This document shows, one piece after another, positions 1 to 64,000 of a stretch of 64,000 nt of DNA. How positions within the stretch are numbered: position 1 is the stretch's first letter; every line of letters begins with the position of its first letter. The notes under the pieces are model-generated. The model searched no databases, was not told the origin of the DNA, and saw nothing but the letters and a program-made list of their open reading frames with translations. A program made the translations under genes and the position numbers. Location of the stretch: positions 248,001 to 312,000 of IMG/VR virus record IMGVR_UViG_3300043436_004687. One strand, written 5' to 3'.

Positions 1-1
1 G

Positions 2-349
2 TTTGCCCCAGAATTTTTAAATAGGATTGATGAAGTAATAGTGTTCAATTCCCTAAGTGAGGTTAATATTCAAAATATAATTTCAAATGAAATTAATGAA
101 CTTTCAAATGGGTTATTAGAATCTGGTTATAATTTAAAAATAAGTAAATCAGCTTTAGAATTTATAGGTAAAGAAGGGTATCATCAAGAATATGGTGCTA
201 GACCATTAAAAAGAGCAATTCAAAGATTAGTAGAGGATCCAATTACTGATGAATTACTAGATGAAAAAATTAGTAAAGGTGATACCATTAAAGTAAGTTT
301 TGATAAAACCAATAATAAAATAGTAGTTTCAATTGAAAAGTGTAATTAA
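2..349 (+). CDS. clpB: ClpB/ClpA-family AAA+ chaperone, C-terminal end (5' part lies before the window)
   Basis: The frame is open from base 2: FAPEFLNRIDEVIVFNSL...GYHQEYGARPLKRAIQRLVEDPI, the typical ClpB D2 sensor and small-domain motifs. Confidence 0.9.
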   Translation, partial: FAPEFLNRIDEVIVFNSLSEVNIQNIISNEINELSNGLLESGYNLKISKSALEFIGKEGYHQEYGARPLKRAIQRLVEDPITDELLDEKISKGDTIKVSFDKTNNKIVVSIEKCN

Positions 350-833
350 TGAACTTTATTTAGATGAAGTTAAATTTAGGAGAGAGTATAAAAGACATTT
401 AATAAATCAATTTAGAAGAAGGAAAAAATTTGTTAAACTAAAAAAATCAATTGAAGTATTTTCGCAAGAAGATATAAATAAAATTTTATTTGGTACAACT
501 CTTTCAGAAGTTATAGGAAGGTACACTCATTTAACTCCAACCAAAAATGGTAATTATTATGGTAGATGTCCTTTTTGTAGAGATTTGGGGATGAATAAAA
601 GATCATTTAGGGTTTCTAATTTAAAAAATAGGTGGAAATGTTTTGGTTGTGGGGATGGGGGTTGTTTTACAGTTGGTTTTATAAAGAAATATTATAATAT
701 CGCTTTTGATAAAGCCTTAAGATTCATAAACAATGAGATTACAATTAAAAAAATAAAGTTAGAAAGCATTGCCGTGGTAAGGTCACGTTTGAAGGCCAAT
801 AGAGGGAGTGAAGATAATGGATTACCATTTTAG
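333..833 (+). CDS. Stand-alone CHC2 zinc-finger protein (DnaG primase zinc-binding-domain-like)
   Basis: GRCPFC...SFRVS...WKCFGCGDGG motif; no primase catalytic domain follows. Confidence 0.75.
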   Translation: MKSVINELYLDEVKFRREYKRHLINQFRRRKKFVKLKKSIEVFSQEDINKILFGTTLSEVIGRYTHLTPTKNGNYYGRCPFCRDLGMNKRSFRVSNLKNRWKCFGCGDGGCFTVGFIKKYYNIAFDKALRFINNEITIKKIKLESIAVVRSRLKANRGSEDNGLPF

Positions 834-880
834 TAATTCCCATAAATAAACAATTGATTTAACCACTAGATTGTTTTGTA

Positions 881-969
881 AACCCATTAATTTAATTATT
901 AGTGGGTTATTTTTATCTAATATATTATAGAAACAACAAAACTCCTTATTAAATTTAATAAGGAGTTTT
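881..969. terminator. Pair of hairpin terminators between convergent transcription units
   Basis: aacccatt/agtgggtt stem (881-908) and a perfect aaaactccttatt/aataaggagtttt stem (938-969). Confidence 0.75.
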
Positions 970-990
970 AATAATTTAATTAAGATTTAA

Positions 991-1158
991 TTATTTTGAT
1001 TTCTGAATTTTAGCTTCAAGAATTGCTTTAGCCTTTTCTCTATTTTCTTGGATCCATTTCTTTTTCTCCAATGGTAATTGCGCAGCTACTGCTTCTTTAA
1101 CTATATTATCAATTAAATCAACTAATTCACTTTCTGCTAATTTTACAACTTTTGACAT
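991..1158 (-). CDS. 55-aa protein missing from the ORF track; possible virion head/internal protein
   Basis: Manual translation: MSKVVKLAESELVDLIDNIVKEAVAAQLPLEKKKWIQENREKAKAILEAKIQKSK. TATTTATA lies upstream (1175-1182, minus). Confidence 0.7.
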   Translation of the reverse strand: MSKVVKLAESELVDLIDNIVKEAVAAQLPLEKKKWIQENREKAKAILEAKIQKSK

Positions 1159-1204
1159 ATTAAATATATTTTATTATAAATATGTTGTTATTTAGTAAAA
1201 GTTC

Positions 1205-1918
1205 TCATATATTAACTAATTCATTCAATAAATCTTCATTATGAATGTTATATTTCTCTAAAAGGTTTTTTATTTTAAGTTTTTTAGTTGCTTCAGTCAA
1301 ATCTTTTGGGCAAAGTAATTTAAATTCTGTGCTTTTACTATTAAATAATTTCCTATATTTTGTATCAATAGCTTCCCAAAGTTCATTGTATTTAAATTCT
1401 TTAGAAAGTTTTATTATGTCACTCAAAACATAATTCATTGATTCATAATTATAAATTTTACCAGTTGATGCTATCTGTATTCCATAATCTAATATTCTTA
1501 GAGAATGGAATATTGATTTTAAACCAGCGTTCAAATCATAATCACCTAAAACAATTATTTTTTTCTTTCCCTTTACCCAGGAGTTTGAAGAAATTGTTGA
1601 AATGCTAGTTCTAAGTTTTGTTTTATCTAAATTAAAGTTAAAAAGTTTTATTTTATCTTTAACAATAATTATATCCTTGGCTTTTAAAAACAAACATTCT
1701 AGTGTTTGGATTTCATGAATATCAATTAAACTTTGAAATTGTTCAATTGTGTAGCAATGTATGTTAATGTCATGGGTTTCAAAATATTCTTTAGCAATAA
1801 TTATAAAATCTTCATCAGAATCTTCGTTAGCTGTGTTGTAAACAATCGAACCAAAACGATAAATACATCTTACATTGTCATCATCAATATATTTCTCAAT
1901 TAAAAAATTTTTAGTCAT
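1205..1918 (-). CDS. Pol-beta-superfamily nucleotidyltransferase
   Basis: YRFGSIVYNTANEDSDEDF (GS...DxD motif) followed by a helical C-terminal region. Confidence 0.75.
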   Translation of the reverse strand: MTKNFLIEKYIDDDNVRCIYRFGSIVYNTANEDSDEDFIIIAKEYFETHDINIHCYTIEQFQSLIDIHEIQTLECLFLKAKDIIIVKDKIKLFNFNLDKTKLRTSISTISSNSWVKGKKKIIVLGDYDLNAGLKSIFHSLRILDYGIQIASTGKIYNYESMNYVLSDIIKLSKEFKYNELWEAIDTKYRKLFNSKSTEFKLLCPKDLTEATKKLKIKNLLEKYNIHNEDLLNELVNI

Positions 1919-2600
1919 ATTTAAATTCAGTTATGTGGTTACTATTAACCATAATTTGTACTAAATCATTATTTTCAATGAATTGTGGGTAAAGAGTTAT
2001 TTCTCTAGAATTTAAAATTTCATTTAATTTAGTTCTCAATTCTAATTCTCTAGCAATTAAAGATTCTTTACTTGGAAGATAACAACCATTATAGTTATTA
2101 TTTAATAGTTTAATGCCATCAATTGTAGGTAACTCCCCATTCATTAGTTTTTCAGCCATATACAAGCTACGTAACGCATGAAATTTCTTTTTATCAAGAT
2201 TACCATGTAATTTCAAATCTCTCTTTGCTACGCCCAGATATGCTTTTATTATTTTATATGTAGAACATAAAAATAAGGGGTTTTCAAATTCACCGCTTAA
2301 TAATACAATATCAGCGATCATTCCACCATCACCTGAAAATAAATTTTGGTAAAATTGTTTGTTAGTCATCCATACATATTGACTATTGTTTATTTTATCA
2401 TCATATTGCCAAGAATGTATGTTTGGTAAATATATTGCTAGTGTTACAAATTCGCTATAAAAATCGTCTTTAATTACTCTAACGTAATCAAAATCAGAAT
2501 TTTTTGTGGATATGCCATGTAATTTAGAACCGAAAACATATTCTTTATATTCTAATTTTGAGAGACATTCATGCTGTTCTTTTGAAATTTTTACATTCAT
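1911..2600 (-). CDS. Pol-beta-superfamily nucleotidyltransferase
   Basis: YVFGSKLHGISTKNSDFDY motif; its stop overlaps the start of the next NTase gene. Confidence 0.75.
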   Translation of the reverse strand: MNVKISKEQHECLSKLEYKEYVFGSKLHGISTKNSDFDYVRVIKDDFYSEFVTLAIYLPNIHSWQYDDKINNSQYVWMTNKQFYQNLFSGDGGMIADIVLLSGEFENPLFLCSTYKIIKAYLGVAKRDLKLHGNLDKKKFHALRSLYMAEKLMNGELPTIDGIKLLNNNYNGCYLPSKESLIARELELRTKLNEILNSREITLYPQFIENNDLVQIMVNSNHITEFKYD

Positions 2601-2694
2601 AATTTTTATGTGTGCTTTTTATTTTACAAAGATAATAAAAAAATATGGATAAAATAATATTTTTTTATATATTTATTTATAAAATGTATTAACA

Positions 2695-2847
2695 ATGGAT
2701 AAACAAGAAAAAAGGATTATTATTAGAATTGATGGGAAAACCAAAGAACAATATATTGTTCTTTGCGATAAAACCCATATGACGATTTCAAGTAGATTAA
2801 AATATTTGATGAAAATGGATATTGATAATAAATTAACATTTAAATAA
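2695..2847 (+). CDS. 50-aa ribbon-helix-helix (CopG/Arc-like) DNA-binding protein, missing from the ORF track
   Basis: Manual translation: MDKQEKRIIIRIDGKTKEQYIVLCDKTHMTISSRLKYLMKMDIDNKLTFK. It has an alternating beta-strand (RIIIRID) followed by two helices and stops 1 nt before the HNH gene. Confidence 0.65.
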   Translation: MDKQEKRIIIRIDGKTKEQYIVLCDKTHMTISSRLKYLMKMDIDNKLTFK

Positions 2848-2848
2848 T

Positions 2849-3553
2849 ATGGAAGAAAAGATTTGCACTAAATGTTCCAAGAAAAAAGAATTAAATTTGT
2901 TTGTTATTAATAATAAATTAAAATCTGGCTTCACATCTCGATGTAAAGAATGTACTTCAAAATATAAAAAAGAATATGCAATTAAAAATAAAAATAAAAT
3001 AATTGAAAAGAAAAAAGAATACTATTTAAAAAATAATGATTTAATTAAAGAAAAAAGAATCATTTATTTAAAAAATAATAAAAATAAAATAGCAAAAACA
3101 ACAAAAATATATTATGAGAATAATAAAGAAAAAATAATAAAATATCAAAAAAAATATAAATTAGAAAATAAAATTAAAAGAAGTTTTAATGAAAAAAATA
3201 GGTTAAATGTTGATCCATTATATAAATTAAAAACTTTATCTAGAAAAATTATTGGTAAATCTTTAAAAAATAATGGATTTAAAAAAATGTCGAGAACACA
3301 TGAAATTTTAGGTTGTTCTTATGAAGAATTTAAATTATATTTAGAATCAAAATTTGAATCTTGGATGAATTGGGAAAATTATGGTAACCCAAAAGATGGT
3401 ATATTAGAATTGAATAAAACATGGGATATTGATCATATAATTCCATTAGCTTCAGCTAAAACAGAAGAAGATGTTATGGAACTTAATAATTTTAATAATC
3501 TTCAACCATTATGTAGTTATACTAATCGTTTTATAAAAAAAGATTTTTATTAA
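2849..3553 (+). CDS. HNH-type (homing) endonuclease with N-terminal Cys motif and Lys-rich helical linker
   Basis: CTKC..CKEC at the N-terminus; WDIDHIIPLASA...NLQPLCSYTNR at the C-terminus; oriented against the local gene flow. Confidence 0.8.
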   Translation: MEEKICTKCSKKKELNLFVINNKLKSGFTSRCKECTSKYKKEYAIKNKNKIIEKKKEYYLKNNDLIKEKRIIYLKNNKNKIAKTTKIYYENNKEKIIKYQKKYKLENKIKRSFNEKNRLNVDPLYKLKTLSRKIIGKSLKNNGFKKMSRTHEILGCSYEEFKLYLESKFESWMNWENYGNPKDGILELNKTWDIDHIIPLASAKTEEDVMELNNFNNLQPLCSYTNRFIKKDFY

Positions 3554-6500
3554 ATTGAGATTGAACGAAATAAAATATCTCTAAATTCCCATTTTGTGTA
3601 ATACTCTTTTTTCCCTCTGGGAAGAATTTACCGTTTACTCTCATTCTAAATCTTTTAGCATCTGAAAAAGAAACATTAGTCTCAAAAAGTGATTTTTCAA
3701 ATAATTCAACTTTATTCTTTTTGCCTTGAATATTGAGCAACATAGTCATTATTGGTTTTCTTTTCTCCCCCATTTTATTGGTTTAACAAGTTTTATGTTA
3801 TAGCAGCCATAGAGAAAGCAGCTGAATTAATTTTCTTTACAAATTAGAATTTTATTAAATTTACTATTGTTATTTTTTGTTGGTAATTTTAATAAGTAAT
3901 CAACTAAAACTTTATTGGTTGGATAATTTGTGTTTTTCGGGTAACCATCAGTTTCTCTTTCTTTTGCAAATTCAAACCAATAGTAGTCTTTAAAAATACC
4001 TACAATTGATTCACACCTACCTTCACCCCAATAGTCTTGGGAATGCATATGTAATTGAGGTAAAGAATCTCTAAAAGCATATTTTCGTTTTCTTCTTCGT
4101 TCTCTTTTACCATCTAAAAACCACTCCCAGGATAAGTCCTCATAATTAATTTCTAATAATTCGAAAATTCCCTTTTTATACATTAATTTTAAAAGTCTTT
4201 TCTCCTCTTTTAAATGTTTTTTAATATATTTTTTCATAATTAGTTTCTTTCGTGAACTGTATGTTTATCACCACATGTTAGACATATGCAATTATTTAAA
4301 TCTTGGTATGTTTCAATATCTTCTAAAACATAACCAGCTAATGTTTGAGTAAAATTTTTATCATCACCACATTTTGGACAATGTTTATGCTTTTCCTCAT
4401 ATTGTTTCATTTTTTGATTATAATTCTTTAAACTTTCTGAATCATGTTCTTTAATTAAAAATGGTGCATAAACTAAACCTGAGTCAACGTCTTTAGTTTT
4501 TACTCCATAATATTTCAATTTATGGTTGAAGATTAATTCATGATTTCTAATTTTATTAATTTCTTTATCTCTACCAAAGTATTTTTTTGGTATTTTAAAA
4601 GAACGGAGCAATTTTTCTAATTTTGAATTAATATAATTAGAAAATTCTTTGTGGTTATCTAAATTTGATTTATTCATTTTCCTTTAATTTACGAGCCTCA
4701 ACCAACTCATCATATATATTTGCAATCATTTTAGGGGTGTCCGCTTTATCATAAGCCATTGCTTCACCACCATATAATATGAAAAATTTACTAATTTTAA
4801 ATAAATGGAAAATAATTCCAATAATATTTAACCCTAAGAAAAATGGTAATGCTAATATTCTTTTTACGTATTTCATAAATAATCTTTTTTAATTTTATTA
4901 TCATTTCTTCCATGCAATTCATCCAATCTATTTTGATGATTGGATGCAAAATATACTTTATTATATTGTTCTATAGAATCAAACGTTCCACCATATCCAA
5001 TAGTCACCTCACCTTCATAATCACAAAAGCAACAAGCACCACCCTCATCATATTCACCATTATCATTTTGACAAAATGGGCAAGGTTTATATTTTAAATG
5101 TCCCATGGGAAAGTATTATTTGGTTCAAAATCACATTCTTTGGGCATAGGTTCATTATAATCATCACCTAATTCAAAAGCATTTTTCTTTGCTTCGTTTT
5201 TAGGTGTATATAGAAAGTGTTTCTTATACTCACAATAAAGTAAATTCACTTTTCGTTCACTCTCCGAACCATCATAATGATCATAATAAACGCTAGTTTC
5301 TTTTTTAATTAACATTGGGCAACTATAACAAGGTCTAAAGTTAATTGGGTTTCTTAAACATAACGATTCGTGATTTTCCATAGCATGTTTACGCTTTAGT
5401 TCTTTTTTACAAAAGTCACATTTATATAGTGTTATATTTTCTTTAATTTTCATTTAGTAGATTGTTCTTGTACTTTGATAATATTTAAAGGTGCTGAGGT
5501 TTCAATCAATGGTTCCAATATTTGATAAGAACCTCTTTTTCTAACGTAATATATTACATTAGAACCCCTATAAGAATTGACTTTTGGTTCATCAAAAAAT
5601 TCTTTAACCGCACTTAAAGTATCGCATCTATCTGGATAATGAACTTCATATTCAATATAGTATAATGTAGTTGGATCATCCCCACCAATACAACTATAAA
5701 ATGTTAACAATACTAATAATAATATTTTTTTCATATTTTTATTTATTTAATAATTTAAATTTATTTAAAACTTCATATATAATTCTTTCAATTTCATTAT
5801 AATCTGGAACTTTATAACTAACGCTTTCAGCAAAATAATAATTTCCAGTAAGATATGCTCCGCAAGTTTCCGCAACCCATCTTTCAGGTTTTTTCTCTTC
5901 AATATAGGGATAATTATAGGCAATACATAATTCTCTATACTTATTTTCTTTCTCAACTAATTTCCAATGATTATCACTAATCATTAATATTTCATTATAA
6001 TACTGTGGTTTTATTTCATCAATAAGAGTAAATTTTAATTGACCTAGATGAGTCATATAGAGTTTATCTTCACCATTACAAAAATGTGAAAGAGAAATAA
6101 AAGAACAATTTAAACTTTCTTTAGCAATTCTTTTAATTTCAGAACTTATATTAAACATATTTTTATTTTAAAGTTTTCATGTTATTTAAAAAGTACGTAT
6201 TCCAATCATTAATACTAATTGAATAATCATTAAAATCACCAAATGGTGAAAAACTATTACAATTAATACAGCAAATTCCATTTAAAAATGGGGTGATTTT
6301 ATCGCACAAAATACAATATTCTTCACAATATTGTATGGGTTGACAAATTATAATTTCCTCACCCACTTTATAAGGATTTGAAAATATATTCCTAATCATT
6401 TAATAACCTATTTTAGCCAAATTAATTTCATTCTCAATGGCATTTCTTATTTTTTCTTCATAAACCATAGTAAACCCAACTCTACAACAGAAAGGAGTTT

Positions 6501-9500
6501 CTGAATTACATTCTTCTTGACCATCATTCATTTCTTTACATGCACCATAAATCATAAATTTATCCGCAATTTCATTCAAAACATCGTCTAAGGTTTCTAT
6601 TTGCATAATTTTTATTTATTCATTTGTCTTTTATAAATCCAAACTGTATCAATTTTATTGTCTTTTATAATTAATTTATATTGAGGTGTTACCTTATAAT
6701 CACTTGTTATTTCATTCCAAGGATATATTGAAATAATTAATGTTGTAGCTAACATTCCCAATGAGAAACTTAAAAAATAATCTCCTAATTTATTCATAAT
6801 TTTTAATATTTTTTATATTCTTAAGTAATTTGATTTTTCTGTATAAAAATTTTCCGCATCTTGAAGATCCACAAATTGACCAAGAACTTCAAAACCACAA
6901 GAAATTTCTTCTTTCCATTCATTTTTATAAGTATAAAATCTACCTACAACGAATGGTAAATTACAATTATTTGTCTTCGAGATTTCATTCCAAATATTTA
7001 GATTAAAAACACCTATTCTTATTCCAAATCTGTAAATGGAATATATAGCTTCTATATTTTTACTCATTTTATTCTTTTTTATTTTTACAAGATTTATGAT
7101 GAAAATAATCTTTAACTCCAATGTATAACGTCAACAACCCAATAATACCCCAGATAATATTAAAAATAGGATTATGTAGCAATTCTTCAATAAAAGAATG
7201 GTTTTCACAACTATGTTCATTAGCCATTGAAATTAAAAGAATTGATTGTATGAATTGAATAATATGGAATGATGAGTGAATAATATTCACAATCCCTAAT
7301 GATATAAATGCAATGTGTTTTCTCATATTTTAATTTTATTTAATTATATAAATTGGTGATTTTTCTGTTTCTATTAACTCTTTAATATGCGTTTGTTGAT
7401 TATTGTTCATATCTATTAATTGTTCAATAATCAAATAAGGGTCAACATCGTTTAACAAACAATGTATTACATTATTAAAAATGGGGTTTGTATTATACAA
7501 CTCATGACCATTTTTAAATTTGTTTATTAATTCTTCTTTTTTTCGATAATTCTCTTTTCATATAGTCCATTATCTAATACAAAATAAATGATATAATCTG
7601 TCTTGTGTTTTAATATCTTGGTATCTAAATTCAACATCTGGTTGCCATTCAATGTCATCACTATCCTCATTAATTTTGTAAACAAATTTGTTTACATGAG
7701 TAAACATAATTCTACAAGAATCTAAATCTCTTTCATTTTTCTCTAGAGCTAATAAAATTAAATCAATTGTAATTGGTTTACCAAGCATAATAAATTTAGC
7801 TTCATCATCAATAATTTCTTGTAAATTAACATTCTCTTTACCCCAACCACAATCAATAATACCATCAACAAAAAAATCATCATAATCCCCAGTATCTGCA
7901 ATTTGATTCCCACCATAAACACTTGTGATTAAACCATTTACCCATTCAAAATTGTCTTTAAAAATTTCTTTTTTTATTTTAAAATTGTACCCCTCTACTG
8001 GTTCTTCAGTTATATTTGGGTAAATTAAATTATTGATTGTAATTTGTAATTTTTCTTCTTTATTTAACACTTCCATTTATTTTTATATTAAATTCTATTT
8101 GTTCTCTTAAATCATCGTCTTTAGTTCTTTCTCTTGCAGTATATTGTAAAACAACACACATTCTAAATCCATACCAGGGGTCTGGAACCATTTCAAATGT
8201 CTCTTGGTTAAAAATTTCAACACTTGGTAAATAAAAATTATTTTTTTCTAGATAATTTTTAAATGAATCCACTACTTCTTTTTCAACTTCAAGAAAATGT
8301 GAAAATTTTTTATTTAGGAATTTATAATGAGGTATTTCAACCACAGTTTCAAATTGCATATTATAAATGATTTAAATTACCAATAATTTTATTTTCAAAT
8401 ATAATATTATTATGTTTATCCACCATATTTAATTCACGTAAATTCATTATTTCGTTAGTTATTGGTAATGGTTTGTAAGGTAATAATTCATTATTAAATC
8501 TATTTAATAATTCTAGATAGACTGACCCTATATTATTAAAGCATTTAAATATTTTATCAAACCAAATAATGTTAGATAAATGTTGATGGTCAATTTCACT
8601 TATTAATTTAATTTCCCCAGTTTCCGAGTGCCATTTTTTCATTTTATTTATTTTTAAATTAAACAACTACCTTTCAATGCATAAATAATGGCATCTCTCA
8701 TTGTATGTAATTCCTGATAAGTCTCAACATCTTTCATACCACTTTTTAAATCATATACCTCAATATCAAACCCAATTAAATGGTTATATTTAGTACCCCC
8801 ATAAAAAGCTTGTATTTCAATTTCCTTACCTTTGTAAGTGGCGATAAATTGCTCGTTTGAATTTATTTTTATGTTCCTATCTTGTATTACTTTACCAGCT
8901 ATTTTCATAATTTTACTTTTTCAATTCCTAAATAAAAATTTTTAAATTCATTTATATTAAATAATCTGACAGCAAAGAAAATACTACCATCTCCTTCTGA
9001 ATGTAAATAAGCGTCAAAAAAACCTCCTTTATCAAATAATAGTATATTATCACCATTAAATAAACAAGGAATTTCATCATAAACACTTTTACCAAAATAA
9101 CCACTTTCTAAGATAAATTTTTCAGTTAAATTTTCCATAAATTAATTATTATAAGTTTCTAAAGGGCAAGAATCGGGTATATCTAACCTATTACTTCCAG
9201 CTGTATGATCTAAATCTAATAAAAATGGTGTAAAATCTTTATTATCGTCTCCATAATCACAGATAAACGCAGTTGTATGACCTTCACCCTTTAATTTTAC
9301 GCAATACTTACATTGATAACAACTATCTATTATATTTTCTATTTTTTTCATAAATTTATAGTTTTTAAATTTTCAATGTCTGCAATAAATTGACCTTTTT
9401 TAACTAACATTTCACCCAAATCATGTGTGATTTGTGCTAATAATAAACCATCTTTATTACCCATATCTTTTTCAGTTATTTTTATGTGTCTATTAAGATG

Positions 9501-9581
9501 TGTTAAACTCTCATTCAAACTAATTAATTTTTTATCAATGAGTTGATTTAACAATTCTTTTTGTCTTCTATTTAATTCCAT
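3531..9581 (-). other. Cluster of ~20 short co-oriented hypothetical phage genes (includes lipoprotein-like 5450-5734 and Cys-rich 4240-4677, 4873-5106, 5094-5453, 9142-9351)
   Basis: Tightly packed minus-strand ORFs with overlapping start/stop codons; no recognisable catalytic motifs; the 5450-5734 product starts MKKILLLVLLTFYSC. Confidence 0.7.
7336..7561 (-). pseudogene. Short gene with an apparent 1-nt frameshift just after the start codon
   Basis: ATG AAA AGA GAA TTA... stops early; removing one A gives MKENYRKKEELINKFKNGHELYNTNPIFNNVIHCLLNDVDPYLIIEQLID... open to 7336. Confidence 0.4.
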
Positions 9582-9638
9582 AATTATTAGTTTTAAAAGA
9601 CAAAGATATAAATTTAATAATTAATAACCTAATATTTT

Positions 9639-11075
9639 TTAATTAAATTTAATACTAGGTAATAATTTTTTTAATTTTTCATAATTCTCCCCACCAACAT
9701 CTTCTTTATCTACACTAAAAAATTCTAATTTACCTCCATTGGATTTATCTAAATATTTAATATTTTCTGATATTTCCTTTATCTTATTACCCTTTAAATT
9801 TATACAGATTAAACTTTTACATTCACCTAAATAATCGGGTAGTATTTCTATTAAATTATTGGGTAATGAAAGAGTTTCTAACTCTTTTAATTTACTTATA
9901 GATGGGTGTAATTCTTTCATTTTGCAATTCATTATATAAATTATAGAAACATCTTTAAATCGACTTATATCTGGTAATTTTGGTATAATACAATCTCTAA
10001 AAGGTAGGCTTTGAATCAAATCATCTAAAACATCAAACATTCCTTCTGGAAAACCAAAATTATTTAAATAATCAACAAATTTATTTTTTATGTTTTTATT
10101 TGTTTTATTCAGATCTTTGGCCATCCTTATCAATTCATTATAAAAATAATTTGATAAGATTTCTGATTTTTCAAATACTTTATCATACAGTGATTTTTCC
10201 TCTTTATCAGTCCTATCCATTATCTGATTGGATGGGAAATGTAATTGCCACAATTTAAGATTTTTACCTAAAAATGTTTCATTATCAATTATAATATATA
10301 ATTTTGATTTTTTCCCATTAGGTTCTAATTGTTCGGTATAAGTTTTAAACATTCCGTTGGGTTTACCTTCCCTTAATTCAGCAGTGCACCAATTGGTTAA
10401 TTTACCAAATATGAGACTTGCATGTACAGTTAAAGGAATAAACACTGTAAAGTTTTTATCTCTTGCTGGAATTTCAGCTTGTTTAGAATTTACAAATGTT
10501 AATAATTGTTTTTCTAATTCAGAAACATCTCTTTCAATAAAAGGGTCAACAACATTATATAATTGTTCTAAATTTTTATATTGGTTGATATTTGTTGGGT
10601 CTGTTATGTTTAATAATTTTGAATTATTTTCGCATAAATCTTTAAATAGTTTTTTTCTTTTATTGGCTTCAAATATTTTAAAATGTTCATGGGCTGAAGG
10701 TAAATCCTCATTGATAAATCTTTTTGCTTCGTCTATTTTTCCTGATTTAATAAGCCTAACAAATACTTCTAATAACCATTGAAGATAAATTTTATTTTTT
10801 GTTGGATCCGCTTGAACCATAGATATAAAAGTATCTTCATGAATTTTTATTGTTGTTTTAAAACTAATGGTGTCTTTACCTTCATAATTAGATCGCTTTT
10901 TAACTGTTTTAGTCATTAAAAAATAATCAGATATGGAACTCTCTATGACATTAGAATCAACCCAATTATTAATTTCGTCTCGCAATATTTGATATTCTAC
11001 ATCTTCAATTACATTATATTGTTCAGCTAAATAAGCAATTCTATTTACACCTATATCTTCCTTTTCTTTACTCAT
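9639..11075 (-). CDS. 478-aa protein with a central WCTA-motif region and C-terminal leucine-rich repeats
   Basis: LTNWCTAE...LYIIID...LWQLHF, then LRR-like units ELHPSISKLKELETLSLPNNLIEILPDYLGECKSLICINLKGNKIKEI. Confidence 0.75.
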   Translation of the reverse strand: MSKEKEDIGVNRIAYLAEQYNVIEDVEYQILRDEINNWVDSNVIESSISDYFLMTKTVKKRSNYEGKDTISFKTTIKIHEDTFISMVQADPTKNKIYLQWLLEVFVRLIKSGKIDEAKRFINEDLPSAHEHFKIFEANKRKKLFKDLCENNSKLLNITDPTNINQYKNLEQLYNVVDPFIERDVSELEKQLLTFVNSKQAEIPARDKNFTVFIPLTVHASLIFGKLTNWCTAELREGKPNGMFKTYTEQLEPNGKKSKLYIIIDNETFLGKNLKLWQLHFPSNQIMDRTDKEEKSLYDKVFEKSEILSNYFYNELIRMAKDLNKTNKNIKNKFVDYLNNFGFPEGMFDVLDDLIQSLPFRDCIIPKLPDISRFKDVSIIYIMNCKMKELHPSISKLKELETLSLPNNLIEILPDYLGECKSLICINLKGNKIKEISENIKYLDKSNGGKLEFFSVDKEDVGGENYEKLKKLLPSIKFN

Positions 11076-12003
11076 TATAATCTAGTGCTTCTAATATCTG
11101 ATGTTTATTTAATTTAAATTTATTTATATTTACTCCATTAAAATTGAATGAATTATTTGGTGGTAGGATGTATTTTAAGTCTGGTGATAAATTACAAATA
11201 ACCCACTCATCTGTTTGAAAGTATCTAACTTTTGCTTTATTTTGGTGGGGTATAAATTGTAAATAAAAATAATAAATTTCACCCCTTAAGGTTTTTTAAT
11301 TCTCATTGTATTTCAATTAAATCTTTCGGAATATCAAACCAATTTGAATATTTAAAATGTTTAATCTGATGGTTACCAATAGATCCATCTTTAAATTTTA
11401 CAATTCTACCATCAAAAACCCTATCGGTTCCAACATAATTTCTAAATAACCAACGTGGATTATCAGATGGTTTAATAATCCTAATTTTAACATATTCAAA
11501 CATTTGCCACATCTAATTTTATCCCAATAGATTGAAATAATTCAACAAATTTTTCTACATTCATCGGGAATGATGTTTTATATGCTCTTCTTGGGGATGG
11601 ATAATTATCTTTTATAAAATCCCACTCCCTAAATTCCTTACTATAAAATAATTCCCCAACAAACTTACCATTTTCAGTAACGTCCCAAGCATAGTCTACA
11701 CCAGGGGAATTGCAAGGTTTATGATTAATATTTTTAAATATGTTAGATAAATTATTTGGGGAGAATTCAGTGGCAAGATTTATTTCTTTTAATGAGCTAT
11801 AACTTTTAAAAAAACCGTTTGTAAATCTTACATCAATAGTACTCCAATCTTGCGTTGGTGGCCACCAATCATTTTCTCTAGTTGCTGGAGCTAAATCCCT
11901 ACTATGATGTTTTTCTTCAGCACTTTCTATTTCTAATTGAACTATTACTTTAGCATCAGTCTTAACATTGACTAATTTTCCTTTTAATAAATTTGTGATT
12001 TCC

Positions 12004-12074
12004 ATTATTGCGTTTTTTTCTATTATTGCGTTTTTTCTGCAAATATACATTTATTGCGTTTTTTTCGCAATAAT
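12004..12074 (-). promoter_or_regulatory. TAnnTTTG promoter embedded in four 9-bp operator-like repeats
   Basis: (A/T)TTATTGCG at 12004, 12022 and 12050, with an inverted CGCAATAAT at 12066; TATATTTG on the minus strand at 12040-12047. Confidence 0.6.
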
Positions 12075-12087
12075 GCAATTTTTATTT

Positions 12088-13212
12088 TTAAGAAAACGGT
12101 GTTTCATCAACATTTTCTTCCTCTGTCTCATTGTTCATTGCATCACCAATAAGTGCACCCATTATGTTACCACCCACCGTTGCCCCCAATAAAGGGTCAT
12201 CAGTTATGTAACTAATAGCCATAGATTCTACAAACCCATCATCTTCACACACTTCTCTTTCTTTAAAATAATTTTTAACATAAGATTCATCTTTTTTATT
12301 AGATATGAATAATCCATTTTCATCACGCTTGGTGATACTTTTAGCTTTAGAAGTAAAGTCCTGAATTCTTTTAAGGTATTGACGTTTCTTCAAATCACCA
12401 TGCCAAATATGGTATAAGTCACCCTTAACAAATCCTATTTTACCTTTTACTACATCATAAAATTCTTTACTCCATTTATTGACTTCATCAATATTATCTG
12501 TAAATGATTTGGTGATACAATTGTGAGGTATTTGACCAGCAGAAGCATGTGCAATTATATGATCAGCACCACCAATTAAAGCTCTATCATATAATGGTAC
12601 TTGTTTTAAGATTTCACGCCTTGCGCCCCAAGCAAATCCTACGTGTCCATGGTTATTATAATTATCATCTTTCCATAAACTTGTTGTGGAAAAATTAGCA
12701 CAAAAGCTACGCCAAACTTTATTGTTTCGTAAATTAGGTAAATGAGTTAAATGTAATGGTTCCATATTAAATGATGGTTTAATTTCATTTTCATCTAAGT
12801 GGACACAATACTCAAATGGTTGGATAATGTTATTATTTTTCAATGATTTTACACCCTCTGTTAACCAATTTAAGTTGTTAAATAAAACATCAGCATCAAC
12901 CCAAAAAATGTATTTATATTTTTTAGGTAAATTATTGATAATGTTATTTAATAAAGTTTCCTTATGCCAAAGTAAATTTTCGGTGTAAATTCTTTTTATA
13001 TTTTCATTTTCATCAAGCTGCGGTTCAGTATTACCAATAACACACTCTATAATAGAATGATTAAGATGTTTTATACTTTCATACCAGATTTTAAATGCTT
13101 TAATTCGATATGGAGAGTTTTGTGGGTTAAAGAAACAAGAAATTATTATTGCCTCAGAATGTGTTCGATATTTATTTAAATATATCGTGTTGTTTTTAAT
13201 TAAATCTAACAT
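12088..13212 (-). CDS. Glycosyltransferase-like protein (GT-A fold)
   Basis: FWVDADV (DxD) motif, GFAWGARR...LYDRALIGGADH and YHIWHG, consistent with GT-A enzymes. Confidence 0.6.
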   Translation of the reverse strand: MLDLIKNNTIYLNKYRTHSEAIIISCFFNPQNSPYRIKAFKIWYESIKHLNHSIIECVIGNTEPQLDENENIKRIYTENLLWHKETLLNNIINNLPKKYKYIFWVDADVLFNNLNWLTEGVKSLKNNNIIQPFEYCVHLDENEIKPSFNMEPLHLTHLPNLRNNKVWRSFCANFSTTSLWKDDNYNNHGHVGFAWGARREILKQVPLYDRALIGGADHIIAHASAGQIPHNCITKSFTDNIDEVNKWSKEFYDVVKGKIGFVKGDLYHIWHGDLKKRQYLKRIQDFTSKAKSITKRDENGLFISNKKDESYVKNYFKEREVCEDDGFVESMAISYITDDPLLGATVGGNIMGALIGDAMNNETEEENVDETPFS

Positions 13213-13540
13213 TTTTATTATTTTTAGTTGTTTATATAATAACTCTCATCAACTCCATCTTTATCCATGGAATTTTTAACCCACTCTCTAATGGGGTTTA
13301 TTTCATCATCCTTACCTTTTTCTAACATTTCGTTGAATAACTCCTCATTCCAACTATTAGTTAATTTAAATTTAGCTCTTTTCTTAAAATCTTCATAATT
13401 GGTTAATTCACCACGATATTTTAATATCCAAAAGGCCATATTGTTTGCAAACATTAATAAACTCATATTAGTTTTATTTAAAATTAATATAAGGCAAAGA
13501 TAAAACATTAATTTCTATTTACCAAATTTTTTACAATAAA

Positions 13541-13570
13541 AAAAACCACAAATATTAATTTGTGGTTTTT
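13541..13570. terminator. Bidirectional hairpin terminator
   Basis: aaaaaccacaaa-tattaa-tttgtggttttt perfect inverted repeat. Confidence 0.75.
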
Positions 13571-13975
13571 ATCTTTATTTAAAACAAAATCGAAGCATCA
13601 ATTCCCAATTTTGAAAAAATCTTATTCGTTCTTCATATATGCTTAATGTAGCTTTGGTTTCAAAATCTTTATTTATCATTTCAAACATAATATCATTTAT
13701 GTTTTCGTTGTTTGTAATTCTATATTTAGCTTCTTCAAAATAATCTAATTTATTTAGAGTTATTAATTCAACCATAATTTGATTATAAATTTCCCATTGT
13801 TCTAAAGATTGTTCATCTTCTATTGAGTTTTTAACAAAATTATTATAAGCTTTATCTAAAAAGTTAAACTTTCCTTTAGAATGTTTAACACAATGAATTA
13901 AATTTTCCATTTTAAAAAATGATAAATTAGAAATATGTTATAACGATAAATATCTAAAATAGCTTGTTAAATTAT

Positions 13976-14320
13976 CTATTTAGCTGAAATATTTTTGCTT
14001 AATTTACCATTATTTTTCAAGTTGCCTTTATACCAGTCATTTATAACTTGTTTTAAAAAATCTTTATTTAAACCATTAAATTTATGATTGAGATATTCAT
14101 ATAAATCTTTAGGTGTAATCACTTCATTATTAACTTTCTTAGAAATCATGGGTGTGTTATAAAATTCGTGACCAATCTCATGTGTTCCAGTAGCTGGTTC
14201 ATAATTTAAATCTAAATCCGTTACTATTGATTTTAAAATATTGTCTTGAACTTTATTTTCTTTTATTAAATTGACAATTAATTTTAATTGGTTTTCGTTA
14301 ATTATAATTTTCTTTCCCAT
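13976..14320 (-). CDS. Hypothetical protein, possible virion protein
   Basis: Its N-terminus MGKKIIINENQLKLIVNLIKE has the same motif as the 991-1158 product. Confidence 0.6.
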   Translation of the reverse strand: MGKKIIINENQLKLIVNLIKENKVQDNILKSIVTDLDLNYEPATGTHEIGHEFYNTPMISKKVNNEVITPKDLYEYLNHKFNGLNKDFLKQVINDWYKGNLKNNGKLSKNISAK

Positions 14321-14740
14321 ATAAATAAATAGCTAAATTACTATTTTAATTTAGGTTCTGGAGTAATATTTCTTTTAAATAAACCATAACCATCTGAAGT
14401 TAAATATTCAAACCTTTTAGACGATTGTTTTATAGCATATTCATAGTATTTTTTAAAGCCTATTATTGTTTCGGGTTTTATTGCATCAGAAGCACCATCT
14501 ATATTGTCCAATAAACGCCATAAAGCATGTGATATATCTTTATATTGATGTTCGCAAACTGCAACATCTAATTCCCCAACCCATTCAATGTGTTTATCAG
14601 TTTCTCTAGAACCAGTTTGTATTTCTTCATCAAAATCGTTGGCAACAAATGTTTTATTATTTTTGGTATTTAATAAAATTGTTTTACCTGAAATTACTTT
14701 ATTCATAATTAATTATTTTTAACATGGGTACCCCTCTCTT

Positions 14741-14900
14741 AAATTTCCTTGATTATCTGTGTGAACTACCCACCCCACCAAAGGCGATGAGATGGGCTTC
14801 TTGCACAACGCATAGCCTAATTGCTTACGTTATCGTACAAAGGGTTGTTCCTAACCCCAAAATTCTTTATGTTATATGCAGCGTTTAAATCTCTATCTAT
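14741..14900 (-). ncRNA. Predicted TnpB reRNA/omegaRNA (5' limit approximate); guide predicted from flank ACAGATAATCAAGGAAATTT
   Basis: Established TnpB architecture: the scaffold overlaps the tnpB 3' end and the right-end hairpin, and the guide is the flanking DNA. The 5' boundary cannot be determined by eye. Confidence 0.6.
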
Positions 14901-16000
14901 TGAATTACCACACTTATCACAATTGTAAGTTCTATCTGAAAGTTTTAAATCTTTCTTATGGTTTCCACAATTAGAACATATCTTACTGCTTGGTTTAAAC
15001 CTACCAATTACAACAAGATTTTTACCTTGCCACTCAGCCTTATATTCCAACATAGTCCTTAATTGCCTCCAACCCATTTCAGCTATTGCTTTAGCTAAAT
15101 TATGGTTCTTTACCATATTACTAACTGCTAAATCCTCTAATACAATTGTATCATACGTGTTTACTAATTCAGTAGATATTTTATGCAAATAGTCAGTCCT
15201 TTGGTTACGGATTTTCTCTTGCAGTAATGCCACTACTAATTTTTGTTTTTCTCTATTTTTTGAGCCTTTCCGTTTTCTTGCAAGGCTTCTCTGTTCAATT
15301 CTTAATCTTTTCTGTTGGGATTTAAAAAAGTTTTTATTTTCATATACTACACCATCAGAAGTAATTGCCAAATCTTTAATTCCAAAATCAACACCAATAG
15401 TTGTGCTTTCTTTAATTGGGGTTTTAATTGGGGTTTCATTATTAGTATCGACTAATAATGAAACAAAATATTTACCAGTTACGGTTTTAGTTAATGTAAC
15501 TCTTTTAGTTAATCCCTTAAAATTTCTATGATAATCAATAGCAACATCCTTTAACTTTGGTAATTTTAAAATGTTGTTATCAAAATCAACATCAAAACCT
15601 TGTGGAAATGTAATTGACTGTTTAGAATATCTATTCTTGTATTTAGGGAACTGACCTTTACCTTTAAAAAAGTTTTGATACGCTGTATCTAAATTGATAA
15701 TACTATGCTGTAAAACTTGACTTGGACATTCTTTAATATAATCAAACTCATTTCTTAATTCTGGAAGTTGTTTAATTAAATCATATTTAGATATTGATGT
15801 TTTATTTGAAGCATACGCAACAGTCTTGGTTTCTAAACCAAGATTATATACCAACCTATTCACACCAAAATACCTTTGTAATTGGTCTTTTTGGTCATCC
15901 GTTGGGAATATTCTATATTTGTATCCTTTAAGCATATATTATTAAATAATCTAAACTTTTGTAAAAGTACTATATTTTTATCTAAATTACAAGTTTTGGT
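14761..16000 (-). mobile_element. IS200/IS605-family non-autonomous (IS1341-like) element carrying only tnpB
   Basis: The right end reads GAAGCCCATCTCATC-GCCTTT-GGTGGGGTGGGTAGTTCAC (hairpin then TCAC, ending at 14761). Joining 16001 to 14760 restores a continuous frame (KGIILTDNQGNL). No tnpA is adjacent; ends are ambiguous by about 2 nt. Confidence 0.85.
14817..15935 (-). CDS. tnpB: TnpB RNA-guided endonuclease
   Basis: HTH start MLKGYKYRIFPT; RuvC motifs GVDFG, LEDL and DRDLNAA all present; zinc finger CSNCG...CDKCG. Confidence 0.95.
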   Translation of the reverse strand: MLKGYKYRIFPTDDQKDQLQRYFGVNRLVYNLGLETKTVAYASNKTSISKYDLIKQLPELRNEFDYIKECPSQVLQHSIINLDTAYQNFFKGKGQFPKYKNRYSKQSITFPQGFDVDFDNNILKLPKLKDVAIDYHRNFKGLTKRVTLTKTVTGKYFVSLLVDTNNETPIKTPIKESTTIGVDFGIKDLAITSDGVVYENKNFFKSQQKRLRIEQRSLARKRKGSKNREKQKLVVALLQEKIRNQRTDYLHKISTELVNTYDTIVLEDLAVSNMVKNHNLAKAIAEMGWRQLRTMLEYKAEWQGKNLVVIGRFKPSSKICSNCGNHKKDLKLSDRTYNCDKCGNSIDRDLNAAYNIKNFGVRNNPLYDNVSN

Positions 16001-16021
16001 TAAAATAATTCCTTTAAATCT

Positions 16022-16159
16022 CTATATCTTATTTATATTTTGACTGAAACTTAATGTATTTAATAGAAATAAAAACCCTAAAATTAATTTTTTCATATTC
16101 TTTAATAATATTGGTATTATTTCTTTGACAAATCTTGCCTTAGACCCCATATACTTCAT
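16022..16159 (-). pseudogene. Chimeric gene relic: DNA adenine methylase-like N-terminus fused to a signal-peptide-like fragment
   Basis: Manual translation: MKYMGSKARFVKEIIPILLKN-MKKLILGFLFLLNTLSFSQNINKI*. Confidence 0.5.
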
Positions 16160-16483
16160 TTACAACAAACTATTTAATTTCAAATTTAAAGTATCATAAC
16201 TCTGAACGCCAACCATTCTATCAACAACTACACCATCTTTAAAAAATAATAAAGCTGGGATGTTCCTAACTCCATTAGCTGATGCAAACTCTTTTGACTC
16301 ATCAACATTCATCTTGATGATTAAAACATTATCATCTTTATTTTCATTAGCTAACTTATCAATAGTTGGTGATAACATTCTACAGGGTCCACACCATGTA
16401 GCATGAAAATCAATTAACATTACCTTACCGTTTTCTTTTTCCAATGTTTCATTTACATTAGAATCATTTAATTCTAAAACCAT
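16160..16483 (-). CDS. trxA: Thioredoxin
   Basis: DFHATWCGPCRML active site and GVRNIPALLFFKDG. Confidence 0.95.
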   Translation of the reverse strand: MVLELNDSNVNETLEKENGKVMLIDFHATWCGPCRMLSPTIDKLANENKDDNVLIIKMNVDESKEFASANGVRNIPALLFFKDGVVVDRMVGVQSYDTLNLKLNSLL

Positions 16484-16543
<60 letters not shown>

Positions 16544-18030
16544 GTAGATGAAAATATTTCACTTAATGAATTGGGAAAATATTTTCATCAAACCCAAATA
16601 TTTCCTCTATTTTAAGTGTTATAAATCTAATTGTAAGATAATCATCATCAATTAAATTATTCTCAAATAAATCACACATATAGCCACACCCAATTTTATA
16701 ATCCTTAAATTTTTCATGTTGCCTTAATTGATATTTACATATCCTATCAATTTCAATAAAAAATGATTTATACAATTTATTAATTATTTAGATTGTTTAT
16801 CACATATTTACCAAAATAACCTCTAATTTCTTTCATTGGTGAATAATATGTTTCATAATGCTTCTCCATAAAATATCTATCAACATATTCAATAGTTATA
16901 TCTATTTCTAGACCAAAGATAGGTTCTAATTTGATTATAATAGCTTCTATTAAATGATATATACCATTAGTGTTATTAACAGATAAATAATTGTGAATAT
17001 AATTACAACCAGCAATATAATCTTTGAAATTAGACTTTTGTTTCAAAACTTCAATTGAAATATCTGCTATGACCATAAAAAATTGAATGATCAAATTTTT
17101 TCATTATGGTACAAAATTCAAATGTAGTAGTTCCAAAATTTCTTTATAGGCCATTTTATAACCCCTATCAATTAAAATACTTTCATTAGTGTGTTCATAT
17201 TCCGTAGAATTTAACTCATCTAATTTAGATTTAATTAATTTATGTGCTTTTTGACCACCTTTGTTTTGATGATAAACCGCAAATTCATTTAATTTATCAT
17301 GTAATTCTATTAAATTTTCACTTTCAAAAAGTTCTTTCATATTTAAACCATTTATATATGCAAATATAATACTATTTATTATCAGAAACAATTCAAATGG
17401 TGAAAAATTATAAAAATACTTTAATGAGTAATTTCCTAAACATTAATTTTCCAATTGTGAAAGTTAAATTAAAACCAAAGGATCTTAATTTTTCTAGAAC
17501 ATTATTAGTAAAAAGCGTGTTTACTGGCAATCACGATAAATATTACCCTATAAATAAAAATTTACCTAAAGAGTTGCTTCTAGTAGATTTAATTACAGCA
17601 CTAAAAAACGTTTTTCCGTTTAGTGAAGAAGAAGTAAAAGTAATTGCTTTAAATTATTTAAAAAAATTAAATTAGATTTCATATTTTTGTTTTAAATAAT
17701 CAATTAAAGTGTTTCCACTTTCTTTAGCTCTATTTCTTAATTTATTAAAAATAAATATTCTAAATAAAAAATAAATAAAAGTAATAAAGTTAAAAAATGA
17801 AAATAAAAATCTCTCAAAATAAATATGTTCAAGAAAAGAACCTAATTGGAATGTAAGCATTAAATATAGGAATAATAAATAAATTATTCCACCAATATCG
17901 CTAACTTGTAAATTATTCTTATCTGTCATTTTGTAGGTTTTTATCTTTATATAAATATAACTTAATTTTGATGAATTAATAAATAAACTATAATTAATAA
18001 AGTAAAACTTGCTAAATATTTAACAATAAG

Positions 18031-18588
18031 TTGAATATGATAAATAAAAACATGAAAACACCTAAACTGACAATTGAATTAATCCCAAGTAGTGTATTTG
18101 GGTCAAATGTAAGAACAAATGTACCTAAAAAAGATTGGGATAAAATAAGAAAAGAATGCTACGCTAAGGCTGGTAATAAGTGTGAAGTTTGTGGGGGTGA
18201 TGGTAAAGAACAAGGTTATAAACATTCTACTGAAGCCCACGAACAATGGCATTATGATTATGAAACAAAAACCCAAATACTAGTCAAAGTAGTAGCACTT
18301 TGTGTTAATTGTCATCTTATAAAACACATAGGTAGAACATTTGCGATTGGTAAACAAGCAATAGCTTTCAAACATATTGAAAAAGTTAATGGTTGGAACC
18401 ATAAAGAAGTTATTGATTATATTGTAGAGTGTTTTATTGAACATAAAGAAAAATCTAAAATCAATTGGAAATTAGATTTAACTCATTTAAAGTTAGAATA
18501 CAATGTAGGTAAATTAGAAATATCTAAAGGTCAAACAAAGCGTTCAACATCTAAGAAACCTTTTTGGTTTAAAAAGAAGAAAAAATAA
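18031..18588 (+). CDS. HNH-like endonuclease
   Basis: CEVCG...EAHEQWHYD...ALCVNCHLIKHIG. Confidence 0.7.
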   Translation: MNMINKNMKTPKLTIELIPSSVFGSNVRTNVPKKDWDKIRKECYAKAGNKCEVCGGDGKEQGYKHSTEAHEQWHYDYETKTQILVKVVALCVNCHLIKHIGRTFAIGKQAIAFKHIEKVNGWNHKEVIDYIVECFIEHKEKSKINWKLDLTHLKLEYNVGKLEISKGQTKRSTSKKPFWFKKKKK

Positions 18589-18589
18589 T

Positions 18590-19177
18590 TTATTTATTAT
18601 AAAATTTTCGAAAATTTTCTAAATAACTATAAATATTGTTCTTACCTATATCATTTTTGGAATGTACTATATATTCAAACATTGGCAAACCTGGAGTGTC
18701 CATATAAAATTCTCCTAACCATTTAGCACAATCTAAACCAGTTCTTTCTCTTCTATTTGTTCCACTAAAGTCTGCTAAATCATGATCAAAAGAAATTAAT
18801 TCTGGAATTCCATTGTTTAAAATATATCTAATAAATTCACGATATGTTCTAACCACTACCCATTTATTTGAAGTATCATAAAATTCACTAAGTGGATTAT
18901 TTTCTTTTTTTAAAAATAAATAAACATCCATCGGAGTTCGCTCATCATCCAAAAATAAATTATATTTTTTAGTTGGTAACGAAATAGAACTTCCCAATAA
19001 AATATCTTTTTTAAGTTCTTCAATTCTTTTTCTATAGTTAAGTCCTTCTTCGATTAGTTCTTTTGGTGGTGAATAACCATGAATTGAAGCTAGTGAAGTT
19101 AAATTAGACACTTCACCACCAAGAAAGATAATATAGTTACTTAATTCATCTATTAACAAATCTTTATTGTTTTTCAT
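18590..19177 (-). CDS. Cyclic-phosphate-processing receiver-like domain protein
   Basis: LFLDDER...WVVVRTY...ISFDHDL...TGLDCAKWL...VHSKN motifs match this phage family as recalled. Confidence 0.7.
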   Translation of the reverse strand: MKNNKDLLIDELSNYIIFLGGEVSNLTSLASIHGYSPPKELIEEGLNYRKRIEELKKDILLGSSISLPTKKYNLFLDDERTPMDVYLFLKKENNPLSEFYDTSNKWVVVRTYREFIRYILNNGIPELISFDHDLADFSGTNRRERTGLDCAKWLGEFYMDTPGLPMFEYIVHSKNDIGKNNIYSYLENFRKFYNK

Positions 19178-20005
19178 AGATTTTTAATTTAGTTTTAAGA
19201 ATTTCATTTTGATGCTCAAGTTTTTCATTTTTATCTCTTTCTTCGTGAAAAGCAATAAAATACATAAACGTTGCAATACAAACGAAAATAAATGGGAATA
19301 ATAGTTTATCAGTTTTTGTTTCTTTCATTATAATTTTATATTTAATTCGAAGTTTAATAATTTAGCTTCTGATTTCATTTCTTTTAATTTTTCGGTTTCA
19401 TCTTTAACTTTTCTTTCTTGAGTTTTAATTAAATAAGAAAGCTCGTTATATCTATCTTGCTTTGATTTTTTCATTAAATTGTTAAATGGATGGTTATTCA
19501 TATATTTAATTTTTTACTGTTAACATATCTAAAAAAATGTTTCTATCTTTATTCTGTAAGTGATGGAATTTATTTTCTATCAGATACTCTAATGCTTTTA
19601 AACATGCTGAGTTTATATCAAATCTTTTAGTTGATATATTAGGAGTACCAACAGTTTTATCGTTGCTATTATAACAAATGGTCCAACCATGATTCCCACG
19701 CCATATTTTCATGTGGCACATAGTCTCATTTATAATTATTGTGGAACTTAAAGCATTTAATAATGTTTCCGTATCATATTCACCTAATGCAATATAATCT
19801 TGTAAATCTTCAATAGTCTTAATTTTTTTCATTTTCTATTTTTTTATTATATAATTCTATAATCTCTTTAATTGTAAATTCTTCTGTATCATCTGAATTA
19901 TCTTTTAATTCACAAAATCTTTCTTCTTGGTTGCCATACATAATAGAAAATCGACTATTTTCGTTTGTAATAAAATCTAATAATCCTTCACAATATTCAT
20001 TTAAT

Positions 20006-20818
20006 TTATCCATTATAATCTTTTTTATATATTTCTAAATATTTTTGTTTTATTTCTTTGGTTTTTAAATGTGGGAATTCTCTACGTATTAAACCCATCT
20101 TATAAAAACGTTCTTCTTTTTCAATCAATATACTCTTCCTATTCAACCTATCTGCACAAACTCCAACGCCATTAACGCCTCTACAAGGATCTAAAATAAT
20201 ATCACCCTCATTTGTGTACGTTTTTATAAAATATTCAATTAAAGCTTCTGGTGTTTGTGTTGGATGTATCGCTAATCTTTGTTTGTCACTTGCAAATTTT
20301 AAAATATTCCTAGGGTACCTATCTGTATTACCACCACCACTAATATCTTTAGTATTTTTGTTGTATAATTCACATTTATCCGCTATTTCTTTTCTTTTAG
20401 TAAAAGAATTAACTGGTTTATGGCCTTGTGTTTTTTGTGGATTATAAAGACATTGTTTCTTATAAAAAACCATTAAGTTTTCACTTGCTTTTAAAGGGGC
20501 TTTTTTACAATTTAACCCTCCAGTTGCTGAAGTTTTTTCCCATATCCATTCATATTTAAAATATTTTAATTGTGAACTACCTAAAGTAATGTTAAATGGT
20601 GGTTGTGCTTTAGCTATCACCACCCCATTATCTAAAAGTATTCTCCAAGTTTGTTCCCAAAATAGTTCTAAATCTATTGGGGTATCCCATTTAGCTTTAG
20701 TTGTATTGAATGGAGGGTCAATAAATATCATTCTCACTGAATTACTTTCTAACGTGGGCATAATATGTTCTAACTTACCTAAAAATTCATTTTTATAACT
20801 CATGTGGGTAAGGAACAA
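20006..20818 (-). CDS. N4-C/N6-A DNA methyltransferase (beta class)
   Basis: IDPPF catalytic motif and HPTQTPEALIEYFIKTYTNEGDIILDP; the SAM-binding motif is atypical (DPCRGVNG). Confidence 0.85.
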   Translation of the reverse strand: MFLTHMSYKNEFLGKLEHIMPTLESNSVRMIFIDPPFNTTKAKWDTPIDLELFWEQTWRILLDNGVVIAKAQPPFNITLGSSQLKYFKYEWIWEKTSATGGLNCKKAPLKASENLMVFYKKQCLYNPQKTQGHKPVNSFTKRKEIADKCELYNKNTKDISGGGNTDRYPRNILKFASDKQRLAIHPTQTPEALIEYFIKTYTNEGDIILDPCRGVNGVGVCADRLNRKSILIEKEERFYKMGLIRREFPHLKTKEIKQKYLEIYKKDYNG

Positions 20819-21555
20819 ATTTAAATTCTTTTATTGATGAATGGTAGAGGTTATCCATTGGTCCTTCAAATGGATGATAATAAATTCCACTTTCATTTGC
20901 AGTATAACAAAAAGTACTATCTAAAAAACAACCACCATCCCTATTACAAGAACCTCCACCAAAATAATACATAGTACCTCCAATAGATTCATTTAATTTG
21001 TCTAACCCAGAAATTATAAATATATTTCCAGTAGAACCAACAATTATATCTCCTTCTTGTGGGATCCATTTATTTTGAATTTCTTCATTAAAAATCTTAT
21101 CTATTATATATTCTTTAGATAAACCTTTAAAATTATTTGGTAAAAAGAATTCTAAATCTTCTATATTAAACTTTTCCATTATTTATTTTGTTTCATTATT
21201 TATGCAATTATTTGTTTTGTTGCATTATTCTTGCAACGATAAAAATTTTAAACGATAACCTACACACCACAAATCTATTCTGAAAAACCATTCACCCTCG
21301 TGTTTTCCAAAACCTATTCGTAACATTCTATTTTCTTTATTTAATTTTAATTTGGTTATTAACAATTGAAAATATATTTAATTAATTTTATTATTGATTT
21401 TAAAGGGTGAACAAACCAAAATAAAGAATAAATTAAGTAATCCCATACATTATTAATTTCGAAATCAAATTCAACTAGACCTAATAAACAAAAACCACTT
21501 ATAATAAGTGATAACAATACTATGATTAAATAAATGTTTATAATTAACTCCATAT

Positions 21556-22327
21556 CTATTTTTTAATAATTTCTATTAATTTATTAAGACAAACTAATTC
21601 TGCCTCTTCATAAGTTTCTAACCCCTCTTCTATAATTTCATATTTTCCATTTGTTCCATATCGAGACATATAGCTTTCAAAATTATTATGTTTATTTATT
21701 TCATGATCTAAATTATATTTTTCTCTAAACCATCTAAAACTTTGTGAAAATGTTGGGGTTGAAATAAAAACAAAATCATCATTAACATCCATTGGATGAT
21801 AGAAAAATTGCAATTTCTTTGTTGCTGAACCATAAGCATTTTCAGTATAGCTTCCAATACATTCTTCATTAAACCCCAAACGTTTTAATTCAAATGCAAT
21901 TTCATAAGGTACAAAATCTTTATTCATCTTATATTATTTTTAATCCTTGTTGTAAACCAAATTCTAATGCTTCTTCATAAGTTTTAAACACTGTTAAAGA
22001 ACAAGGGGCATCACCATCTAAACCTTTTTTATATACATTATACTCCCATTCAACTTTTCCTTTATCCCACCAACCAGAAGTTACTTCCACTGATATTTTT
22101 TTATCTTCTCTTAACCATTTTTGTAGTAATGATTGGGTTGGTGCATTACAACAATCTTTTAAATCATAATCTTTTTCATCAAAAGCTTCTCTAATATTGT
22201 GTAATATACTCCTATCATCATAGTAATGTTGTTGAGAAAGTCTTACTTCACCATAAACATTTTTATCAAAAAATCCCTTTTCTTTAGCTAATTTAGCTGT
22301 TTCAAAACTTATTAGTTGTTCTTGCAT
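21556..22327 (-). CDS. Two tandem members (21556-21927, 21929-22327) of an expanded paralogue family
   Basis: FVPYEIAFELKRLGF and LISFETAKLAKEKGF N-termini; PT(F/Q)S...WFRE/WLRE core; YEEA(E)L C-termini. Confidence 0.8.
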
Positions 22328-22332
22328 AATTT

Positions 22333-25300
22333 TTATTTTATTAACCTCTGTCGTTTCAATTCATTTTCCACTTCTCGCCAATGAATTTTCATCTCTCTAA
22401 TTGTGGTCATATATTTTTGGGCATAAGCACCCATTGTTTCACTAGGAATTGGTCGTTTACTTGGTCTATCATCTGTATAATCATATTTTAATATACAATT
22501 CTTTTCATATTCTAATAATGCTTGAAATGCCCTTCTACTTTTCTCCCATGAAATATAACATTCCTCAGAACAAACTGGAACATCTACGGGCATACCCATA
22601 CACCCACAATCTCTTCCAGAACAACACAAGTGAACTTCGATTCCAATATTACAATTTAAACAATAACCCACATCCATTATTTTATATTTTCAAGAGGGTA
22701 AGCATTTAATATAGTACTTTTTACGACAATAGCATCACGTGTTCCATCAAAATCATCATAACTAACATTAGCTTTTGCTTTATTGGAAGCTTCTTTTAAT
22801 GCAGCTTTTACATGCATGGTAGCGAATTCTAACATCAATTGTTTATTAGATTTTTCTTTTCCATTAATTTGTCCACACCAATGTAAATCAATATACTTTT
22901 CTAAGGTAATAAACTTTTTAAAAGTATTGGGCATATCATCATATATTTTTGAGTAATGATTATAAATCAATTCATCTGCTGTTGGTAATTTATCCATAAT
23001 AATTAAATTTTTTTACTGAAAAATGTTCTTGATTTATATAACCAAATTGTTGTAATACATCTAAATCTAACTTCCTTTGTTTATAACCAAATAAACTAAT
23101 GTGGTCAACTTGATCTATAAAATCTTTTGTTTTGATATTCAAACTATGCATAGTTATTGATCTATTTGGGGGTAAAAGATGATACCATAAAGTATAGTGC
23201 TTTTCAAAATCCAATCTACTATTAATAATTACTTTATGAATTAATTCTGGTTGTGGACAACTATAATTCATTTCAACCATAGGGTAAGTACACCTATCAG
23301 TTTTCAAAATCTCATATTCTATTATATCTCTTTCATTTCTAGAGAATCCTACTAATAAAGTTAATAATGGTTTTTTAATCATCTATTCAAATTCTTTAGG
23401 ACTAATACGGTATAATTCACAAATCCTTTCCTTTGTTAACCAATGCATATCTTTTATTCCATATTTAGTAATATCACTATTGTGAATTAACCATTTTAAA
23501 ACTTTAGCCTTATTGTCTAACTCATCTAAGCATTCTTGAATTGAATTCATTCTCCTATGAGATTCAACCTGGAAAATCAATTCATTAATCTTATCTTGAT
23601 GTTTACGTTCTGCTTTTAATAATCTGGTATATTCTTTATACATATCTTCAGCACGAAATACTGACCAGTCAATTTTTGAATAAACATCTTCACCAACTAT
23701 TTGAAAACCATTGTAAAATCTACCCATTACATGTCTTAAATCTGGAATAAATATATAATCATCTTTATCATATCCCCATTCTTTAAGAAACCAATAATAA
23801 TCTTGTATTTTATTGCAAATTACCGCTGTTTTATATCTTTTCATAAATCACTAATTATTAAATTACAATCTAAACACTCGACTATCCAACCTTCAGTTTC
23901 CCCAAATTGATTATAATACTTAATTCTAGATTTTCTATGAGTATGTAAACATTTTTTTTGTTTGTTTAGCAATTTATCATTTTCTGCTTTAGTTTCTAAA
24001 ATATTAATTATTGAATCAAATGTTTCTTGGATGTCAAAATTATTAAATTTTATTTGATTAACATTTTCTGGACACACTTCCTTTATTTTAGAACAAACTT
24101 GAAGCAATAAATTCCAATCAGAGTCAAAATTTAATTTATTTTTTAATTCGCAAGGAAAACCACCAGTATAAATTAAAAAAATATCTTTAACACCTTCATC
24201 AAAAATTGGTGATTTACCACCATCTAGTTTTAATTCTTTTTTTGAAAAACATCTTATATTTGAATATAATCCACCACAATATGAATAATCTGCTTCATAA
24301 TCATAAACGTAATGATAACCTAAAAAATCTAATATTAAATCATCTTTATAATCCATTATATAAATTTATTAAAAAATTTGATTAATTTTTTATCTGTTTT
24401 AGTTACATTACTACAATGTAAAATATATTTTCTAGTTTTAAAATCAGCTTTTAAATAGTTAGAAACTAATTTATTTATATCGTCTTGTTCAACAATAGAT
24501 AAATTACTATCTATTTTAGTGCATTCATAATTACTTAAATTTACAACCTTTTTAACCTTTACATCTACTTCCATTACGCATTCCAAACTTTAAATTTATA
24601 TAATCCTGATTTTGTTTTTTTACAAGAAACATGAAACGGAGTGTAAACATCACTTTCAATTTTAATACCATTATTTTTCTTTGTTTCTTCTAGTTTAATT
24701 ATAACATCTTGAAAACCACTAAAATCGTTTTTTTCATATGTTTTTGTTGAATATTTATCAATGTAAATATTAACAGCTGATAATTGAGCAGCAATATTAG
24801 TATTTTCGTTTAATTCTATATGTATTTTCATATTTTTATTTATTTAAAATTACACCCATTCCATTACAATGTTCACATTCAATAAATGGTTTATTTATTT
24901 CTTCCATTAGCTCATTTAAATATAAATCAACTTTTTCTTCTAAATCTTTTTGGTTTAACCCATTGATTGGTTTCTGAGTTGGATAATCAGTATACCCTTC
25001 TGGTGATGTTTGAAATATTTTAATTGACCTTGAGTTACGATATCTGGTTTCGTTTCTAGGTCTTCTTTTAGTACCCATAACAACAGAATATGGTATAGGT
25101 TCGTGAGAAATTACTTTTTCAACGGTTAAACAAAAATCATAATCAGAAGTAATTCTAGCATATTTTGGATCTATATTTAATTTAATGTGGTTTCTTATTA
25201 TTTTATAAAATTCTTTCCCAGAAATTGAACAAGGTCTTTCCATATGCAAAGCTGGGTGTGTTGCTAATGCATTTAATAAACTAGGTGTACTAATGTATTT

Positions 25301-26862
25301 AGGTTTTTCAACATAAAAATTATCTTCTTCAGATAATAGTTCTATTTCAAAACTAACCTCTTCTAATTTACCCTCAATTGTGTCTGATTTTAAAACATAT
25401 AATCCCCTAATATCTGAATCATAATCCATTTCATTAGATGGAATTACTTTAGGTGTTAATTCACTTTCTGGGAAACCCTCTTTTAATTCATATCTAAGAT
25501 TAGTGGTTTGATCAGCACTTTTAGTTTCTACTTTTTTAGGTAAATCCTTTATCCACCAAATACAAAATTGCCATTTAAAAAAGAAAAGATAAAACGCTGG
25601 TGACCATTCTTGCCTAGGTGAATTAAATTTGTCCTTCCAACCTAAACCAAGTTTCTTATAAACTATCGGATAACCTATCTCTAAATAATAATGATTTCCT
25701 AGTAATTTGAAAATTATATTTTTAGTTGTTTTACCCATTGGTAAATTTTTAAATTTTTTAGCATTTCTTAAATGGTCATTAGGCAATTTATCTAAATCCT
25801 CTTGAGATGTTAATTCTAATTTTCTGAATGTTATAATACTTCCATTAAAACTTCTAGGGTAAAAATAAGGTGTTCCATGGGTAATTTCACCTAAATAATA
25901 TTTTTTTATTGGTAATTTAAAAACACCTTTAATTTCTCTTATTAATTTTTTTATTTTCATTATATGTTTGTATTTATCACATTTACATCCAAATAAAAAT
26001 CTGAAAATATGTGAATTGTGTAAATTATTCTATTATTTGGTTTACCTATACTTTTTTCAGTTTTAAAAATTCTCTCATCTGGTTTGGTTAAACAATCCTC
26101 TAAAGCTAAAATCATATCTTCAACTGGTTTAGCATCTTCAGTCCATGCCATTGCCATAATATCCATATCACTTGAAAGGCTACCATGCAAACCTAAAGCC
26201 CAACCACAATCTAATGCGGCTTTTCTAAAATCTTCCCACAAGCAAGCGTAAAATACAGCTCTACCATTTGTGATTACATGTTCTCTACTTTTCATAAATT
26301 AATTCAACTAATTGACCATCTTTCTTCACCCAATAATTATGGTTTTTTATTTTTATAATAAATCTAGTAGAAGCCTCAGTCCTTAAACTTAATTTATCAG
26401 ATATTAAAGGTATTTCAAATTCTTTAGTTTCTTTAATATTTCCAGTAGGATCAACCTTACATATTGTTGCTATCATTTAAGTAATTTTTCATAATTTTAT
26501 TAAAAATTTAATAAAATTATGAAAACTCGATTCTTCAATAATTTTATTACTCTCATTTAAATAAAAATTGGTTCTTATTGTAAAACTACTATTTGTAATG
26601 TTTTTACTTATTACTAGTAATTTATTTTCAATTCTAAGATTAATCATATCATTTAATTATTTTTATTTCTTAAAATATAAGGCAATCTTATTAAACTCCA
26701 AAATACTACCCATATGATAAAAGCATAATAATTATTTTCAACATATGTTAAATATTGTACAAACAATAGACTCCCAAAAATAAAAAATAAGAAGATTAAA
26801 TCTCTTTTTATGGCTGGGAGTTTATCATACCATTTATTTAATTTAAATAAATGTTTAGTCAT
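22333..26862 (-). other. Cluster of short hypothetical genes including the chimeric 24836-25960 ORF
   Basis: Densely packed co-oriented ORFs without recognised function. Confidence 0.65.
25960..26295 (-). CDS. Minimal nucleotidyltransferase-like protein
   Basis: LGLHGSLSSDMDIMAMAW resembles the GS...DxD motif. Confidence 0.5.
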   Translation of the reverse strand: MKSREHVITNGRAVFYACLWEDFRKAALDCGWALGLHGSLSSDMDIMAMAWTEDAKPVEDMILALEDCLTKPDERIFKTEKSIGKPNNRIIYTIHIFSDFYLDVNVINTNI

Positions 26863-27026
26863 GACACTTGATCAATTTTTCTAATTTACTAATATGTTTG
26901 ATAGTAACGTTATATGCATGTGTTAATACAGTGGCATGTCCATGCAATTTTGTAGCATTTATCATTTTACTTCTCTTATAATTTTCTTCTTTCAATTCAT
27001 TTATTAGTTCTCTAACACAATTTTCG

Positions 27027-28337
27027 CTAATTGTTTTCATCTTGATTATCTTCGATATTAGTAATCTCTTGCTCTTGTTCTTCAGATTCCATCAATAAGA
27101 ATTTTTTAGATTTTAATTTATATGCTTCATATTGTTCCAACCTATCGATTCTTAAAATAATCCCTTCTTCTGGAACTTTATTTTTACACATATAACAATT
27201 TTTCTCATTATAATCTTCTTCCAACTTAGATAAGAAATTCTCTCTCCAATGATTATTCAAATCTAAATGTGGGTACAAATCTTTAGCGTAACCATAATAC
27301 ATAAGGGTGTCTTTAAATAATAAACCCACTTTTTCACAAAATTCTTCAATTTGTTTTGTAGATAGGAAAATAACTTTACCATCTTCATTCACAACTGATA
27401 TTTTGTAAACGTAAAATTTGTGTTCTCCTGGTGAACAACCATAATCAAATTTTCCTTGTATAGGGCTTCCAGATGGTGTAAACCCAAGTATTTCACCATA
27501 TAATGTAAAACCTTTAGGGATTAAATGCCCAACCTCTTTAGCCACTACACCCCAAACATCCTCACCGTAAAAACCCTCGCCTTGAGTTGGATTTAAATAA
27601 CCATTTTTAATTACTTTTCTTGATGAATATACAATATCGAATTTAGTTTCATCTAATTTAACTTTAAATTTCTTCAATATTTTTTCAAACCAAGTTAATT
27701 CTCTTTTAACTTTAACATTTCCAATAACAATTGAGGTTCCATGTTTTTTATAAGAAATTTCAATTAAATCATTTGGATTTAATTTGTGGATTTCCTTTCT
27801 TAAATTTGAAGTATCGTTATGTAAATAGAATTGATTATCAACTAATCTACTAATTTTAACTGATTGTTGCCCCTTATTTTTAGAACTAGATTCTTTAATA
27901 GGTACAATATACTTTTCACAAATACTAATATTATCAATATCCGTAAATTGATCCCCCACTTTTAAAGAAGTAACATTAGTTACCAATGAAAATAAACTAT
28001 CTAAAGGCATTAGCATACCATTAGATATAACACCTCTTAATTTTAAAGCTTTTACACGCTTTTGTCTAAATGAAATAAAACCTTTTTTCTCAACATCTAA
28101 ATTTTCTTCTGGTTTATCATATAAATTATTATTTTTACAATAATCGGCTGATAATTTAGTTCCAGCAACAAAATATAACATAATAGAACCCACTTCAGTA
28201 GTTTTTGGTACTACAACATTATTCCCATCGACCACAACCCTACAAATTGCATCAGCGTTTTCAATATCAAATTTTTCTTTAATTTCAACTACTGAACAAG
28301 CATAGTTAGTTGATGATTCTTTAATAGTTAATTTCAT
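27027..28337 (-). CDS. ATP-dependent RNA ligase with an N-terminal OB/tRNA-binding-like domain
   Basis: Motif I KKHGTS, III YGEILG, IIIa FYVYKI, IV EEGIILR, V YKLKS; N-terminal VKALKLRGVISNGML. Confidence 0.85.
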   Translation of the reverse strand: MKLTIKESSTNYACSVVEIKEKFDIENADAICRVVVDGNNVVVPKTTEVGSIMLYFVAGTKLSADYCKNNNLYDKPEENLDVEKKGFISFRQKRVKALKLRGVISNGMLMPLDSLFSLVTNVTSLKVGDQFTDIDNISICEKYIVPIKESSSKNKGQQSVKISRLVDNQFYLHNDTSNLRKEIHKLNPNDLIEISYKKHGTSIVIGNVKVKRELTWFEKILKKFKVKLDETKFDIVYSSRKVIKNGYLNPTQGEGFYGEDVWGVVAKEVGHLIPKGFTLYGEILGFTPSGSPIQGKFDYGCSPGEHKFYVYKISVVNEDGKVIFLSTKQIEEFCEKVGLLFKDTLMYYGYAKDLYPHLDLNNHWRENFLSKLEEDYNEKNCYMCKNKVPEEGIILRIDRLEQYEAYKLKSKKFLLMESEEQEQEITNIEDNQDENN

Positions 28338-29262
28338 AATAGTATTTTTTATTAATTAAGATTACAAAGATAGAAATAATAAATTAAATAAACAAATTAT
28401 TTTTTCTTTTTATTTAAACTTTTTCTTTGTACGTTTTTCATTGCGTCAGCAACTTCTTTATTTTGTTTAATTAAATCTGCGATTAAACCGTCAAATTTAA
28501 CAAGGGTGGGTGTATCTAATGTTGATATGGCATTCATGCTTCTAAGGTCATTTAAATCTATTAAAATACCCGATTTTGGTTCTTCTTCCTTATGAACAAT
28601 ACTAATTGATGGTTCTTCTTTAATAATTTCCTCATAACCACTTAATTGGTTATACAATTCTTTAATATTTATTGAAACTTCACCAGATTTCATACCTTTT
28701 AATTTAAATTTAATAGATTGGTCTTCTGAAAGTGTGACAATTATTTCTCTACCATCAATAATTTCAGAACTTTCTCTAATTAAATCTTTATCTAATTTAG
28801 TGGCCATATTTATTATTTTGAGTTTTTGCTAATAAAATCATTATAATTTTTTTTATACATTTTTCTATAAAAGTTTTGTGGACCATAATCACAATATGTT
28901 CCACGAGTTCTTTTTAATATTTTAAATTCGCAAGGAACATTTTCTATGATATAATAATATATTTTATCGTTTTCTTTTGTTTTGGGAATACAATAAATCC
29001 TATCTAATGAATTAGCAACGCAAATCTTAATACCCGTTATTTCATGTAACTCTTCCATAGAAGAATCCATCGGCCCAAGCATATATTCTATTTCAAAATG
29101 TTCATCATATCCCTTATTTATTGAAAATTTTAACAAATTTTTATAAAATTCTAAATATTCCCCATAATCACCCCACATTAATTTAGCATTGTTTTTTGAA
29201 ATCTTTTTATAAGGGGTTATTTTAATAAATCGATGTGTTTTGCTAGTTATCATCATATTATT

Positions 29263-30213
29263 CTAATTTTTAAATCCAACTCTACTTGGGGTTTCATTAT
29301 TAGGTTCAATGTCCATTACTTTATCCAAAACCCATTGCTTCAATTCATCAATAGTCCAACCTTTCATCTTAGATATTTCACTAGAAAAATCATATTTCAT
29401 ATCTACTTTTTCTAAACTTTGATTTAAAAATCGAGTTATTAAGTTTTCATCTTCAAGACCCTTAACTTCAATAGAATATTTTACTCTACTAGGTCTTTCT
29501 TTAATAGTTTTTGGTATTTTGTTAATATAATTTGTGGTCATGAAAAACAAAGAATTGTCTATGGAATCAGTACCATCTAATATTCTTTTAAATTCGGTCT
29601 CATATGAATTTCTACTTTGGTTAAAAAATTCATCATATTCATCTAAAAATATAATTATTGGGTTTTTTTGAATTTTTCTAATGCTTACTATTAAACTCCA
29701 CCAAACCATAACATTATTTGTTGCAGTAATATTAAAAACAATTGCATTTTTATTTTTAACTGCTTCATTAAAATATTTTTTAAACATGGATGTTTTACCA
29801 GTTCCTTGTTTGCCATATAATATAATCCCTAATTTATGGTTGTAACCTAATTTTTTAACTTTGATCCTTATTTCTTTAGTAAAGAATTTTTCGTAAATAT
29901 TTTTGATTTTATCTTCATAATAAAACCCTAAATCATCATTAAATTGTTCTTTATCTAAACAAACACTTAAATCTGGCACATAATCACCATTTAAAACTTT
30001 AACACCTAAATTATAAACTTTGGGTTCTAATTTTTTAGTTGTGTATTTTGTTTCTAATATTGAAAAATCAATACTATCATTTTCAAGGTAATGAAACGAT
30101 TTTATATTAGTTGTGTTAGATTTACTTTTACTTTTACTTCTAACTTTAATTGGTTGGGGTTCTGGCATAACTTCTTCAGTTAAATTTATTTCTTCGTCTT
30201 CGTAATCTTCCAT
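29263..30213 (-). CDS. AAA+ ATPase
   Basis: Walker A GKQGTGKT, Walker B IIFLDEYDE, and an RPSR arginine finger. Confidence 0.85.
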   Translation of the reverse strand: MEDYEDEEINLTEEVMPEPQPIKVRSKSKSKSNTTNIKSFHYLENDSIDFSILETKYTTKKLEPKVYNLGVKVLNGDYVPDLSVCLDKEQFNDDLGFYYEDKIKNIYEKFFTKEIRIKVKKLGYNHKLGIILYGKQGTGKTSMFKKYFNEAVKNKNAIVFNITATNNVMVWWSLIVSIRKIQKNPIIIFLDEYDEFFNQSRNSYETEFKRILDGTDSIDNSLFFMTTNYINKIPKTIKERPSRVKYSIEVKGLEDENLITRFLNQSLEKVDMKYDFSSEISKMKGWTIDELKQWVLDKVMDIEPNNETPSRVGFKN

Positions 30214-30227
30214 ATTATTTTTGGGGG

Positions 30228-30560
30228 TTAATTATCAAATTTATTTCCAATTATTTCAATGTTTTTAAAAGAGTATAGTGGTCTATCGCCATTTACACTA
30301 GCACCAGATAATGGTGACCATTCTACTATATTAAAATCATCTAACCAATCATTGCTGTATATTTCAACATCATTTTTATCTTTTAAACCAACAAATATAC
30401 AAAGAGTATTTGGATTTACCTCATAAATTACATCAGAACCCTCTAATCTATCATAATATATTATAGCGCCTTTGATAACCCCTAAATGATTTTCTTCAAA
30501 ATAATGGCCAAAAACCCATTCATTGTTATCTACTCTTTTTGCTTTAAATTTTAAATTCAT
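30228..30560 (-). CDS. YopX-family phage protein
   Basis: KFKAKRVDNNEWVFG...GLKDKNDVEIYSND...EIIGNKFDN. Confidence 0.7.
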   Translation of the reverse strand: MNLKFKAKRVDNNEWVFGHYFEENHLGVIKGAIIYYDRLEGSDVIYEVNPNTLCIFVGLKDKNDVEIYSNDWLDDFNIVEWSPLSGASVNGDRPLYSFKNIEIIGNKFDN

Positions 30561-31328
30561 TATTTAAATTTGTATATGTAAATTGTATCTATTTCTTTTC
30601 CGTCCGTAGTTATTCTATAATCTGGCTTTACCAACTCTTTACTTTCGATTGTTGTGTCTGAAACCCATTTATAACCACTGTAAACAATAATTCCTATTAT
30701 CAAAATAATTGATAACATAAATCCTTTAAAAATAATATCTAAACCACTTCCTATTCCACTCATATAATTATAATTTAATCATTTTATTTAATATTAATAT
30801 CTTATTAGTTTCAAATTCTTCACTTGAAATTTCCTTTATTTCTAATTCATCTTGTTTCCACTCACCTTTAAAATATTCTTCAATTAAGGCACCTAAATAA
30901 TCTGTAATTTCTTCTTTAAATGAAACTAAATAATCATCATATGAATTCCGAACTTTTGTAATTTTTAAATTGACTTGATCATAAACTTCATTTTCAATTA
31001 TAACTTTATAAAATTCATAAGGTTCTTCATTTTTATAACCATAACTAAAGTAATAAATCCCATCATTTACTTCGATTTCTTCTGTTATAGTCTCAATTTT
31101 TTTTGTTTTAGTTAACTTCATATTATCCCTATTTGATTTAAAAATTAATCTATTTTACCTAAATAATATTCCTCTATGTCTGACATTTGTTTTAAATATC
31201 TCTTTTCTAGTTGTTTTATGCGACCAACTAAAGAAAACAAATCTTTATCATCTTCTCTTGGTATTTTTAAATCATCTAAATACATGTGAGCACATTCTAG
31301 TTCTTCTTTATAATAATCTTCCATAATT

Positions 31329-31802
31329 TTAATTTTTAATTTCGGCAAAAATATTGGTGGTATATTTATATGAGTTAGAAATACCCATAATATTCCATTT
31401 AGGGTTTTCTAAATTCTCCTTATGTGATGGGCTTTGTAACCAAGCATATAATGTGGCTTTTGGTGTTGAAAAATTAAAAGCTACGTTTTCACCCACTGAA
31501 TCTGCTTCTAAATTAGAAACTATTCTCTCACTTCTTTCCTCAAAATTATCGTGAGAGGGTTTATTATTTTTTTGCATGTAAGTATTATGTTCTAAACATA
31601 TTTTAGATATGTAGTTAGACAATTTGACTTCTTGAATATTTAAAGATTTGCGATATCTATTAACTTCATCAATAATCCCTAATTCAAAATCAGTGTAAAA
31701 AAAATTTACATAAGTATTTTCTTTTACCTTATTAATTTTCTTTTTCTTAATTAATAGAAAATAAACCAATAAAATTACTATTATTATAATTGCTAATTCC
31801 AT
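31329..31802 (-). CDS. CAP/SCP-domain protein with an N-terminal membrane anchor
   Basis: INEVNRYR-like segment, PSHDNF, GENVAF, AWLQSPSHKENL; hydrophobic N-terminus. Confidence 0.85.
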   Translation of the reverse strand: MELAIIIIVILLVYFLLIKKKKINKVKENTYVNFFYTDFELGIIDEVNRYRKSLNIQEVKLSNYISKICLEHNTYMQKNNKPSHDNFEERSERIVSNLEADSVGENVAFNFSTPKATLYAWLQSPSHKENLENPKWNIMGISNSYKYTTNIFAEIKN

Positions 31803-32156
31803 ATTTTTTAATTTTATTTACCATTATAATGATAAAATTTGTTAATATTTAATTGTTTTAACCATTATAATGGTTAAACCCTAATTTCTGTTGTAATGTA
31901 AGCATCTTTTATTTGATAACCCTCCCAATCAATTATTTCATTGATTTTATTAGTTTCTTCTTCTGAAATTTCAGAAACATATTGATATCCATCCCATTTT
32001 TTATCCCTATTAAATATTTTATTTAAGAATTCTCTGTCAATGATAGCATTTTCTTTATTATCATAAAATCTAGAGATAATGGTATTTCCATTATCGGCCC
32101 TACCCGTATTATATTTGTAAATTGGTATGTTTAATGAATAACTCATATCCTTTAAT

Positions 32157-32408
32157 TTAATTTTTTTCTACCCAAGCGGCAGCTGTTGAAGTTCCTTTCT
32201 CTACTATAGTCAAACCTTTATCTATTTGAACATAACAACCAGGATTAGCTTCAACCATTTCATCAAATTTCTTATCCGAAACTTTTAAAACTATAATATC
32301 ACAATCAATAGGGGTAACACCTAAATTTTTAACACTATGGGCTATTTGGCTTGCGACCTTCCCTTCTGGCATTTTCAAATTCTTCTTATATATTGCTTTT
32401 ATTCTCAT
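32157..32408 (-). CDS. Compact peptidyl-tRNA hydrolase, Pth2 family
   Basis: GKVASQIAH and DKGLT keep the Lys/Asp/Thr residues of Pth2; only 83 aa. Confidence 0.75.
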   Translation of the reverse strand: MRIKAIYKKNLKMPEGKVASQIAHSVKNLGVTPIDCDIIVLKVSDKKFDEMVEANPGCYVQIDKGLTIVEKGTSTAAAWVEKN

Positions 32409-35400
32409 TGTTTTAATGATTTTATGAATTTTTCAATTTCATCGTCTGATTTAGTTCCAATTATATTCCCATACATTGTATGATACTTATTAAAATCAAT
32501 CGCTTTTCTAATATCTTCTTCAGTGTAGAATATTTTTTTCTCGGTTTTAATTTTGGTGGGTTCTTCGTTGTAATTATAAGTGCAACTACATTGAACTATC
32601 CACATTCCACAATCTTCACAAACAGTACTCATTATAATAACATTTCATGGTTAGATAAAACTAATATAGTAAATGACCAATTTCCACCCCCTAAGATATC
32701 CACCTCACAACTACTTAAACCCTTTTCATTTAATTGTTTAATGTAAGAATCAATCCCTTTTTCTAAATCACCTTTATGCCATTCTTTACAAGAATCTATC
32801 TCCAGCTCATTTAAAAAATCTATTAAGTTTTCTTTTGCGGTTTCATCGTTAAATTCTAAATTTATTTTGTAATCGTAATTACGTTTAATTTTAAATCTAC
32901 TTGCATTAATAAATTTTGGAAATCCTAATTTAAAATCTCCATCAGTCTCTACTTTAATTTTTACTTTTATCATGATTTTAAATCTTCCTTTATAATTTTA
33001 ATACAATTTTTTATATCATAACTCATAGCTTGTATTTTTAAATCACCCGTTTTCTCATTATAAATTCCAATAGTGTAACCATCGTTTATCCCTTGACAAA
33101 TACTTATGGGGTGATTTAAATCAGCTGAAATTTTATTGAATAATTTTTCAAATTGTTTATAATCATCGTCAGTTATTTTTTCTGTTTTTTTGCTAAAAAA
33201 TCTTTTTAAATTCATAATTTATTTATTTTTATAGTTTTCCACTCATATTGCCAAAGACTCCAATATTCTTGATAGGTCCAACCATCATCAAACCATTTAT
33301 ACCTAGTCTTTATTTTACGTTGTTTTAACTTTACCTTACCATAAATTTCATTTGTAAAGTGAAATTTACCACCAAAGAAAGTTATGTATAATATACTAAA
33401 ACTAATTACTTCTCTATATTTATCCAATCTAATTTCTTGGAAATCGCTAACAAATGAATTAAATGGTGCTCTCATAATTAATAAATTTCTTGAATTAAAC
33501 GATCAATATTTAAAGGACAATTCCCTAAATGTTCTTTACCCACGAAAACGCCATTAAAATAATATGGGGTTTCTTTTTTTAAATCTTTATCGTATTTATA
33601 CTTGATTTCTTTTATTGTGAATTTTTGATTGGTTACCCATTTTGTTTGATAAGTTTTATTTATTTGAAAAGGTTTGTACCTAATTTCTTTCTTTTCTTTA
33701 CCTAAATGCTTCTCAACAATATTCATTAATTGTTGTGGTTGTAACTTAAAATCACCATGTTTATTTTTAGGAATTGCGATACATTGATTCCATATATCTC
33801 TTACTAATGCTTTCATAAATTTATTTATAAATAGGTTTAAAAAATTCTGGATTAGATAAGCAATTTAATATACTATAACCAACTGTTTCGTTTAAACTAA
33901 TCCCACCATCTCCAGATAATTCAATTATTTTACCTTTTCTACTAAAAGGTAAATTATTTACTATTTCAAAAGCAATTATTTCTTTCCCAGGATACCAAGG
34001 ATGTGGATAATAATTATCTAAGGTTTTACCCCACCATTTTCTTGTTCCACCATGTTCCATTCTTAAAAATTCATCCTCTAAGTCATCATCATTAAAATAT
34101 TCTACTAATTCGTAAAATTCAACTTCGGTTATCTGAACACCTTTTAAGTAATGCTTACACCCATCCTCAACAAATTCAAACAATTGAACCTCATTATTAT
34201 GGTTTAAAATAAAACCACTAGTACCACCATAAGAATTTAATTGTAATGGAGTGTCTGAATTTATTTCATAAAAAGATTTCCCACCAAATTTTATATATCC
34301 TAAACCAACATCTTTATAACGCTCACTAAGTTCTTTTAAATTTAACATATTTATTTATTTAATATATTATTCCTTACTAATTTATATAAGTTATGTTCTT
34401 TTCTCAAATGTTTATAAGTCCAATTATTTTCACCTAATTTCAAGTCATATATTATTCCTTTATGTTCAATTTCAATTGAATTAAACCCCTGATCAAATAA
34501 ATCAAAACTTATAAAATCTAAATTGGTTGTTGCAATCAAATCATAACCCATTTCAATTGCAATAGAAGTTTCATTATAATAATGATAAGGTGTTGGATAA
34601 TATTTTGATCGTTCTGTTAAAAATACTATTTTTCTAGGTGAATTCATATTTTTATTTAATTATTTCTTTTAATTCAGTGGATATTCTGCTATATTTATCT
34701 AAATACTCTTGATATTCTTCTTTACTGATTTTAAGCATTCCTCTTAAATCTTTTGTTGAAAAAGAATTTTCACATCTATTAGTATCAAACTCAACATCAA
34801 ATAAATGCCTATTTGAAAATGAAGTTTTCCTTCCTTCAAAATAATAAACAAGATTCCATTCAGTTGTTCTTTCATGTCTTATTAATTCCCTTAATTCAAA
34901 AACTTCTAATTCTTTTCCGAATAATGAATTTTTATCTAAACGCTTTAAATAAGTATTTTCAAACTCATTTTTAATGGTGTTTATTTCTTCTGTTTCTCTT
35001 TCTTTTTTAAGAATTTCATCTTGTTCAATTGCTTTCTTTAATTGTGCAATTGTTAAATTATCGCCATATTTTGATAAGTCTATGCATGTTTTCATTATAT
35101 TATTTTTTTAAATAACCATTTGTTTTAGCAAATCTTTCAACTATTACTTCTTCATCCTTTAATCTTTCAACATATGGTGGATTATGTACACCATTCACCA
35201 TACCATCACTAAACAATCTTATTGGATTTAATGTTTGCCAATGATTAAAAAAGCTTTCGTATTTTTCTTGTTCAGAAATTCTATCATTTTCTACATCAAC
35301 AAATAATTTATGTTTATATGGTTTATGTTGAACATAAAATTTATAATAAGTGTTATTATTAACCCAACTTATATCATTTTCAAACCAAACTCTAACTCTA

Positions 35401-36412
35401 TAAGTACCTTCTTTACCTTTATTAATTTCGGTGAAAGTATCTTTGGTGCCAGTACAATATATTTTATTTTTCATAGCCACTCACTTTTATCAAATTCTTC
35501 ATTTTCATTTTCCACATCATCAAGAATTTGCTCATAACTTTTACTTAATAAGGCATCTAATTCTTCTTTGGTGTTAATGTAAATAAACCCATCTAACCCC
35601 TCTAATGAGTCTAGTTTTGTTGGGGAATTATTACAAACAGATAATGTACTTAATCTTAAACCATTGGGTAATTCATATTCAACTTGAACATCATCCCAGT
35701 CTGGTTTACTTATAGTCTGAGGAAATTCATACCCCTCAATAATTTTTTTACTTAATTTCATATTTTTAATTATTTATCCATATAATATACTGCTACTAAT
35801 AAAACAATAATAATTATAATTATTATTAAACACCCCCAACCAGGTTTCTTATCTTTAGAGGTAGATTCTAATCCAGCTTCAGCTAAACCTGCTATTACCT
35901 CAGCAATTATTTCGTGTGCCATAATCCATCTTTTTTAAGTTCATATTCTAACAAAGTTAATAATTTATCAGCACCATACCACGAACTAACATACCCTATT
36001 ACATCTCTATTGTTAATGATGAATAATATTTCGTTCAATTCTAAATTTGGAAATTTTTCATATAATATTTCTTTAAATTTACCAAACCTATAAATAAAGT
36101 CATTGGTTTCACCAACTTCTGAATAATTTAAACGTTTACCATTTTTATCGGTAACCATAGCCTCAACTAATTCTTCAATGGTTTTATATTTTTCTAAATT
36201 TTCTTTCGATATTCTATCCATTATAAGTCATGTTGAAATTCATATTCACCCTCAATGGCTTGGACCATTAAATTAAAATCCATTGTACAATCAGGGTGTG
36301 GTAGCCACCTACCATCAACAAAGAATTGTACACCACTTTCTATTTTTTCGGCCATTAAACCAGTTGTGGTTTCTGTGACAATAAAATCACCATATTTAGT
36401 TTCTACTTCCAT
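32405..36412 (-). other. Cluster of short hypothetical genes, including an unlisted 48-aa membrane peptide (35776-35922)
   Basis: Packed minus-strand ORFs; manual translation MAHEIIAEVIAGLAEAGLESTSKDKKPGWGCLIIIIIVLLVAVYYMDK. Confidence 0.65.
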
Positions 36413-36479
36413 ATTTCATAATTTTAAAATACAAAGATAAAACAAAAAAGTGAAATAAACAAATATTTCACTTTTATTT

Positions 36480-39281
36480 TTAAATTATTTTTAATGCTTC
36501 TTGTAATCCTAATTCTAAAGCATCTTCAAAACTATGATTATTAGTTTCACCTTGTAAGACATTATCAAAATTCCTATCTTTAATTATAACATAATAGTAA
36601 TTTTTAATTTTACCCATAAAAGATGGGTAAACTATTAAATCAATATCATGAACTTCCCTTAACCAATTTTGAAGTGATGACTGTTTTGGTCTAGAATAAA
36701 AACTCCTATCTTTTATTTCGCTTCTCCGTCCATTCCAATTAGTAAAATAGTTTTTATTAAATAGGTCTACTCCCTTTTCATCAAAACCATCTAAAGTGGT
36801 TATTTTAAACTCTTTTTCTTTAGCTAATCTAGCTGTTTCAAATGTAACTAACTGATCTATCATAAGCTCTTCTATTTTCTTTTCTACATATTCCTGAACA
36901 AAAGTTTATTGAATTGGTGGTAATGTATTGACCTTTATCATTTGGGATAACATCTTCTCTCTTCTTAATTATTTTGTTACATTGAGTGCATTTATATTCA
37001 CCATATTTTAAATCAGATAATTCATCTGCTTTAAGTGTTCCATATCCATCTGTATATCTCATTTTACAAATTCTATTAATTTATTAATGCAAGCTAATTC
37101 AGCTTCTTTATATGTTTTATAACCATCTTTTATAAGTGTAGTGGATTCATCTATAAAATCAGCAAAATTGGTAATTTTAAAATAATAATTATCACCTATA
37201 TGATTTTGTGATAATATATCAACATGACTAGAAAGTTTGTATTTTTCTCTAAAATATTTAAATACTTGTGAATATGTGGGTGCTAATATTGCATTTTCTG
37301 AACAATGAGTAGAAGTAAAATACCCTAAACTTAATTTCAAGTCGATATAAGATGCAAAACATGTCACTATTTCTATATTAAATTTTAATTTTTTCATTGT
37401 TAATGCAATTTCGTAAGGTACAAATTCTTTATTCATATTTAACAATTTCAATTAATTTATTTAAACATTCTATTTGTGCTTCTTCATAAGATTGAATACA
37501 ATTAGAAAAAATACTTTTGTCAAGCTTGGAAGATTTAATATTCCATTCTGATAATTTATCACAACAATCTATATTACCACTATAATTATACTTGTTTCTA
37601 AACCACTTAAATACTTGTTGATATAATGGTGCAACACAAAGTGTGATATCATTATAATCATGTCCATAGTTACAATTATTATCCTTCAATATTATTTTAT
37701 TATTATCTCCAAAAATGAAAGTCTCTCCTCTCCTGGGATCATCTACTTCATGTTCTTTTACATAATAATATTTACCAAAACAAGATTCATCAAATCCTAA
37801 TTCTTTTAAAGCTAGTGCTTGTTCGTAAGGTACAAATTCTTTTTCCATATATTTAATTATTTTAACACTTCTTTTGGTAAATTTAACAACTATAACTTGT
37901 TTTTAAATATGTACCATCTTTTAATGGGTGCAACAACCAACCAGAATAATCATCACCCATCATACCAACTCTCTGCCAGACAAAACATTTATTATCAGAA
38001 CCTAACATATATAGATAACCCTTTTCACCCTTTATTCTAGCACATTGGTAGTTTTGATATCCATTTCTTTTTTCGTCAGTTAATTCTATTTCAACTATAC
38101 CTTCAATATCCCAAGAATCATTATCCTCCATTTCTTCCCAAAGACGCTTGACATTAATCAAACCCTTAAGTTTCTTTTTCCAAGAATCTCTTTCTTCTTC
38201 ACGCTTTCTCTCCATTTCGAAAATTTGGTTCCAAGCATCGGCCATCCATTCTTTTTCTTGAATGACTTTATTTTTCCACATAGATTCTACAGCAGATTTT
38301 AATTCATCTATATTAGGTGGAAAAATATTAAAAGAAATTGGGTTAGCGTCTTCCCAATCACCCATCATATTATATTGTTCTACAACAAGTTTGTTATCAA
38401 AATCTATTTTATATCTGCTAACAAAAATGTTAGCGTAAAAATACCAAAAACCATCTACTAACTCCCAATAACTTTTCTCCATTATCCAATTAATTTAAGC
38501 CCTTTTTCTAATGCAATTTCTAAAGCGTCTTCCCAGGTATCAAATTTATATTTTTCTTTCCCAACTGGCTGTTCACCTTTTATCGAGTAAGTATAATATC
38601 CAATTTCTAAATAACCAGTATATCTAACTGGGAGCACAAAAACATCGATATCATGTTTTTCTCTAAGCCATTTCTGAAGAAGAGTTTGAGTTGGAGCTGA
38701 ATATGCGTTACTATTTTTACGACTATTGTAGTTATGTAACACATATTTGCGAGCTATTATATAACCATGTTCGTTAATATCTTTTTTACCATAATATCCA
38801 CCACAACATAAAATAGGTTTTTCCTTGCACTCATAAGAAAAAAATACTTTTTGATTAAAATTTTTTTCTTTTGCAAGTTTGGCTATTTTATAACTTATTA
38901 ACTTTTCTTCCATTATTTAATTAATTTTAATCCTTCTTGTAAACCTATTTCTAAGGCTTCTTCATAAGTTAAATTATCTTTACCTTTAGTAGGAACAAAC
39001 CACTCCCATAAATCATTATTAATAAAATTAATTTTACAATGATTAGATAACGTTAAATCAGCCCAACCAATCATAAAAGTATTTACACATATCTCATGTT
39101 CATCTCTTAACCATTGTTGAAGAAAAGATTGGGTTGGGGCAGATGGTTCATCATAACCATCACTATTGGAATTTATTTGATTTACTAGATTATCATTTTG
39201 ATAGTAATAATTACATTTTTCACTAAAACCCTTTTCTTTTGCGAGTTTCGAAGTTTCGAAACTAACTAATTGTTCTTCCAT
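36480..39281 (-). CDS. Five further paralogue-family members (36480-36863, 37059-37451, 37429-37848, 38482-38913, 38913-39281) interleaved with two other genes
   Basis: Same three conserved blocks as 21556-22327. Confidence 0.8.
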
Positions 39282-41559
39282 AGTTCTACAAATTTTTTTA
39301 ATGTTAACTTATCATCTATTTTTTTACAAATAGAGTAAGCGTCTAGTTTATGAGTATTGTTTTTGATTAATTTTTTTATTTCTTTCTTAACTAATTTACT
39401 CATTATATTTTACTCATTATATTTTACTTTGGTGATTAATTTGTTTTCTCGATTAAAACCACCAGCAATATCCCAAGCCAAATAATTTCCATTACTCATT
39501 AACTTCCAATTATTTGAGTTTGATCCACTAAATTGATTTCTATAGTAAGAATTACGTTTAAATTCAAATTTAACAAAAATAAATATGAATTTTAAAAATA
39601 AATTGTTGGTGCTTTTTATCAAAGCTTTATTAAATGATTTATCAAAATAAGTTTTATTTCGTCCAACTTTTATGATGTAATAATCAAGATACTTACTAAC
39701 TTTACTACCATAAATAAATTTATCTAAATTAAAATACCAATCTAATATCTTATCATTCATAATTCTATTTTTAAATCCTCCATTTTATTCCAAAAATAAG
39801 GTAACCCAAATTCTTTATATTTACCACCTTGATCCCATAAAACACCTATACCATCTGGATTGTTAAATTTAATTATTTTACCTTTTAAAGGAGTACCTTT
39901 ATAGAAAACAACCTCATTTTTCAATTCATTACATGATATAGACAAAACACTTGACATTTTATATTTTAATGATTCATCAGAAAACCAAGCACCATTATAC
40001 CAATGACATTTGGTAACATAAAATCTATTATAATTTGTTTTAATTAAGAAATAATCTTCTGAATTAAAATATTCACTTTCATTATATTTTAACATCTTTC
40101 ATAGATTTTACATAAGTCCTAAACAATTCTTCTTTTAATTTTAAACTTGAGTTTATTGTTGAAAAAGCAGCTAAATTATTTATTGAGTTATCATAAGTAG
40201 TACAATTATCAATACCTTGTAAAAGTTGTAATAAATTTGATATGTCATTAATCAAATACTTTTTAAAATTTTCTTTGTTCATAATTATTTAGTTTTAAAA
40301 TTCATTGCTTCTATCTCTTTGAGAAATATTTCTAATTTCATTTAACATATCTTTGAATTTATCTTCAGCTTCATCGCAAATACAACAAACTACATATTTT
40401 CTATTGCAATATTTACAATTTGATAAATCACCAGATAAATTTTTAGTTATCTTATCATTAGCCCATTGCATTTCCATTGCCTGGTTATATAAATCAATAT
40501 TCAAATTCAATAATTGATCTCTTTTTAATATGTTACTCATTTTTCATTCGATTACATAATTCTTCAAAAGCATCAAACACAACTTCCAACCAAAAATCAA
40601 CTGTTTTACAAAAAGGTATTAATTCATAATCATCAATATCAGTTTCCCTATAAGCTTTATAAGTGTATTCAAACTCATCATCAACACAATCCAATAATTC
40701 TCTAAATTGTTCTTTTAATTTTTTAAGTTCATCACCTTCATAACCATAATCTTTAAGACCTGATTTAATAAGCTTATTTAACTCTTTTCTAGTTTTATCT
40801 CCATCATATTTTGAATATTCTTGTCTACTAGCAATTCTTAACTTCTCAAACCAATAACTATCAGATACACCACCATCAGCACTTGGGTGAAATTCCCTAT
40901 TAAAGGTCCATCTACCAAAATCCCCATCAACAGTTAATATTCCACAAGAATTGATAAATCTAACTCTATGGTAATAATTACTATCTGGTGCTTTTAAATC
41001 CCATATATCCAGAGAATGATAATCATTTTTAAAATGTGTTTCTAAAACGATGTGTTTTGAAAAATCGACCTTAGTTCTTTTCTTATTATTATATGACATA
41101 TTTAGATCTATTTTTTAAAAAGAATATTTTCAAACTTAATATCTACTGTATTATAAATTTGTTCCATAATTTCACAAATAGCTCCCTCAAAACTATCAGA
41201 AGCGAATTGAACCTCACATTTCCCATCCCTATAACCATCGCCTTCATAGCATGGTTGGTCACTTTCTCTTGTCATCTCATAGTTTCTCAACTCCATTCCA
41301 GCAGTTGATAATAACATTTCGATAATTTTTTTATTTGTCATATTTTTTAAATTTTGTTTATTAATAAAATTCACTATTATCAATTTCTTCAATACACTCT
41401 AAATATTCCATATGAATTTTAGATTCGTTATCTTGATATTTAAATAACCTATTTTTATTTTCGTAAAAAGCGGTTCTAATGCACCCACACTTAAGACATC
41501 TATCTTGACTGGAACTTAGCTTATTCCATTTATGGAATTTTTTGTTATTTCTATCAGCC

Positions 41560-42446
41560 CTAGCCATTTAATTTTATATGTTTATTTATCCATTCTAATC
41601 TAGGTTCAATTTTACCATCTTCCCAATAAAAAGCTTCAAGATAAAACCATTGTTTAAAAGCATCTAAACTAGAAAAAAGTGAAGGTCTATTATTTTTAAT
41701 GTACTTAATTAACAACCCATATTCATCTGCCGTTATTAAGTAATACAACTCTAATTTATATACCCAATGGCATAAACCGTTCTCAAATTTATCTTGATGT
41801 TGTAACATTAATTCTAGTAATTCTTTAATTGTTCTAACTTTCATTTTAATTTAATTTTATATGTTTATTAATCCATTCTAATCTAGGTTTTATATTACCC
41901 ATTTTCCAATAATAAGCGTCTGGAAAAAAATATAGTTCAAAAGCATCTAAACTAGAAAAAATCCAGGGTCTATTATTTTTAATATATTTTAATAAAATAC
42001 CTAATTCATCCATTGTAATTAATTTATTTGCATTCAAACTAAAAGCCCAATCACATAAACCATTATTAAAGTCATCTTGATGTTGTAGCATTAATTCTAG
42101 TAATTCTTTAATTGACTTAATATTCATCTTAATTGATTTTTATATGTTTATTTATCCATTTTAATCTGGGGTTTATTTCACCAAATCCCCAATAATATTC
42201 AGGATAATCGAAAAGGGTTTTAAATGAACTCCAACTGGAGTATACTGGTGGTTTATTTTCACGAATATATTTTTTTAATATTTCATATTCATTACTAGTG
42301 ATAAAACGTCTTATGCGTAAATGATAAATCCAGTTACACAAACCACTTCTAAATAGATTTTGGTGTTCCAACATCACCTCTAACCATTTTAAAAACCCAT
42401 TCTTTGTTAGTTGTTCTTGCATATTTCTATTAATTTTTTTAAACAT
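41560..42446 (-). CDS. Three tandem paralogous ~95-aa genes (41560-41844, 41846-42127, 42129-42446)
   Basis: Shared LE(L/V)ML(Q/E)HQ..F..GLC.W and PRL(E/K)WINKHIK motifs; near-identical DNA blocks. Confidence 0.85.
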
Positions 42447-42802
42447 TCTAACTCAGCTTCTTCATAATTTTTATAAGTAGGTGAGTAAAAATCTATACAA
42501 TTAGTCTTATCAATACCAAAATAATAACCAATTTGATTTATTTGTTTATACTCTTTCTTTATAAAAGAGTCTAAATTATAAACTACTCTAAACCATTTAA
42601 AGGTTTGTTGATATAATGGTGCTAATGTTAAATCATCTATTTTATAACCTAAAGATTTAGAAATGCCTGATATAGACATTCCCCAATGCTGATCAACAGC
42701 TTTTAAATTGTTATCTTTACTATAAAACCCTAAACATTCCTCATCAAAACCTAATTCTTTTAAACTCAACGCTTGTTCGTAAGGTATAAATTCTTTATTC
42801 AT
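42407..42802 (-). CDS. Paralogue-family member
   Basis: MNKEFIPYEQALSLKELGF...APLYQQTFKWFR...YEEAELECLKKLIEI. Confidence 0.8.
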   Translation of the reverse strand: MNKEFIPYEQALSLKELGFDEECLGFYSKDNNLKAVDQHWGMSISGISKSLGYKIDDLTLAPLYQQTFKWFRVVYNLDSFIKKEYKQINQIGYYFGIDKTNCIDFYSPTYKNYEEAELECLKKLIEICKNN

Positions 42803-43120
42803 CTCCACTTCCTTTTTTAATTAAAAAATACCATAACCAAATTATTTTTGGTCTTATTAACTCATAAGCTAACCAAATTAGTAAATACTTTATCCCCATA
42901 ATGTAATTAATGCATGAGATGTGCCAGTTAGAACTAAAATAAACATTGCAATAAACACACGTCTTTCTTTAGTTTGATCATTTAATAAGTCAATTATCAC
43001 ACAAGATAGGATAAACCCTATCAATAAAACATATGTTGTTAAAAAAAATCTATCCATAATTATTATTTTTAGTTATTTATTATTCAACAAAGATATAACT
43101 TTATTTTTTAATATCCTAAT

Positions 43121-44338
43121 TTAATCAAAACATTTTCCATACTTCTTTAAAAACAATTTCCTAAACCCTTCAGCATACTTCAAATAATAAGAAGATTCTT
43201 TACCCATAAACTCACTCTTTAATTTCTCATATTTCTTTTGGTCTCTAATATCATTAAAATTATGAAAAGTCCAAAACTTATCTAAGGTCCTAAAATTTCT
43301 ATCACCAGGGTTCAACAACCACATTTCCCAACTACAAGTTCTATAAGAAAGGTCATTATGTTTCTTATTCATATAATCTTTTATAGGGGTATCATTATAT
43401 TTCAACAATCCCTTATCCTTTAAAAAATCAATAAATTCATGTAAATAAAGTAATTTAGAAATCCCACCATTATTCTTATGATTCATCATTTCACCCACAT
43501 CAAAATATGTATTGTCAACATCATAAAAACCAATGTGAAGACTCTTATACTCATCTGGGATATCAGTATCATCAATCCAAGTATAATAACTATACCCACT
43601 ACCAAAACTAGATTTTAAATGAAACCCTAAATAATAAAGAAAATGCTGTTCATCACCAATCAATACATTCTTAAAATCCAATTTATATAGCTTATGGGAA
43701 AGATCGATATCAAAGGTATAACAAGCACAACCCCAAGGAGTATTCCCATACTCAATAAATTTAACCTTCCTTAAAATGGCTTGCTCAATAATCTTAGCAT
43801 ATTTAGGATAAACCTTATATGCTGGAGTATAACTACCACTCACTTCATGACCCCTAAACACAACAGTCAATATAGTACCATCAGTTATATATTTAAATGC
43901 AGAAAAACGATAACGATAATTGTCTTTAATATTCATTATCTTATTCAAGATACTTAAATATCGATTCTTCTTATTATAGGAAAGGGTTTTTATGATAGTA
44001 TCATATGATGTTATCATTTTCTTTCTCTCAACAAAGATACCTTGATTCAACATTTCAGAAGACAAAACATCAAGCGTGGAAATGCTTTTATAATATTCAC
44101 CACCTAATGAAGGTAAAACAAATTTATTAGTATTGTCTACGATTAATTCGCTATCATTCTTATCAAGAGAAATAATCCCCTTATCAGGCAAATCTAAAAT
44201 GAAATCGGGTTTATAACAACCCATCTTTATCTTTAGTTCCATATTATAGACTAATTTGTTTCTTTTTACAACACCAGCATAATTCAACCCCATTTTTATT
44301 TCTGAAATAACCATCAAGTCTAGTTTTTCCATTATCAC
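43121..44338 (-). CDS. 405-aa hypothetical protein
   Basis: Long ORF with no recognised motif; coding strand rich in G/T-ending codons. Confidence 0.7.
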   Translation of the reverse strand: MIMEKLDLMVISEIKMGLNYAGVVKRNKLVYNMELKIKMGCYKPDFILDLPDKGIISLDKNDSELIVDNTNKFVLPSLGGEYYKSISTLDVLSSEMLNQGIFVERKKMITSYDTIIKTLSYNKKNRYLSILNKIMNIKDNYRYRFSAFKYITDGTILTVVFRGHEVSGSYTPAYKVYPKYAKIIEQAILRKVKFIEYGNTPWGCACYTFDIDLSHKLYKLDFKNVLIGDEQHFLYYLGFHLKSSFGSGYSYYTWIDDTDIPDEYKSLHIGFYDVDNTYFDVGEMMNHKNNGGISKLLYLHEFIDFLKDKGLLKYNDTPIKDYMNKKHNDLSYRTCSWEMWLLNPGDRNFRTLDKFWTFHNFNDIRDQKKYEKLKSEFMGKESSYYLKYAEGFRKLFLKKYGKCFD

Positions 44339-44802
44339 AAAATAATCTTACATCATTTTTAAGATGCTTTTTAATATATTTTTTCATATAATTTATTTTG
44401 AAAAGAATCTTTCCCTATTAGCAAAACGAGGTTCTATTATATCAGCAACAATCTCAATAAATGATTCGTCAATGACCCCATCATAAGTAAGCCAAGCAGT
44501 TTCCTTCCCCTCCTGCTCATACCCAATATTCTTTTCACCAAACACCCTTTGACATCTTATTATCTCCTCATTAAACCCCAATTCAACAAATTTTAAACAA
44601 TTAGGTTCTTGACATAATAAAAATTGCAACCAATGATAACCATCGGTATTGCTAGACAATCTTATATCACCATCATCATAAACTTCAATAGTTACGTTGC
44701 ATTTTTGTTTTTCAAAGGTAAAATCAATATGATACTCAGTTTCATAACCATAATAATCTTTATCCAAACCAGTTTTCTTTGTAATCAAATAAGACATATA
44801 TT

Positions 44803-45633
44803 TTATTGTTTCTTTTTAAGTTGATTAAACCATTCTTTAGTGGGAATTTCACTTAAATTTATCTCTTTTGGTAAATTCCTTACACCTTTTTCATACCCCG
44901 CTTCAAACATAATTTTCATATCTTCAGCACTATAACTTCTTTCTTGTTGAACTTTCAAATCATCATACATTTTACTAAATGAATCATTGTAATAAAAACA
45001 ATCTTTGTGATGTTTTATTTCCCCACCATAAAAATGTTTACACCCAGGAACACATTTATCTTCTTCTGGTAAAATTACATTACCCTTACACCAACCATAA
45101 TCATACTTGTGTTCTTCATTCTGAATATTACCATGAACGTTACAACAAGCATTGTTATATGGATGCCCAATTTCACAAATACAAGTATCTTCTTTTGGAA
45201 TGATGGTTTTATAGCCCAATAACGGCTTAAATTCTAATCCGTTTTTACAACCAATAATATCTTTTTCAGTTTGAATACTATCACAACCTGGATTCTTAAT
45301 AAACCATTCTAAAAATTCATTAGGAATAGCTTGTACACCATCTTTGATTAAATCTTCATCAGTTGTTAGGATAATTTTTTTATAACCAAAAGTACCATTA
45401 CAAAATAAGTTTTTATTATATTTAATAGGTTTAGTGTCTAGTTTATGTAAACACCAATTTCCTTCTTTGATCTCTTCATCAGAAGTTATAAAAATATTCA
45501 ATTTAGTGGTGGTTTTACCATATTCCTTACTATCATTTTTAGTGAAAATGTGAATATCACCATACTGGTCTTTAACTAAATTACCAACAGTTTTTATTGG
45601 CTTATCTGTTGGCAAAAGAAATACGTTTTTCAT
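44803..45633 (-). CDS. Mosaic hypothetical protein, related to the split gene at 59988-60669
   Basis: IFITSDEEIKEG...KKIILTTDEDL...IPNEFLEWF. Confidence 0.65.
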   Translation of the reverse strand: MKNVFLLPTDKPIKTVGNLVKDQYGDIHIFTKNDSKEYGKTTTKLNIFITSDEEIKEGNWCLHKLDTKPIKYNKNLFCNGTFGYKKIILTTDEDLIKDGVQAIPNEFLEWFIKNPGCDSIQTEKDIIGCKNGLEFKPLLGYKTIIPKEDTCICEIGHPYNNACCNVHGNIQNEEHKYDYGWCKGNVILPEEDKCVPGCKHFYGGEIKHHKDCFYYNDSFSKMYDDLKVQQERSYSAEDMKIMFEAGYEKGVRNLPKEINLSEIPTKEWFNQLKKKQ

Positions 45634-45634
45634 A

Positions 45635-46057
45635 TTATTTATCTTTTACAATTTCAATTAATTTTTTAATACAAGCCAATTCAGCTTCTTTATACTGCTT
45701 GTTATTAAAGGTATCTAAACCATCAATACAATGAGGGTAATATACATCAGAAACAAAGGTATTACTTTCATCTAATTGTTTAATACTAATCTTTAGTAAG
45801 TAAGGCTCCTTATAAGAATCCAAATCAATTTCACTATATAGATTATACTTATCCCTAAACCATTTAAATGCTTGTTGATACAAAGGGGCAGTTATTGGTC
45901 TAGTAGGTAGAGTGTTAAAAACACTTGTATTTGTATGAGTGTTACTAAAGTTAATCAAATCTTTATATTCTTCAGTATAACCTTTAAAACAAGGTTCATC
46001 AAAACCCAACTCTTTCATCACCAACGCTTCTTCGTAAGGTATAAATTGTTCATTCAT
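45635..46057 (-). CDS. Paralogue-family member (likely start MNEQF at 46057)
   Basis: FIPYEEALVMKELGF...APLYQQAFKWFR...KEAELACIKKLIEIVK. Confidence 0.8.
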   Translation of the reverse strand: MNEQFIPYEEALVMKELGFDEPCFKGYTEEYKDLINFSNTHTNTSVFNTLPTRPITAPLYQQAFKWFRDKYNLYSEIDLDSYKEPYLLKISIKQLDESNTFVSDVYYPHCIDGLDTFNNKQYKEAELACIKKLIEIVKDK

Positions 46058-46109
46058 AATTGTATAATTTAAATTATTTTCTACAAAGATACAATATAAT
46101 ATTTTAATA

Positions 46110-46395
46110 CACAAATTTTTCCCAAAAAATTTTTAATAGATCCCCATATAGAAACAACAACAAGAAATTAGAGGGTGCCTAATATTTAAAAGCAAAAAAT
46201 TCCCCAAAAAATTTTAAGGGGAATCCATATGTAAACAATAAGGGGGAAAATTGCCAGGAAAGAAATATATTTTATAAGAACAAAATTTACCAAAAAATTT
46301 TTGAACATCAATCTGATTGCCCATATAGCATAGCGTACGGGAGGGGTAGTAAGAAAGGTTACGGGAGGGAGGTCTGACGTACAGGGAGGGGTATG
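46110..46395. repeat. Non-coding repeat block: three imperfect aaatt..ccaaaaaatttt...ccatat units followed by three AC(A)GGGAGGG units
   Basis: Units start near 46113, 46197 and 46283; G-rich units at 46337, 46361 and 46381. Confidence 0.7.
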
Positions 46396-46450
46396 TATTA
46401 GTTATAACTAATAATGTGGTTGTTTTAAAAAGTTTGTTATATTTATTAAT

Positions 46451-47077
46451 ATGAGAAACGAAAAATTAAAAGGTGCTAAAGAAAAATTAAAAAGACGTGG
46501 TATAGATAATTACAATAAGTATTTTTTTAATAATTATGAATCTATTCACTATATAGTTGATTGTTTAGATAATAATATCGAAATTAATATTAATAAATGT
46601 GATACTATATTTAACATCAGTGAATTTAATATGATTAAAATTTATGAATTGATTAGTTATTATCCTAAAAAGTTAAAAGAAATTAAAATCATAACAGACA
46701 ATGTAATTAATGAATTATATTCTATATATGGTACTACAATTGATATAATGAATTGTAAAAAAAATAATACTAATGTTAGAGGTAAATTATTTAATTCAGC
46801 TAATGTTAGAATAAAAGAATTAAAAAGAGAAACCAATATTACAAGTGAAGATATTATTTTAGTTAACAAATGTCCTTATTTAGATATTGAACTTTGTTAT
46901 ACTAATACAATAGCTTCTTATAATTCACCATCATTGGACAGAATTGATAATTCAAAGGGTTATTTAAAAGATAACATTCAAGTAATTTCTTTTTTAGCTA
47001 ATACAATGAAAGCAAGTGCAAGTAAAGAACAGCTTTTAAAATTTTCAAAGAACGTAATTAAAATGTATGATAAATAG
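46451..47077 (+). CDS. HNH-like endonuclease
   Basis: CPYL...SPSLDRIDNSKGYLKDNIQVISFLANTMK. Confidence 0.75.
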   Translation: MRNEKLKGAKEKLKRRGIDNYNKYFFNNYESIHYIVDCLDNNIEININKCDTIFNISEFNMIKIYELISYYPKKLKEIKIITDNVINELYSIYGTTIDIMNCKKNNTNVRGKLFNSANVRIKELKRETNITSEDIILVNKCPYLDIELCYTNTIASYNSPSLDRIDNSKGYLKDNIQVISFLANTMKASASKEQLLKFSKNVIKMYDK

Positions 47078-47108
47078 CTCGTTTAAGCCATTATCTTAAT
47101 AGATCCAT

Positions 47109-47219
47109 CTATGAGTTCCACGCAATATAATATAGTGCGGTAAATACGATAAAAACAATTGCGTATAGTTGTCCTACTGATGCTTGTCTTTTAGTTTGAT
47201 TAAATTCAGAATTTTTCAT
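47109..47219 (-). CDS. 36-aa membrane peptide, missing from the ORF track
   Basis: MKNSEFNQTKRQASVGQLYAIVFIVFTALYYIAWNS, with a TATATTTG promoter upstream. Confidence 0.55.
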   Translation of the reverse strand: MKNSEFNQTKRQASVGQLYAIVFIVFTALYYIAWNS

Positions 47220-47278
47220 TGTTATATATTTTAATGTTAATGCAAATATAGTAATTAAATTTGATGTATGCAAATTTA

Positions 47279-47446
47279 TTATGTTAAAATTTGCATTCCC
47301 ACCTCAACAAAATGACTTATTGGTGTTCTAACTAATCTATCCTTATCATCGTCCCACCGAATAAATAAATCATTATTTTCAATTTTTTCTATTGTGCCAA
47401 ATAATATATTATCTAAATGCACTCTATCGTTTACTTTATATTCCAT
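47279..47446 (-). CDS. 55-aa SH3-like hypothetical protein, missing from the ORF track
   Basis: MEYKVNDRVHLDNILFGTIEKIENNDLFIRWDDDKDRLVRTPISHFVEVGMQILT; its start overlaps the upstream stop codon. Confidence 0.6.
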   Translation of the reverse strand: MEYKVNDRVHLDNILFGTIEKIENNDLFIRWDDDKDRLVRTPISHFVEVGMQILT

Positions 47447-47940
47447 TACTCTATTAATAATTTGTTATTGTTTAGGAATATGTTAACTTCTTTGAATGTT
47501 TGTGCTACCTTTGTAAATTGTTCAATTTGGTTTTCTGTTAATTCTTGAGTTCTATCGAAAAAACCTGCTCCGTGACCATTTCTAGTTAACCAAAAATCAT
47601 GTCCCATTTGTGATGCTTCTAATGATGTAATGTCGTTAACTTGTGTTAAGAATGATTCACAATCGTTTTTAGCTTGTTTAAGGTTTGAATTTTCAAATAT
47701 GCTATCTACATTGTCAAGGTCTTCATTTGTCCATTGTGCGCATTCTAAATAACCATTAACCATATCATTAAGATATTGTTGATAAAGCAAATAATTTCTA
47801 TTTGTCTCATATTGGTCTTTATCGATTAGTTGACTTAATGATAATCTATTGTTATATAGAAAGGTTTCTTTTATAGAATTTTCTTTATTTTCTAGGAAGT
47901 CTAATACTGCTAATGATACGTTTTCTCTATTGATTTTCAT
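47446..47940 (-). CDS. Conserved phage hypothetical protein (HDFWLTRNGHG family)
   Basis: YLECAQWT...GHDFWLTRNGHGAGFFDR motif. Confidence 0.7.
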   Translation of the reverse strand: MKINRENVSLAVLDFLENKENSIKETFLYNNRLSLSQLIDKDQYETNRNYLLYQQYLNDMVNGYLECAQWTNEDLDNVDSIFENSNLKQAKNDCESFLTQVNDITSLEASQMGHDFWLTRNGHGAGFFDRTQELTENQIEQFTKVAQTFKEVNIFLNNNKLLIE

Positions 47941-48383
47941 TTTGAATTGTGTTATTTGATTAATACACTACAAAGATATGAATTTATATCTTATAAAACA
48001 AACTTATTATGTTAAAGTTTTGAGTTATAATATTCAATAAATTTTTCAAGGGTTTTAAAATAACCTAATACAAACCCTTCGTCTTCGGACTCTTCAAAAC
48101 CATCAAATTTGGGTGCATCTAATTCGGGAGCGCACATTTGATAACGTTCCATAATTTGGGTTAATAAGCTTGTTTCTCTCGAAATTAAAGCGCCTATTTC
48201 CTTACGATTAAATATAATTGATTGGTAGTATTCTCGACCTCTGCCAGTCGAATTTGGTTCACTAAAAGTAATTTGATTTGTGTTTGTGATTCTCATAATG
48301 TTTGTTGATTAATACATAGCAAAGATATAACTTTATATTTAGATATACAAATAAAAAGTGAATTATTTTCAAATATGCGTTAT

Positions 48384-48460
48384 AAAAAAATATAAGGTAG
48401 GTTGGAGTCTACTCTTCCACCTTGTTAGGGTACGCCCTTTGGGAGTTTTGCTCTACCAAC
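48384..48460 (-). ncRNA. Small RNA family, copy A
   Basis: TACCTTTG (48465-72) then GTTGGTAGAGCAAAACTCCCAAAGGGCGTACCCTAACAAGGTGGAAGA-GTAGACTCC-AACCTACCTTATA-T7. Confidence 0.7.
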
Positions 48461-48480
48461 ACTACAAAGGTATGAATAAA

Positions 48481-48596
48481 GATCCATATATGCAAATAAA
48501 AAGTGTTAAATTTTTACAAATAAAAAACCCTATTCACTCTGAAGTTTGGAATAGGGTTTTTAAAAACAAATGTTAGTATTAATCAGATAAAACATT
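48481..48596. repeat. 116-bp perfect direct repeat, copy 1 (copy 2 at 50892-51007)
   Basis: Base-by-base identity from gatccatatatgc to gataaaacatt; includes a terminator hairpin and the -33 region of the sRNA promoter. Confidence 0.9.
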
Positions 48597-50810
48597 TTTC
48601 TTTTTAGGGTTCAATAAACTATCTATAAATTTATTGAATGTATTTCTTTTGTAGGGTTTGTAATTTATTTCGGTATTGAATAAGGCTTTAAATTTATTCA
48701 ATTGGTACTGAATACCCGATTTTTGCAATTTGATAGGATTTTCTTTTTTCAATCTATTTTTGAATGAAATTGAAAATCTTTTTAGGTCGTAATAGCTAGG
48801 AATTATTTGAATGTTTAAAATTCTCAAGCTATATAATTTATAATCGTTTCTAAATGATTTCATATATTAATAATTGTATGAATTAATAAATTTTACACAA
48901 GCGTTATAAGTCGCATTTATTTTTGATTCATTAAAAGAAAATGAACCACTTTGTATAAATAATTCTCTTTCGTCATTTGGTTCAATTACACAACTATAAT
49001 TTTCTATGTTAACACTATATCCTAAACTTTCAATCTTTTCAACTACTTTCATTAACCAATTCCAGTCAGTATGATATTTAGAATATTTTGCAATACCTTG
49101 AATTACTTTCTCAATATCGTTTTCTCTTATTGAGAAAAAAGGCATATCTGAAAAACTATAAACTCCATCTAATTCACATTTAGGTTTTAAACCAACAAAT
49201 TCGTTTATAATTCTATTATTTTCTTCAATAGTTGGAACAATGTTTAAACTTTCCTTTGCTCTTTCAAGGGTGTTAAAATCTCCGCTTTCAAAGTTTTCCC
49301 CATTTTCAAAGATTCGTGTAAAGAATTTTTTACCTTCTTTAACTACTTGCATATTGTTTTTTTCAAAAACTACTTCTTGTGTGTTCATAATGTTTTTTTG
49401 TTATCTTGATTAATACACTACAAAGATATAACTTTATTTTTTAATATGCAAATTTATTTATTAAAAAATTGTATAATACAACCATTTTGATTAATATTGT
49501 AATTTTGGTTTAATATGGTTGTGTTATTGCTTTTGATTAGTATTGAATTCGTACTAGGTGTATTGTTAGTTATTTTTACTTCAAAATAACCTCTTTTTAA
49601 TAAGGAAACATTTATATTCCTTTGAGTTGTTTTCAATAGTGTATCGGGTGTAATTCCGTTATAATCAATTAAGATTAAACTGCTATTGGTTGCACCTTGC
49701 CAATTGATTTGGTTTTGTGTAAATTCGGCTTTCGGTGGTTCGTTTTTAATGTTAACATTTTCGTTATCAGCTGTACAACTTGCCAATAGAAAGATTAACG
49801 AAAATGCAACTAATTTCATTATCGACAAAGTAAAGAATAATTTTTTCATAATATGTATTTTTAATGGTTAATACCTCAACAAAGATATAAATTAATATTT
49901 TAATATGCAAACTATTTTAGATAATTTTTTTCATAAATATCAAATTGTCCTACAATTGATAATAAGCCGTTTTCATCATTTAAAGTATCTTTGGTAATGA
50001 TTTTACCATCCTTTGATTGATATTGAGTCAAAACGCCTTTAAATTGCTTTATATAATCTATTTCGTTTTCAAATAACCATAAATCATATTCGGGGTTTGT
50101 TGGGTGTTGTAATTCGGTTTTAAATCTATATCCGTGTTGAGTATATTTAACCTCAACAATTAGAGTAGATTTTCCGTTGTATTGTGGATAATGACAATTT
50201 TTAATAACTACCCTTTCATTTTTATAATCGTATGGTGTCATATTATTTTGTTATTGGGGTGTAAATGTTGCTATTCATTGCAATTCTGTGAGTTTCTTGT
50301 GTTGCGTGGTCAAAAAATTGTAAGTAACCATTATGTTTATTACTTAACAATTGACAATTTTTATAGGTTGTTGGTGGAAAACCATAACTAGGGTTTATAT
50401 CTTGTGTTACATCAGCAAAATAGGGCATGAATTTATTGTTAACATCAATTGCATCCTTTGGTGGGTTGCTTGAATATTCCCACAATCTTGATTGAAATGC
50501 TAATTTGCCATTAGTATCAAAAAATTTACCATCCTTTTCAAATATGTTTGGCATTGGTTCTTTTGTATATAATACTTGACCAATTAAATCGAATTTTACT
50601 ATTTTGAATACCATAATTATATTTGAATTAAGGTTAAAACTATTAATGATAAGAATGTAAGCAAAGCAATGTTTACTTTAGTTTGAATTTCTTTTGATGC
50701 TTTTTTAGTTGTTGCCATCGTTATAATAATGTTTGTTGATTAATACACTACAAAGATATAAAATAATATTTACTTATCCTAATAAAATGTGTTAAAATTT
50801 TCAACCTTAT

Positions 50811-50871
50811 AAAAAAAATATAAGGTTGGTTGGAGTCTACGTCTCAACTTTTCTCGTTTGCTTTGTATTAC
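50811..50871 (-). ncRNA. Small RNA family, copy B
   Basis: TACCTTTA (50876-83) then GTAATACAAAGCAAACGAGAAAAGTTGAGAC-GTAGACTCC-AACCAACCTTATA-T8. Confidence 0.65.
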
Positions 50872-51011
50872 TATGTAAAGGTACAACAAAGGATCCATAT
50901 ATGCAAATAAAAAGTGTTAAATTTTTACAAATAAAAAACCCTATTCACTCTGAAGTTTGGAATAGGGTTTTTAAAAACAAATGTTAGTATTAATCAGATA
51001 AAACATTCGAT

Positions 51012-51368
51012 TTTAAAAATAGGGAATAGTTTTCTCACCCTATTATGATTGAAACTTTAATATCATCCGACAATGGCGCACATATTGGCAAATCGGAATT
51101 AAATCAATCTTTGACAAAACCACCTATCTAGTTTTTATCTTCTCTTTGAGCCGTGTGAAATCAGTTAATATAAAACGGCATTTGATAGGAATTTAAAATA
51201 AACCATTGTGTTAAGTTGCGTACACTACTACTTGCAATATTAATAAGATTTTAAACACTTGTAATCCTAGTCTTCTTTATGGTTTATTATTTTTTAAAAT
51301 GAAAGGTAAGTCTTGATGTCTTACGTTAATTCGTTTTATGATGGCTTGCTTACAACCCTCTCATTTCT
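51012..51368 (-). ncRNA. Candidate ~355-nt structured non-coding RNA of unrecognised class
   Basis: Own TACCTTTG promoter (51373-80) and terminator (51015-44); I found no sizeable ORF on the transcribed strand; four nested-helix domains identified by eye. Confidence 0.7.
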
Positions 51369-52610
51369 TTTACAAAGGTAATTCTTTTATTTTAAACTAC
51401 CAAATATTTTTTGTTAAATTTTCAATAAAGTTTTACATTCTAAACCAAATGAATTGTTTATAAAAACCTCTTTCATTTGATATTTTCTACCATTCTTTAA
51501 TTGGAATTTATCCAATGCGTCTTGACTTTTAAATTCTTTTATGAATGTCATATTAAATAAATTTTCGTATGTTGTCAGCCTCTTTTTTATATTCAGAAGT
51601 TTTGATTTTATATTCTGAACATACGTCTTCTAAAATTGTCAAAGCCAACAAAGAATTATGTTTTAAGAATTCGCTATCTGAACCAATAGCACCGCTATTT
51701 AAAGCACGTTCTAATTTCTTGAATGCGTTTTCTTCAATATCTTTTAACATTTGTTTTACTCTTACTTTGGAGTATCTTAATGCAGTTTTTTTAGTATTGT
51801 CCATAATGTATTTTGATTAATATTTCTTTAGCAAAGATATGAATTAATATTTAAACTACCAAATAAAAAATGTTAAAGTTTTCTATAATCAAAATTAATA
51901 AGGGAATTGCCTCTTGCTCTCTTTTGAATCATTGGTAAAAATCCAGCACTAAAATAAGGATATTGCCTTTCTAATTCTTTGAATTTTTTTGTACGTCTAT
52001 CTAACTTTTCAATTACAATATGTACCTTTAATTCAAAATAATCAAATATGTTAACATTCAAATCAGCAATTTCCTGGCTTTCAAACATTGTACTATTGCA
52101 TTGTCTATTGGTAAGATTTTCTTTTGCGTTAAGCATAATAAATGTATCTCTACCTATCTGAACTAAACTAAATACTTTTTTCATTTTGTTTTTATTTATT
52201 TGATTAATACACTACAAAGATATGAATTTATATTTTAATATCCTAACAAATTATGATAAACTTTTAGCGCAAAAGCTTTCTTTTACATCTTCAAAGTTTC
52301 TTTCAATTAATTCTATAGTTACATTTAAAATATAACGTTCATCCGTTTCTTTGTTTCCACATCTTAACCAAGTTGAAACATTTTCAGCATCAATCGCAAC
52401 TATAAATAAATCCCAATTAATACCACTACTAAATGTAATTTGTAATCTATATTTATGTGCTTTTTTCATTTTGTTTTTTATTATCTTGATTAATACACTA
52501 CAAAGATATGAATTAATATCTTATAAAACAAATAAATTATCATTTATTTTTATTTGAAATTTTAACACTTTTTATTTGGTGGTTTAAAATATATTTTGTA
52601 CCTTTGTTAT

Positions 52611-52690
52611 GTTGAAAGATACAAACAAAGAAAGTAATGAAAATTATTGATACGTAGACTCCGTCACACCCATATATGAAATATTTTTTT
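52611..52690 (+). ncRNA. Small RNA family, copy C (divergent 3' end)
   Basis: TACCTTTG (52599-606); AGTAAT-GAAA-ATTATT hairpin; GTAGACTCC at 52654; terminator 52699-730. Confidence 0.6.
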
Positions 52691-54193
52691 AAAAGCATAA
52701 AAAATCCGTATTATAATAATACGGATTTTTAAATATAATTTAGTATGTAAAATTTCTCGTTCTACCTAAAAGAGTATAACGGCTTTTATCGCCTAAATAA
52801 GTCAATTGTACATTAACAACCATTCTTACAATATCCTCAAAACTTCCACTAGTAAAAGAAACATCTTTCAAACTACCAATTGAAAATTTAACCTTGATAG
52901 TTAACACTTCGCAATATTCGGTTTTAGTTGCTTTGATTGTATATTTTACATTCAATTCTTTTAAATAGTCTTTAACGTTTCCATTGTACTGAAGTGTTTT
53001 ACTTCCCATATTCCACCAATGGATTAATAAATTTGACTTTAAAATTCTTTCTATTTCTCTTTTGTTGTATGGTTCCATAATATTTTTATGTTATTTGATT
53101 AATACACTACAAAGATATAAAATAATATTTACATACGCAAATAAAAATGCAAAAAAAAATCCATTATTTTCATAATGGATTTTTAGACGTTTTAAGCAAC
53201 GTTATTAGATTTAATGACTACTAACTCTAAATGGTTGGAAATCTTTAACCTCAAAGCTTTTAATTGCATCCACATCCAATTTAACTTCATTGAATAAATT
53301 CAATGTTGGATTGTTTGCACCCTCAACCATTTTTTTAACGCTTGCATCATACAAAGGAATCAAGTCTTCAACCTTAGCACCGCAATAGATAACATTTGCT
53401 TTCATATCTAGCTTAGACATTGCAATATATGTAACATACAAATATTTAATTTCATCTTGACTAAACAAATCGAAATTTTCAGCTAAAAAATCACTTGCTC
53501 GGTTTAATTCTTTTGCACCATTCAAAGAAAATGCAGTAGTTTTAATATGATTGTTTTCATCATAGAATCTAACTAAAAATTGAGAATAGGTAGATTTTTT
53601 AGGTTTGTTTTTTAATCCAGTTTTTGGATTGATAGTTTGCGTTACGTGACGATAACCCTTCTTTTTATCGAATTCAATTGAATCAAACAAAGTAGTTCTA
53701 GCTGTGTAACCATAAGGATAATTTTCTACTTCTACTACTTCTGATGTTGGGATAAATTTTCTCATTTTGTTTTATGTTATTTGATTAATACACTACAAAG
53801 ATATAAATTAATATTTACTTATGCAAATTTATTTTGAATTAATTTTGATATTTGAATGAATAAAATAATTGTTATTATCTTTCAATCTCAATTTTCTCAA
53901 TTTCATAATACAAATATTTGGAATATCTGAAATGTGGATAATTTTATAATGATTGTTATTAATTCGTTTTAATAATAAAGTAGGGTTTGGATTAAATATT
54001 TCATTAATTGAATTGAAAGAACCATTTGGAATACCTACAAAAATATGTGAATTTTTAAATTTTCTCATTTGAATTATGTTCTTGATTAATACACTACAAA
54101 GATATAAAATAAAATGTTACAATCCTAATAAAAAAATGAATTATTTTTTATTTAAAATTTGTGTATATGGATTTTTATTTGTACCTTTGTAGT

Positions 54194-54272
54194 GTTGGTA
54201 GTGAAAACTGAAACGGGTTACTAATCAAAAATTAGTCAGAGGGTGGACTCCGACCTACCTTATATTTTTTTT
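54194..54272 (+). ncRNA. Small RNA family, copy D
   Basis: TACCTTTG (54182-89); AGT-GAAA-ACT and ACTAAT-CAAAA-ATTAGT hairpins; GTGGACTCC-GACCTACCTTATA-T8; terminator 54290-322. Confidence 0.7.
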
Positions 54273-55611
54273 AAAAAAAACTGAAGACAAAAAAACCATA
54301 TAAATTTCTTATATGGTTTTTTAATTTATTATTTTCGATCTCTATTTTATTAAGTATATATTATTTATAGTTACCTATTCGGGTGGTGCTTTATTTCTAT
54401 CCATCTTTAAATTATTAATCAGCGTTCAAAACTTCTAAATTGTAACCAATGTTTTCTAATTCGTTAAACAAATCTTTGTATTGTTCTTTGGTTGCATCCT
54501 TGCAATTGTTTTTGATAAAATCAGAATGACAAATTGAGTGTTGCCCTAAATTAGCATAACAATCAAATCCATTATCTTTATTTGGCATTTCTGGGAATAC
54601 TGCCAAAACCTCGCTAAATGGTTGTTCATCCAATTCACTTGGTGTATATGTAGCAATGTAAAATTGTACTTTGGTAATTTCTGTATCTTTTTTCATTTTG
54701 TTTTTATTTATTTGATTAATACACTACAAAGATATGAATTTATATTTTAATATCCTAATAAAATATCAATTATTTTCTAAAACCATTTAAAAGTTCATCT
54801 AGTAAAATATAACCTACTCCGATAAATGGTAAACCGCTATTTGGTTCGTAGTTATAATTGTATTGTAGTCTAATTTGCAATTCATTATTTTTATCTAATA
54901 AGAAATTTTGAAATCTACTAAATCCAGTAATTGATTTTTTAAGAATTTCGTTTACTTCTTTATCAGCTTTTTTTTCTTCATCTGTAAAATCACTTCTTTT
55001 TATTCCTTCATAACCTTTATTTTGAAGTGTTAATGATGGAAAATTTTTATAAATTTCTAATAAAGTTGAATGTTGCTCCTTAGTTAATAAATTGATTTTC
55101 ATAATGATTTTATTTATCTTGATTAATACACTACAAAGATATAAATTAATATTTAGATATACAAATTTATTTTACTTTATTTTCACTATATAATTTTTTC
55201 GCTTTATATTGATAACTACCAAAAGAAACAATATGTTTTTCTACTAAATTATGAATAGTTGCATTATTACTTTCACAAGCTTTTGACAACCTACCTATAA
55301 AAACCTTATAAGTTAAAGCACCATTATTAAAATCCTCAATTGATTTTCTTGCTTTCCAATAGTTTTGATTTTCAGTAGTTCCGTGATTTTCATTTGGAAA
55401 AAATCTACTAGTTACTTCCGTAGCCACCTTATTGAAAAAATCTTCTGTTGTATGTATCATAATATTTTATTTATCTTGATTAATATGATACAAAGATATA
55501 AAATAATATTTTAATATTCTAATAAAATATGTTAAAATTTAATCATAAAATATTTTAAAAATAATTGTATTTTTATTTGGTAGTTTAAAATAATTGTCGT
55601 ACCTTTGTAGT

Positions 55612-55691
55612 GTTGGTGGTGATAACCGAAACAGGCTCCTACAATTCTTTTGCGGGCGGAGGGTGGACTCCGACCTACCTTATATTTTTTT
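55612..55691 (+). ncRNA. Small RNA family, copy E
   Basis: TACCTTTG (55600-07); GGT-GATA-ACC hairpin; GTGGACTCC-GACCTACCTTATA-T7; terminator 55709-739. Confidence 0.7.
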
Positions 55692-57516
55692 AAAAAAAAA
55701 GATATAAAAAAATTCCATATATTAACTATATGGAATTTTCAAAACCAAACCAAAACCTATTTAACCAATCTTAAAAAATCATCCAATTTACTACCACATC
55801 TTAAAGTAATTTTTTCGTAAACATGACCATTGTCCCCAATCTCAAAAAAGTATTCAACGTCTTCAGTTCTCAAGCTACCCTTTTTACCACCTTTAACGCT
55901 ATTGTGAACCTCTAAACCAGTGTTTTGTATTCTAGTTAAAAACGCATTTGTTTTTTCATCAATTTCGTTTTGTTCAATGTTTTTTAAAACCTCAACCGCT
56001 TGCAAATAACTTAACCAATCATCCATTTTTTTAATGGTTGGTTTACCTACTTTGTTAGGCATAACTAAATCGTGCTTTATATCAGTTTTTGAACCATTAA
56101 GTAAAGAAAACTCGAAACTAGTTTCGTTGTAACGCTTAAATGGTCTTAACAAAATACCTTTAAACTCAACATATACATCAATAATATCGTGGTAATTTTT
56201 TATTTGTTCAATATCATTTTTAACATCTAAATAAGGAATAATTTTTACAATCCCTTCAAAGTGTTTTAAACTATCTAATTTTTCTTTTAAATATTTTTCA
56301 CTATATTCAGTTAAAATGTAACCTTCTTTTTTTGCTTGCTCTAATGTAATTTGATTTTTCATAATTAAATAATGTTTGTTGATTAATACATAGCAAAGAT
56401 ATAAATTAATATTTACATATACAAATAAAATATGTTAAAATTTCAAATTAATCTATACCCCAACCACATTCGTCATACTCATTACTATTTTTGCAAATAT
56501 AACAAGCAATTACATTAATAATTTCATTTAAAAATAACATAGCATTTTCTTCTAATTCTGTCAAATTTCTAATATCAGTTATATGCTCAACTTCAATTTG
56601 ATAATCTAAACATTGTAATTGTTTAAATAAATTAATTGGACTCAATTTAAAAATAGGAGTTTTTTCAAAAACTTGTAAATTTTCCTTTGCAATTTCAGCA
56701 TCTAAAACACCCTCGTAATGATGCTTATATTGAAGTGTAACTGCCAATACATTAATTTTTCTTAACTCATCAACAATCAAATCAATTTCATTTTGCCAAT
56801 CATTTTTTTTGTTGACAATGTTTTCAAATTTTTCTTTCAATTCATAAGGCAAATAAAAATTAGATTTTGAAATTAATACTTTCAATGATTCAGCAATTGA
56901 ATTAAAATGTTTCGGACTGCAAATGTAACTAGACATAATATTTTATTTTTATTGATTAATACCTTACAAAGATATAAAATAATATCTTAATAAACAAACT
57001 TTAAATGTTAAATTTTTGAAATTTCACTTGGACTTAATCTAACATCTTTTTTACAATCAGTAGTACCATATACAAACGAACCTCTTTTCATTGGATATGG
57101 TGGAAATGATTTAATAACAAATTCAGTACCCATTGCAATTTTTTCTTTATAGTCAAAACTCTCTACTAAAGTTTTACATCTATCTCCAACTTTAAAACCT
57201 TTATAACTTAACATAATTTAATCGTTTAAATGTTCAAATACATCGTTGGTACTCATTCCCATAGTACGAGGAAAATTAATATATTGTAAGTCATTATTTT
57301 CATCAATATAACTAAATATATCGTTAACCTCATTACTTCTCACAAATTGAATATTACTTGCTTTCATTTTTTTATCTTTATTGATTAATACACTACAAAG
57401 ATATAAATAAAATTCCATATAAACAAATAAATTAATATCTTTTTTACAATAAAAATAATTTGAAATTTTAACACTTTTTATTTGTATATTCAAAAAACAA
57501 TTTGTACCTTTGTAGT

Positions 57517-57591
57517 GTTGGTAGAGAATATCCCAAAAGAAAGTAATGAAAATTATTGATACGTAGACTCCAACCTACCTTATATTTTTTT
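57517..57591 (+). ncRNA. Small RNA family, copy F
   Basis: TACCTTTG (57505-12); 5' part like copy A, middle identical to copy C; GTAGACTCC-AACCTACCTTATA-T7; terminator 57606-634. Confidence 0.7.
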
Positions 57592-58068
57592 ATAAAGATA
57601 TAAAAAAATATTCCATACATTATATGGAATATTTAAAAACATATTAATTAATATATTAATTCTTTTATAAATTTAAAATCCTTATCAAATTTAACTAACT
57701 TTTCTTTATTGGTTAAACTATTGATAATACCACAATCTAAAGTATAAGAGTTTTTATTTTTGTAAACTCTTGCCTTATGTAAAAATATCTTTGTTTTAGA
57801 TAATAAACTATCTAAAGCATAATATCTATTTTTTTCTAAATAGATATGAACATAACCCAATTTTTGCAATCCCTCTTTACTATTATTAGCTTGTACCAAA
57901 ATAGTGTTTTCTAAATTTGTGAAATACATAATATTTTACTTTATCGATTAATACACTACAAAGATATAAAATAATATCTTATAAAACAAATAAAAATCAA
58001 TAAAAAATAAATTAAAAATAATTGCATTTTTATTTGCATATCTAAAATTTTATTCGTACCTTTGTTAT

Positions 58069-58130
58069 ATACAAAGCAAGGGAGCAAACCTGAGAAGTAG
58101 ACTCCACCCTACAATAAACTCAACTTATTT
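58069..58130 (+). ncRNA. Small RNA family, copy G
   Basis: TACCTTTG (58057-64); ATACAAAGCAAGGGAGCAAACCTGAGAA-GTAGACTCC; colinear with copy B; no clear U-tract. Confidence 0.6.
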
Positions 58131-58306
58131 ATAACAAGTCTAAATTATAAAAATTTAACAAAATAAATTTGCATATCTAAAAAACAATTCATACCTTTGC
58201 ATTTGACTGAATAGTGTACACTCACCCAAAAATGTAGTGTACACCCAACTCATACAACCATATCACAAAAGTACCCTCTAATGCGGTACAACACAACTAT
58301 GAAGTA

Positions 58307-58618
58307 ATGCCAAACATAAAAAAACTAAAAGAAGCATACAACAAAGCAAGCCAATCAAAAATTGGTGATAAAACAATATGCCCTTCTTGTAACAACTCAT
58401 TCGAGAAAAAAACATATAACCAAATATTCTGTAAAGCAAAACCAAATACAACTTGTAAAGACTATTACTGGAATAACATAACACCCAATAAAAGAAATAA
58501 CAAAACTAGAATATCACCAGCTTCCAAAAGATTCATGGCTAATAATATATTATATAATATATTTAACCCCGATGACTATGAACACCCCTTCAGCTCCGAT
58601 GCTCTAGGACAAGACTAA
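58307..58618 (+). CDS. Cys-rich (zinc-finger-like) hypothetical protein
   Basis: CPSC...FC...C pattern; preceded by a TACCTTTG promoter near 58192 and a ~105-nt leader. Confidence 0.65.
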   Translation: MPNIKKLKEAYNKASQSKIGDKTICPSCNNSFEKKTYNQIFCKAKPNTTCKDYYWNNITPNKRNNKTRISPASKRFMANNILYNIFNPDDYEHPFSSDALGQD

Positions 58619-58772
58619 AATTATATTTCATAGCAATCATGTAAGGTTAAAACTGACTATGCGTATATGAAACATAATATATAAAATATCCCCAAGTACA
58701 CATTTGTGTTTATAAAATTTAATGTATTGTGTACTTTATAATTTTTCACTCTATTTATAATAAAAGATTATT

Positions 58773-59282
58773 ATGGGTAGAAATATGGAAGTTAGAAAAA
58801 AATATTTAGAAGCTAATAAAGAAAAAATAAAAGAACAAAAGAAAATTCGTTATGAAGCTAATAAAGAAAAAATAAAAGAATATCAAAAAAATTATCGTAT
58901 AAATAATAAAGAAAAAATAAATAATTATTATAAACGAAAAAGAAGTGAGGATGAATTGTATAAATTAAAAGGAAATACAAGAAATTTAGTCAAAAATTCA
59001 CTTAAAGGTTTTTTTAAAAACATATATAGAACAGAAGAAATCTTAGGTTGTACACTAGAAGATTTTAAATTACACTTAGAATCAAAATTCGAATCATGGA
59101 TGAATTGGGGTAATTATGGTATCTGTAATGGTGAATTAAATTATGGATGGGATATTGACCATGTTATACCAATATCGAGTGCTAAAACATTAGATGACGT
59201 ATATCGTTTAAATCATTATACTAACCTACAACCATTATGTAGTTATACTAATAGATATATAAAAAGGGATAGCTACACATAA
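58773..59282 (+). CDS. HNH-type endonuclease, paralogue of 2849-3553
   Basis: EANKEKIKE repeats, then ILGCTLEDFKLHLESKFESWMNW...WDIDHVIPISSAKT...NLQPLCSYTNR. Confidence 0.8.
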   Translation: MGRNMEVRKKYLEANKEKIKEQKKIRYEANKEKIKEYQKNYRINNKEKINNYYKRKRSEDELYKLKGNTRNLVKNSLKGFFKNIYRTEEILGCTLEDFKLHLESKFESWMNWGNYGICNGELNYGWDIDHVIPISSAKTLDDVYRLNHYTNLQPLCSYTNRYIKRDSYT

Positions 59283-59987
59283 CAAAAAATTAATCCTACC
59301 CTCATACTTGAGAATAGCATTATAATACCCTTATATACCATCGATCCAAATCAATGGACACAAAAGTGTACCTGTAAAAAATAACTAATATCCAAATTTA
59401 AAATGTTAAAATTTTCATAAAATATCCGAAGCAATCAGATTTTTAGATAGATTAAGTTAGATTTAAGATAGTTTTAGATAGATTAGAATATAATCATATT
59501 ATCTTTTATTGTATGTTTATATGGTATATTCTATATCATTTCACTTTGTAATTCAAAGTACTTTATAGTTCAAATTTCTTTGTAGAATTTAGTGGAGTTC
59601 TTATATACGTTACTTTTGCGTATATTTTGTATTATGTTGCTTCTATATTCTATTAGTCTTATGCTTATATTTTATGGTATCTTATCCATAATTTACCACA
59701 TATTACCACTTGATTTTAAAGCGTGAACATGAAATATTTATTAGAATGTATAAAAATATGGGTTAATTATGGGGTTTTACATCAATTTTTGTATAAAATT
59801 GATTATACCAAGAATGGGTATTGCATGAATAAATGTTGTATAGGATATTATACAATTTCTATAATTACATTCTTCACTATCCTTTCCATCGAATATCCAG
59901 TTTACCATTTCTTTTAGAAAGAAGATTGATATAAGGGGTATATAGAAATACCATTTGCTATCTAGGAATGCTTTTTTCATATATGAT

Positions 59988-60669
59988 TTATTTTAGGTTT
60001 TGTTTTATGTATTGGTTGAATTCTATTTCATCTAGGTTACTGGATTTTCTACCTATATGAGAATTAAAATCTAGGAGTAGGTTTATTGCTTCTTTTCTAT
60101 TCCAATTATCTTTTGGGTTTGGAATAGGGAATGATGTAGTTTTTATATTGATAGTATTATCTTTTGGATTTACTTTCAATTGGGTTGGTTCATCTTCATA
60201 GACTTTGAAAAGAACATCTGTTTTTATTTCATATTCTACATATACCTTTGTGATTATGTTCAAAGTAATGTTCAAGGAATTCTTTTGATGGTTTTGGTAA
60301 AGATTTGTAACCGCTTGTATCACATGATTTGCATTGATTGAATCCATCTTTATCGTGTGAGCCTTGTCCATTGCAAGAAATACAAATTGATTTTAGGGAT
60401 TCATCATTTGATGCTATAATCTTTTTATTTAATCTATCTTTTATTGGTATATGATTACCGCTTGCAAGATATTTCATATTTTCTATAAAGCAATCACCTC
60501 TTTGTATTTCATCATTTGTTATGATGGATATGCTTTGTAGTATGAGAGAAGCGTTCCAATCTTCTTTGGTTGCATTTAAATCCTTTACAAACTTTAATTG
60601 GTTTTTATTTGAGTCCAATATAATTTGCTCTTTTATTTCGTGAGCATGATTCCAGTCTTTTAATATCAT
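59988..60669 (-). pseudogene. Gene apparently split by a frameshift near 60250 (listed as the two overlapping ORFs 60229-60717 and 59988-60371)
   Basis: The upstream frame carries IITNDEIQRG...KKIIASNDESL...PKPSKEFLEHY; a protein-like continuation NIITKVYVEYE...LKVNPKDNTINIK...WNRKEA lies in the other frame. Confidence 0.55.
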
Positions 60670-60673
60670 AGTT

Positions 60674-63600
60674 TTAAATTTTTTGACAATAAACGCATTT
60701 TGCGGTTTCTCTACCATACATAGTTTTCATTGAGCAAGTTCCATAATGAGTTCTTAAATCTGAAAACTTAATTTCTGTGTAACCTAATGTAACTAAATGG
60801 TTTTCTAAATCCACTTCATTATTAGCTACCAACCTTAAATCTTCACCAAAATCATTTTCTAAATGTAATACTAATAAATTCATAATTTAATCAATTTAAG
60901 TTTTCCTATAATTCCAGTTGCAATAAATGTAGATGTCTCACCTTTTAAAATTATTGAGCCAACACCATTTGTAAATTTATCGACCAATTCAATATCTTCA
61001 ATTATTCCTTTATAACCTTTGTAAGCATCTGCACCATCACGTCTTGGGCAAGTTAATATTTCAACCTCATCACCCTTTTTAAAATTCGATAAGTGTAATT
61101 TTGATAAAAAATTAAACATAATAGTTTTTTTTATTGATTAATAACATTACAAAGATATAAAATAATATTTACATACGCAAATAAAAAACATATTTTTTTA
61201 AAATGTTTCAAGCCAACGATAAGAAGCTTGTTTAAGAATGTTTATTTGTACCATCAATAGATTAGAAGATACATCCATTTGAGTTAATTTTGCAGTTTCT
61301 CTACATAATTTGCGAACCATTGAATTATCTGGGAAAATACCAGTTTTTTCAGCTTCTTTAATTTCTCGAACACTTAACTTGATTTCATCATCAGATAAAT
61401 CAGCATATAATTTACTTATTTCATTCATTATCTTATTTTTTTGTTGAATTGTACTTCCATTTAATTTTATTAATAAATGATTCATTTTCACATAATTCAT
61501 CAAGATTTGAAAAAAGTTTATTTTGATTTGAATTAATGTAAAAACTTATACCCGAAACCCCTTTATTTTTCGTATAATGTCTTCCATCGCTAAAATAAAC
61601 AACTTCGCCTAAAATTTTATATTCAAATGTTATATCGGGGAAATTTCTGTTTTCTTCTCCTTTTATATCTACTCTAATAAGTCTAGGGTTAGAATATTCA
61701 GTAGCAACTATTCCCATTTTATTGAGACATTCATTTAACTTTATTAAATCATCTGAAATCAATTTTTTTAAGTTATCATTAACAAACCTATTATTTATTT
61801 CAATCTCTTTAATTGCTTTATCAATATCAAATGCTTCTATATCGAACGCTTCTTTAGATAACAATTTAAATGGTTTTTGTTCTGCATTGTTTAAATTGAT
61901 AAACTCATTTTCAAGATTAGCTAAAATTTGAATTTGTGTTGGTGTTAAATTTATGTTTATCATAATCTTATTTTTATTGATTAATAATTTTCTTCTACAA
62001 AGATATAAAATAATATATTATAAACCTAATTATTTTTGATTTAATTTTTCAATTAATTTCTCAATTGAAATTGGTTCTTTATAATACCTTAAATTTTTCA
62101 TTGATTTAAGACGCTCTGTTACCCTTTCCCTAACAATTTGAATATCTTGTTGGGTTGGTGTATAATCATTCATTAAATGACTTGGAATGTCGTTGAAAGC
62201 ATCTGAATAGTCAGTTGGATTGAAACCTCGTTTGATACATTCTTGTGTTAATGCTTCGTAGTGTTTTTTTAAAAAACCGCATTTATTCATCAAAGAAAGT
62301 TCATGCCCCTTATTGAGTGTGAATTTATCAATTGGTTTACTTTTGTATTTCCCCGATTTTATTTTGTTTGGGATTCTTAATACCTCAATTCTTTCTCTGT
62401 TAAGATGTTTATCACATAATTCATGTGAAAACCCTACTGAAACTCTAGTCATATCTTAAAGTGATATGAATTTAACCGCATCGGGTTGTAAAGAAAATTC
62501 TTTTAAAATATAAGTTTCTATCTCAAGTTTTGTGAAATTTGGAACATCATCACCCTTATAAAGATAAGTATTTATAACGTTATTTGGTTCATTGTTTTCT
62601 ATTCTATATACAAATAAACTTCTAGTGTTTTCTTCACCCAATATTGGTTTTAAAACGTAATATAATTTTAACATATCTTTATGTTTTAATGATTAATAAT
62701 TTTCTTCTACAAAGATATAAAATAATATTTTAATATGCAAATAAAAAAGACATTTTTTTTAATATTTTATTTAGGAGTCATTTCAACCTTATTTCTATCC
62801 CCCAAATTAAATTTGGTGACTGGAAAGAGCGTCTTTTAAATAAAATATTAGTCTAATAATTTTTTCACTAATTCATAAGATAATGAAAAACTTTTAGGTG
62901 TTACATCAAATCGTCCATTTAATTTTAAAATATGAATAGTATCATAAGTCATATCACATACTGCAATTTCTTCAGTATGTTTACCCTCTTTGAAATCCAC
63001 TTGTAATTGCCTTACTTCATATTCATTCAAAATATATTCACCAACTTTAAATTTAGGAACTGGAATTCTCGTGATATTCATATCTTTATATTTTTTTAAA
63101 TGTTTCACATTCTTTTGCTATAACAAATGCTTTAAAATCGGAACCCCATCCACTTTTAGGTTGGGTTTTCAAAGCATTTATAAATTCTGTATTATGAAAT
63201 CCCAAAGGGATACAATTACCTTTATATACTGCATTTAAGTTATCACTATATTTACCCTCTGAATTACCACAATCACATTTTTTTATGATGTTGGGTGATA
63301 ATGAGAAAACAGATAAACAATCATTACAAAATAATAGTTTCATTAGAAATCGTAAGTTACTACTTGAACATCACTTAATGTTATTTCAAGATTATTAACA
63401 AAGTAAATTTTTTTACCGCTTGATTTAAAAAACGCTTCTTTAAACTCATTTAAAGCTATTAATTTAATCTCCAAAGTTTCATTATCAGTTTGATGTCTAA
63501 ACCATTCCATAAAAGGAGTTGCATACATTTTTATCATATTAATATGTTTTAAACGTTATACAATAATCAATAGCTTCTTGTTCATCGTCAGTAAACAATA

Positions 63601-63926
63601 TTTCTTCATACCACAATTCACCATTAGCCGAATGAGTGTTATTTTCGGTATTCATAGTCCAAAATCTTTGTTCGGTTTCTATGTTCTCTAATACTACAAA
63701 TTTTTTCATTATAAAGAAATAGTTTAGTTAAATATTTAATATCATCAATTTTTCTTTTATTGTCATTTTCATCAACAATATTATCAAGTTGGTAATGTTT
63801 TGCACTTCTTATTGCATCAGCAGTTAATAAGATAAATGCTTGTATGAAACCATTACAATTAACTTCTAATGTATAAGTATGTCCATTAGAAGCTACAAAT
63901 GTTCCAATATATTTAGTTAATTTCAT
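60674..63926 (-). other. Further short hypothetical early genes around denV
   Basis: Co-oriented ORFs under TATCTTTG promoters at 61150, 61998 and 62710, and TACATTTG at 63954. Confidence 0.65.
62030..62452 (-). CDS. denV: Pyrimidine-dimer DNA glycosylase (T4 endonuclease V)
   Basis: MTRVSVG..ELCDKHLNRE.EVLRIPN...KFTLNKGH...ECIKRGF. Confidence 0.9.
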   Translation of the reverse strand: MTRVSVGFSHELCDKHLNRERIEVLRIPNKIKSGKYKSKPIDKFTLNKGHELSLMNKCGFLKKHYEALTQECIKRGFNPTDYSDAFNDIPSHLMNDYTPTQQDIQIVRERVTERLKSMKNLRYYKEPISIEKLIEKLNQK

Positions 63927-64000
63927 AATACCATTGTTTTAATTATTATGATACAAATGTATAAAAAAAATAATTAATAAAAAAGTTGTTTATTAATTAT

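What the first reader, a model, noticed from the sequence alone, without database searches (positions are those of the whole stretch)
47956..62717. Early region built from near-identical promoter cassettes, one gene each (modular shuffling array)
Seen: 21 TATCTTTG promoters, 11 of them in an exact 23-mer (TATCTTTGTAGTGTATTAATCAA), so conservation extends well past the -7 box into the 5' UTR. Most drive a single short unknown gene, with bidirectional hairpin terminators between units. Established: TAnnTTTG/TTTG is the Bacteroidota sigma70 consensus, and T4-type phages shuffle genes through repeated early promoter-stem-loop (PeSL) cassettes. Inference: an integron-like, recombination-driven library of host-takeover or anti-defence genes in which RNA genes are also cargo.
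Basis: partly seen in the sequence, partly recalled or inferred. Interest (0 to 1): 0.65.

Follow-up and report, generated by a model that had tools for sequence, protein, structure and literature searches.

The report
Early-promoter cassette array in jumbo phage
A 340-kb lake-water phage of Bacteroidota puts almost every small early gene, and several small RNA genes, behind its own copy of one near-identical host-type promoter plus leader; this is the Bacteroidota counterpart of the promoter/stem-loop cassettes known from T4-type phages, not an integron.

Summary
There are 21 minus-strand TATCTTTG boxes in window 47971-62717. Eleven sit in the exact 23-mer, which occurs nowhere else in the 339.6-kb circular phage genome. 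Each box is a Bacteroidota sigma-A promoter: -33 TTTG/TTAG, a 20-nt spacer, then the -7 box. A 16-32-nt A-rich leader and 1-5 small ORFan genes follow. RNA-only units with TACCTTTG promoters lie between them.

The 23-mer is under selection. A relative 22% diverged in coding DNA keeps it exactly, and many large Bacteroidota-phage contigs carry their own version of the extended motif.

The cassettes also look like recombination substrates:
- Cassette pairs share exact tracts far longer than independent columns predict; one 72-nt tract joins two unrelated genes.
- One strain variant has a breakpoint at a -33 element.
- The relative has different neighbours and a different gene order, with homology ending at cassette edges.

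Best reading: an array of autonomous immediate-early expression cassettes in a hyperplastic region, analogous to T4-type PeSLs. "Integron-like" fails: there is no tyrosine integrase and every cassette has its own promoter. Anti-defence cargo is untested. A conserved, unannotated phage small-RNA family turned up as a by-product.

The parts
47956..57403 (-). Block holding the 11 exact copies of the 23-mer (-7 box, predicted +1 G, first 10 nt of the leader). Copies at 47956, 49406, 50736, 52200, 52486, 53095, 53781, 54082, 54712, 55119 and 57381, each 23 nt long. Near-copies at 48305, 55476, 56379, 56952 and 57944.
47971..62717 (-). 21 composite promoters (-33 TTTG/TTAG, 20-nt spacer, -7 TATCTTTG). 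Upper coordinates of the -7 boxes: 47978, 48327, 49428, 49887, 50758, 51839, 52222, 52508, 53117, 53803, 54104, 54734, 55141, 55498, 56401, 56974, 57403, 57966, 61157, 62005, 62717. Median spacing 591 nt.
47279..62674 (-). 34 called small genes (45-201 aa) behind these promoters, nearly all without a family match. Examples: 53211-53765 (184 aa, widespread family of unknown fold), 55757-56362 (201 aa), 47446-47940 (164 aa, phrog_1915 domain from residue 55).
62030..62452 (-). DenV-like pyrimidine-dimer DNA glycosylase, the one cargo gene with a clear family.
   Evidence: PF03013, E 1.6e-08
52175..52254 (-). Promoter cassette that shares a 72-nt exact tract (-33 element to third codon) with the cassette at 54687-54766. 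The genes behind the two are unrelated.
54194..54272 (+). Small RNA gene of the GACUCC family. It has its own TTTG-N20-TACCTTTG promoter (-7 box 54182-54189) and a 3' hairpin followed by a U-run.
55612..55690 (+). Small RNA gene of the same family (-7 box 55600-55607).
57517..57592 (+). Small RNA gene of the same family (-7 box 57505-57512).
48385..48460 (-). Small RNA gene of the same family (-7 box 48465-48472). It lies inside the 131-nt repeat 48466-48596, which is 96% identical to 50877-51007.
50812..50871 (-). Divergent family member behind a degenerate -7 box (TACCTTTA). Its terminator hairpin is 50802-50828.
52611..52690 (+). Further RNA-only unit (-7 box 52599-52606). Its middle part matches the RNA at 57517, but its 3' end differs.
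58069..58125 (+). Variant family member containing GUAGACUCCACCCUAC (-7 box 58057-58064).
50940..51372 (-). Non-coding unit of about 430 nt behind a TACCTTTG promoter (-7 box 51373-51380). It ends at the GC hairpin 50940-50967. It has no ORF and no Rfam match.
52700..52730 (.). Bidirectional intrinsic terminator (A-run, 14-bp stem, T-run). Others of the kind: 53155-53184, 54290-54322, 55709-55739, about 57608-57633, 50802-50828.
58192..59282 (+). Oppositely oriented module: TACCTTTG promoter (58192-58199), a 103-aa ORF (58307-58618) and a 169-aa ORF with a weak HNH match (58773-59282). The 169-aa ORF is 57% identical to window 2849-3553. Probably a free-standing homing-endonuclease insertion.
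47780..48330 (-). Segment replaced in strain variant L105. Gene 48012-48296, promoter 47978 and the first 54 codons of the 164-aa gene are missing there. A different promoter variant and a 21-codon N-terminus take their place.

Best explanation
The interval is part of the immediate-early, hyperplastic arc of a circular-mapping, ~339.5-kb jumbo myophage. The phage is distantly T4-like, comes from lake water and infects a member of Bacteroidota, probably Flavobacteriia.

The arc is built from autonomous expression cassettes. Each has:
- an upstream AT-rich element;
- -33 TTTG/TTAG, a 20-nt spacer and -7 TATCTTTG, read by unmodified host RNA polymerase with sigma-A;
- a predicted start at the G of TAGT|G, so that mRNAs begin GUAUUAAUCAA;
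- a 16-32-nt A-rich, Shine-Dalgarno-less leader with A at -3;
- one to a few small ORFan genes, in some units closed by a bidirectional terminator.

RNA-only cassettes use TACCTTTG promoters.

The identity of the 23-mer is maintained mainly by selection on promoter and leader function. Secondarily, the repeated cassettes provide 30-70-nt homologies at which units are duplicated, deleted, replaced and reordered. This parallels PeSL cassettes in T4-type phages.

Shown here: the anatomy, the enrichment, conservation of the motif across relatives, the lack of conservation of the cargo, linkage among cassette positions, and a few breakpoints at cassettes. Inferred: early timing, recognition by host sigma-A, the position of the start site, and recombination as a mechanism rather than an outcome.
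For: Anatomy and enrichment.

Fit to the host promoter: -33 TTTG / -7 TANNTTTG, with the start site 4-5 nt after the box in F. johnsoniae (PMC6847099). The same 21-mer serves once each as promoter plus leader of ordinary genes in Bacteroidota MAGs and metagenome contigs.

Phage identity and circular map.

Composite promoters are confined to the small-gene arc and absent from the structural arc at 120-260 kb.

Cargo turnover: ORFs from 250-339 kb have almost no homologues in five relatives, including a complete 299-kb one. Family searches find almost nothing.

Selection: relative R has 72-81% amino-acid and 75-79% nucleotide identity in two array genes. It carries the exact 23-mer, and one promoter is identical over 41 nt. 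Related arrays with lineage-specific sequence after the -7 box occur in G005 and in many IMG/VR contigs, with up to 38 promoters in 14.6 kb.

Exchange:
- Column-shuffle test: 11 pairs share at least 30 nt beyond the box, against 0.04 expected. The longest tract is 72 nt and joins unrelated genes.
- The 131-nt terminator-plus-promoter repeat is 96% identical between its two copies.
- A duplicated gene, about 330-350 bp at 99.4% identity, has its copy boundary in the leader.
- Strain variant L105 has its left breakpoint directly after a -33 TTTG.
- In R, neighbours differ and the 173-aa-like gene lies on the opposite side of the 184-aa gene. Homology starts at the stop codon of the upstream gene in both comparisons.
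Against: - No transcript data exist: no RNA runs hold the region. Timing, start sites and the sigma factor used are therefore all inferred.
- The phage encodes two or three sigma-70-family proteins, any of which might read these promoters.
- Intergenic DNA here consists almost entirely of cassette. Any gene-preserving indel would therefore end in one, and the breakpoint coincidences are weak discriminators.
- Only three or four events were seen. One of them, the 196-bp deletion 49512-49707, is intragenic and away from any repeat. The right breakpoint of L105 lies inside a coding region.
- A PHI-like test for recombination was not significant: 0.849 against 0.871, p about 0.06.
- Near-identical assemblies from other samples are collinear.
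- Joints in Logan contigs are short-sided and ambiguous.
- Stem-loops accompany only a minority of cassettes in this genome.
Confidence: 0.65

Rival explanations
1. Regulatory constraint only. The 23-mer and its relatives are conserved because they form an optimal promoter, initial transcribed sequence and leader, or the target of a phage regulator. Cassettes play no special part in genome rearrangement. Gene turnover comes from ordinary illegitimate recombination, filtered by selection for intact genes.
For: The 23-mer is conserved across 22% coding divergence. A related motif is found across the clade. The PHI-like test is not significant. Population assemblies are mostly collinear. One deletion lies away from any repeat.
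Against: Exact tracts of 30-72 nt run through positions that otherwise vary and join unrelated genes. Left and right cassette halves are shared in mosaic fashion. The L105 breakpoint lies at a -33 element. Orthologous genes in G000 and R carry different cassette subtypes.
Confidence: 0.25
2. The promoters are read by a phage-encoded sigma factor and so belong to a middle class. The extended sequence after the -7 box would be that factor's specificity determinant.
For: Two clear sigma-70-family genes, and one weak one, are in the genome. The extended consensus is lineage-specific.
Against: The -33 element, the -7 element and their spacing match the host consensus exactly. The same 21-mer drives ordinary bacterial genes in Bacteroidota MAGs. 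Arrays of this kind precede ORFans, as early genes do in T4-type phages.
Confidence: 0.12
3. Integron-like site-specific cassette system. A recombinase captures and excises gene cassettes at the repeats.
For: Only the superficial picture of many short single-gene units flanked by a repeat.
Against: There is no tyrosine integrase. The single serine recombinase lies at 87.6 kb beside a TnpB gene. Each unit has its own promoter. The repeat is not an imperfect palindrome of the attC kind. Positions conserved in the repeat coincide with promoter elements.
Confidence: 0.02
4. The conserved +1..+11 leader is the target of a post-transcriptional regulator, either a phage protein (in the manner of T4 RegA or RegB) or one of the interspersed small RNAs. 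The regulator would shut off or time the whole early class together.
For: Conservation extends into transcribed sequence. The ATTAATCA element keeps its sequence while shifting by up to 7 nt relative to the -7 box. Small RNA genes are embedded in the same block.
Against: No convincing complementarity between the small RNAs and the leader was seen on inspection. No RegA- or RegB-like protein was identified, though no dedicated search was run. An effect on promoter escape or translation would explain the same conservation.
Confidence: 0.15

Closest known systems
PeSL (promoter-early stem-loop) cassettes of T4-type phages (Arbiol et al. 2010, PMC2839356; Comeau et al. 2014, PMC4122927)
   Same: - About 40-50 copies per genome of a strong promoter of the host's primary-sigma type.
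- The copies cluster in hyperplastic regions, immediately upstream of small ORFans.
- Conservation extends beyond the canonical boxes, and terminators are associated with the cassettes.
- Differences between relatives map to the cassettes.
- The host phage is a (distantly) T4-like myovirus.
   Different: - The promoter is the Bacteroidota -33/-7 type rather than sigma-70 -35/-10.
- There is no Shine-Dalgarno sequence. Instead there is a conserved initial transcribed sequence and an A-rich leader.
- In this genome a stem-loop belongs to only about a third of units. The relative G005 has GC stem-loops abutting the -33 element.
- RNA-only cassettes are interspersed.
- Mini-circles and promoter/terminator activity are not shown.
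T4 early promoters, with their extended consensus (own knowledge; the general description is in PMC2839356)
   Same: Many near-identical, very strong host-type promoters serve short early transcripts of non-essential genes. Their consensus is longer than the host's own.
   Different: The host phylum and consensus differ. Here conservation continues 11 nt into the transcript.
Integron gene-cassette arrays
   Same: An ordered series of short, mostly single-gene units of unrelated function separated by a repeat.
   Different: There is no IntI, no attC or attI, and no common Pc promoter. Each unit has its own promoter, and the repeat is a promoter. The membership tests fail.
Bacteroidota sigma-A promoters and Kozak-like leaders (Baez et al. 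2019, PMC6847099)
   Same: -33 TTTG, -7 TAHHTTTG, leaders of about 30 nt without a Shine-Dalgarno sequence, A at -3.
   Different: Host promoters show little conservation outside the -7 box. The phage copies are near-identical from about -45 to +16.

Membership tests
PeSL cassettes (T4-type phages) | Strong promoter matching the host's primary-sigma consensus, acting as an early promoter | tested here: met
   41 copies of TT[TA]G-N20-TATCTTTG match the published Bacteroidota consensus. Activity and timing were not measured.
PeSL cassettes (T4-type phages) | Stem-loop (terminator/attenuator) forming part of the cassette | tested here: inconclusive
   Clear bidirectional hairpins lie beside about 6-8 of 21 units. 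A 7-bp AT stem overlaps the -7 box in 4 cassettes. In relative G005, GC stem-loops abut the -33 element in many cassettes.
PeSL cassettes (T4-type phages) | Concentration in hyperplastic regions, directly upstream of ORFans | tested here: met
   Searches give the distribution. One search shows almost no homologues in five relatives. Searches find almost no families.
PeSL cassettes (T4-type phages) | Indels and replacements between close relatives have endpoints in the cassettes | tested here: inconclusive
   One endpoint of the L105 replacement, both G000/R homology edges and one duplication edge lie in cassettes. The sample is small, one deletion lies elsewhere, and intergenic DNA is nearly all cassette.
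PeSL cassettes (T4-type phages) | Circular DNAs formed by exchange between neighbouring cassettes | not testable with these tools
   Only Logan contigs were available. They break at every cassette, and their joints are short-sided.
PeSL cassettes (T4-type phages) | The host genome is a T4-type myovirus | tested here: inconclusive
   The tail sheath matches Phage_sheath domains and is 27-38% identical to gp18 of T4-like phages over its C-terminal part. Other T4 core genes were not examined.
Integron | IntI tyrosine recombinase next to the array | tested here: not met
   No PF00589 match anywhere in the genome, while the controls were positive.
Integron | Promoterless cassettes with attC sites, expressed from one Pc promoter | tested here: not met
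   Every unit has its own full promoter. The conserved positions of the repeat are promoter elements.
Bacteroidota sigma-A promoter | -33 TTTG and -7 TAnnTTTG (TAHHTTTG) at the proper spacing, with the start site 4-5 nt downstream | tested here: met
   Sequence and spacing are met. The start site itself could not be tested because no RNA runs hold the region.
Any Rfam family (for the small RNAs) | Covariance-model match at or near the gathering score | tested here: not met
   No match at gathering score. With E up to 5 there are only chance-level hits, none on the small RNAs. ARAGORN finds no tRNA.

The most novel reading that the evidence does not exclude
The cassettes would be an active, clade-wide exchange system. 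Short homologous exchanges between the conserved promoter/leader modules, possibly through excised circles as in RB49 and phi1, would move single ORFans and small-RNA genes within and between co-infecting jumbo phages of Flavobacteriia. The interspersed GACUCC small RNAs would be a new functional class of phage RNA, shared with unrelated phages such as Tenacibaculum phage Larrie. They might act in host takeover or counter-defence.
Probability: 0.3. Interest if true: 0.65.

Novelty: new variant of a known kind. Interest (0 to 1): 0.45.

Why it matters
- It extends the PeSL/hyperplastic-region model of T4-type genome plasticity to phages of a phylum with a different promoter grammar and no Shine-Dalgarno use.
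- It gives a ready-made consensus (-45 to +16) for strong expression cassettes in Flavobacteriia.
- It offers a simple sequence signature for finding early regions and ORFan libraries in uncultured Bacteroidota jumbo phages.
- It exposes a conserved, unannotated small-RNA family that travels with these arrays.

If exchange at the cassettes is confirmed, it would explain the contrast seen here: complete cargo turnover between relatives beside a stable regulatory scaffold.

Tried and rejected
- **Searches for the window or the exact repeat:** megablast of the region against cultured phages found nothing. The exact 23-mer is absent from IMG/VR and from five relatives at up to 3 mismatches.
- **The 21-mer elsewhere:** in metagenome and genome collections it occurs only as single copies in unrelated Bacteroidota contigs. 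These are ordinary promoters, two or three of them in front of HicA-like genes. They are not relatives and not a host clue.
- **Synteny with five sheath-based relatives:** impossible, because no cargo is shared.
- **PHI-like recombination test on the cassette alignment:** not significant. Site pairs are 87% incompatible, which is saturation in an A/T alphabet.
- **Reads (read laying):** only Logan contigs were available, and they break at each cassette.
  - The joints have 20-48-nt sides and cannot separate recombinants from other cassettes or other phages.
  - Zero-depth bins hint at presence/absence polymorphism: gene 52740-53078 in run X3 at about 8x, and gene 55167-55460 in low-coverage X4. 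I do not count them as shown.
- **Paralogy among array genes:** only the 173-aa gene has distant paralogues, so the array did not arise by gene-family expansion.
- **Identity of the small RNAs:**
  - RNAalifold supports only the 3' hairpin, because the variable hairpin is misaligned.
  - Single-sequence folds are no more stable than shuffles.
  - I considered tRNA, anticodon-arm mimic, HDV-like or hammerhead ribozyme, CRISPR-repeat mimic and TnpB guide RNA by inspection only, and found no support for any.
- **Function of the 184-aa cargo protein:** the model is confident (pLDDT 96), but Foldseek found no PDB match.
- **Phage RNA polymerase:** no Pfam match to the beta subunit. The T7-type search is uninformative because its controls were silent.


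Full report
**Where the window lies.** The window is bases 248001-312000 of a single 339,635-bp contig with 26% G+C. The first and last 127 bases of the contig are identical, so the map is circular, about 339.5 kb. A second assembly of 339,459 bp is permuted and identical over window 43211-63765. Lake-water metagenomes hold the sequence.

The genome encodes a tail sheath with Phage_sheath domains, whose best matches among cultured phages are gp18 of T4-like phages at 27-38% identity. It also encodes a large protein with an SprB repeat. No close cultured relative exists. It is a jumbo myophage, distantly T4-like, with a Bacteroidota host. The promoter grammar points that way. A small RNA shared with a Tenacibaculum phage suggests Flavobacteriia.

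**The observation.** TATCTTTG occurs 34 times in the window against 5.65 expected. Twenty-one copies lie on the minus strand between 47971 and 62717. The 23-mer occurs 11 times exactly and 5 times with 1-3 mismatches, all on the minus strand between 47956 and 57966. It occurs nowhere else in the genome.

Every copy has TTTG or TTAG exactly 20 nt upstream. Genome-wide, 41 minus-strand TT[TA]G-N20-TATCTTTG sites lie between 291 and 335 kb. The composite motif is nearly absent from the structural arc at 120-260 kb.

Each of the 41 is followed by an ORF of at least 30 codons. That ORF starts 16-32 nt (median 26) after the predicted start site, and A stands at -3 in 35 of 41. By the gene calls, 13 of the 21 promoters in the interval precede one gene, and 34 genes share the 21 promoters.

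Clear bidirectional terminators separate only a minority of units. A further upstream element, TTWAACR near -45, is present in 13 of 50 cassettes against 2% background.

**What the promoter is.** The published consensus for the primary sigma factor of Bacteroidota is -33 TTTG and -7 TANNTTTG, refined to TAHHTTTG. In Flavobacterium johnsoniae the start site lies 4-5 nt after the box, leaders average 33 nt, there is no Shine-Dalgarno sequence, and A at -3 favours initiation (PMC6847099). The phage cassettes fit on every count.

By that rule, transcription starts at the G of TAGT|G. The mRNAs then begin GUAUUAAUCAA, and the conserved 15 nt after the box are four discriminator-like bases plus the first eleven transcribed bases.

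The same 21-mer occurs once each in unrelated Bacteroidota contigs and MAGs. In all but one of these (L101, where it lies in a GC-rich, non-promoter context) it precedes an ordinary small gene at the same distance. A host polymerase can therefore be expected to read it. Early timing and host recognition remain inferences, because no RNA run holds the region and the phage has two or three sigma-family genes of its own.

**RNA-only units.** A second promoter class, TTTG-N20-TACCTTTG, occurs on both strands of the same block and drives units without ORFs.

Five units share a 5' GUUGGUAG (in most of them) and a 3' end GACUCC(A/G)ACCUACCUUAUA followed by a U-run. They lie at 54194-54272 (+), 55612-55690 (+), 57517-57592 (+), 48385-48460 (-) and 50812-50871 (-). 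Variants lie at 52611-52690 (+) and 58069-58125 (+). A non-coding unit of about 430 nt lies at 50940-51372 (-).

ARAGORN and Rfam find nothing.

**Cargo.** Pfam and PHROGs leave almost all proteins unexplained. The exceptions are:
- a DenV-like glycosylase (62030-62452);
- a phrog_1915 domain in the 164-aa protein;
- a plus-strand module with a weak HNH match (58773-59282), whose paralogue lies at window 2849-3553.

The genes are not paralogues of one another. The 184-aa protein belongs to a family of more than 248 members. Its model is confident (pLDDT 96), but no solved structure resembles it by Foldseek. Nothing tested here shows a host-takeover or anti-defence function.

**Selection on the 23-mer.** Two array proteins have close relatives on short Logan contigs of another phage, R (25% G+C). 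These are 81% and 72% identical in protein and 75-79% in DNA. R carries the exact 23-mer in two of its four visible promoters. The promoter downstream of the 184-aa gene is identical to its G000 counterpart over 41 nt, while the adjoining coding sequence is 78% identical.

The complete 299-kb relative G005 shares no cargo with this region. Yet it has about 50 such promoters in two divergent arms, with a conserved spacer, CA-rich leaders, GC stem-loops abutting the -33 element, and TACCTTTG RNA units.

The IMG/VR contigs found through the small-RNA motif carry their own arrays, with up to 38 promoters in 14.6 kb. Each lineage has its own sequence after the box, along the lines TA(G/T)TGT...AAT(C/T)AA. 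The architecture and the general motif are thus old and functional, while the exact wording is lineage-specific.

**Evidence for exchange at the cassettes.**
1. I aligned the 41 cassettes on the -7 box. Eleven pairs share exact tracts of at least 30 nt beyond the box, against 0.04 expected when columns are shuffled independently. Left and right halves are shared with different partners. The null ignores descent, so this shows common descent or exchange of cassettes, not recombination as such.
2. Cassettes 52222 and 54734 are identical for 72 nt, from the -33 element to the third codon. Their flanks and proteins are unrelated.
3. A 131-nt terminator-plus-RNA-promoter module is repeated at 96% identity. 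A gene segment of about 330-350 bp is repeated 48.5 kb away at 99.4%, and one edge of the repeat lies in the leader.
4. Strain contig L105 replaces gene 48012-48296, promoter 47978 and 54 codons of the next gene with another promoter variant and 21 codons.
   - The left breakpoint lies directly after the -33 TTTG.
   - The right breakpoint lies at the start of the phrog_1915 domain.
   - The window-type haplotype occurs in the same sample.
5. In R the 184-aa gene follows an 86-aa gene that G000 lacks and a homologue of the 173-aa gene. In G000 that homologue lies 3.8 kb on the other side. The 201-aa homologue in R follows a gene with a Mg_chelatase_C domain that G000 lacks. In both comparisons homology begins at the stop codon of the upstream gene. 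The orthologues also carry different cassette subtypes.

**Limits of that evidence.**
- The events are few.
- One deletion (49512-49707) is intragenic and lies at no repeat.
- Other population contigs are collinear.
- A PHI-like test is not significant.
- Logan contigs break at each cassette, so their joints are uninformative.
- Non-coding DNA in this region is almost entirely cassette, so endpoints of gene-preserving events must fall in cassettes whatever the mechanism.

I therefore treat recombination at cassettes as likely but not shown.

**Comparison with known systems.** PeSLs of T4-type phages are about 50 cassettes per genome. Each holds a strong sigma-70 early promoter with a stem-loop terminator. 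They cluster in hyperplastic regions upstream of ORFans, and recombination between them yields indels, replacements and mini-circles (PMC2839356; PMC4122927).

The present array has the same place, the same role and apparently the same evolutionary behaviour. It differs in four ways:
- the promoter grammar;
- a conserved transcribed leader in place of a Shine-Dalgarno sequence;
- the minor part played by stem-loops in this genome;
- the interspersed RNA cassettes.

The integron comparison fails. There is no tyrosine integrase, and the only serine recombinase sits beside a TnpB gene at 87.6 kb. Every unit has its own promoter. A search of the paper library found no description of such arrays in Bacteroidota phages, though the library is incomplete.

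**Verdict.** I rate it a new variant of a known kind, of moderate interest. The by-product most worth following is the small-RNA family. It occurs in 14 IMG/VR contigs, in G005, in a 635-kb uncultured phage and, unannotated, in cultured Tenacibaculum phage Larrie. In six contigs it lies next to a DUF932 gene.

Noticed in passing
window 48385-48460(-), 50812-50871(-), 54194-54272(+), 55612-55690(+), 57517-57592(+), 58069-58125(+); L138-L155; G005 about 186.4-186.5 kb; L158:1440-1530: A conserved small-RNA family with its own TAYCTTTG promoter. Its layout is GGG, a variable hairpin, RAGAG, the hairpin GUAG/ACUCCRAC/CUAC, UUAUA and a U-run. It occurs in 18 stretches of 14 IMG/VR contigs (up to 299 kb), in relative G005, in a 635-kb uncultured phage and, unannotated, in cultured Tenacibaculum phage Larrie. 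It is not in Rfam. In six contigs it lies next to a DUF932 gene. Function unknown.
   Followed up: partly
window 50940-51372 (-): A unit of about 430 nt behind a TACCTTTG promoter, ending at a GC hairpin. It has no ORF and no Rfam match, and it is richer in G+C than its surroundings. Possibly a larger structured RNA.
   Followed up: no
window 53211-53765 (-): The 184-aa cargo protein belongs to a family of more than 248 members (45-82% identity) found in aquatic metagenomes and phage-like contigs. It matches no Pfam or PHROG family. The AlphaFold model is very confident (pLDDT 96: a beta-sheet followed by three long helices), yet Foldseek finds no PDB match.
   Followed up: partly
window 14817-15935 (-); genome 13042, 61752, 86447, 92410, 96100, 104166 and 315336: Eight paralogues of about 370-410 aa. 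At least one carries OrfB_IS605 / Cas12f1-like TNB domains (TnpB). The copy at 86.4 kb lies next to a serine resolvase, an IS607-like arrangement. That is an unusually high transposon load for a phage.
   Followed up: partly
window 58773-59282 (+) and 2849-3553 (+); genome 321868-322692 (+): Free-standing homing-endonuclease-like genes sit in opposite orientation to the array. Two are paralogues 57% identical to each other with a weak HNH match. One is a GIY-YIG / I-TevI-like gene beside the DUF932 gene.
   Followed up: partly
window 42732-43078 and genome 339306-339635 / 1-140: A direct repeat of about 330-350 bp (99.4% identical over 330 bp) holding a 55-aa gene lies 48.5 kb apart and brackets the promoter-dense arc. 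The second assembly's contig ends inside it. One copy has a TATCTTTG promoter and the other has none.
   Followed up: partly
window 21556-46057 and genome 51943, 338948: Several families of small paralogous proteins lie just upstream of the array. One has six members of about 125-140 aa, another has five members, and there is a tandem triplet of 93-105 aa at window 41560-42446. So part of the small-gene arc did grow by duplication.
   Followed up: no
L100, L102, L137 (Bacteroidota metagenome and MAG contigs): The exact 23-mer precedes HicA-like toxin genes in three different Bacteroidota contigs. This suggests that the promoter-plus-leader is conserved with hicA in bacteria.
   Followed up: no
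genome 22956-23165, 115669-115878, 219216-219383: Two clear sigma-70-family genes and one weak one are in the phage genome. They presumably serve the middle and late classes, whose promoters were not sought.
   Followed up: no
window 52801-53000 and 55201-55400 (run X3, run X4): Logan contigs of run X3 (about 8x) have depth 0.06 over gene 52740-53078. Depth in run X2 dips there to 28, against 36-43 beside it. Low-coverage run X4 has depth 0 over gene 55167-55460. Single cassettes may be present or absent among strains.
   Followed up: partly

Follow-up and report, generated by a model that had tools for sequence, protein, structure and literature searches.

Organization of the seven units

Seven short non-coding units, each behind its own predicted promoter, are dispersed in the analysed part of a jumbo Bacteroidota phage genome (a stretch of 64 kb, here called the window). 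The nonamer GTRGACTCC that they share occurs in the window exactly 7 times, at 48404-48412(-), 50832-50840(-), 52654, 54243, 55663, 57563 and 58097(+), while 0.07 occurrences are expected from shuffled sequences, none of which (0/100) reached 7, and allowing one mismatch adds only 2 chance-level sites. Each nonamer lies 32-53 nt downstream of a promoter of the form TTTG-N20-TACCTTT(G/A); in six units this is TTTG-N20-TACCTTTG of exact geometry, and in unit B the -7 element is TACCTTTA. The units, with RNA ends inferred from consensus only, are as follows.

48384..48496 (-): unit A, promoter (-33 TTTG at 48493-48496, -7 TACCTTTG at 48465-48472) and RNA from about 48458 to 48384; core GUAGACUCC at 48404-48412; a long form with 5' UGGUAG, a small hairpin GAG/CUC, GGG, P1 with loop CUAACAA, core, tail CUACCUUAUA and U7; covariance-model hit 48391-48439, 77.1 bits.
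50811..50907 (-): unit B, promoter with -7 TACCTTTA (50876-50883) and RNA from about 50869 to 50811; core at 50832-50840; a degenerate member with no GGG, whose tail CAACCUUAUA pairs with downstream UAUAAGGUUG; model hit 50819-50858, 16.7 bits, E 0.0067.
52575..52690 (+): unit C, promoter 52575-52606 and RNA about 52613-52690; core at 52654-52662; deviant tail GUCACACCC; shares a 36-nt middle with F; followed by a strong bidirectional terminator hairpin at 52700-52730; not found by the model.
54158..54272 (+): unit D, promoter 54158-54189 and RNA about 54196-54272; core GUGGACUCC at 54243-54251; P1 is ACUAAU/AUUAGU and P2 is AGGGUGG/CUACCUU followed by U8; a further hairpin at about 54296-54316; model hit 27.7 bits; terminator-like by scan.
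55576..55691 (+): unit E, promoter 55576-55607 and RNA about 55614-55691; core GUGGACUCC at 55663-55671; the predicted lowest-energy fold is a four-way junction closed by 5' GGUGGU with the tail ACC.UACC; model hit 24.5 bits; terminator-like by scan.
57481..57591 (+): unit F, promoter 57481-57512 and RNA about 57519-57591; core at 57563-57571; 5' end and tail as in A, middle as in C, GAA in place of GGG; model hit 21.4 bits.
58033..58130 (+): unit G, promoter 58033-58064 and RNA from about 58071, with an unclear 3' end; core at 58097-58105; tail CCCUACAAUAAA, still giving GUAG:CUAC; model hit 58078-58118, 21.4 bits.

The observation made in the earlier note, that seven promoter-associated units share this core, is thus confirmed. 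Units A, B, D, E and F continue RACC(T/A)ACCTTATA plus a T-run, while C and G have other tails. The middle hairpins that the note had named exist and correspond to P0 (D/E) and P1 (B/G, C/F/D) of a family-wide architecture. The mosaic nature of F, which shares its 5' end and tail with A and its middle with C, and the location of C to G on the plus strand against minus-strand genes were found as the note had described. Several details, however, require correction. The units had been regarded as free of open reading frames, but short ORFs (43-72 aa) lie over six of the seven; none of them is conserved, so they look spurious. Only the P2 hairpins of D and E pass a terminator scan, while the remaining units have a 4-bp GUAG:CUAC hairpin plus a U-run or rely on downstream hairpins, so that the 3' ends are uncertain. 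The 5' GUUGGURG, which had been proposed to close on the core, can pair with CCRAC but also with the tail CUACC, and it is the tail pairing that has some covariation support. The seven RNAs are not thermodynamically unusual, as their folding energies do not fall below those of shuffled sequences (z from -0.78 to +0.65), and the covariance model of the family recovers 6 of 7 units (E <= 0.007), with C being missed because of its tail.

Family distribution and predicted structure

The units belong to a large RNA family. Successive pattern scans detected it in 27, 49 and 80 viral stretches, representing about 84 distinct IMG/VR contigs (4-353 kb, many of them jumbo), and the covariance model gives 120 hits at E < 0.01 in 0.9 Mb of viral DNA from these contigs. 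Four unannotated copies are present in the cultured lytic Tenacibaculum phage Larrie. Phage fragments commonly carry 4-7 copies; for instance, the viral fragments L002, L010 and L019 carry six, five and five, respectively. Promoters occur in nearly all family members, and the orientation relative to a promoter is constant in all copies. The family is found almost only in phage DNA. A search of 185,579 species genomes with the tail-containing 17-mer GACTCCRACCTACCTTA, rather than with the bare 15-nt core, returned 12 unrelated chance hits and only one true member, on a phage-like MAG contig with phage-type genes. The core was not found in 636 kb of Bacteroidota rRNA-operon contigs, in contrast to 140 hits in 912 kb of viral loci.

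No known RNA family was recognized. A search of Rfam 15 gave 0 hits in the window at the gathering threshold, and at E <= 10 over 48300-58300 it gave 5 weak hits, none of them on a unit, CRISPR-DR models included, and none to a tRNA or tmRNA model. ARAGORN found no tRNA or tmRNA gene, and no tandem array covers any unit, the units being 0.5-2.4 kb apart.

The predicted architecture comprises optional variable 5' hairpin(s), a short GGG, a variable hairpin P1, a near-invariant 15-nt core, AG(R)GUAGACUCC(R)AC, and a tail that pairs back (GUAG:CURC or UAGAC:GUCUA), followed by a U-rich sequence. All 5 pairs of P1 show compensatory changes, with 116 double-change cells against 32.5 +/- 6 in shuffles (0/500), and the covariation score is 0.304 against 0.165, falling to at most 0.038 when the partner is slid; G.U pairs are numerous. 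These features speak for RNA-level selection on the sense strand. These P1 counts come from an alignment fitted to the model. The upper stem of P2 is 97.6% paired, but the changes are only wobble-type and one-sided, so that the conclusion on a helix supported by compensatory substitutions applies to P1 only. The core and its RAC extension are near-invariant, while the tail changes but stays complementary to GUAG or UAGAC, and the same core is kept behind two unrelated promoter types. As the family was found through its core, the invariance of the latter is partly a matter of ascertainment.

The genomic neighbourhood is of accessory and anti-defence character, with Gad1, RNA ligase and methylase genes in the window, and DUF932, SprT-like and GP88 genes at other loci. 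No neighbour gene is universal, the best being that of a roughly 100-aa protein in 25 of 86 contig groups. A possible lead is a DUF932-family gene, which sits next to the RNA in 14 of its 16 occurrences. The window promoters have identical geometry to those of about 20 neighbouring genes, and the phage genes use no Shine-Dalgarno sequence.

Interpretation

The interpretation offered in the earlier note is partly supported. A diversifying family of separately promoted small phage RNAs with a constant element and a variable body, without an Rfam match and with family-wide covariation in one helix (P1), is supported by our results, and promoters of the same type and geometry as those of neighbouring small genes fit co-expression, although early expression remains an inference. 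The picture of a constant scaffold with a variable guide is not supported, since the constant part is a 15-nt sequence rather than a scaffold, and the variable part consists of structural hairpins of diverse sequence that are not spacer-like. The proposed mimicry of CRISPR repeats or of type III antitoxins is not supported either. The decoy idea of the note remains possible and is our leading reading, although without direct evidence.

We consider these units to be genes for a phage-specific family of small non-coding RNAs of roughly 50-100 nt, each copy being its own transcription unit driven by a host-type (Bacteroidota sigma-A) promoter of the same kind as those of the neighbouring small accessory genes. 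In this view, the 5' hairpins (P0, P1) are dispensable and fast-evolving, and the tail folds back on the GUAG(AC), placing the CUCC-containing part of the core in or next to an 8-nt loop, just before the U-rich 3' end. The core would be a sequence-specific recognition element acting in trans, and several strongly promoted copies would serve dosage, so that the RNAs bind a conserved factor stoichiometrically as a decoy or sponge. That factor would most likely be a host component common to Bacteroidota, or else a widely shared phage protein, and binding would occur while the accessory and anti-defence genes are expressed. Our analysis demonstrates the family, its copy number, its restriction to phage DNA, the promoters, the P1 covariation and the core invariance, whereas transcription itself and its timing, the RNA ends, action in trans and the nature of the partner are inferred, no partner having been identified. 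The structural setting of the core differs between members (an 8-nt loop, a stem around a GUAG tetraloop, or a four-way junction), which argues against a single protein-binding fold. The scarcity of terminator-like P2 hairpins and the unexceptional folding energies also count against this reading, which we regard as tentative, with a probability of about 0.45.

A bolder possibility, which is not excluded but which we consider unlikely, is that the family represents a new class of phage counter-defence or host-takeover RNA, in which the core, made from many strong promoters, would titrate one highly conserved Bacteroidota factor: a sequence-specific defence ribonuclease, a tRNA- or rRNA-handling enzyme, or the ribosome itself. 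In some phages it may work together with the adjacent DUF932-family protein.

Phage-encoded regulatory RNAs are barely known outside Proteobacteria, and RNA biology in Bacteroidota, which lack Hfq and CsrA, is only now being opened up. The apparent abundance of this family, with at least 120 copies in about 84 viral contigs, many of them from jumbo phages, its near-restriction to phage DNA, and the retention of a 15-nt element that has not drifted across very different phages and two promoter systems, imply a strongly conserved interaction partner. The presence of the family in a cultured, strictly lytic phage with a cultured, non-pathogenic host (Larrie on T. larymnensis LAR25) makes its function directly testable. 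Should it be a decoy for a defence or housekeeping factor, it would add a new type of RNA-based phage weapon and a marker for accessory regions in Bacteroidota phages.

Alternative explanations

The strongest alternative, although an unlikely one, is that the RNAs are antisense (seed) regulators, in which the invariant GUAGACUCC(R)AC base-pairs with a conserved RNA, as in sibling sRNAs. Its target could be a host mRNA, tRNA or rRNA, or the antisense transcript that would be made from the convergent promoter seen in some phages: a TTTG-N20-TACCTTTG promoter faces the 3' end of the RNA in loci of the L004 and L011 types. A conserved short sequence with variable surroundings is the signature of sibling sRNA seeds, and the RNAs are weakly structured and A-rich. 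The best complement in Bacteroidota rRNA operons is 16S helix 42 (11 bp including one G.U), and both the R=A and R=G forms have matching natural 16S variants. However, this match is only marginal against shuffled cores (p about 0.03, uncorrected) and lies in a paired helix, no complementary site beyond chance occurs in the window, and the phage genes have no GGAG-type ribosome-binding sites to mask. Moreover, the CUC of the core is predicted to be paired about 60% of the time, and 15 invariant bases is long for a seed.

It is less likely that the units are cis-acting transcription elements, that is, promoter-proximal RNA signals followed by a weak terminator, acting as attenuators, antitermination (nut/put-like) sites, insulators or primers for replication rather than as diffusible RNAs. 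The units sit immediately after promoters, P2 plus the U-run is a weak terminator in most copies, 5' segments that can compete with P2 for the tail covary with it, and A and B point the same way as the downstream genes. On the other hand, C to F point against the local genes and run into bidirectional terminators, the downstream genes have their own promoters, the core is kept behind two unrelated promoter types, and no downstream gene is shared.

Similarly doubtful is the possibility that these are tRNA-derived or tRNA-mimicking RNAs, resembling a T-arm or acceptor end, which would decoy a tRNA-targeting enzyme or defence nuclease or be processed by RNase P at the GGG. The size and multicopy layout resemble phage tRNA clusters, long forms are predicted to fold into four-way junctions, GACUCCGA is identical to part of the T-arm of a Flavobacteriia-type tRNA-Ala, and an RNA ligase gene lies in the window. 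Also, GGGGCUGA and a possible GGG:UCC pairing with a G.U at the third pair recall tRNA-Ala and tmRNA ends. Besides the negative ARAGORN and Rfam results, only 11 of 95 P1 loops have an anticodon-loop form, there is no T-loop or D-loop consensus, flanking bases on inspection do not covary with a GGG:CUCC helix, and most members are short forms with no closing stem.

A mobile or recombining DNA cassette (promoter plus repeat), conserved at the DNA level and not a functional RNA, is improbable. About 125 nt upstream of A and B is identical, F is a mosaic of A and C, and many loci lie at contig ends, but the compensatory changes in P1 include G.U pairs that work only on one strand, the orientation relative to a promoter is constant, and the core is kept across about 84 otherwise unrelated contigs whose flanks are unalignable.

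The weakest explanation, an RNA anti-CRISPR (repeat mimic) or type III antitoxin mimic, to which the small size, separate promoters, multiple copies, anti-defence neighbourhood and, in some copies, 5' GUUG might point, is largely refuted by the lack of CRISPR-DR hits on any unit, of the 17-mer in the species genomes apart from the hits mentioned above, and of a tandem array, as well as by the occurrence of the same core in phages of apparently different Bacteroidota hosts, whereas repeats differ between hosts.

Comparison with known systems

RNA anti-CRISPRs (Racrs) are likewise small, promoter-driven phage RNAs, sometimes in several copies, that act as decoys, but they copy host CRISPR repeats, while the core described here matches no CRISPR-DR model and, in the 17-mer search, no host genome. 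Type III antitoxin RNAs and phage pseudo-ToxI offer a precedent for a phage RNA that could neutralise a host RNA-binding toxin; those, however, are tandem repeats of about 36 nt processed by the toxin, while the present units are dispersed and each has a promoter. Phage tRNA gene clusters and tRNA-like RNAs are similar in size, in multicopy clustering in accessory regions, in the four-way junction folds predicted for some copies and in the T-arm-like GACUCCGA, but T-, D- and anticodon-loop signatures are absent here. Sibling sRNAs with C-rich loop motifs (LhrC, Qrr) are paralogous sRNAs that carry several near-identical functional motifs, with a CU-rich motif in or near the terminator loop, but they mask Shine-Dalgarno sites, which neither this phage nor, as a rule, Bacteroidota mRNAs use.

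The FopS/GibS multicopy sRNA family of Bacteroides (PMC11697453) also comprises many paralogous RNAs, of about 65-70 nt, each with its own canonical Bacteroidota promoter, in which a short conserved sequence is combined with a 3' hairpin and for which dosage through multiple loci has been proposed. No sequence or model similarity to it was found in the Rfam searches, assuming that the FopS model, stated in that paper to have been deposited, is in Rfam 15. FopS is chromosomal and host-encoded, whereas the family described here is found in phage DNA, and the FopS seed (R1) is single-stranded at the 5' end, whereas here the constant part is at the 3' hairpin.

Promoter-linked units of the window

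The earlier note, which described seven small promoter-linked units (A to G) sharing the 9-mer GTRGACTCC, is correct in its observation, and the family to which these units belong proved to be larger than it had recognised. The 9-mer occurs exactly seven times in the 64-kb window, once in each of the units, while dinucleotide-preserving shuffles give a mean of 0.07 and none of 100 shuffles reaches seven. Allowing one mismatch adds only two chance-level sites elsewhere. All seven units can be aligned from a -33 TTTG, through a 20-nt spacer and a -7 box TACCTTT(G/A), to the 9-mer. A scan for TTTG-N17-23-TANNTTTG found 35 sites against 8.9 expected, and about 27 of them, located between 44 and 63 kb, have the exact 32-nt geometry (TTTG-N20-TAnnTTTG). 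Each small minus-strand gene of this region has its own TATCTTTG promoter and a conserved, shared leader (UAGUGUAUUAAUCAA...AUG), while the RNA units use TACCTTTG. This arrangement is the Bacteroidota promoter consensus. It is also described as the canonical sigma-ABfr promoter (PMC11697453).

Units A, B, D, E, and F continue with RACC(U/A)ACCUUAUA and a U-run, whereas C and G do not. Unit F combines the 5' end and tail of A with a 36-nt middle identical to that of C, and units C to G lie on the plus strand among minus-strand genes. Three points of the initial description require correction. The units had been described as ORF-free, but short mechanical ORFs, which are not conserved, overlap six of them. 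Only the 3' hairpins of D and E pass a terminator scan. Finally, none of the seven RNAs folds better than its shuffles (z from -0.78 to +0.65).

Other features in the immediate surroundings of the units are as follows:
Window about 48473-48597 and about 50892-51016: an identical block of about 125 nt upstream of units A and B, containing the promoter and a bidirectional terminator hairpin; it points to recent duplication or gene conversion, and both copies receive the same weak Rfam hit.
Window 51283-51404, minus strand: another TACCTTTG promoter of the right geometry, followed by a predicted ORF-free transcript (51283-51366) that ends in GUAAG/CUUAC plus CUUUCAUUUU (z = -1.97).
Window 58168-58306, plus strand: a TACCTTTG promoter followed by a leader with a direct repeat, TAGTGTACAC(T/C)CA(C/A)CC twice, ahead of the ORF at 58307-58618.

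The second of these was considered as a possible eighth copy ("H"), as its hairpin and 3' end resemble the family layout. However, it lacks the core and gets no hit with the covariance model described below, and hence we do not count it as a member. It may be a separate small RNA.

Distribution of the family

The window belongs to IMG/VR contig 3300043436_004687 (339,635 bp). Three pattern scans of viral contigs returned 27, 49, and 80 stretches, which together make about 84 distinct contigs of 4 to 353 kb, many of them above 200 kb. As the MAFFT alignments mis-registered the variable hairpin P1, consensus folding based on them was abandoned in favour of a covariance model built from a gapless six-sequence seed. 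The model finds 120 copies at E < 0.01 in 0.9 Mb of these loci, 95 of them distinct, and six of the seven units in the window. The presence of several copies per phage is common: among the retrieved viral loci (designated here by L numbers), L002 carries six copies, L010 and L019 five each, and L011 four.

A megablast search of the 10-kb region against 50,697 phage records found nothing, while a sensitive blastn search of these records found a single cultured carrier, Tenacibaculum phage Larrie (ON950054, Cbastvirus; our locus L063), with four copies in unannotated intergenic DNA (at about 16.9-19.5 kb). Its laboratory host is T. larymnensis LAR25. The published description of this phage reports a strictly lytic siphovirus with no tRNAs and does not mention these RNAs. 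Two of the Larrie copies (L063 4159, plus strand, and 4219, minus strand) are convergent, and their 3' tails overlap and are complementary. A 1.1-kb stretch of L063 with no annotated gene (6420-7560, corresponding to about 19.2-20.4 kb of the phage genome) contains one RNA copy, several TACCTTTG and TATCTTTG promoters, and a block of about 75 nt repeated twice.

In one genome for each of 185,579 species, the conserved 17-mer, a pattern that contains the tail and is not the bare core AGRGTAGACTCCRAC, gave 13 hits. Twelve of them lack every other family feature. The thirteenth, on a Lentimicrobium MAG contig, carries two copies next to phage-type genes, including those of PHROG 1617 and of PHROG 1221, the family that is also hit by the DUF932-like protein of locus L004. 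The 15-nt core is absent from 636 kb of Bacteroidota rRNA-operon contigs but occurs 140 times in 912 kb of viral loci.

A literature search for the motif letters returned only an unrelated paper, and searches for work on phage or Bacteroidota sRNAs found no description of this family.

Predicted RNA architecture

The inspection of about 150 copies indicates a common layout: a promoter, optional variable 5' hairpin(s) (P0), an A-rich linker, GGG (C/U), a variable hairpin (P1), 1-3 nt, the core AG(R)GUAGACUCC(R)AC, a tail, and U-rich sequence. The transcripts are predicted to be 47-101 nt long, with a mean of 68. While the invariance of the 9-mer itself is imposed by our search, the flanking positions are also nearly fixed, namely -3 A, -2 G, and +9 to +11 RAC (82-99%). 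The loop of the 3' hairpin P2 is ACUCCAAC in 67 and ACUCCGAC in 23 of the 95 distinct copies. The tail, in contrast, varies. About three quarters of the tails read CURC..., which gives GUAG:CURC with an 8-nt loop, and about 15% read ACGUC..., which gives UAGAC:GUCUA, again with an 8-nt loop. Thus, the 3' strand changes while staying complementary to the invariant 5' strand.

Covariation was counted on the model-fitted alignment of the 95 distinct sequences. All five P1 pairs show changes on both sides, with 116 double-change cells against 32.5 +/- 6.0 in shuffles (0/500), and the covariation score is 0.304 against 0.165, and at most 0.038 when partners are slid. The upper P2 stem is 97.6% paired, but with only wobble-compatible one-sided changes. 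The frequent G.U pairs place the selection on the promoter-sense strand. No flanking covariation of the GGG with CUCC, CCU, or the R position was seen by inspection; a pseudoknot is geometrically possible, with both of its sides invariant.

In a minority of copies (12 long forms were found, including window units A, D, E, and F), a 5' GGUAG, GGUGG, or UAGGU can pair with the tail and close a four-way junction. Upstream words complementary to the tail track its A/G variant: UA-type words occur in 10 of 31 CUACC copies and 0 of 17 CUGCC copies (p = 0.009), and CG-type words in 4 of 17 CUGCC copies and 1 of 31 CUACC copies (p = 0.047), although these p-values are optimistic, since the phages are related.

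Four Lentimicrobium-type loci (L009, L021, L027, and L034), and by eye also L042, use a different promoter, TGTAAC(C)-N17-CGTATAA(T/A), which recurs before both the genes and the RNA in these phages. The RNA copies of those four also have an extra 3' hairpin followed by UCUAAAUAA, yet they keep the same core.

Comparison with described RNA classes and search for targets

No Rfam family matched the units at gathering or at E <= 10, no CRISPR-DR model hit a unit, no tRNA or tmRNA was found, and no tandem arrays were detected. The possibility that the CUCC motif of the loop acts as an anti-Shine-Dalgarno mask was rejected for the genes of this phage, as they have A/T-rich leaders with no GGAG and use no Shine-Dalgarno sequence. 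Complements of the core within the window occur only at chance level apart from the genes themselves.

Among the Bacteroidota rRNA operons that we retrieved, the best complement to the core is 16S helix 42 (11 bp with one G.U). It beats only about 97% of shuffled cores (p about 0.03) and lies in a paired helix, and therefore we consider it no more than a weak lead. The resemblance to the 16S 3' end (GGGGCU...ACAAGG...) holds only for a minority of P1 loops, 17 of 95 of which contain ACAA. A Flavobacteriia-type tRNA-Ala shares GACUCCGA in its T-arm, but the anticodon-loop form fits only 11 of 95 P1 loops, and anticodon-loop mimicry was rejected.

Genomic context

The predicted gene content of the window outside the RNA region includes the following features:
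Window 1205-1918, minus strand: an MNT-type nucleotidyltransferase.
Window 14817-15935, minus strand: a TnpB/IS605 OrfB-type gene (OrfB_IS605, Cas12f1-like TNB and HTH domains) inside the phage.
Window 24836-25960, minus strand: a strong homologue of the Gabija anti-defence protein Gad1 (Pfam PF25705, E 3.7e-75).
Window 27027-28337, minus strand: an RNA ligase with a PHA02142 OB-fold domain.

A DNA methylase is also encoded in the window. The RNA ligase and the nucleotidyltransferase represent possible RNA-repair or toxin-antitoxin-related functions. The genes between the RNA units have no annotated function: no Pfam family reaches its curated cut-off, and the only PHROG hits are to function-unknown families, plus weak endonuclease hits for the ORF at 58773-59282.

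Across the loci, no neighbour gene is universal, but two neighbours recur. An unannotated protein of about 100 aa is encoded within a few hundred bases of the RNA in 25 of 86 contig groups (L041 1894-2175, L045 6130-6441, and 23 others). These are mostly phages with the CUGC-type tail, and the window lacks this gene. The predicted structure of this protein is good (pLDDT 84), but it has no Pfam or PHROG match and no fold match at E < 0.2. The DUF932-family genes are more striking, as 14 of their 16 occurrences lie 128-573 nt from an RNA core (L004 1806-2693, L006 1149-2114, L027 1623-2513, L034 5364-6281, and others), in both convergent and co-directional arrangements and behind both promoter types. 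By comparison, 14% of other large ORFs lie that close (binomial p about 1e-10, not corrected for shared ancestry). The predicted structure of the DUF932-like protein (pLDDT 79) gave no PDB sequence or fold match of value, and no functional literature was found. In several phages (L004 2760-2800; L011 11230-11275), a TTTG-N20-TACCTTTG promoter on the opposite strand faces the 3' end of the RNA gene, just after a convergent DUF932-family gene, and would produce an antisense transcript across the RNA.

Possible mode of action

Results of our analysis demonstrate a conserved family of promoter-linked units found in phage DNA and present in several copies per phage, RNA-level selection on P1, and an invariant 15-nt core held near a small 3' hairpin. 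That the units are transcribed by the host polymerase together with the accessory genes, that the core is a sequence-specific recognition element acting in trans, and that the copy number serves dosage are inferences. As the core is recognisable in different structural settings and the RNAs are otherwise weakly structured, recognition of the sequence by a protein or a nucleic acid seems more likely than recognition of a shape.

We tentatively favour stoichiometric binding of a conserved factor, as a decoy or sponge (probability of about 0.45), over the action of the core as a classical antisense seed, which we consider possible but doubtful. The 15 invariant bases, the high dosage, and the anti-defence setting fit titration better, and no target was found, although the evidence does not decide between these two readings. 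Cis-acting roles, tRNA mimicry, and a purely DNA-level repeat are less likely, as is CRISPR or antitoxin mimicry. The interpretation offered in the earlier note is partly supported: a family of phage small RNAs is borne out, while its suggestions of CRISPR-repeat and antitoxin mimicry are not supported and should be dropped.

The occurrence of the family in a cultured phage makes its function testable. Small RNAs of phages and of Bacteroidota are already known, and what is new here is a sibling-sRNA-like family that is carried by phages and is unrelated to any curated RNA family.

What the first reader, a model, noticed from the sequence alone, without database searches (positions are those of the whole stretch)
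51012..51368. Unrecognised ~355-nt highly structured RNA with its own promoter and terminator
Seen in sequence (minus strand): a TACCTTTG promoter at 51373-80, a terminator hairpin at 51015-44 and no sizeable ORF found between them. Pairing covers almost the whole length. Domain 1: AAATGAGAGG/CCTTTCATTT (plus coordinates 51357-66 with 51297-306) enclosing two hairpins. Domain 2: ATAAACCAT/ATGGTTTAT (51279-87 with 51198-206) enclosing a TAGGATT/AATCTTA hairpin whose loop GTGTT can pair with a downstream AACAC (possible pseudoknot), plus a TTGC/GCAA hairpin. Domain 3: CCTATC/GATAGG (51184-89 with 51123-28) enclosing GCCGT/ACGGC. Domain 4: nested GATTGA/TCAATC, TTTAA/TTAAA, TCCGA/TCGGA and CAAT/ATTG. 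It occupies a slot in the early cassette array where a protein gene would normally sit. Inference: a large phage ncRNA of undescribed class, possibly a scaffold, decoy or ribozyme.
Basis: partly seen in the sequence, partly recalled or inferred. Interest (0 to 1): 0.85.

Follow-up and report, generated by a model that had tools for sequence, protein, structure and literature searches.

The report
Orphan gene-less early cassette, ordinary fold
A jumbo phage of Bacteroidota carries a real early promoter followed by about 355 bases with no gene, but this stretch folds no better than any other part of the genome and has no relative anywhere, so the claim of a new highly structured RNA is not borne out.

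Summary
The window is part of a 339.6-kb IMG/VR jumbo-phage contig. The promoter at 51373-51417 (-) is real: it belongs to a 45-nt composite family with 12 sites against 0.04 expected. The 353 nt behind it (51008-51360) have no ORF. The longest stop-free run is 29 codons, stops occur at random density, and the phage uses the standard code. The listed helices exist, but "highly structured" fails. The fold z-score is -1.06 against shuffles, which is the median of 64 equal-sized control windows from the same strand. The "terminator" is a weak 7-bp hairpin; the strong terminator lies 40-80 nt further on, inside a duplicated module. No Rfam family, tRNA, repeat or homologue was found in phage genomes, IMG/VR, metagenomes or 231 kb of related loci, so covariation cannot be tested. 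The payload lies between a duplicated promoter and a duplicated terminator-sRNA module that recombines in nature. Its GC content (30.3%, 92nd percentile) is the only hint of function. My best reading is a transcribed, untranslated orphan payload, more likely a recombination relic than a dedicated structured RNA. In passing I found a well-supported small-RNA family next door, with a covarying hairpin and an invariant 3' motif in about 14 phage contigs.

The parts
51373..51417 (-). Early promoter of the local family: TTAACA, then N6, then -33 TTTG, then N20, then -7 TACCTTTG
   Evidence: The composite pattern has 12 sites against 0.04 expected. It is a paralogue of the promoter at 51832-51876. 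The motif type matches the Bacteroidota sigma-A consensus TTTG/TAnnTTTG (PMC7366714).
51361..51372 (-). Stub of shared leader (..AAAGAAAT), the last bases still alignable to the promoter and leader of the 83-aa operon. The 5' recombination junction lies at about 51361.
   Evidence: Alignment A5.
51008..51360 (-). GC is 30.3%.
   Evidence: No paralogue in the window. Stops are at random density, 9-13 per 127 codons in each minus frame, and there is no codon-usage signal (P=0.10). Fold z is -1.06 / -0.88. GC is at the 92nd percentile of 357-nt windows.
51015..51044 (-).
   Evidence: Energy -7.1 kcal/mol, z -1.26. Not called by the terminator scan.
50726..51007 (-). Duplicated module, about 80% identical overall to 48295-48596. 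Its first ~118 nt are 100% identical, including the last 5 codons and stop of ORF 48579-48863. This is the 3' recombination junction of the payload.
   Evidence: The natural deletion variant L040 joins the two copies.
50934..50972 (-). Strong intrinsic terminator T1 (13-bp arms, then TTTTTTATTT). It is the likely 3' end of transcripts from the 51380 promoter and from the upstream 83-aa/45-aa operon.
   Evidence: -15.4 kcal/mol, z -3.95; inverted repeat I5, 100% complementary.
50814..50883 (-). Degenerate copy of the small-RNA unit: -7 box TACCTTTA at 50876-50883, ending ...GTAGACTCCAACCAACCTTATATTTTT

Best explanation
The finding is the non-coding payload of one cassette in the phage's early-gene array.

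Shown:
- A bona fide early promoter (51373-51417), itself a diverged copy of the neighbouring operon's promoter, faces 353 nt of unique sequence with no reading frame.
- That sequence ends at the boundary of a duplicated terminator/small-RNA/promoter module.

Inferred:
- The host sigma-A RNA polymerase starts at about 51366 and makes an untranslated RNA.
- A minority of transcripts may stop at the weak hairpin (about 350 nt). Most run on to the strong shared terminator T1 (about 435 nt).
- The same stretch also serves as the 3' untranslated tail of the upstream 83-aa/45-aa operon, because no terminator separates them.
- The payload is most likely a relic of the recombination that shuffles these cassettes: either a slot whose gene was lost or replaced, or a captured fragment.
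- It is carried along because its repeated flanks (promoter on one side, module on the other) are the units that recombine. It is not a dedicated, elaborately folded RNA machine.
For: - The promoter belongs to a highly non-random family and is homologous to the adjacent promoter up to AAAGAAAT, then diverges.
- The 3' boundary coincides to the base with a module duplicated from 48.5 kb, 118 nt of it 100% identical.
- The two module copies recombine in nature. Contig L040, from another sample, lacks the 2.4 kb between them and keeps the payload. Strain L004 shows further cassette-sized deletions.
- The nearest relative of the downstream gene (83% aa identity, L010) carries a different cassette with a 104-aa gene at this position.
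- The fold z-score equals the genome median.
- There is no coding signal. Stops are at random density, and TAA occurs in every frame. TAG and TGA each end 10 of 100 real ORFs, so recoding does not explain the stops.
- No Rfam family, tRNA or repeat matches.
- No homologue was found anywhere.
Against: - GC is 30.3%, higher than the coding average (26.7%) and all other non-coding gaps (17.6-27.7%), and at the 92nd percentile of windows. An old functionless relic in a 25.6% GC genome would be expected to have drifted AT-rich.
- Phages usually purge useless DNA.
- The payload is 100% identical in five other contigs that cover all of it, from at least four further samples, including the deletion variant. 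The flanks of those contigs are equally identical, so this carries little weight.
- Domains 1 and 4 taken alone fold somewhat better than shuffles (z -2.76 and -1.93).
- The same early region demonstrably encodes small RNAs behind the same TACCTTTG promoter subtype, so a non-coding gene here would not be out of place.
Confidence: 0.45

Rival explanations
1. It is a lineage-specific functional non-coding RNA of 350-440 nt, expressed early from its own promoter. It acts in trans, for example as a decoy or sponge for a host defence or RNA-binding factor, without needing an unusually stable global fold.
For: - A real promoter and an ORF-free payload.
- GC enrichment relative to all other non-coding DNA of the phage.
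- The region is accessory and anti-defence-rich, with a Gad1 homologue, a DNA methylase and an RNA ligase.
- Neighbouring units with the same TACCTTTG -7 box are small RNAs.
- The payload is retained in the L040 deletion variant.
- Sub-domains 1 and 4 have z -2.76 and -1.93.
Against: - The whole-length fold is at the genome median.
- The sequence is a singleton, with no homologue even in the 83%-identity relative or in 231 kb of related loci.
- No Rfam match at E<=10.
- The domain z-scores were computed on boundaries chosen at helix ends.
- No dedicated strong terminator.
Confidence: 0.3
2. It is a cis-acting 3' untranslated or attenuator region. The stretch modulates read-through, stability or termination of the upstream 103/83/45-aa operon before the shared terminator T1. 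The weak hairpin, an AU-rich hairpin (50968-51019) and T1 offer alternative pairings.
For: - No terminator lies between the 45-aa ORF stop (51414) and the finding.
- Three consecutive hairpins share CCCTATT/AATAGGG and A/T-run arms.
- The extended RNA down to T1 folds at z -2.19.
Against: - The internal promoter argues for independent expression.
- The z-score gain comes from T1 itself.
- The same T1 follows ORF 48579-48863 directly, with no such spacer.
- No conservation data.
Confidence: 0.12
3. It is a decayed or recoded protein gene. The minus frame that ends in ...NVLSD* (51250-50993) once encoded a protein and is now broken by TGA, TAG, TGA, TGA. Alternatively, micro-ORFs of at most 13 codons are the product.
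For: - That frame runs in phase into the duplicated last five codons of ORF 48579-48863.
- It gives the best codon-usage score in the region when stops are ignored.
- All four of its internal stops are TGA or TAG, each one transition from TGG or CAG.
Against: - The codon signal is not significant (P=0.10 against shuffles) and lies below every real gene of the window.
- Stop density equals random expectation in all six frames.
- TAG and TGA are used as true stops by 20 of 100 ORFs, including the neighbouring gene.
- The 5' half has five TAA in that frame.
- No similarity to any ORF of the window or of the relatives.
- The 29-aa and 22-aa pieces find nothing in 50,697 phage genomes.
Confidence: 0.08

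Closest known systems
Canonical intergenic sRNA units of Bacteroidota: own sigma-A promoter (TTTG / TAnnTTTG) plus intrinsic terminator, e.g. GibS of Bacteroides thetaiotaomicron (PMC7366714)
   Same: A promoter of the same consensus type. ORF-free. A hairpin with a U-run lies downstream.
   Different: It is several times longer than the ~70-80-nt sRNA units found next to it. No conservation in any relative. No transcript evidence. The adjacent hairpin is weak, and the strong terminator belongs to a duplicated module.
The small-RNA family found next door in this work (48386-48472, 54182-54269, 55600-55689, 57505-57589; about 14 IMG/VR contigs)
   Same: The same TACCTTTG -7 box subtype, the same early region, non-coding.
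   Different: The finding lacks the family's invariant GUAGACUCCAACCUACC 3' motif and its covarying hairpin. It is about five times longer and has no relatives.
Phage anti-defence RNAs: RNA anti-CRISPRs built from solitary CRISPR repeats, and ToxI-type repeat antitoxins (from my own knowledge, not checked in a paper here)
   Same: A promoter-led non-coding RNA in an accessory, anti-defence-rich part of a phage genome.
   Different: No tandem or dispersed repeat unit. No identified CRISPR-repeat match. The host's arrays are unknown, so repeat mimicry could not be tested.
Group I self-splicing introns of phages (Rfam RF00028)
   Same: Size of about 350 nt, multi-helix appearance, located between short ORFs.
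   Different: No Rfam match at E<=10. No split host gene: the upstream 45-aa ORF ends in TAA, with a promoter after it, and no downstream exon ORF exists. A promoter inside an intron would also be unusual.
Gene remnants and morons in mosaic phage early regions
   Same: It occupies a cassette slot bounded by recombining repeats. Relatives carry a different cassette there. Strain variants differ by whole-cassette deletions.
   Different: No residual reading frame or protein similarity is left, and GC is higher than expected for long-decayed DNA.

Membership tests
Any Rfam 15 family (4227 models, including group I/II introns, ribozymes, riboswitches, 6S, tmRNA, Y-RNA-like) | Score at or above the family's gathering threshold | tested here: not met
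   No hits at gathering in the whole window. At E<=10 inside 51012-51368 the only match is TYMV_upPK (14.1 bits against 38). The ncr1015 match, which only clips the finding's 3' end, scores 26.6 against 60. RefA9 (26.9 against 49) lies outside the finding on the T1 terminator.
Structured ncRNA (generic) | Folding energy significantly below composition-matched shuffles and below the genomic background | tested here: not met
   z -1.06 with 17 of 100 shuffles as good. z -0.88 is the 50th percentile of 64 control windows.
Structured ncRNA (generic) | Compensatory base changes in homologues | not testable with these tools
   No homologue found. All other copies are 100% identical.
Bacteroidota sigma-A (sigma-ABfr type) promoter / local early promoter family | -33 TTTG and -7 TAnnTTTG at family spacing, plus the local TTAACA upstream element | tested here: met
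   51373-51417 matches TTAACA-N6-TTTG-N20-TACCTTTG, one of 12 sites against 0.04 expected. Consensus as in PMC7366714.
Intrinsic (Rho-independent) terminator | Stable GC-containing hairpin with a short loop, immediately followed by a U-run | tested here: inconclusive
   The hairpin at 51015-51044 has a 7-bp stem, a 13-nt loop, -7.1 kcal/mol and z -1.26, followed by TTTTT. It was not called by the scan. The terminator at 50934-50972 meets the criterion (z -3.95).
Protein-coding gene under standard or recoded genetic code | An open frame, or a frame open once one stop codon is reassigned, with codon usage like the phage's genes | tested here: not met
   Longest open run is 29 codons. TAA occurs in every frame. 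TAG and TGA terminate 10 real ORFs each. Codon score P=0.10 and below all real genes.
Recent pseudogene of a window or relative gene | Residual translated similarity to an intact gene | tested here: not met
   tblastn of all 430 window ORFs and tblastx against 231 kb of related loci found nothing above noise. The translated pieces find nothing in phage genomes.
tRNA / tmRNA | ARAGORN cloverleaf or tmRNA model | tested here: not met
   No genes in the window.
Repeat-based anti-defence RNA (ToxI-like array, CRISPR mini-array / solitary repeat) | Tandem or spaced direct repeats, or identity to a host CRISPR repeat | tested here: inconclusive
   No tandem repeats and no meaningful direct repeats. 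Identity to host CRISPR repeats was not tested because the host is unknown.
Neighbouring phage sRNA family | Invariant 3' motif GUAGACUCC(A/G)ACCUACC preceded by a short covarying hairpin | tested here: not met
   The motif is absent from 51008-51372. The five matches in the window are all elsewhere.

The most novel reading that the evidence does not exclude
The 353-nt payload is a genuine early-expressed long non-coding RNA peculiar to this jumbo-phage lineage. Its raised GC content is maintained by selection. It acts as a decoy or sponge for a host defence or RNA-binding factor, alongside the multi-copy small-RNA family in the same region.
Probability: 0.15. Interest if true: 0.55.

Novelty: new member of a known kind. 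Interest (0 to 1): 0.2.

Why it matters
If the stretch were a functional 350-nt phage RNA, it would add to the very short list of long non-coding RNAs in phages, and to the almost unexplored RNA biology of Bacteroidota jumbo phages. As it stands, its main value is as a caution. In a 26% GC genome, any 357-nt window can be drawn as a set of nested helices, and 'pairing covers almost the whole length' carries no information without a background control. The locus is still useful for showing how the early cassette array evolves. Promoters and a terminator/sRNA module are the recombining units, and natural variants differ by whole cassettes. The conserved small-RNA family found beside it is the better candidate for follow-up.

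Tried and rejected
- **Stop-codon recoding (TAG or TGA as sense).** Rejected. Both are used as terminators by real ORFs, and every frame also has TAA.
- **Decayed paralogue of ORF 48579-48863.** That ORF sits upstream of the other module copy. Only its last 5 codons are shared, and they are part of the duplicated module. There is no further DNA or protein similarity.
- **Residual codon-usage signal.** I saw a modest peak in one frame, but it is not significant against shuffles and lies below all real genes.
- **Group I intron.** No Rfam hit and no split ORF.
- **A CRISPR-repeat-like reading of GTTTCAATC...GAGAAAAC (51039-51065).** It occurs once, has no partner repeat, and overlaps the hairpin. 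I treated it as pareidolia and did not test it against host arrays.
- **Homologue hunts that found nothing:**
  - blastn 'distant' against 50,697 phage genomes.
  - Two exact 20-21-mers in IMG/VR, which hit only the source contig.
  - Two exact 21-23-mers in JGI metagenome contigs, with 0 hits.
  - blastn, nhmmer and tblastx against loci around 123-aa-gene homologues and sRNA-bearing phages.
  - tblastn of the 29-aa and 22-aa pieces.
- **The upstream 83-aa gene.** It is itself an ORFan, so it gave no syntenic relatives.
- **Antisense targets of the neighbouring sRNAs inside the window.** The search found only further copies of the family.

Full report
**Source and setting.** The two genes that flank the finding place the window on IMGVR_UViG_3300043436_004687, a 339,635-bp viral contig. 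The window has 25.6% GC and is packed with small minus-strand ORFs. Most have no family. Exceptions include a Gad1 (Gabija anti-defence) homologue, a TnpB, an RNA ligase, a DNA methylase and an AAA ATPase. Between about 46 and 62 kb the genes come as cassettes, each behind a near-identical promoter. The promoters carry -33 TTTG and -7 TAnnTTTG, the consensus of the Bacteroidota primary sigma factor (PMC7366714). This points to a Bacteroidota host.

**Checking the observation: what holds.** TACCTTTG at 51373-51380 is the -7 box of a full 45-nt promoter, TTAACA-N6-TTTG-N20-TAnnTTTG. That composite pattern occurs 12 times in the window against 0.04 expected from shuffles, and 51373-51417 is one of the 12. 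This promoter is a close paralogue of the next one upstream (51832-51876). The two align through the first transcribed bases (AAAGAAAT) and then diverge completely.

**No reading frame follows the promoter.**
- The longest stop-free run in the three minus frames is 29 codons.
- ATG-started ORFs are at most 13 codons (read).
- Each of the six frames has 7-13 stops in 127 codons, the density expected for random sequence of this composition.
- Recoding does not rescue a frame. TAA occurs in all frames, and TAG and TGA each terminate 10 of the 100 ORFs of at least 80 aa, including the neighbouring gene.

**Checking the observation: the fold.**
- The 357-nt RNA has an MFE of -63.7 kcal/mol against -58.9 +/- 4.6 for dinucleotide-preserving shuffles (z -1.06; 17 of 100 shuffles as good).
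- I computed the same statistic for 64 other 357-nt windows spaced along the same strand. Their z-scores have mean -0.76, sd 1.22 and median -0.88. The finding (z -0.88 in that run) sits at the 50th percentile.
- The opposite strand gives z -0.52.
- Cut at their own closing helices, which favours low values, the four domains give z -2.76, -1.41, -1.26 and -1.93.

**The 'terminator'.** The hairpin at 51015-51044 has a 7-bp stem and a 13-nt loop (-7.1 kcal/mol, z -1.26), and the scan did not call it. A much stronger terminator (13-bp arms, -15.4 kcal/mol, z -3.95, then TTTTTTATTT) lies at 50934-50972. With it included, the 439-nt RNA folds at z -2.19, but the gain comes from the terminator itself.

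**Known families.** No Rfam family reaches its threshold anywhere in the window. At E<=10, the matches that touch the finding are TYMV_upPK (14.1 bits against a gathering score of 38) and ncr1015 (26.6 against 60), which only clips its 3' end. RefA9 (26.9 against 49) lies on the T1 terminator outside it. ARAGORN finds no tRNA or tmRNA. There are no tandem repeats and no meaningful dispersed repeats.

**Relatives.** None of the homologue searches found a divergent relative.
- The stretch 51008-51360 has no paralogue in the window at DNA or translated level.
- It has no match in 50,697 phage genomes.
- Two exact words from it occur in IMG/VR only on the source contig. Two words have no match in the JGI metagenome collection.
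- The downstream 123-aa gene has 68 homologues. Its closest one (83% aa, contig L010) shares the promoter, a conserved 33-aa membrane micro-ORF and the gene. Upstream of that promoter, however, it has an unrelated cassette with a 104-aa gene.
- The upstream 83-aa gene is an ORFan.
- blastn, nhmmer and tblastx against 231 kb of loci from related phages give nothing.
- tblastn of the two longest pieces of the best frame gives nothing.
- Five other contigs cover the whole payload and are 100% identical across it and its flanks: L003, L004, L005, L040 and L041. L042 stops at 51059, inside the payload.

Covariation therefore cannot be tested in either direction.

**Anatomy of the locus.** The payload is bounded by two recombination junctions.
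- On the 5' side is the duplicated promoter and leader stub.
- On the 3' side, exactly at 51007, begins a 282-nt module that is about 80% identical to 48295-48596. Its first ~118 nt are 100% identical.
- The module contains, in order: the last five codons and stop of ORF 48579-48863 (at the 48.5-kb copy), terminator T1, a TACCTTT(G/A) promoter, a short non-coding unit, a T-run, and the next mRNA promoter.

The two copies recombine in nature. Contig L040, from sample 3300043466, goes from the 45-aa gene through the intact payload straight into the 48.5-kb copy and lacks the 2.4 kb between. Strain L004 has two further cassette-scale deletions. No terminator separates the upstream 45-aa ORF (stop at 51414) from the payload, so the payload is also the 3' tail of that operon.

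**The one feature that argues for function is composition.** The payload has 30.3% GC, against 26.7% for coding sequence and 17.6-27.7% for the other ORF-free gaps. It ranks at the 92nd percentile of 357-nt windows. When stops are ignored, there is a small codon-usage peak in the frame that runs into the duplicated NVLSD* codons. The peak is not significant (P = 0.10 against shuffles) and lies below every real gene.

**Interpretation.** The best-supported picture is a transcribed, untranslated orphan payload in a recombining cassette array.
- Most likely (0.45): a relic or captured fragment without a dedicated structure.
- Second (0.30): a lineage-specific functional ncRNA that does not depend on an exceptional global fold.
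- Also possible (0.12): a cis-acting 3' region of the upstream operon.
- Least likely (0.08): a decayed or hidden coding sequence.

What is shown: the promoter, the lack of a frame, the ordinary folding energy, the junctions, the singleton status and the natural deletion variant. What is inferred: the transcription start, the transcript ends and the lack of function.

**Noticed next door: a small-RNA family.** The short unit inside the duplicated module belongs to a family with five recognisable copies in the window (48386-48472 -, 50814-50883 -, 54182-54269 +, 55600-55689 +, 57505-57589 +) and further partial ones (52599-52662 +, 58057-58112 +).
- Each copy lies behind a TACCTTTG-type promoter and ends ...GUAGACUCC(A/G)ACCUACCUUAUAU(U)n.
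- The exact 22-mer occurs in 19 stretches of about 14 different IMG/VR contigs of 12-339 kb, always about 40-65 nt downstream of a TAnnTTTG box.
- A 19-nt core of that 22-mer occurs only once in 185,579 bacterial and archaeal genomes, on a Lentimicrobium MAG contig.
- Across 26 distinct sequences, the motif is preceded by a short hairpin whose arms differ in sequence but stay complementary (22 distinct arm pairs, e.g. CGTGC/GCACG, CTGAC/GTCGG, TCGCT/AGTGA, CGATACT/GGTATCG). A 5' GGG and a 3' AGAG flank the hairpin.
- No Rfam family matches, and no paper in the library holds the motif.

This family has the promoter, the conservation and the covariation that the finding itself lacks. It deserves its own evaluation.

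Noticed in passing
window 48386-48472(-), 50814-50883(-), 54182-54269(+), 55600-55689(+), 57505-57589(+); partial copies 52599-52662(+), 58057-58112(+); loci L017-L036: A conserved phage small-RNA family of about 60-85 nt. It has its own TACCTTTG-type promoter, a variable 5' part, a short hairpin with covarying arms (22 distinct arm pairs in 26 sequences), and an invariant 3' motif GUAGACUCC(A/G)ACCUACCUUAUA followed by a U-run. The exact 22-mer is in 19 stretches of about 14 IMG/VR contigs. A 19-nt core of it is in only one of 185,579 bacterial genomes (a Lentimicrobium MAG contig). No Rfam match and no literature match. Function unknown.
   Followed up: partly
window 50726-51007 and 48295-48596; locus L040: A 282-nt terminator/sRNA/promoter module is duplicated, with its first ~118 nt 100% identical. 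Contig L040 from another sample is a natural deletion variant that joins the two copies and lacks the 2.4 kb (six genes) between them.
   Followed up: yes
window 46000-62800, e.g. 50751-50795, 51832-51876, 56394-56438: Early promoters form a 45-nt composite family, TTAACA-N5-9-TT(T/A)G-N19-21-TAnnTTTG, with 12 exact sites against 0.04 expected. The mRNA promoters are followed by a conserved leader, TAGTGTATTAATCAA. The TTAACA element with a TAAAAT-like box 17 nt downstream also resembles a sigma-70 promoter.
   Followed up: partly
window 14817-15935 (-): A TnpB-type protein (HTH_OrfB_IS605, OrfB_IS605 and Cas12f1-like TNB domains, E 4e-26) is encoded in the phage. Its expected guide (omega) RNA at the 3' end was not looked for.
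   Followed up: no
window 24836-25960 (-): A strong Gad1 (Gabija anti-defence 1) homologue (Pfam PF25705, E 4e-75). An RNA ligase (27027-28337) and a DNA methylase (20006-20818) lie nearby. This part of the genome looks like an anti-defence and accessory region.
   Followed up: no
window 50617-50718 (-); L010 767-868: A 33-aa hydrophobic micro-ORF (MATTKKASKEIQTKVNIALLTFLSLIVLTLIQI) directly upstream of the 123-aa gene is conserved in the 83%-identity relative. It is probably a real small membrane protein.
   Followed up: partly
window 50243-50614 (-): The 123-aa protein of unknown function has 68 homologues (39-83% identity), with no Pfam domain. They sit on contigs up to 538 kb, always within arrays of small genes, so this is a widespread jumbo-phage early protein family.
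   Followed up: partly
locus L004 versus window 49511-49708 and 47780-48295: A strain variant from another sample is identical over 3.9 kb including the finding. It then has a 196-nt deletion inside the 131-aa gene, 11 substitutions in 1.2 kb, and a second deletion that removes the 94-aa gene 48012-48296.
   Followed up: partly
window about 57344-57700 (-): This window had the lowest fold z-score (-4.36) of the 64 control windows. It covers the sRNA copy at 57505-57589 and its flanking terminators.
   Followed up: no
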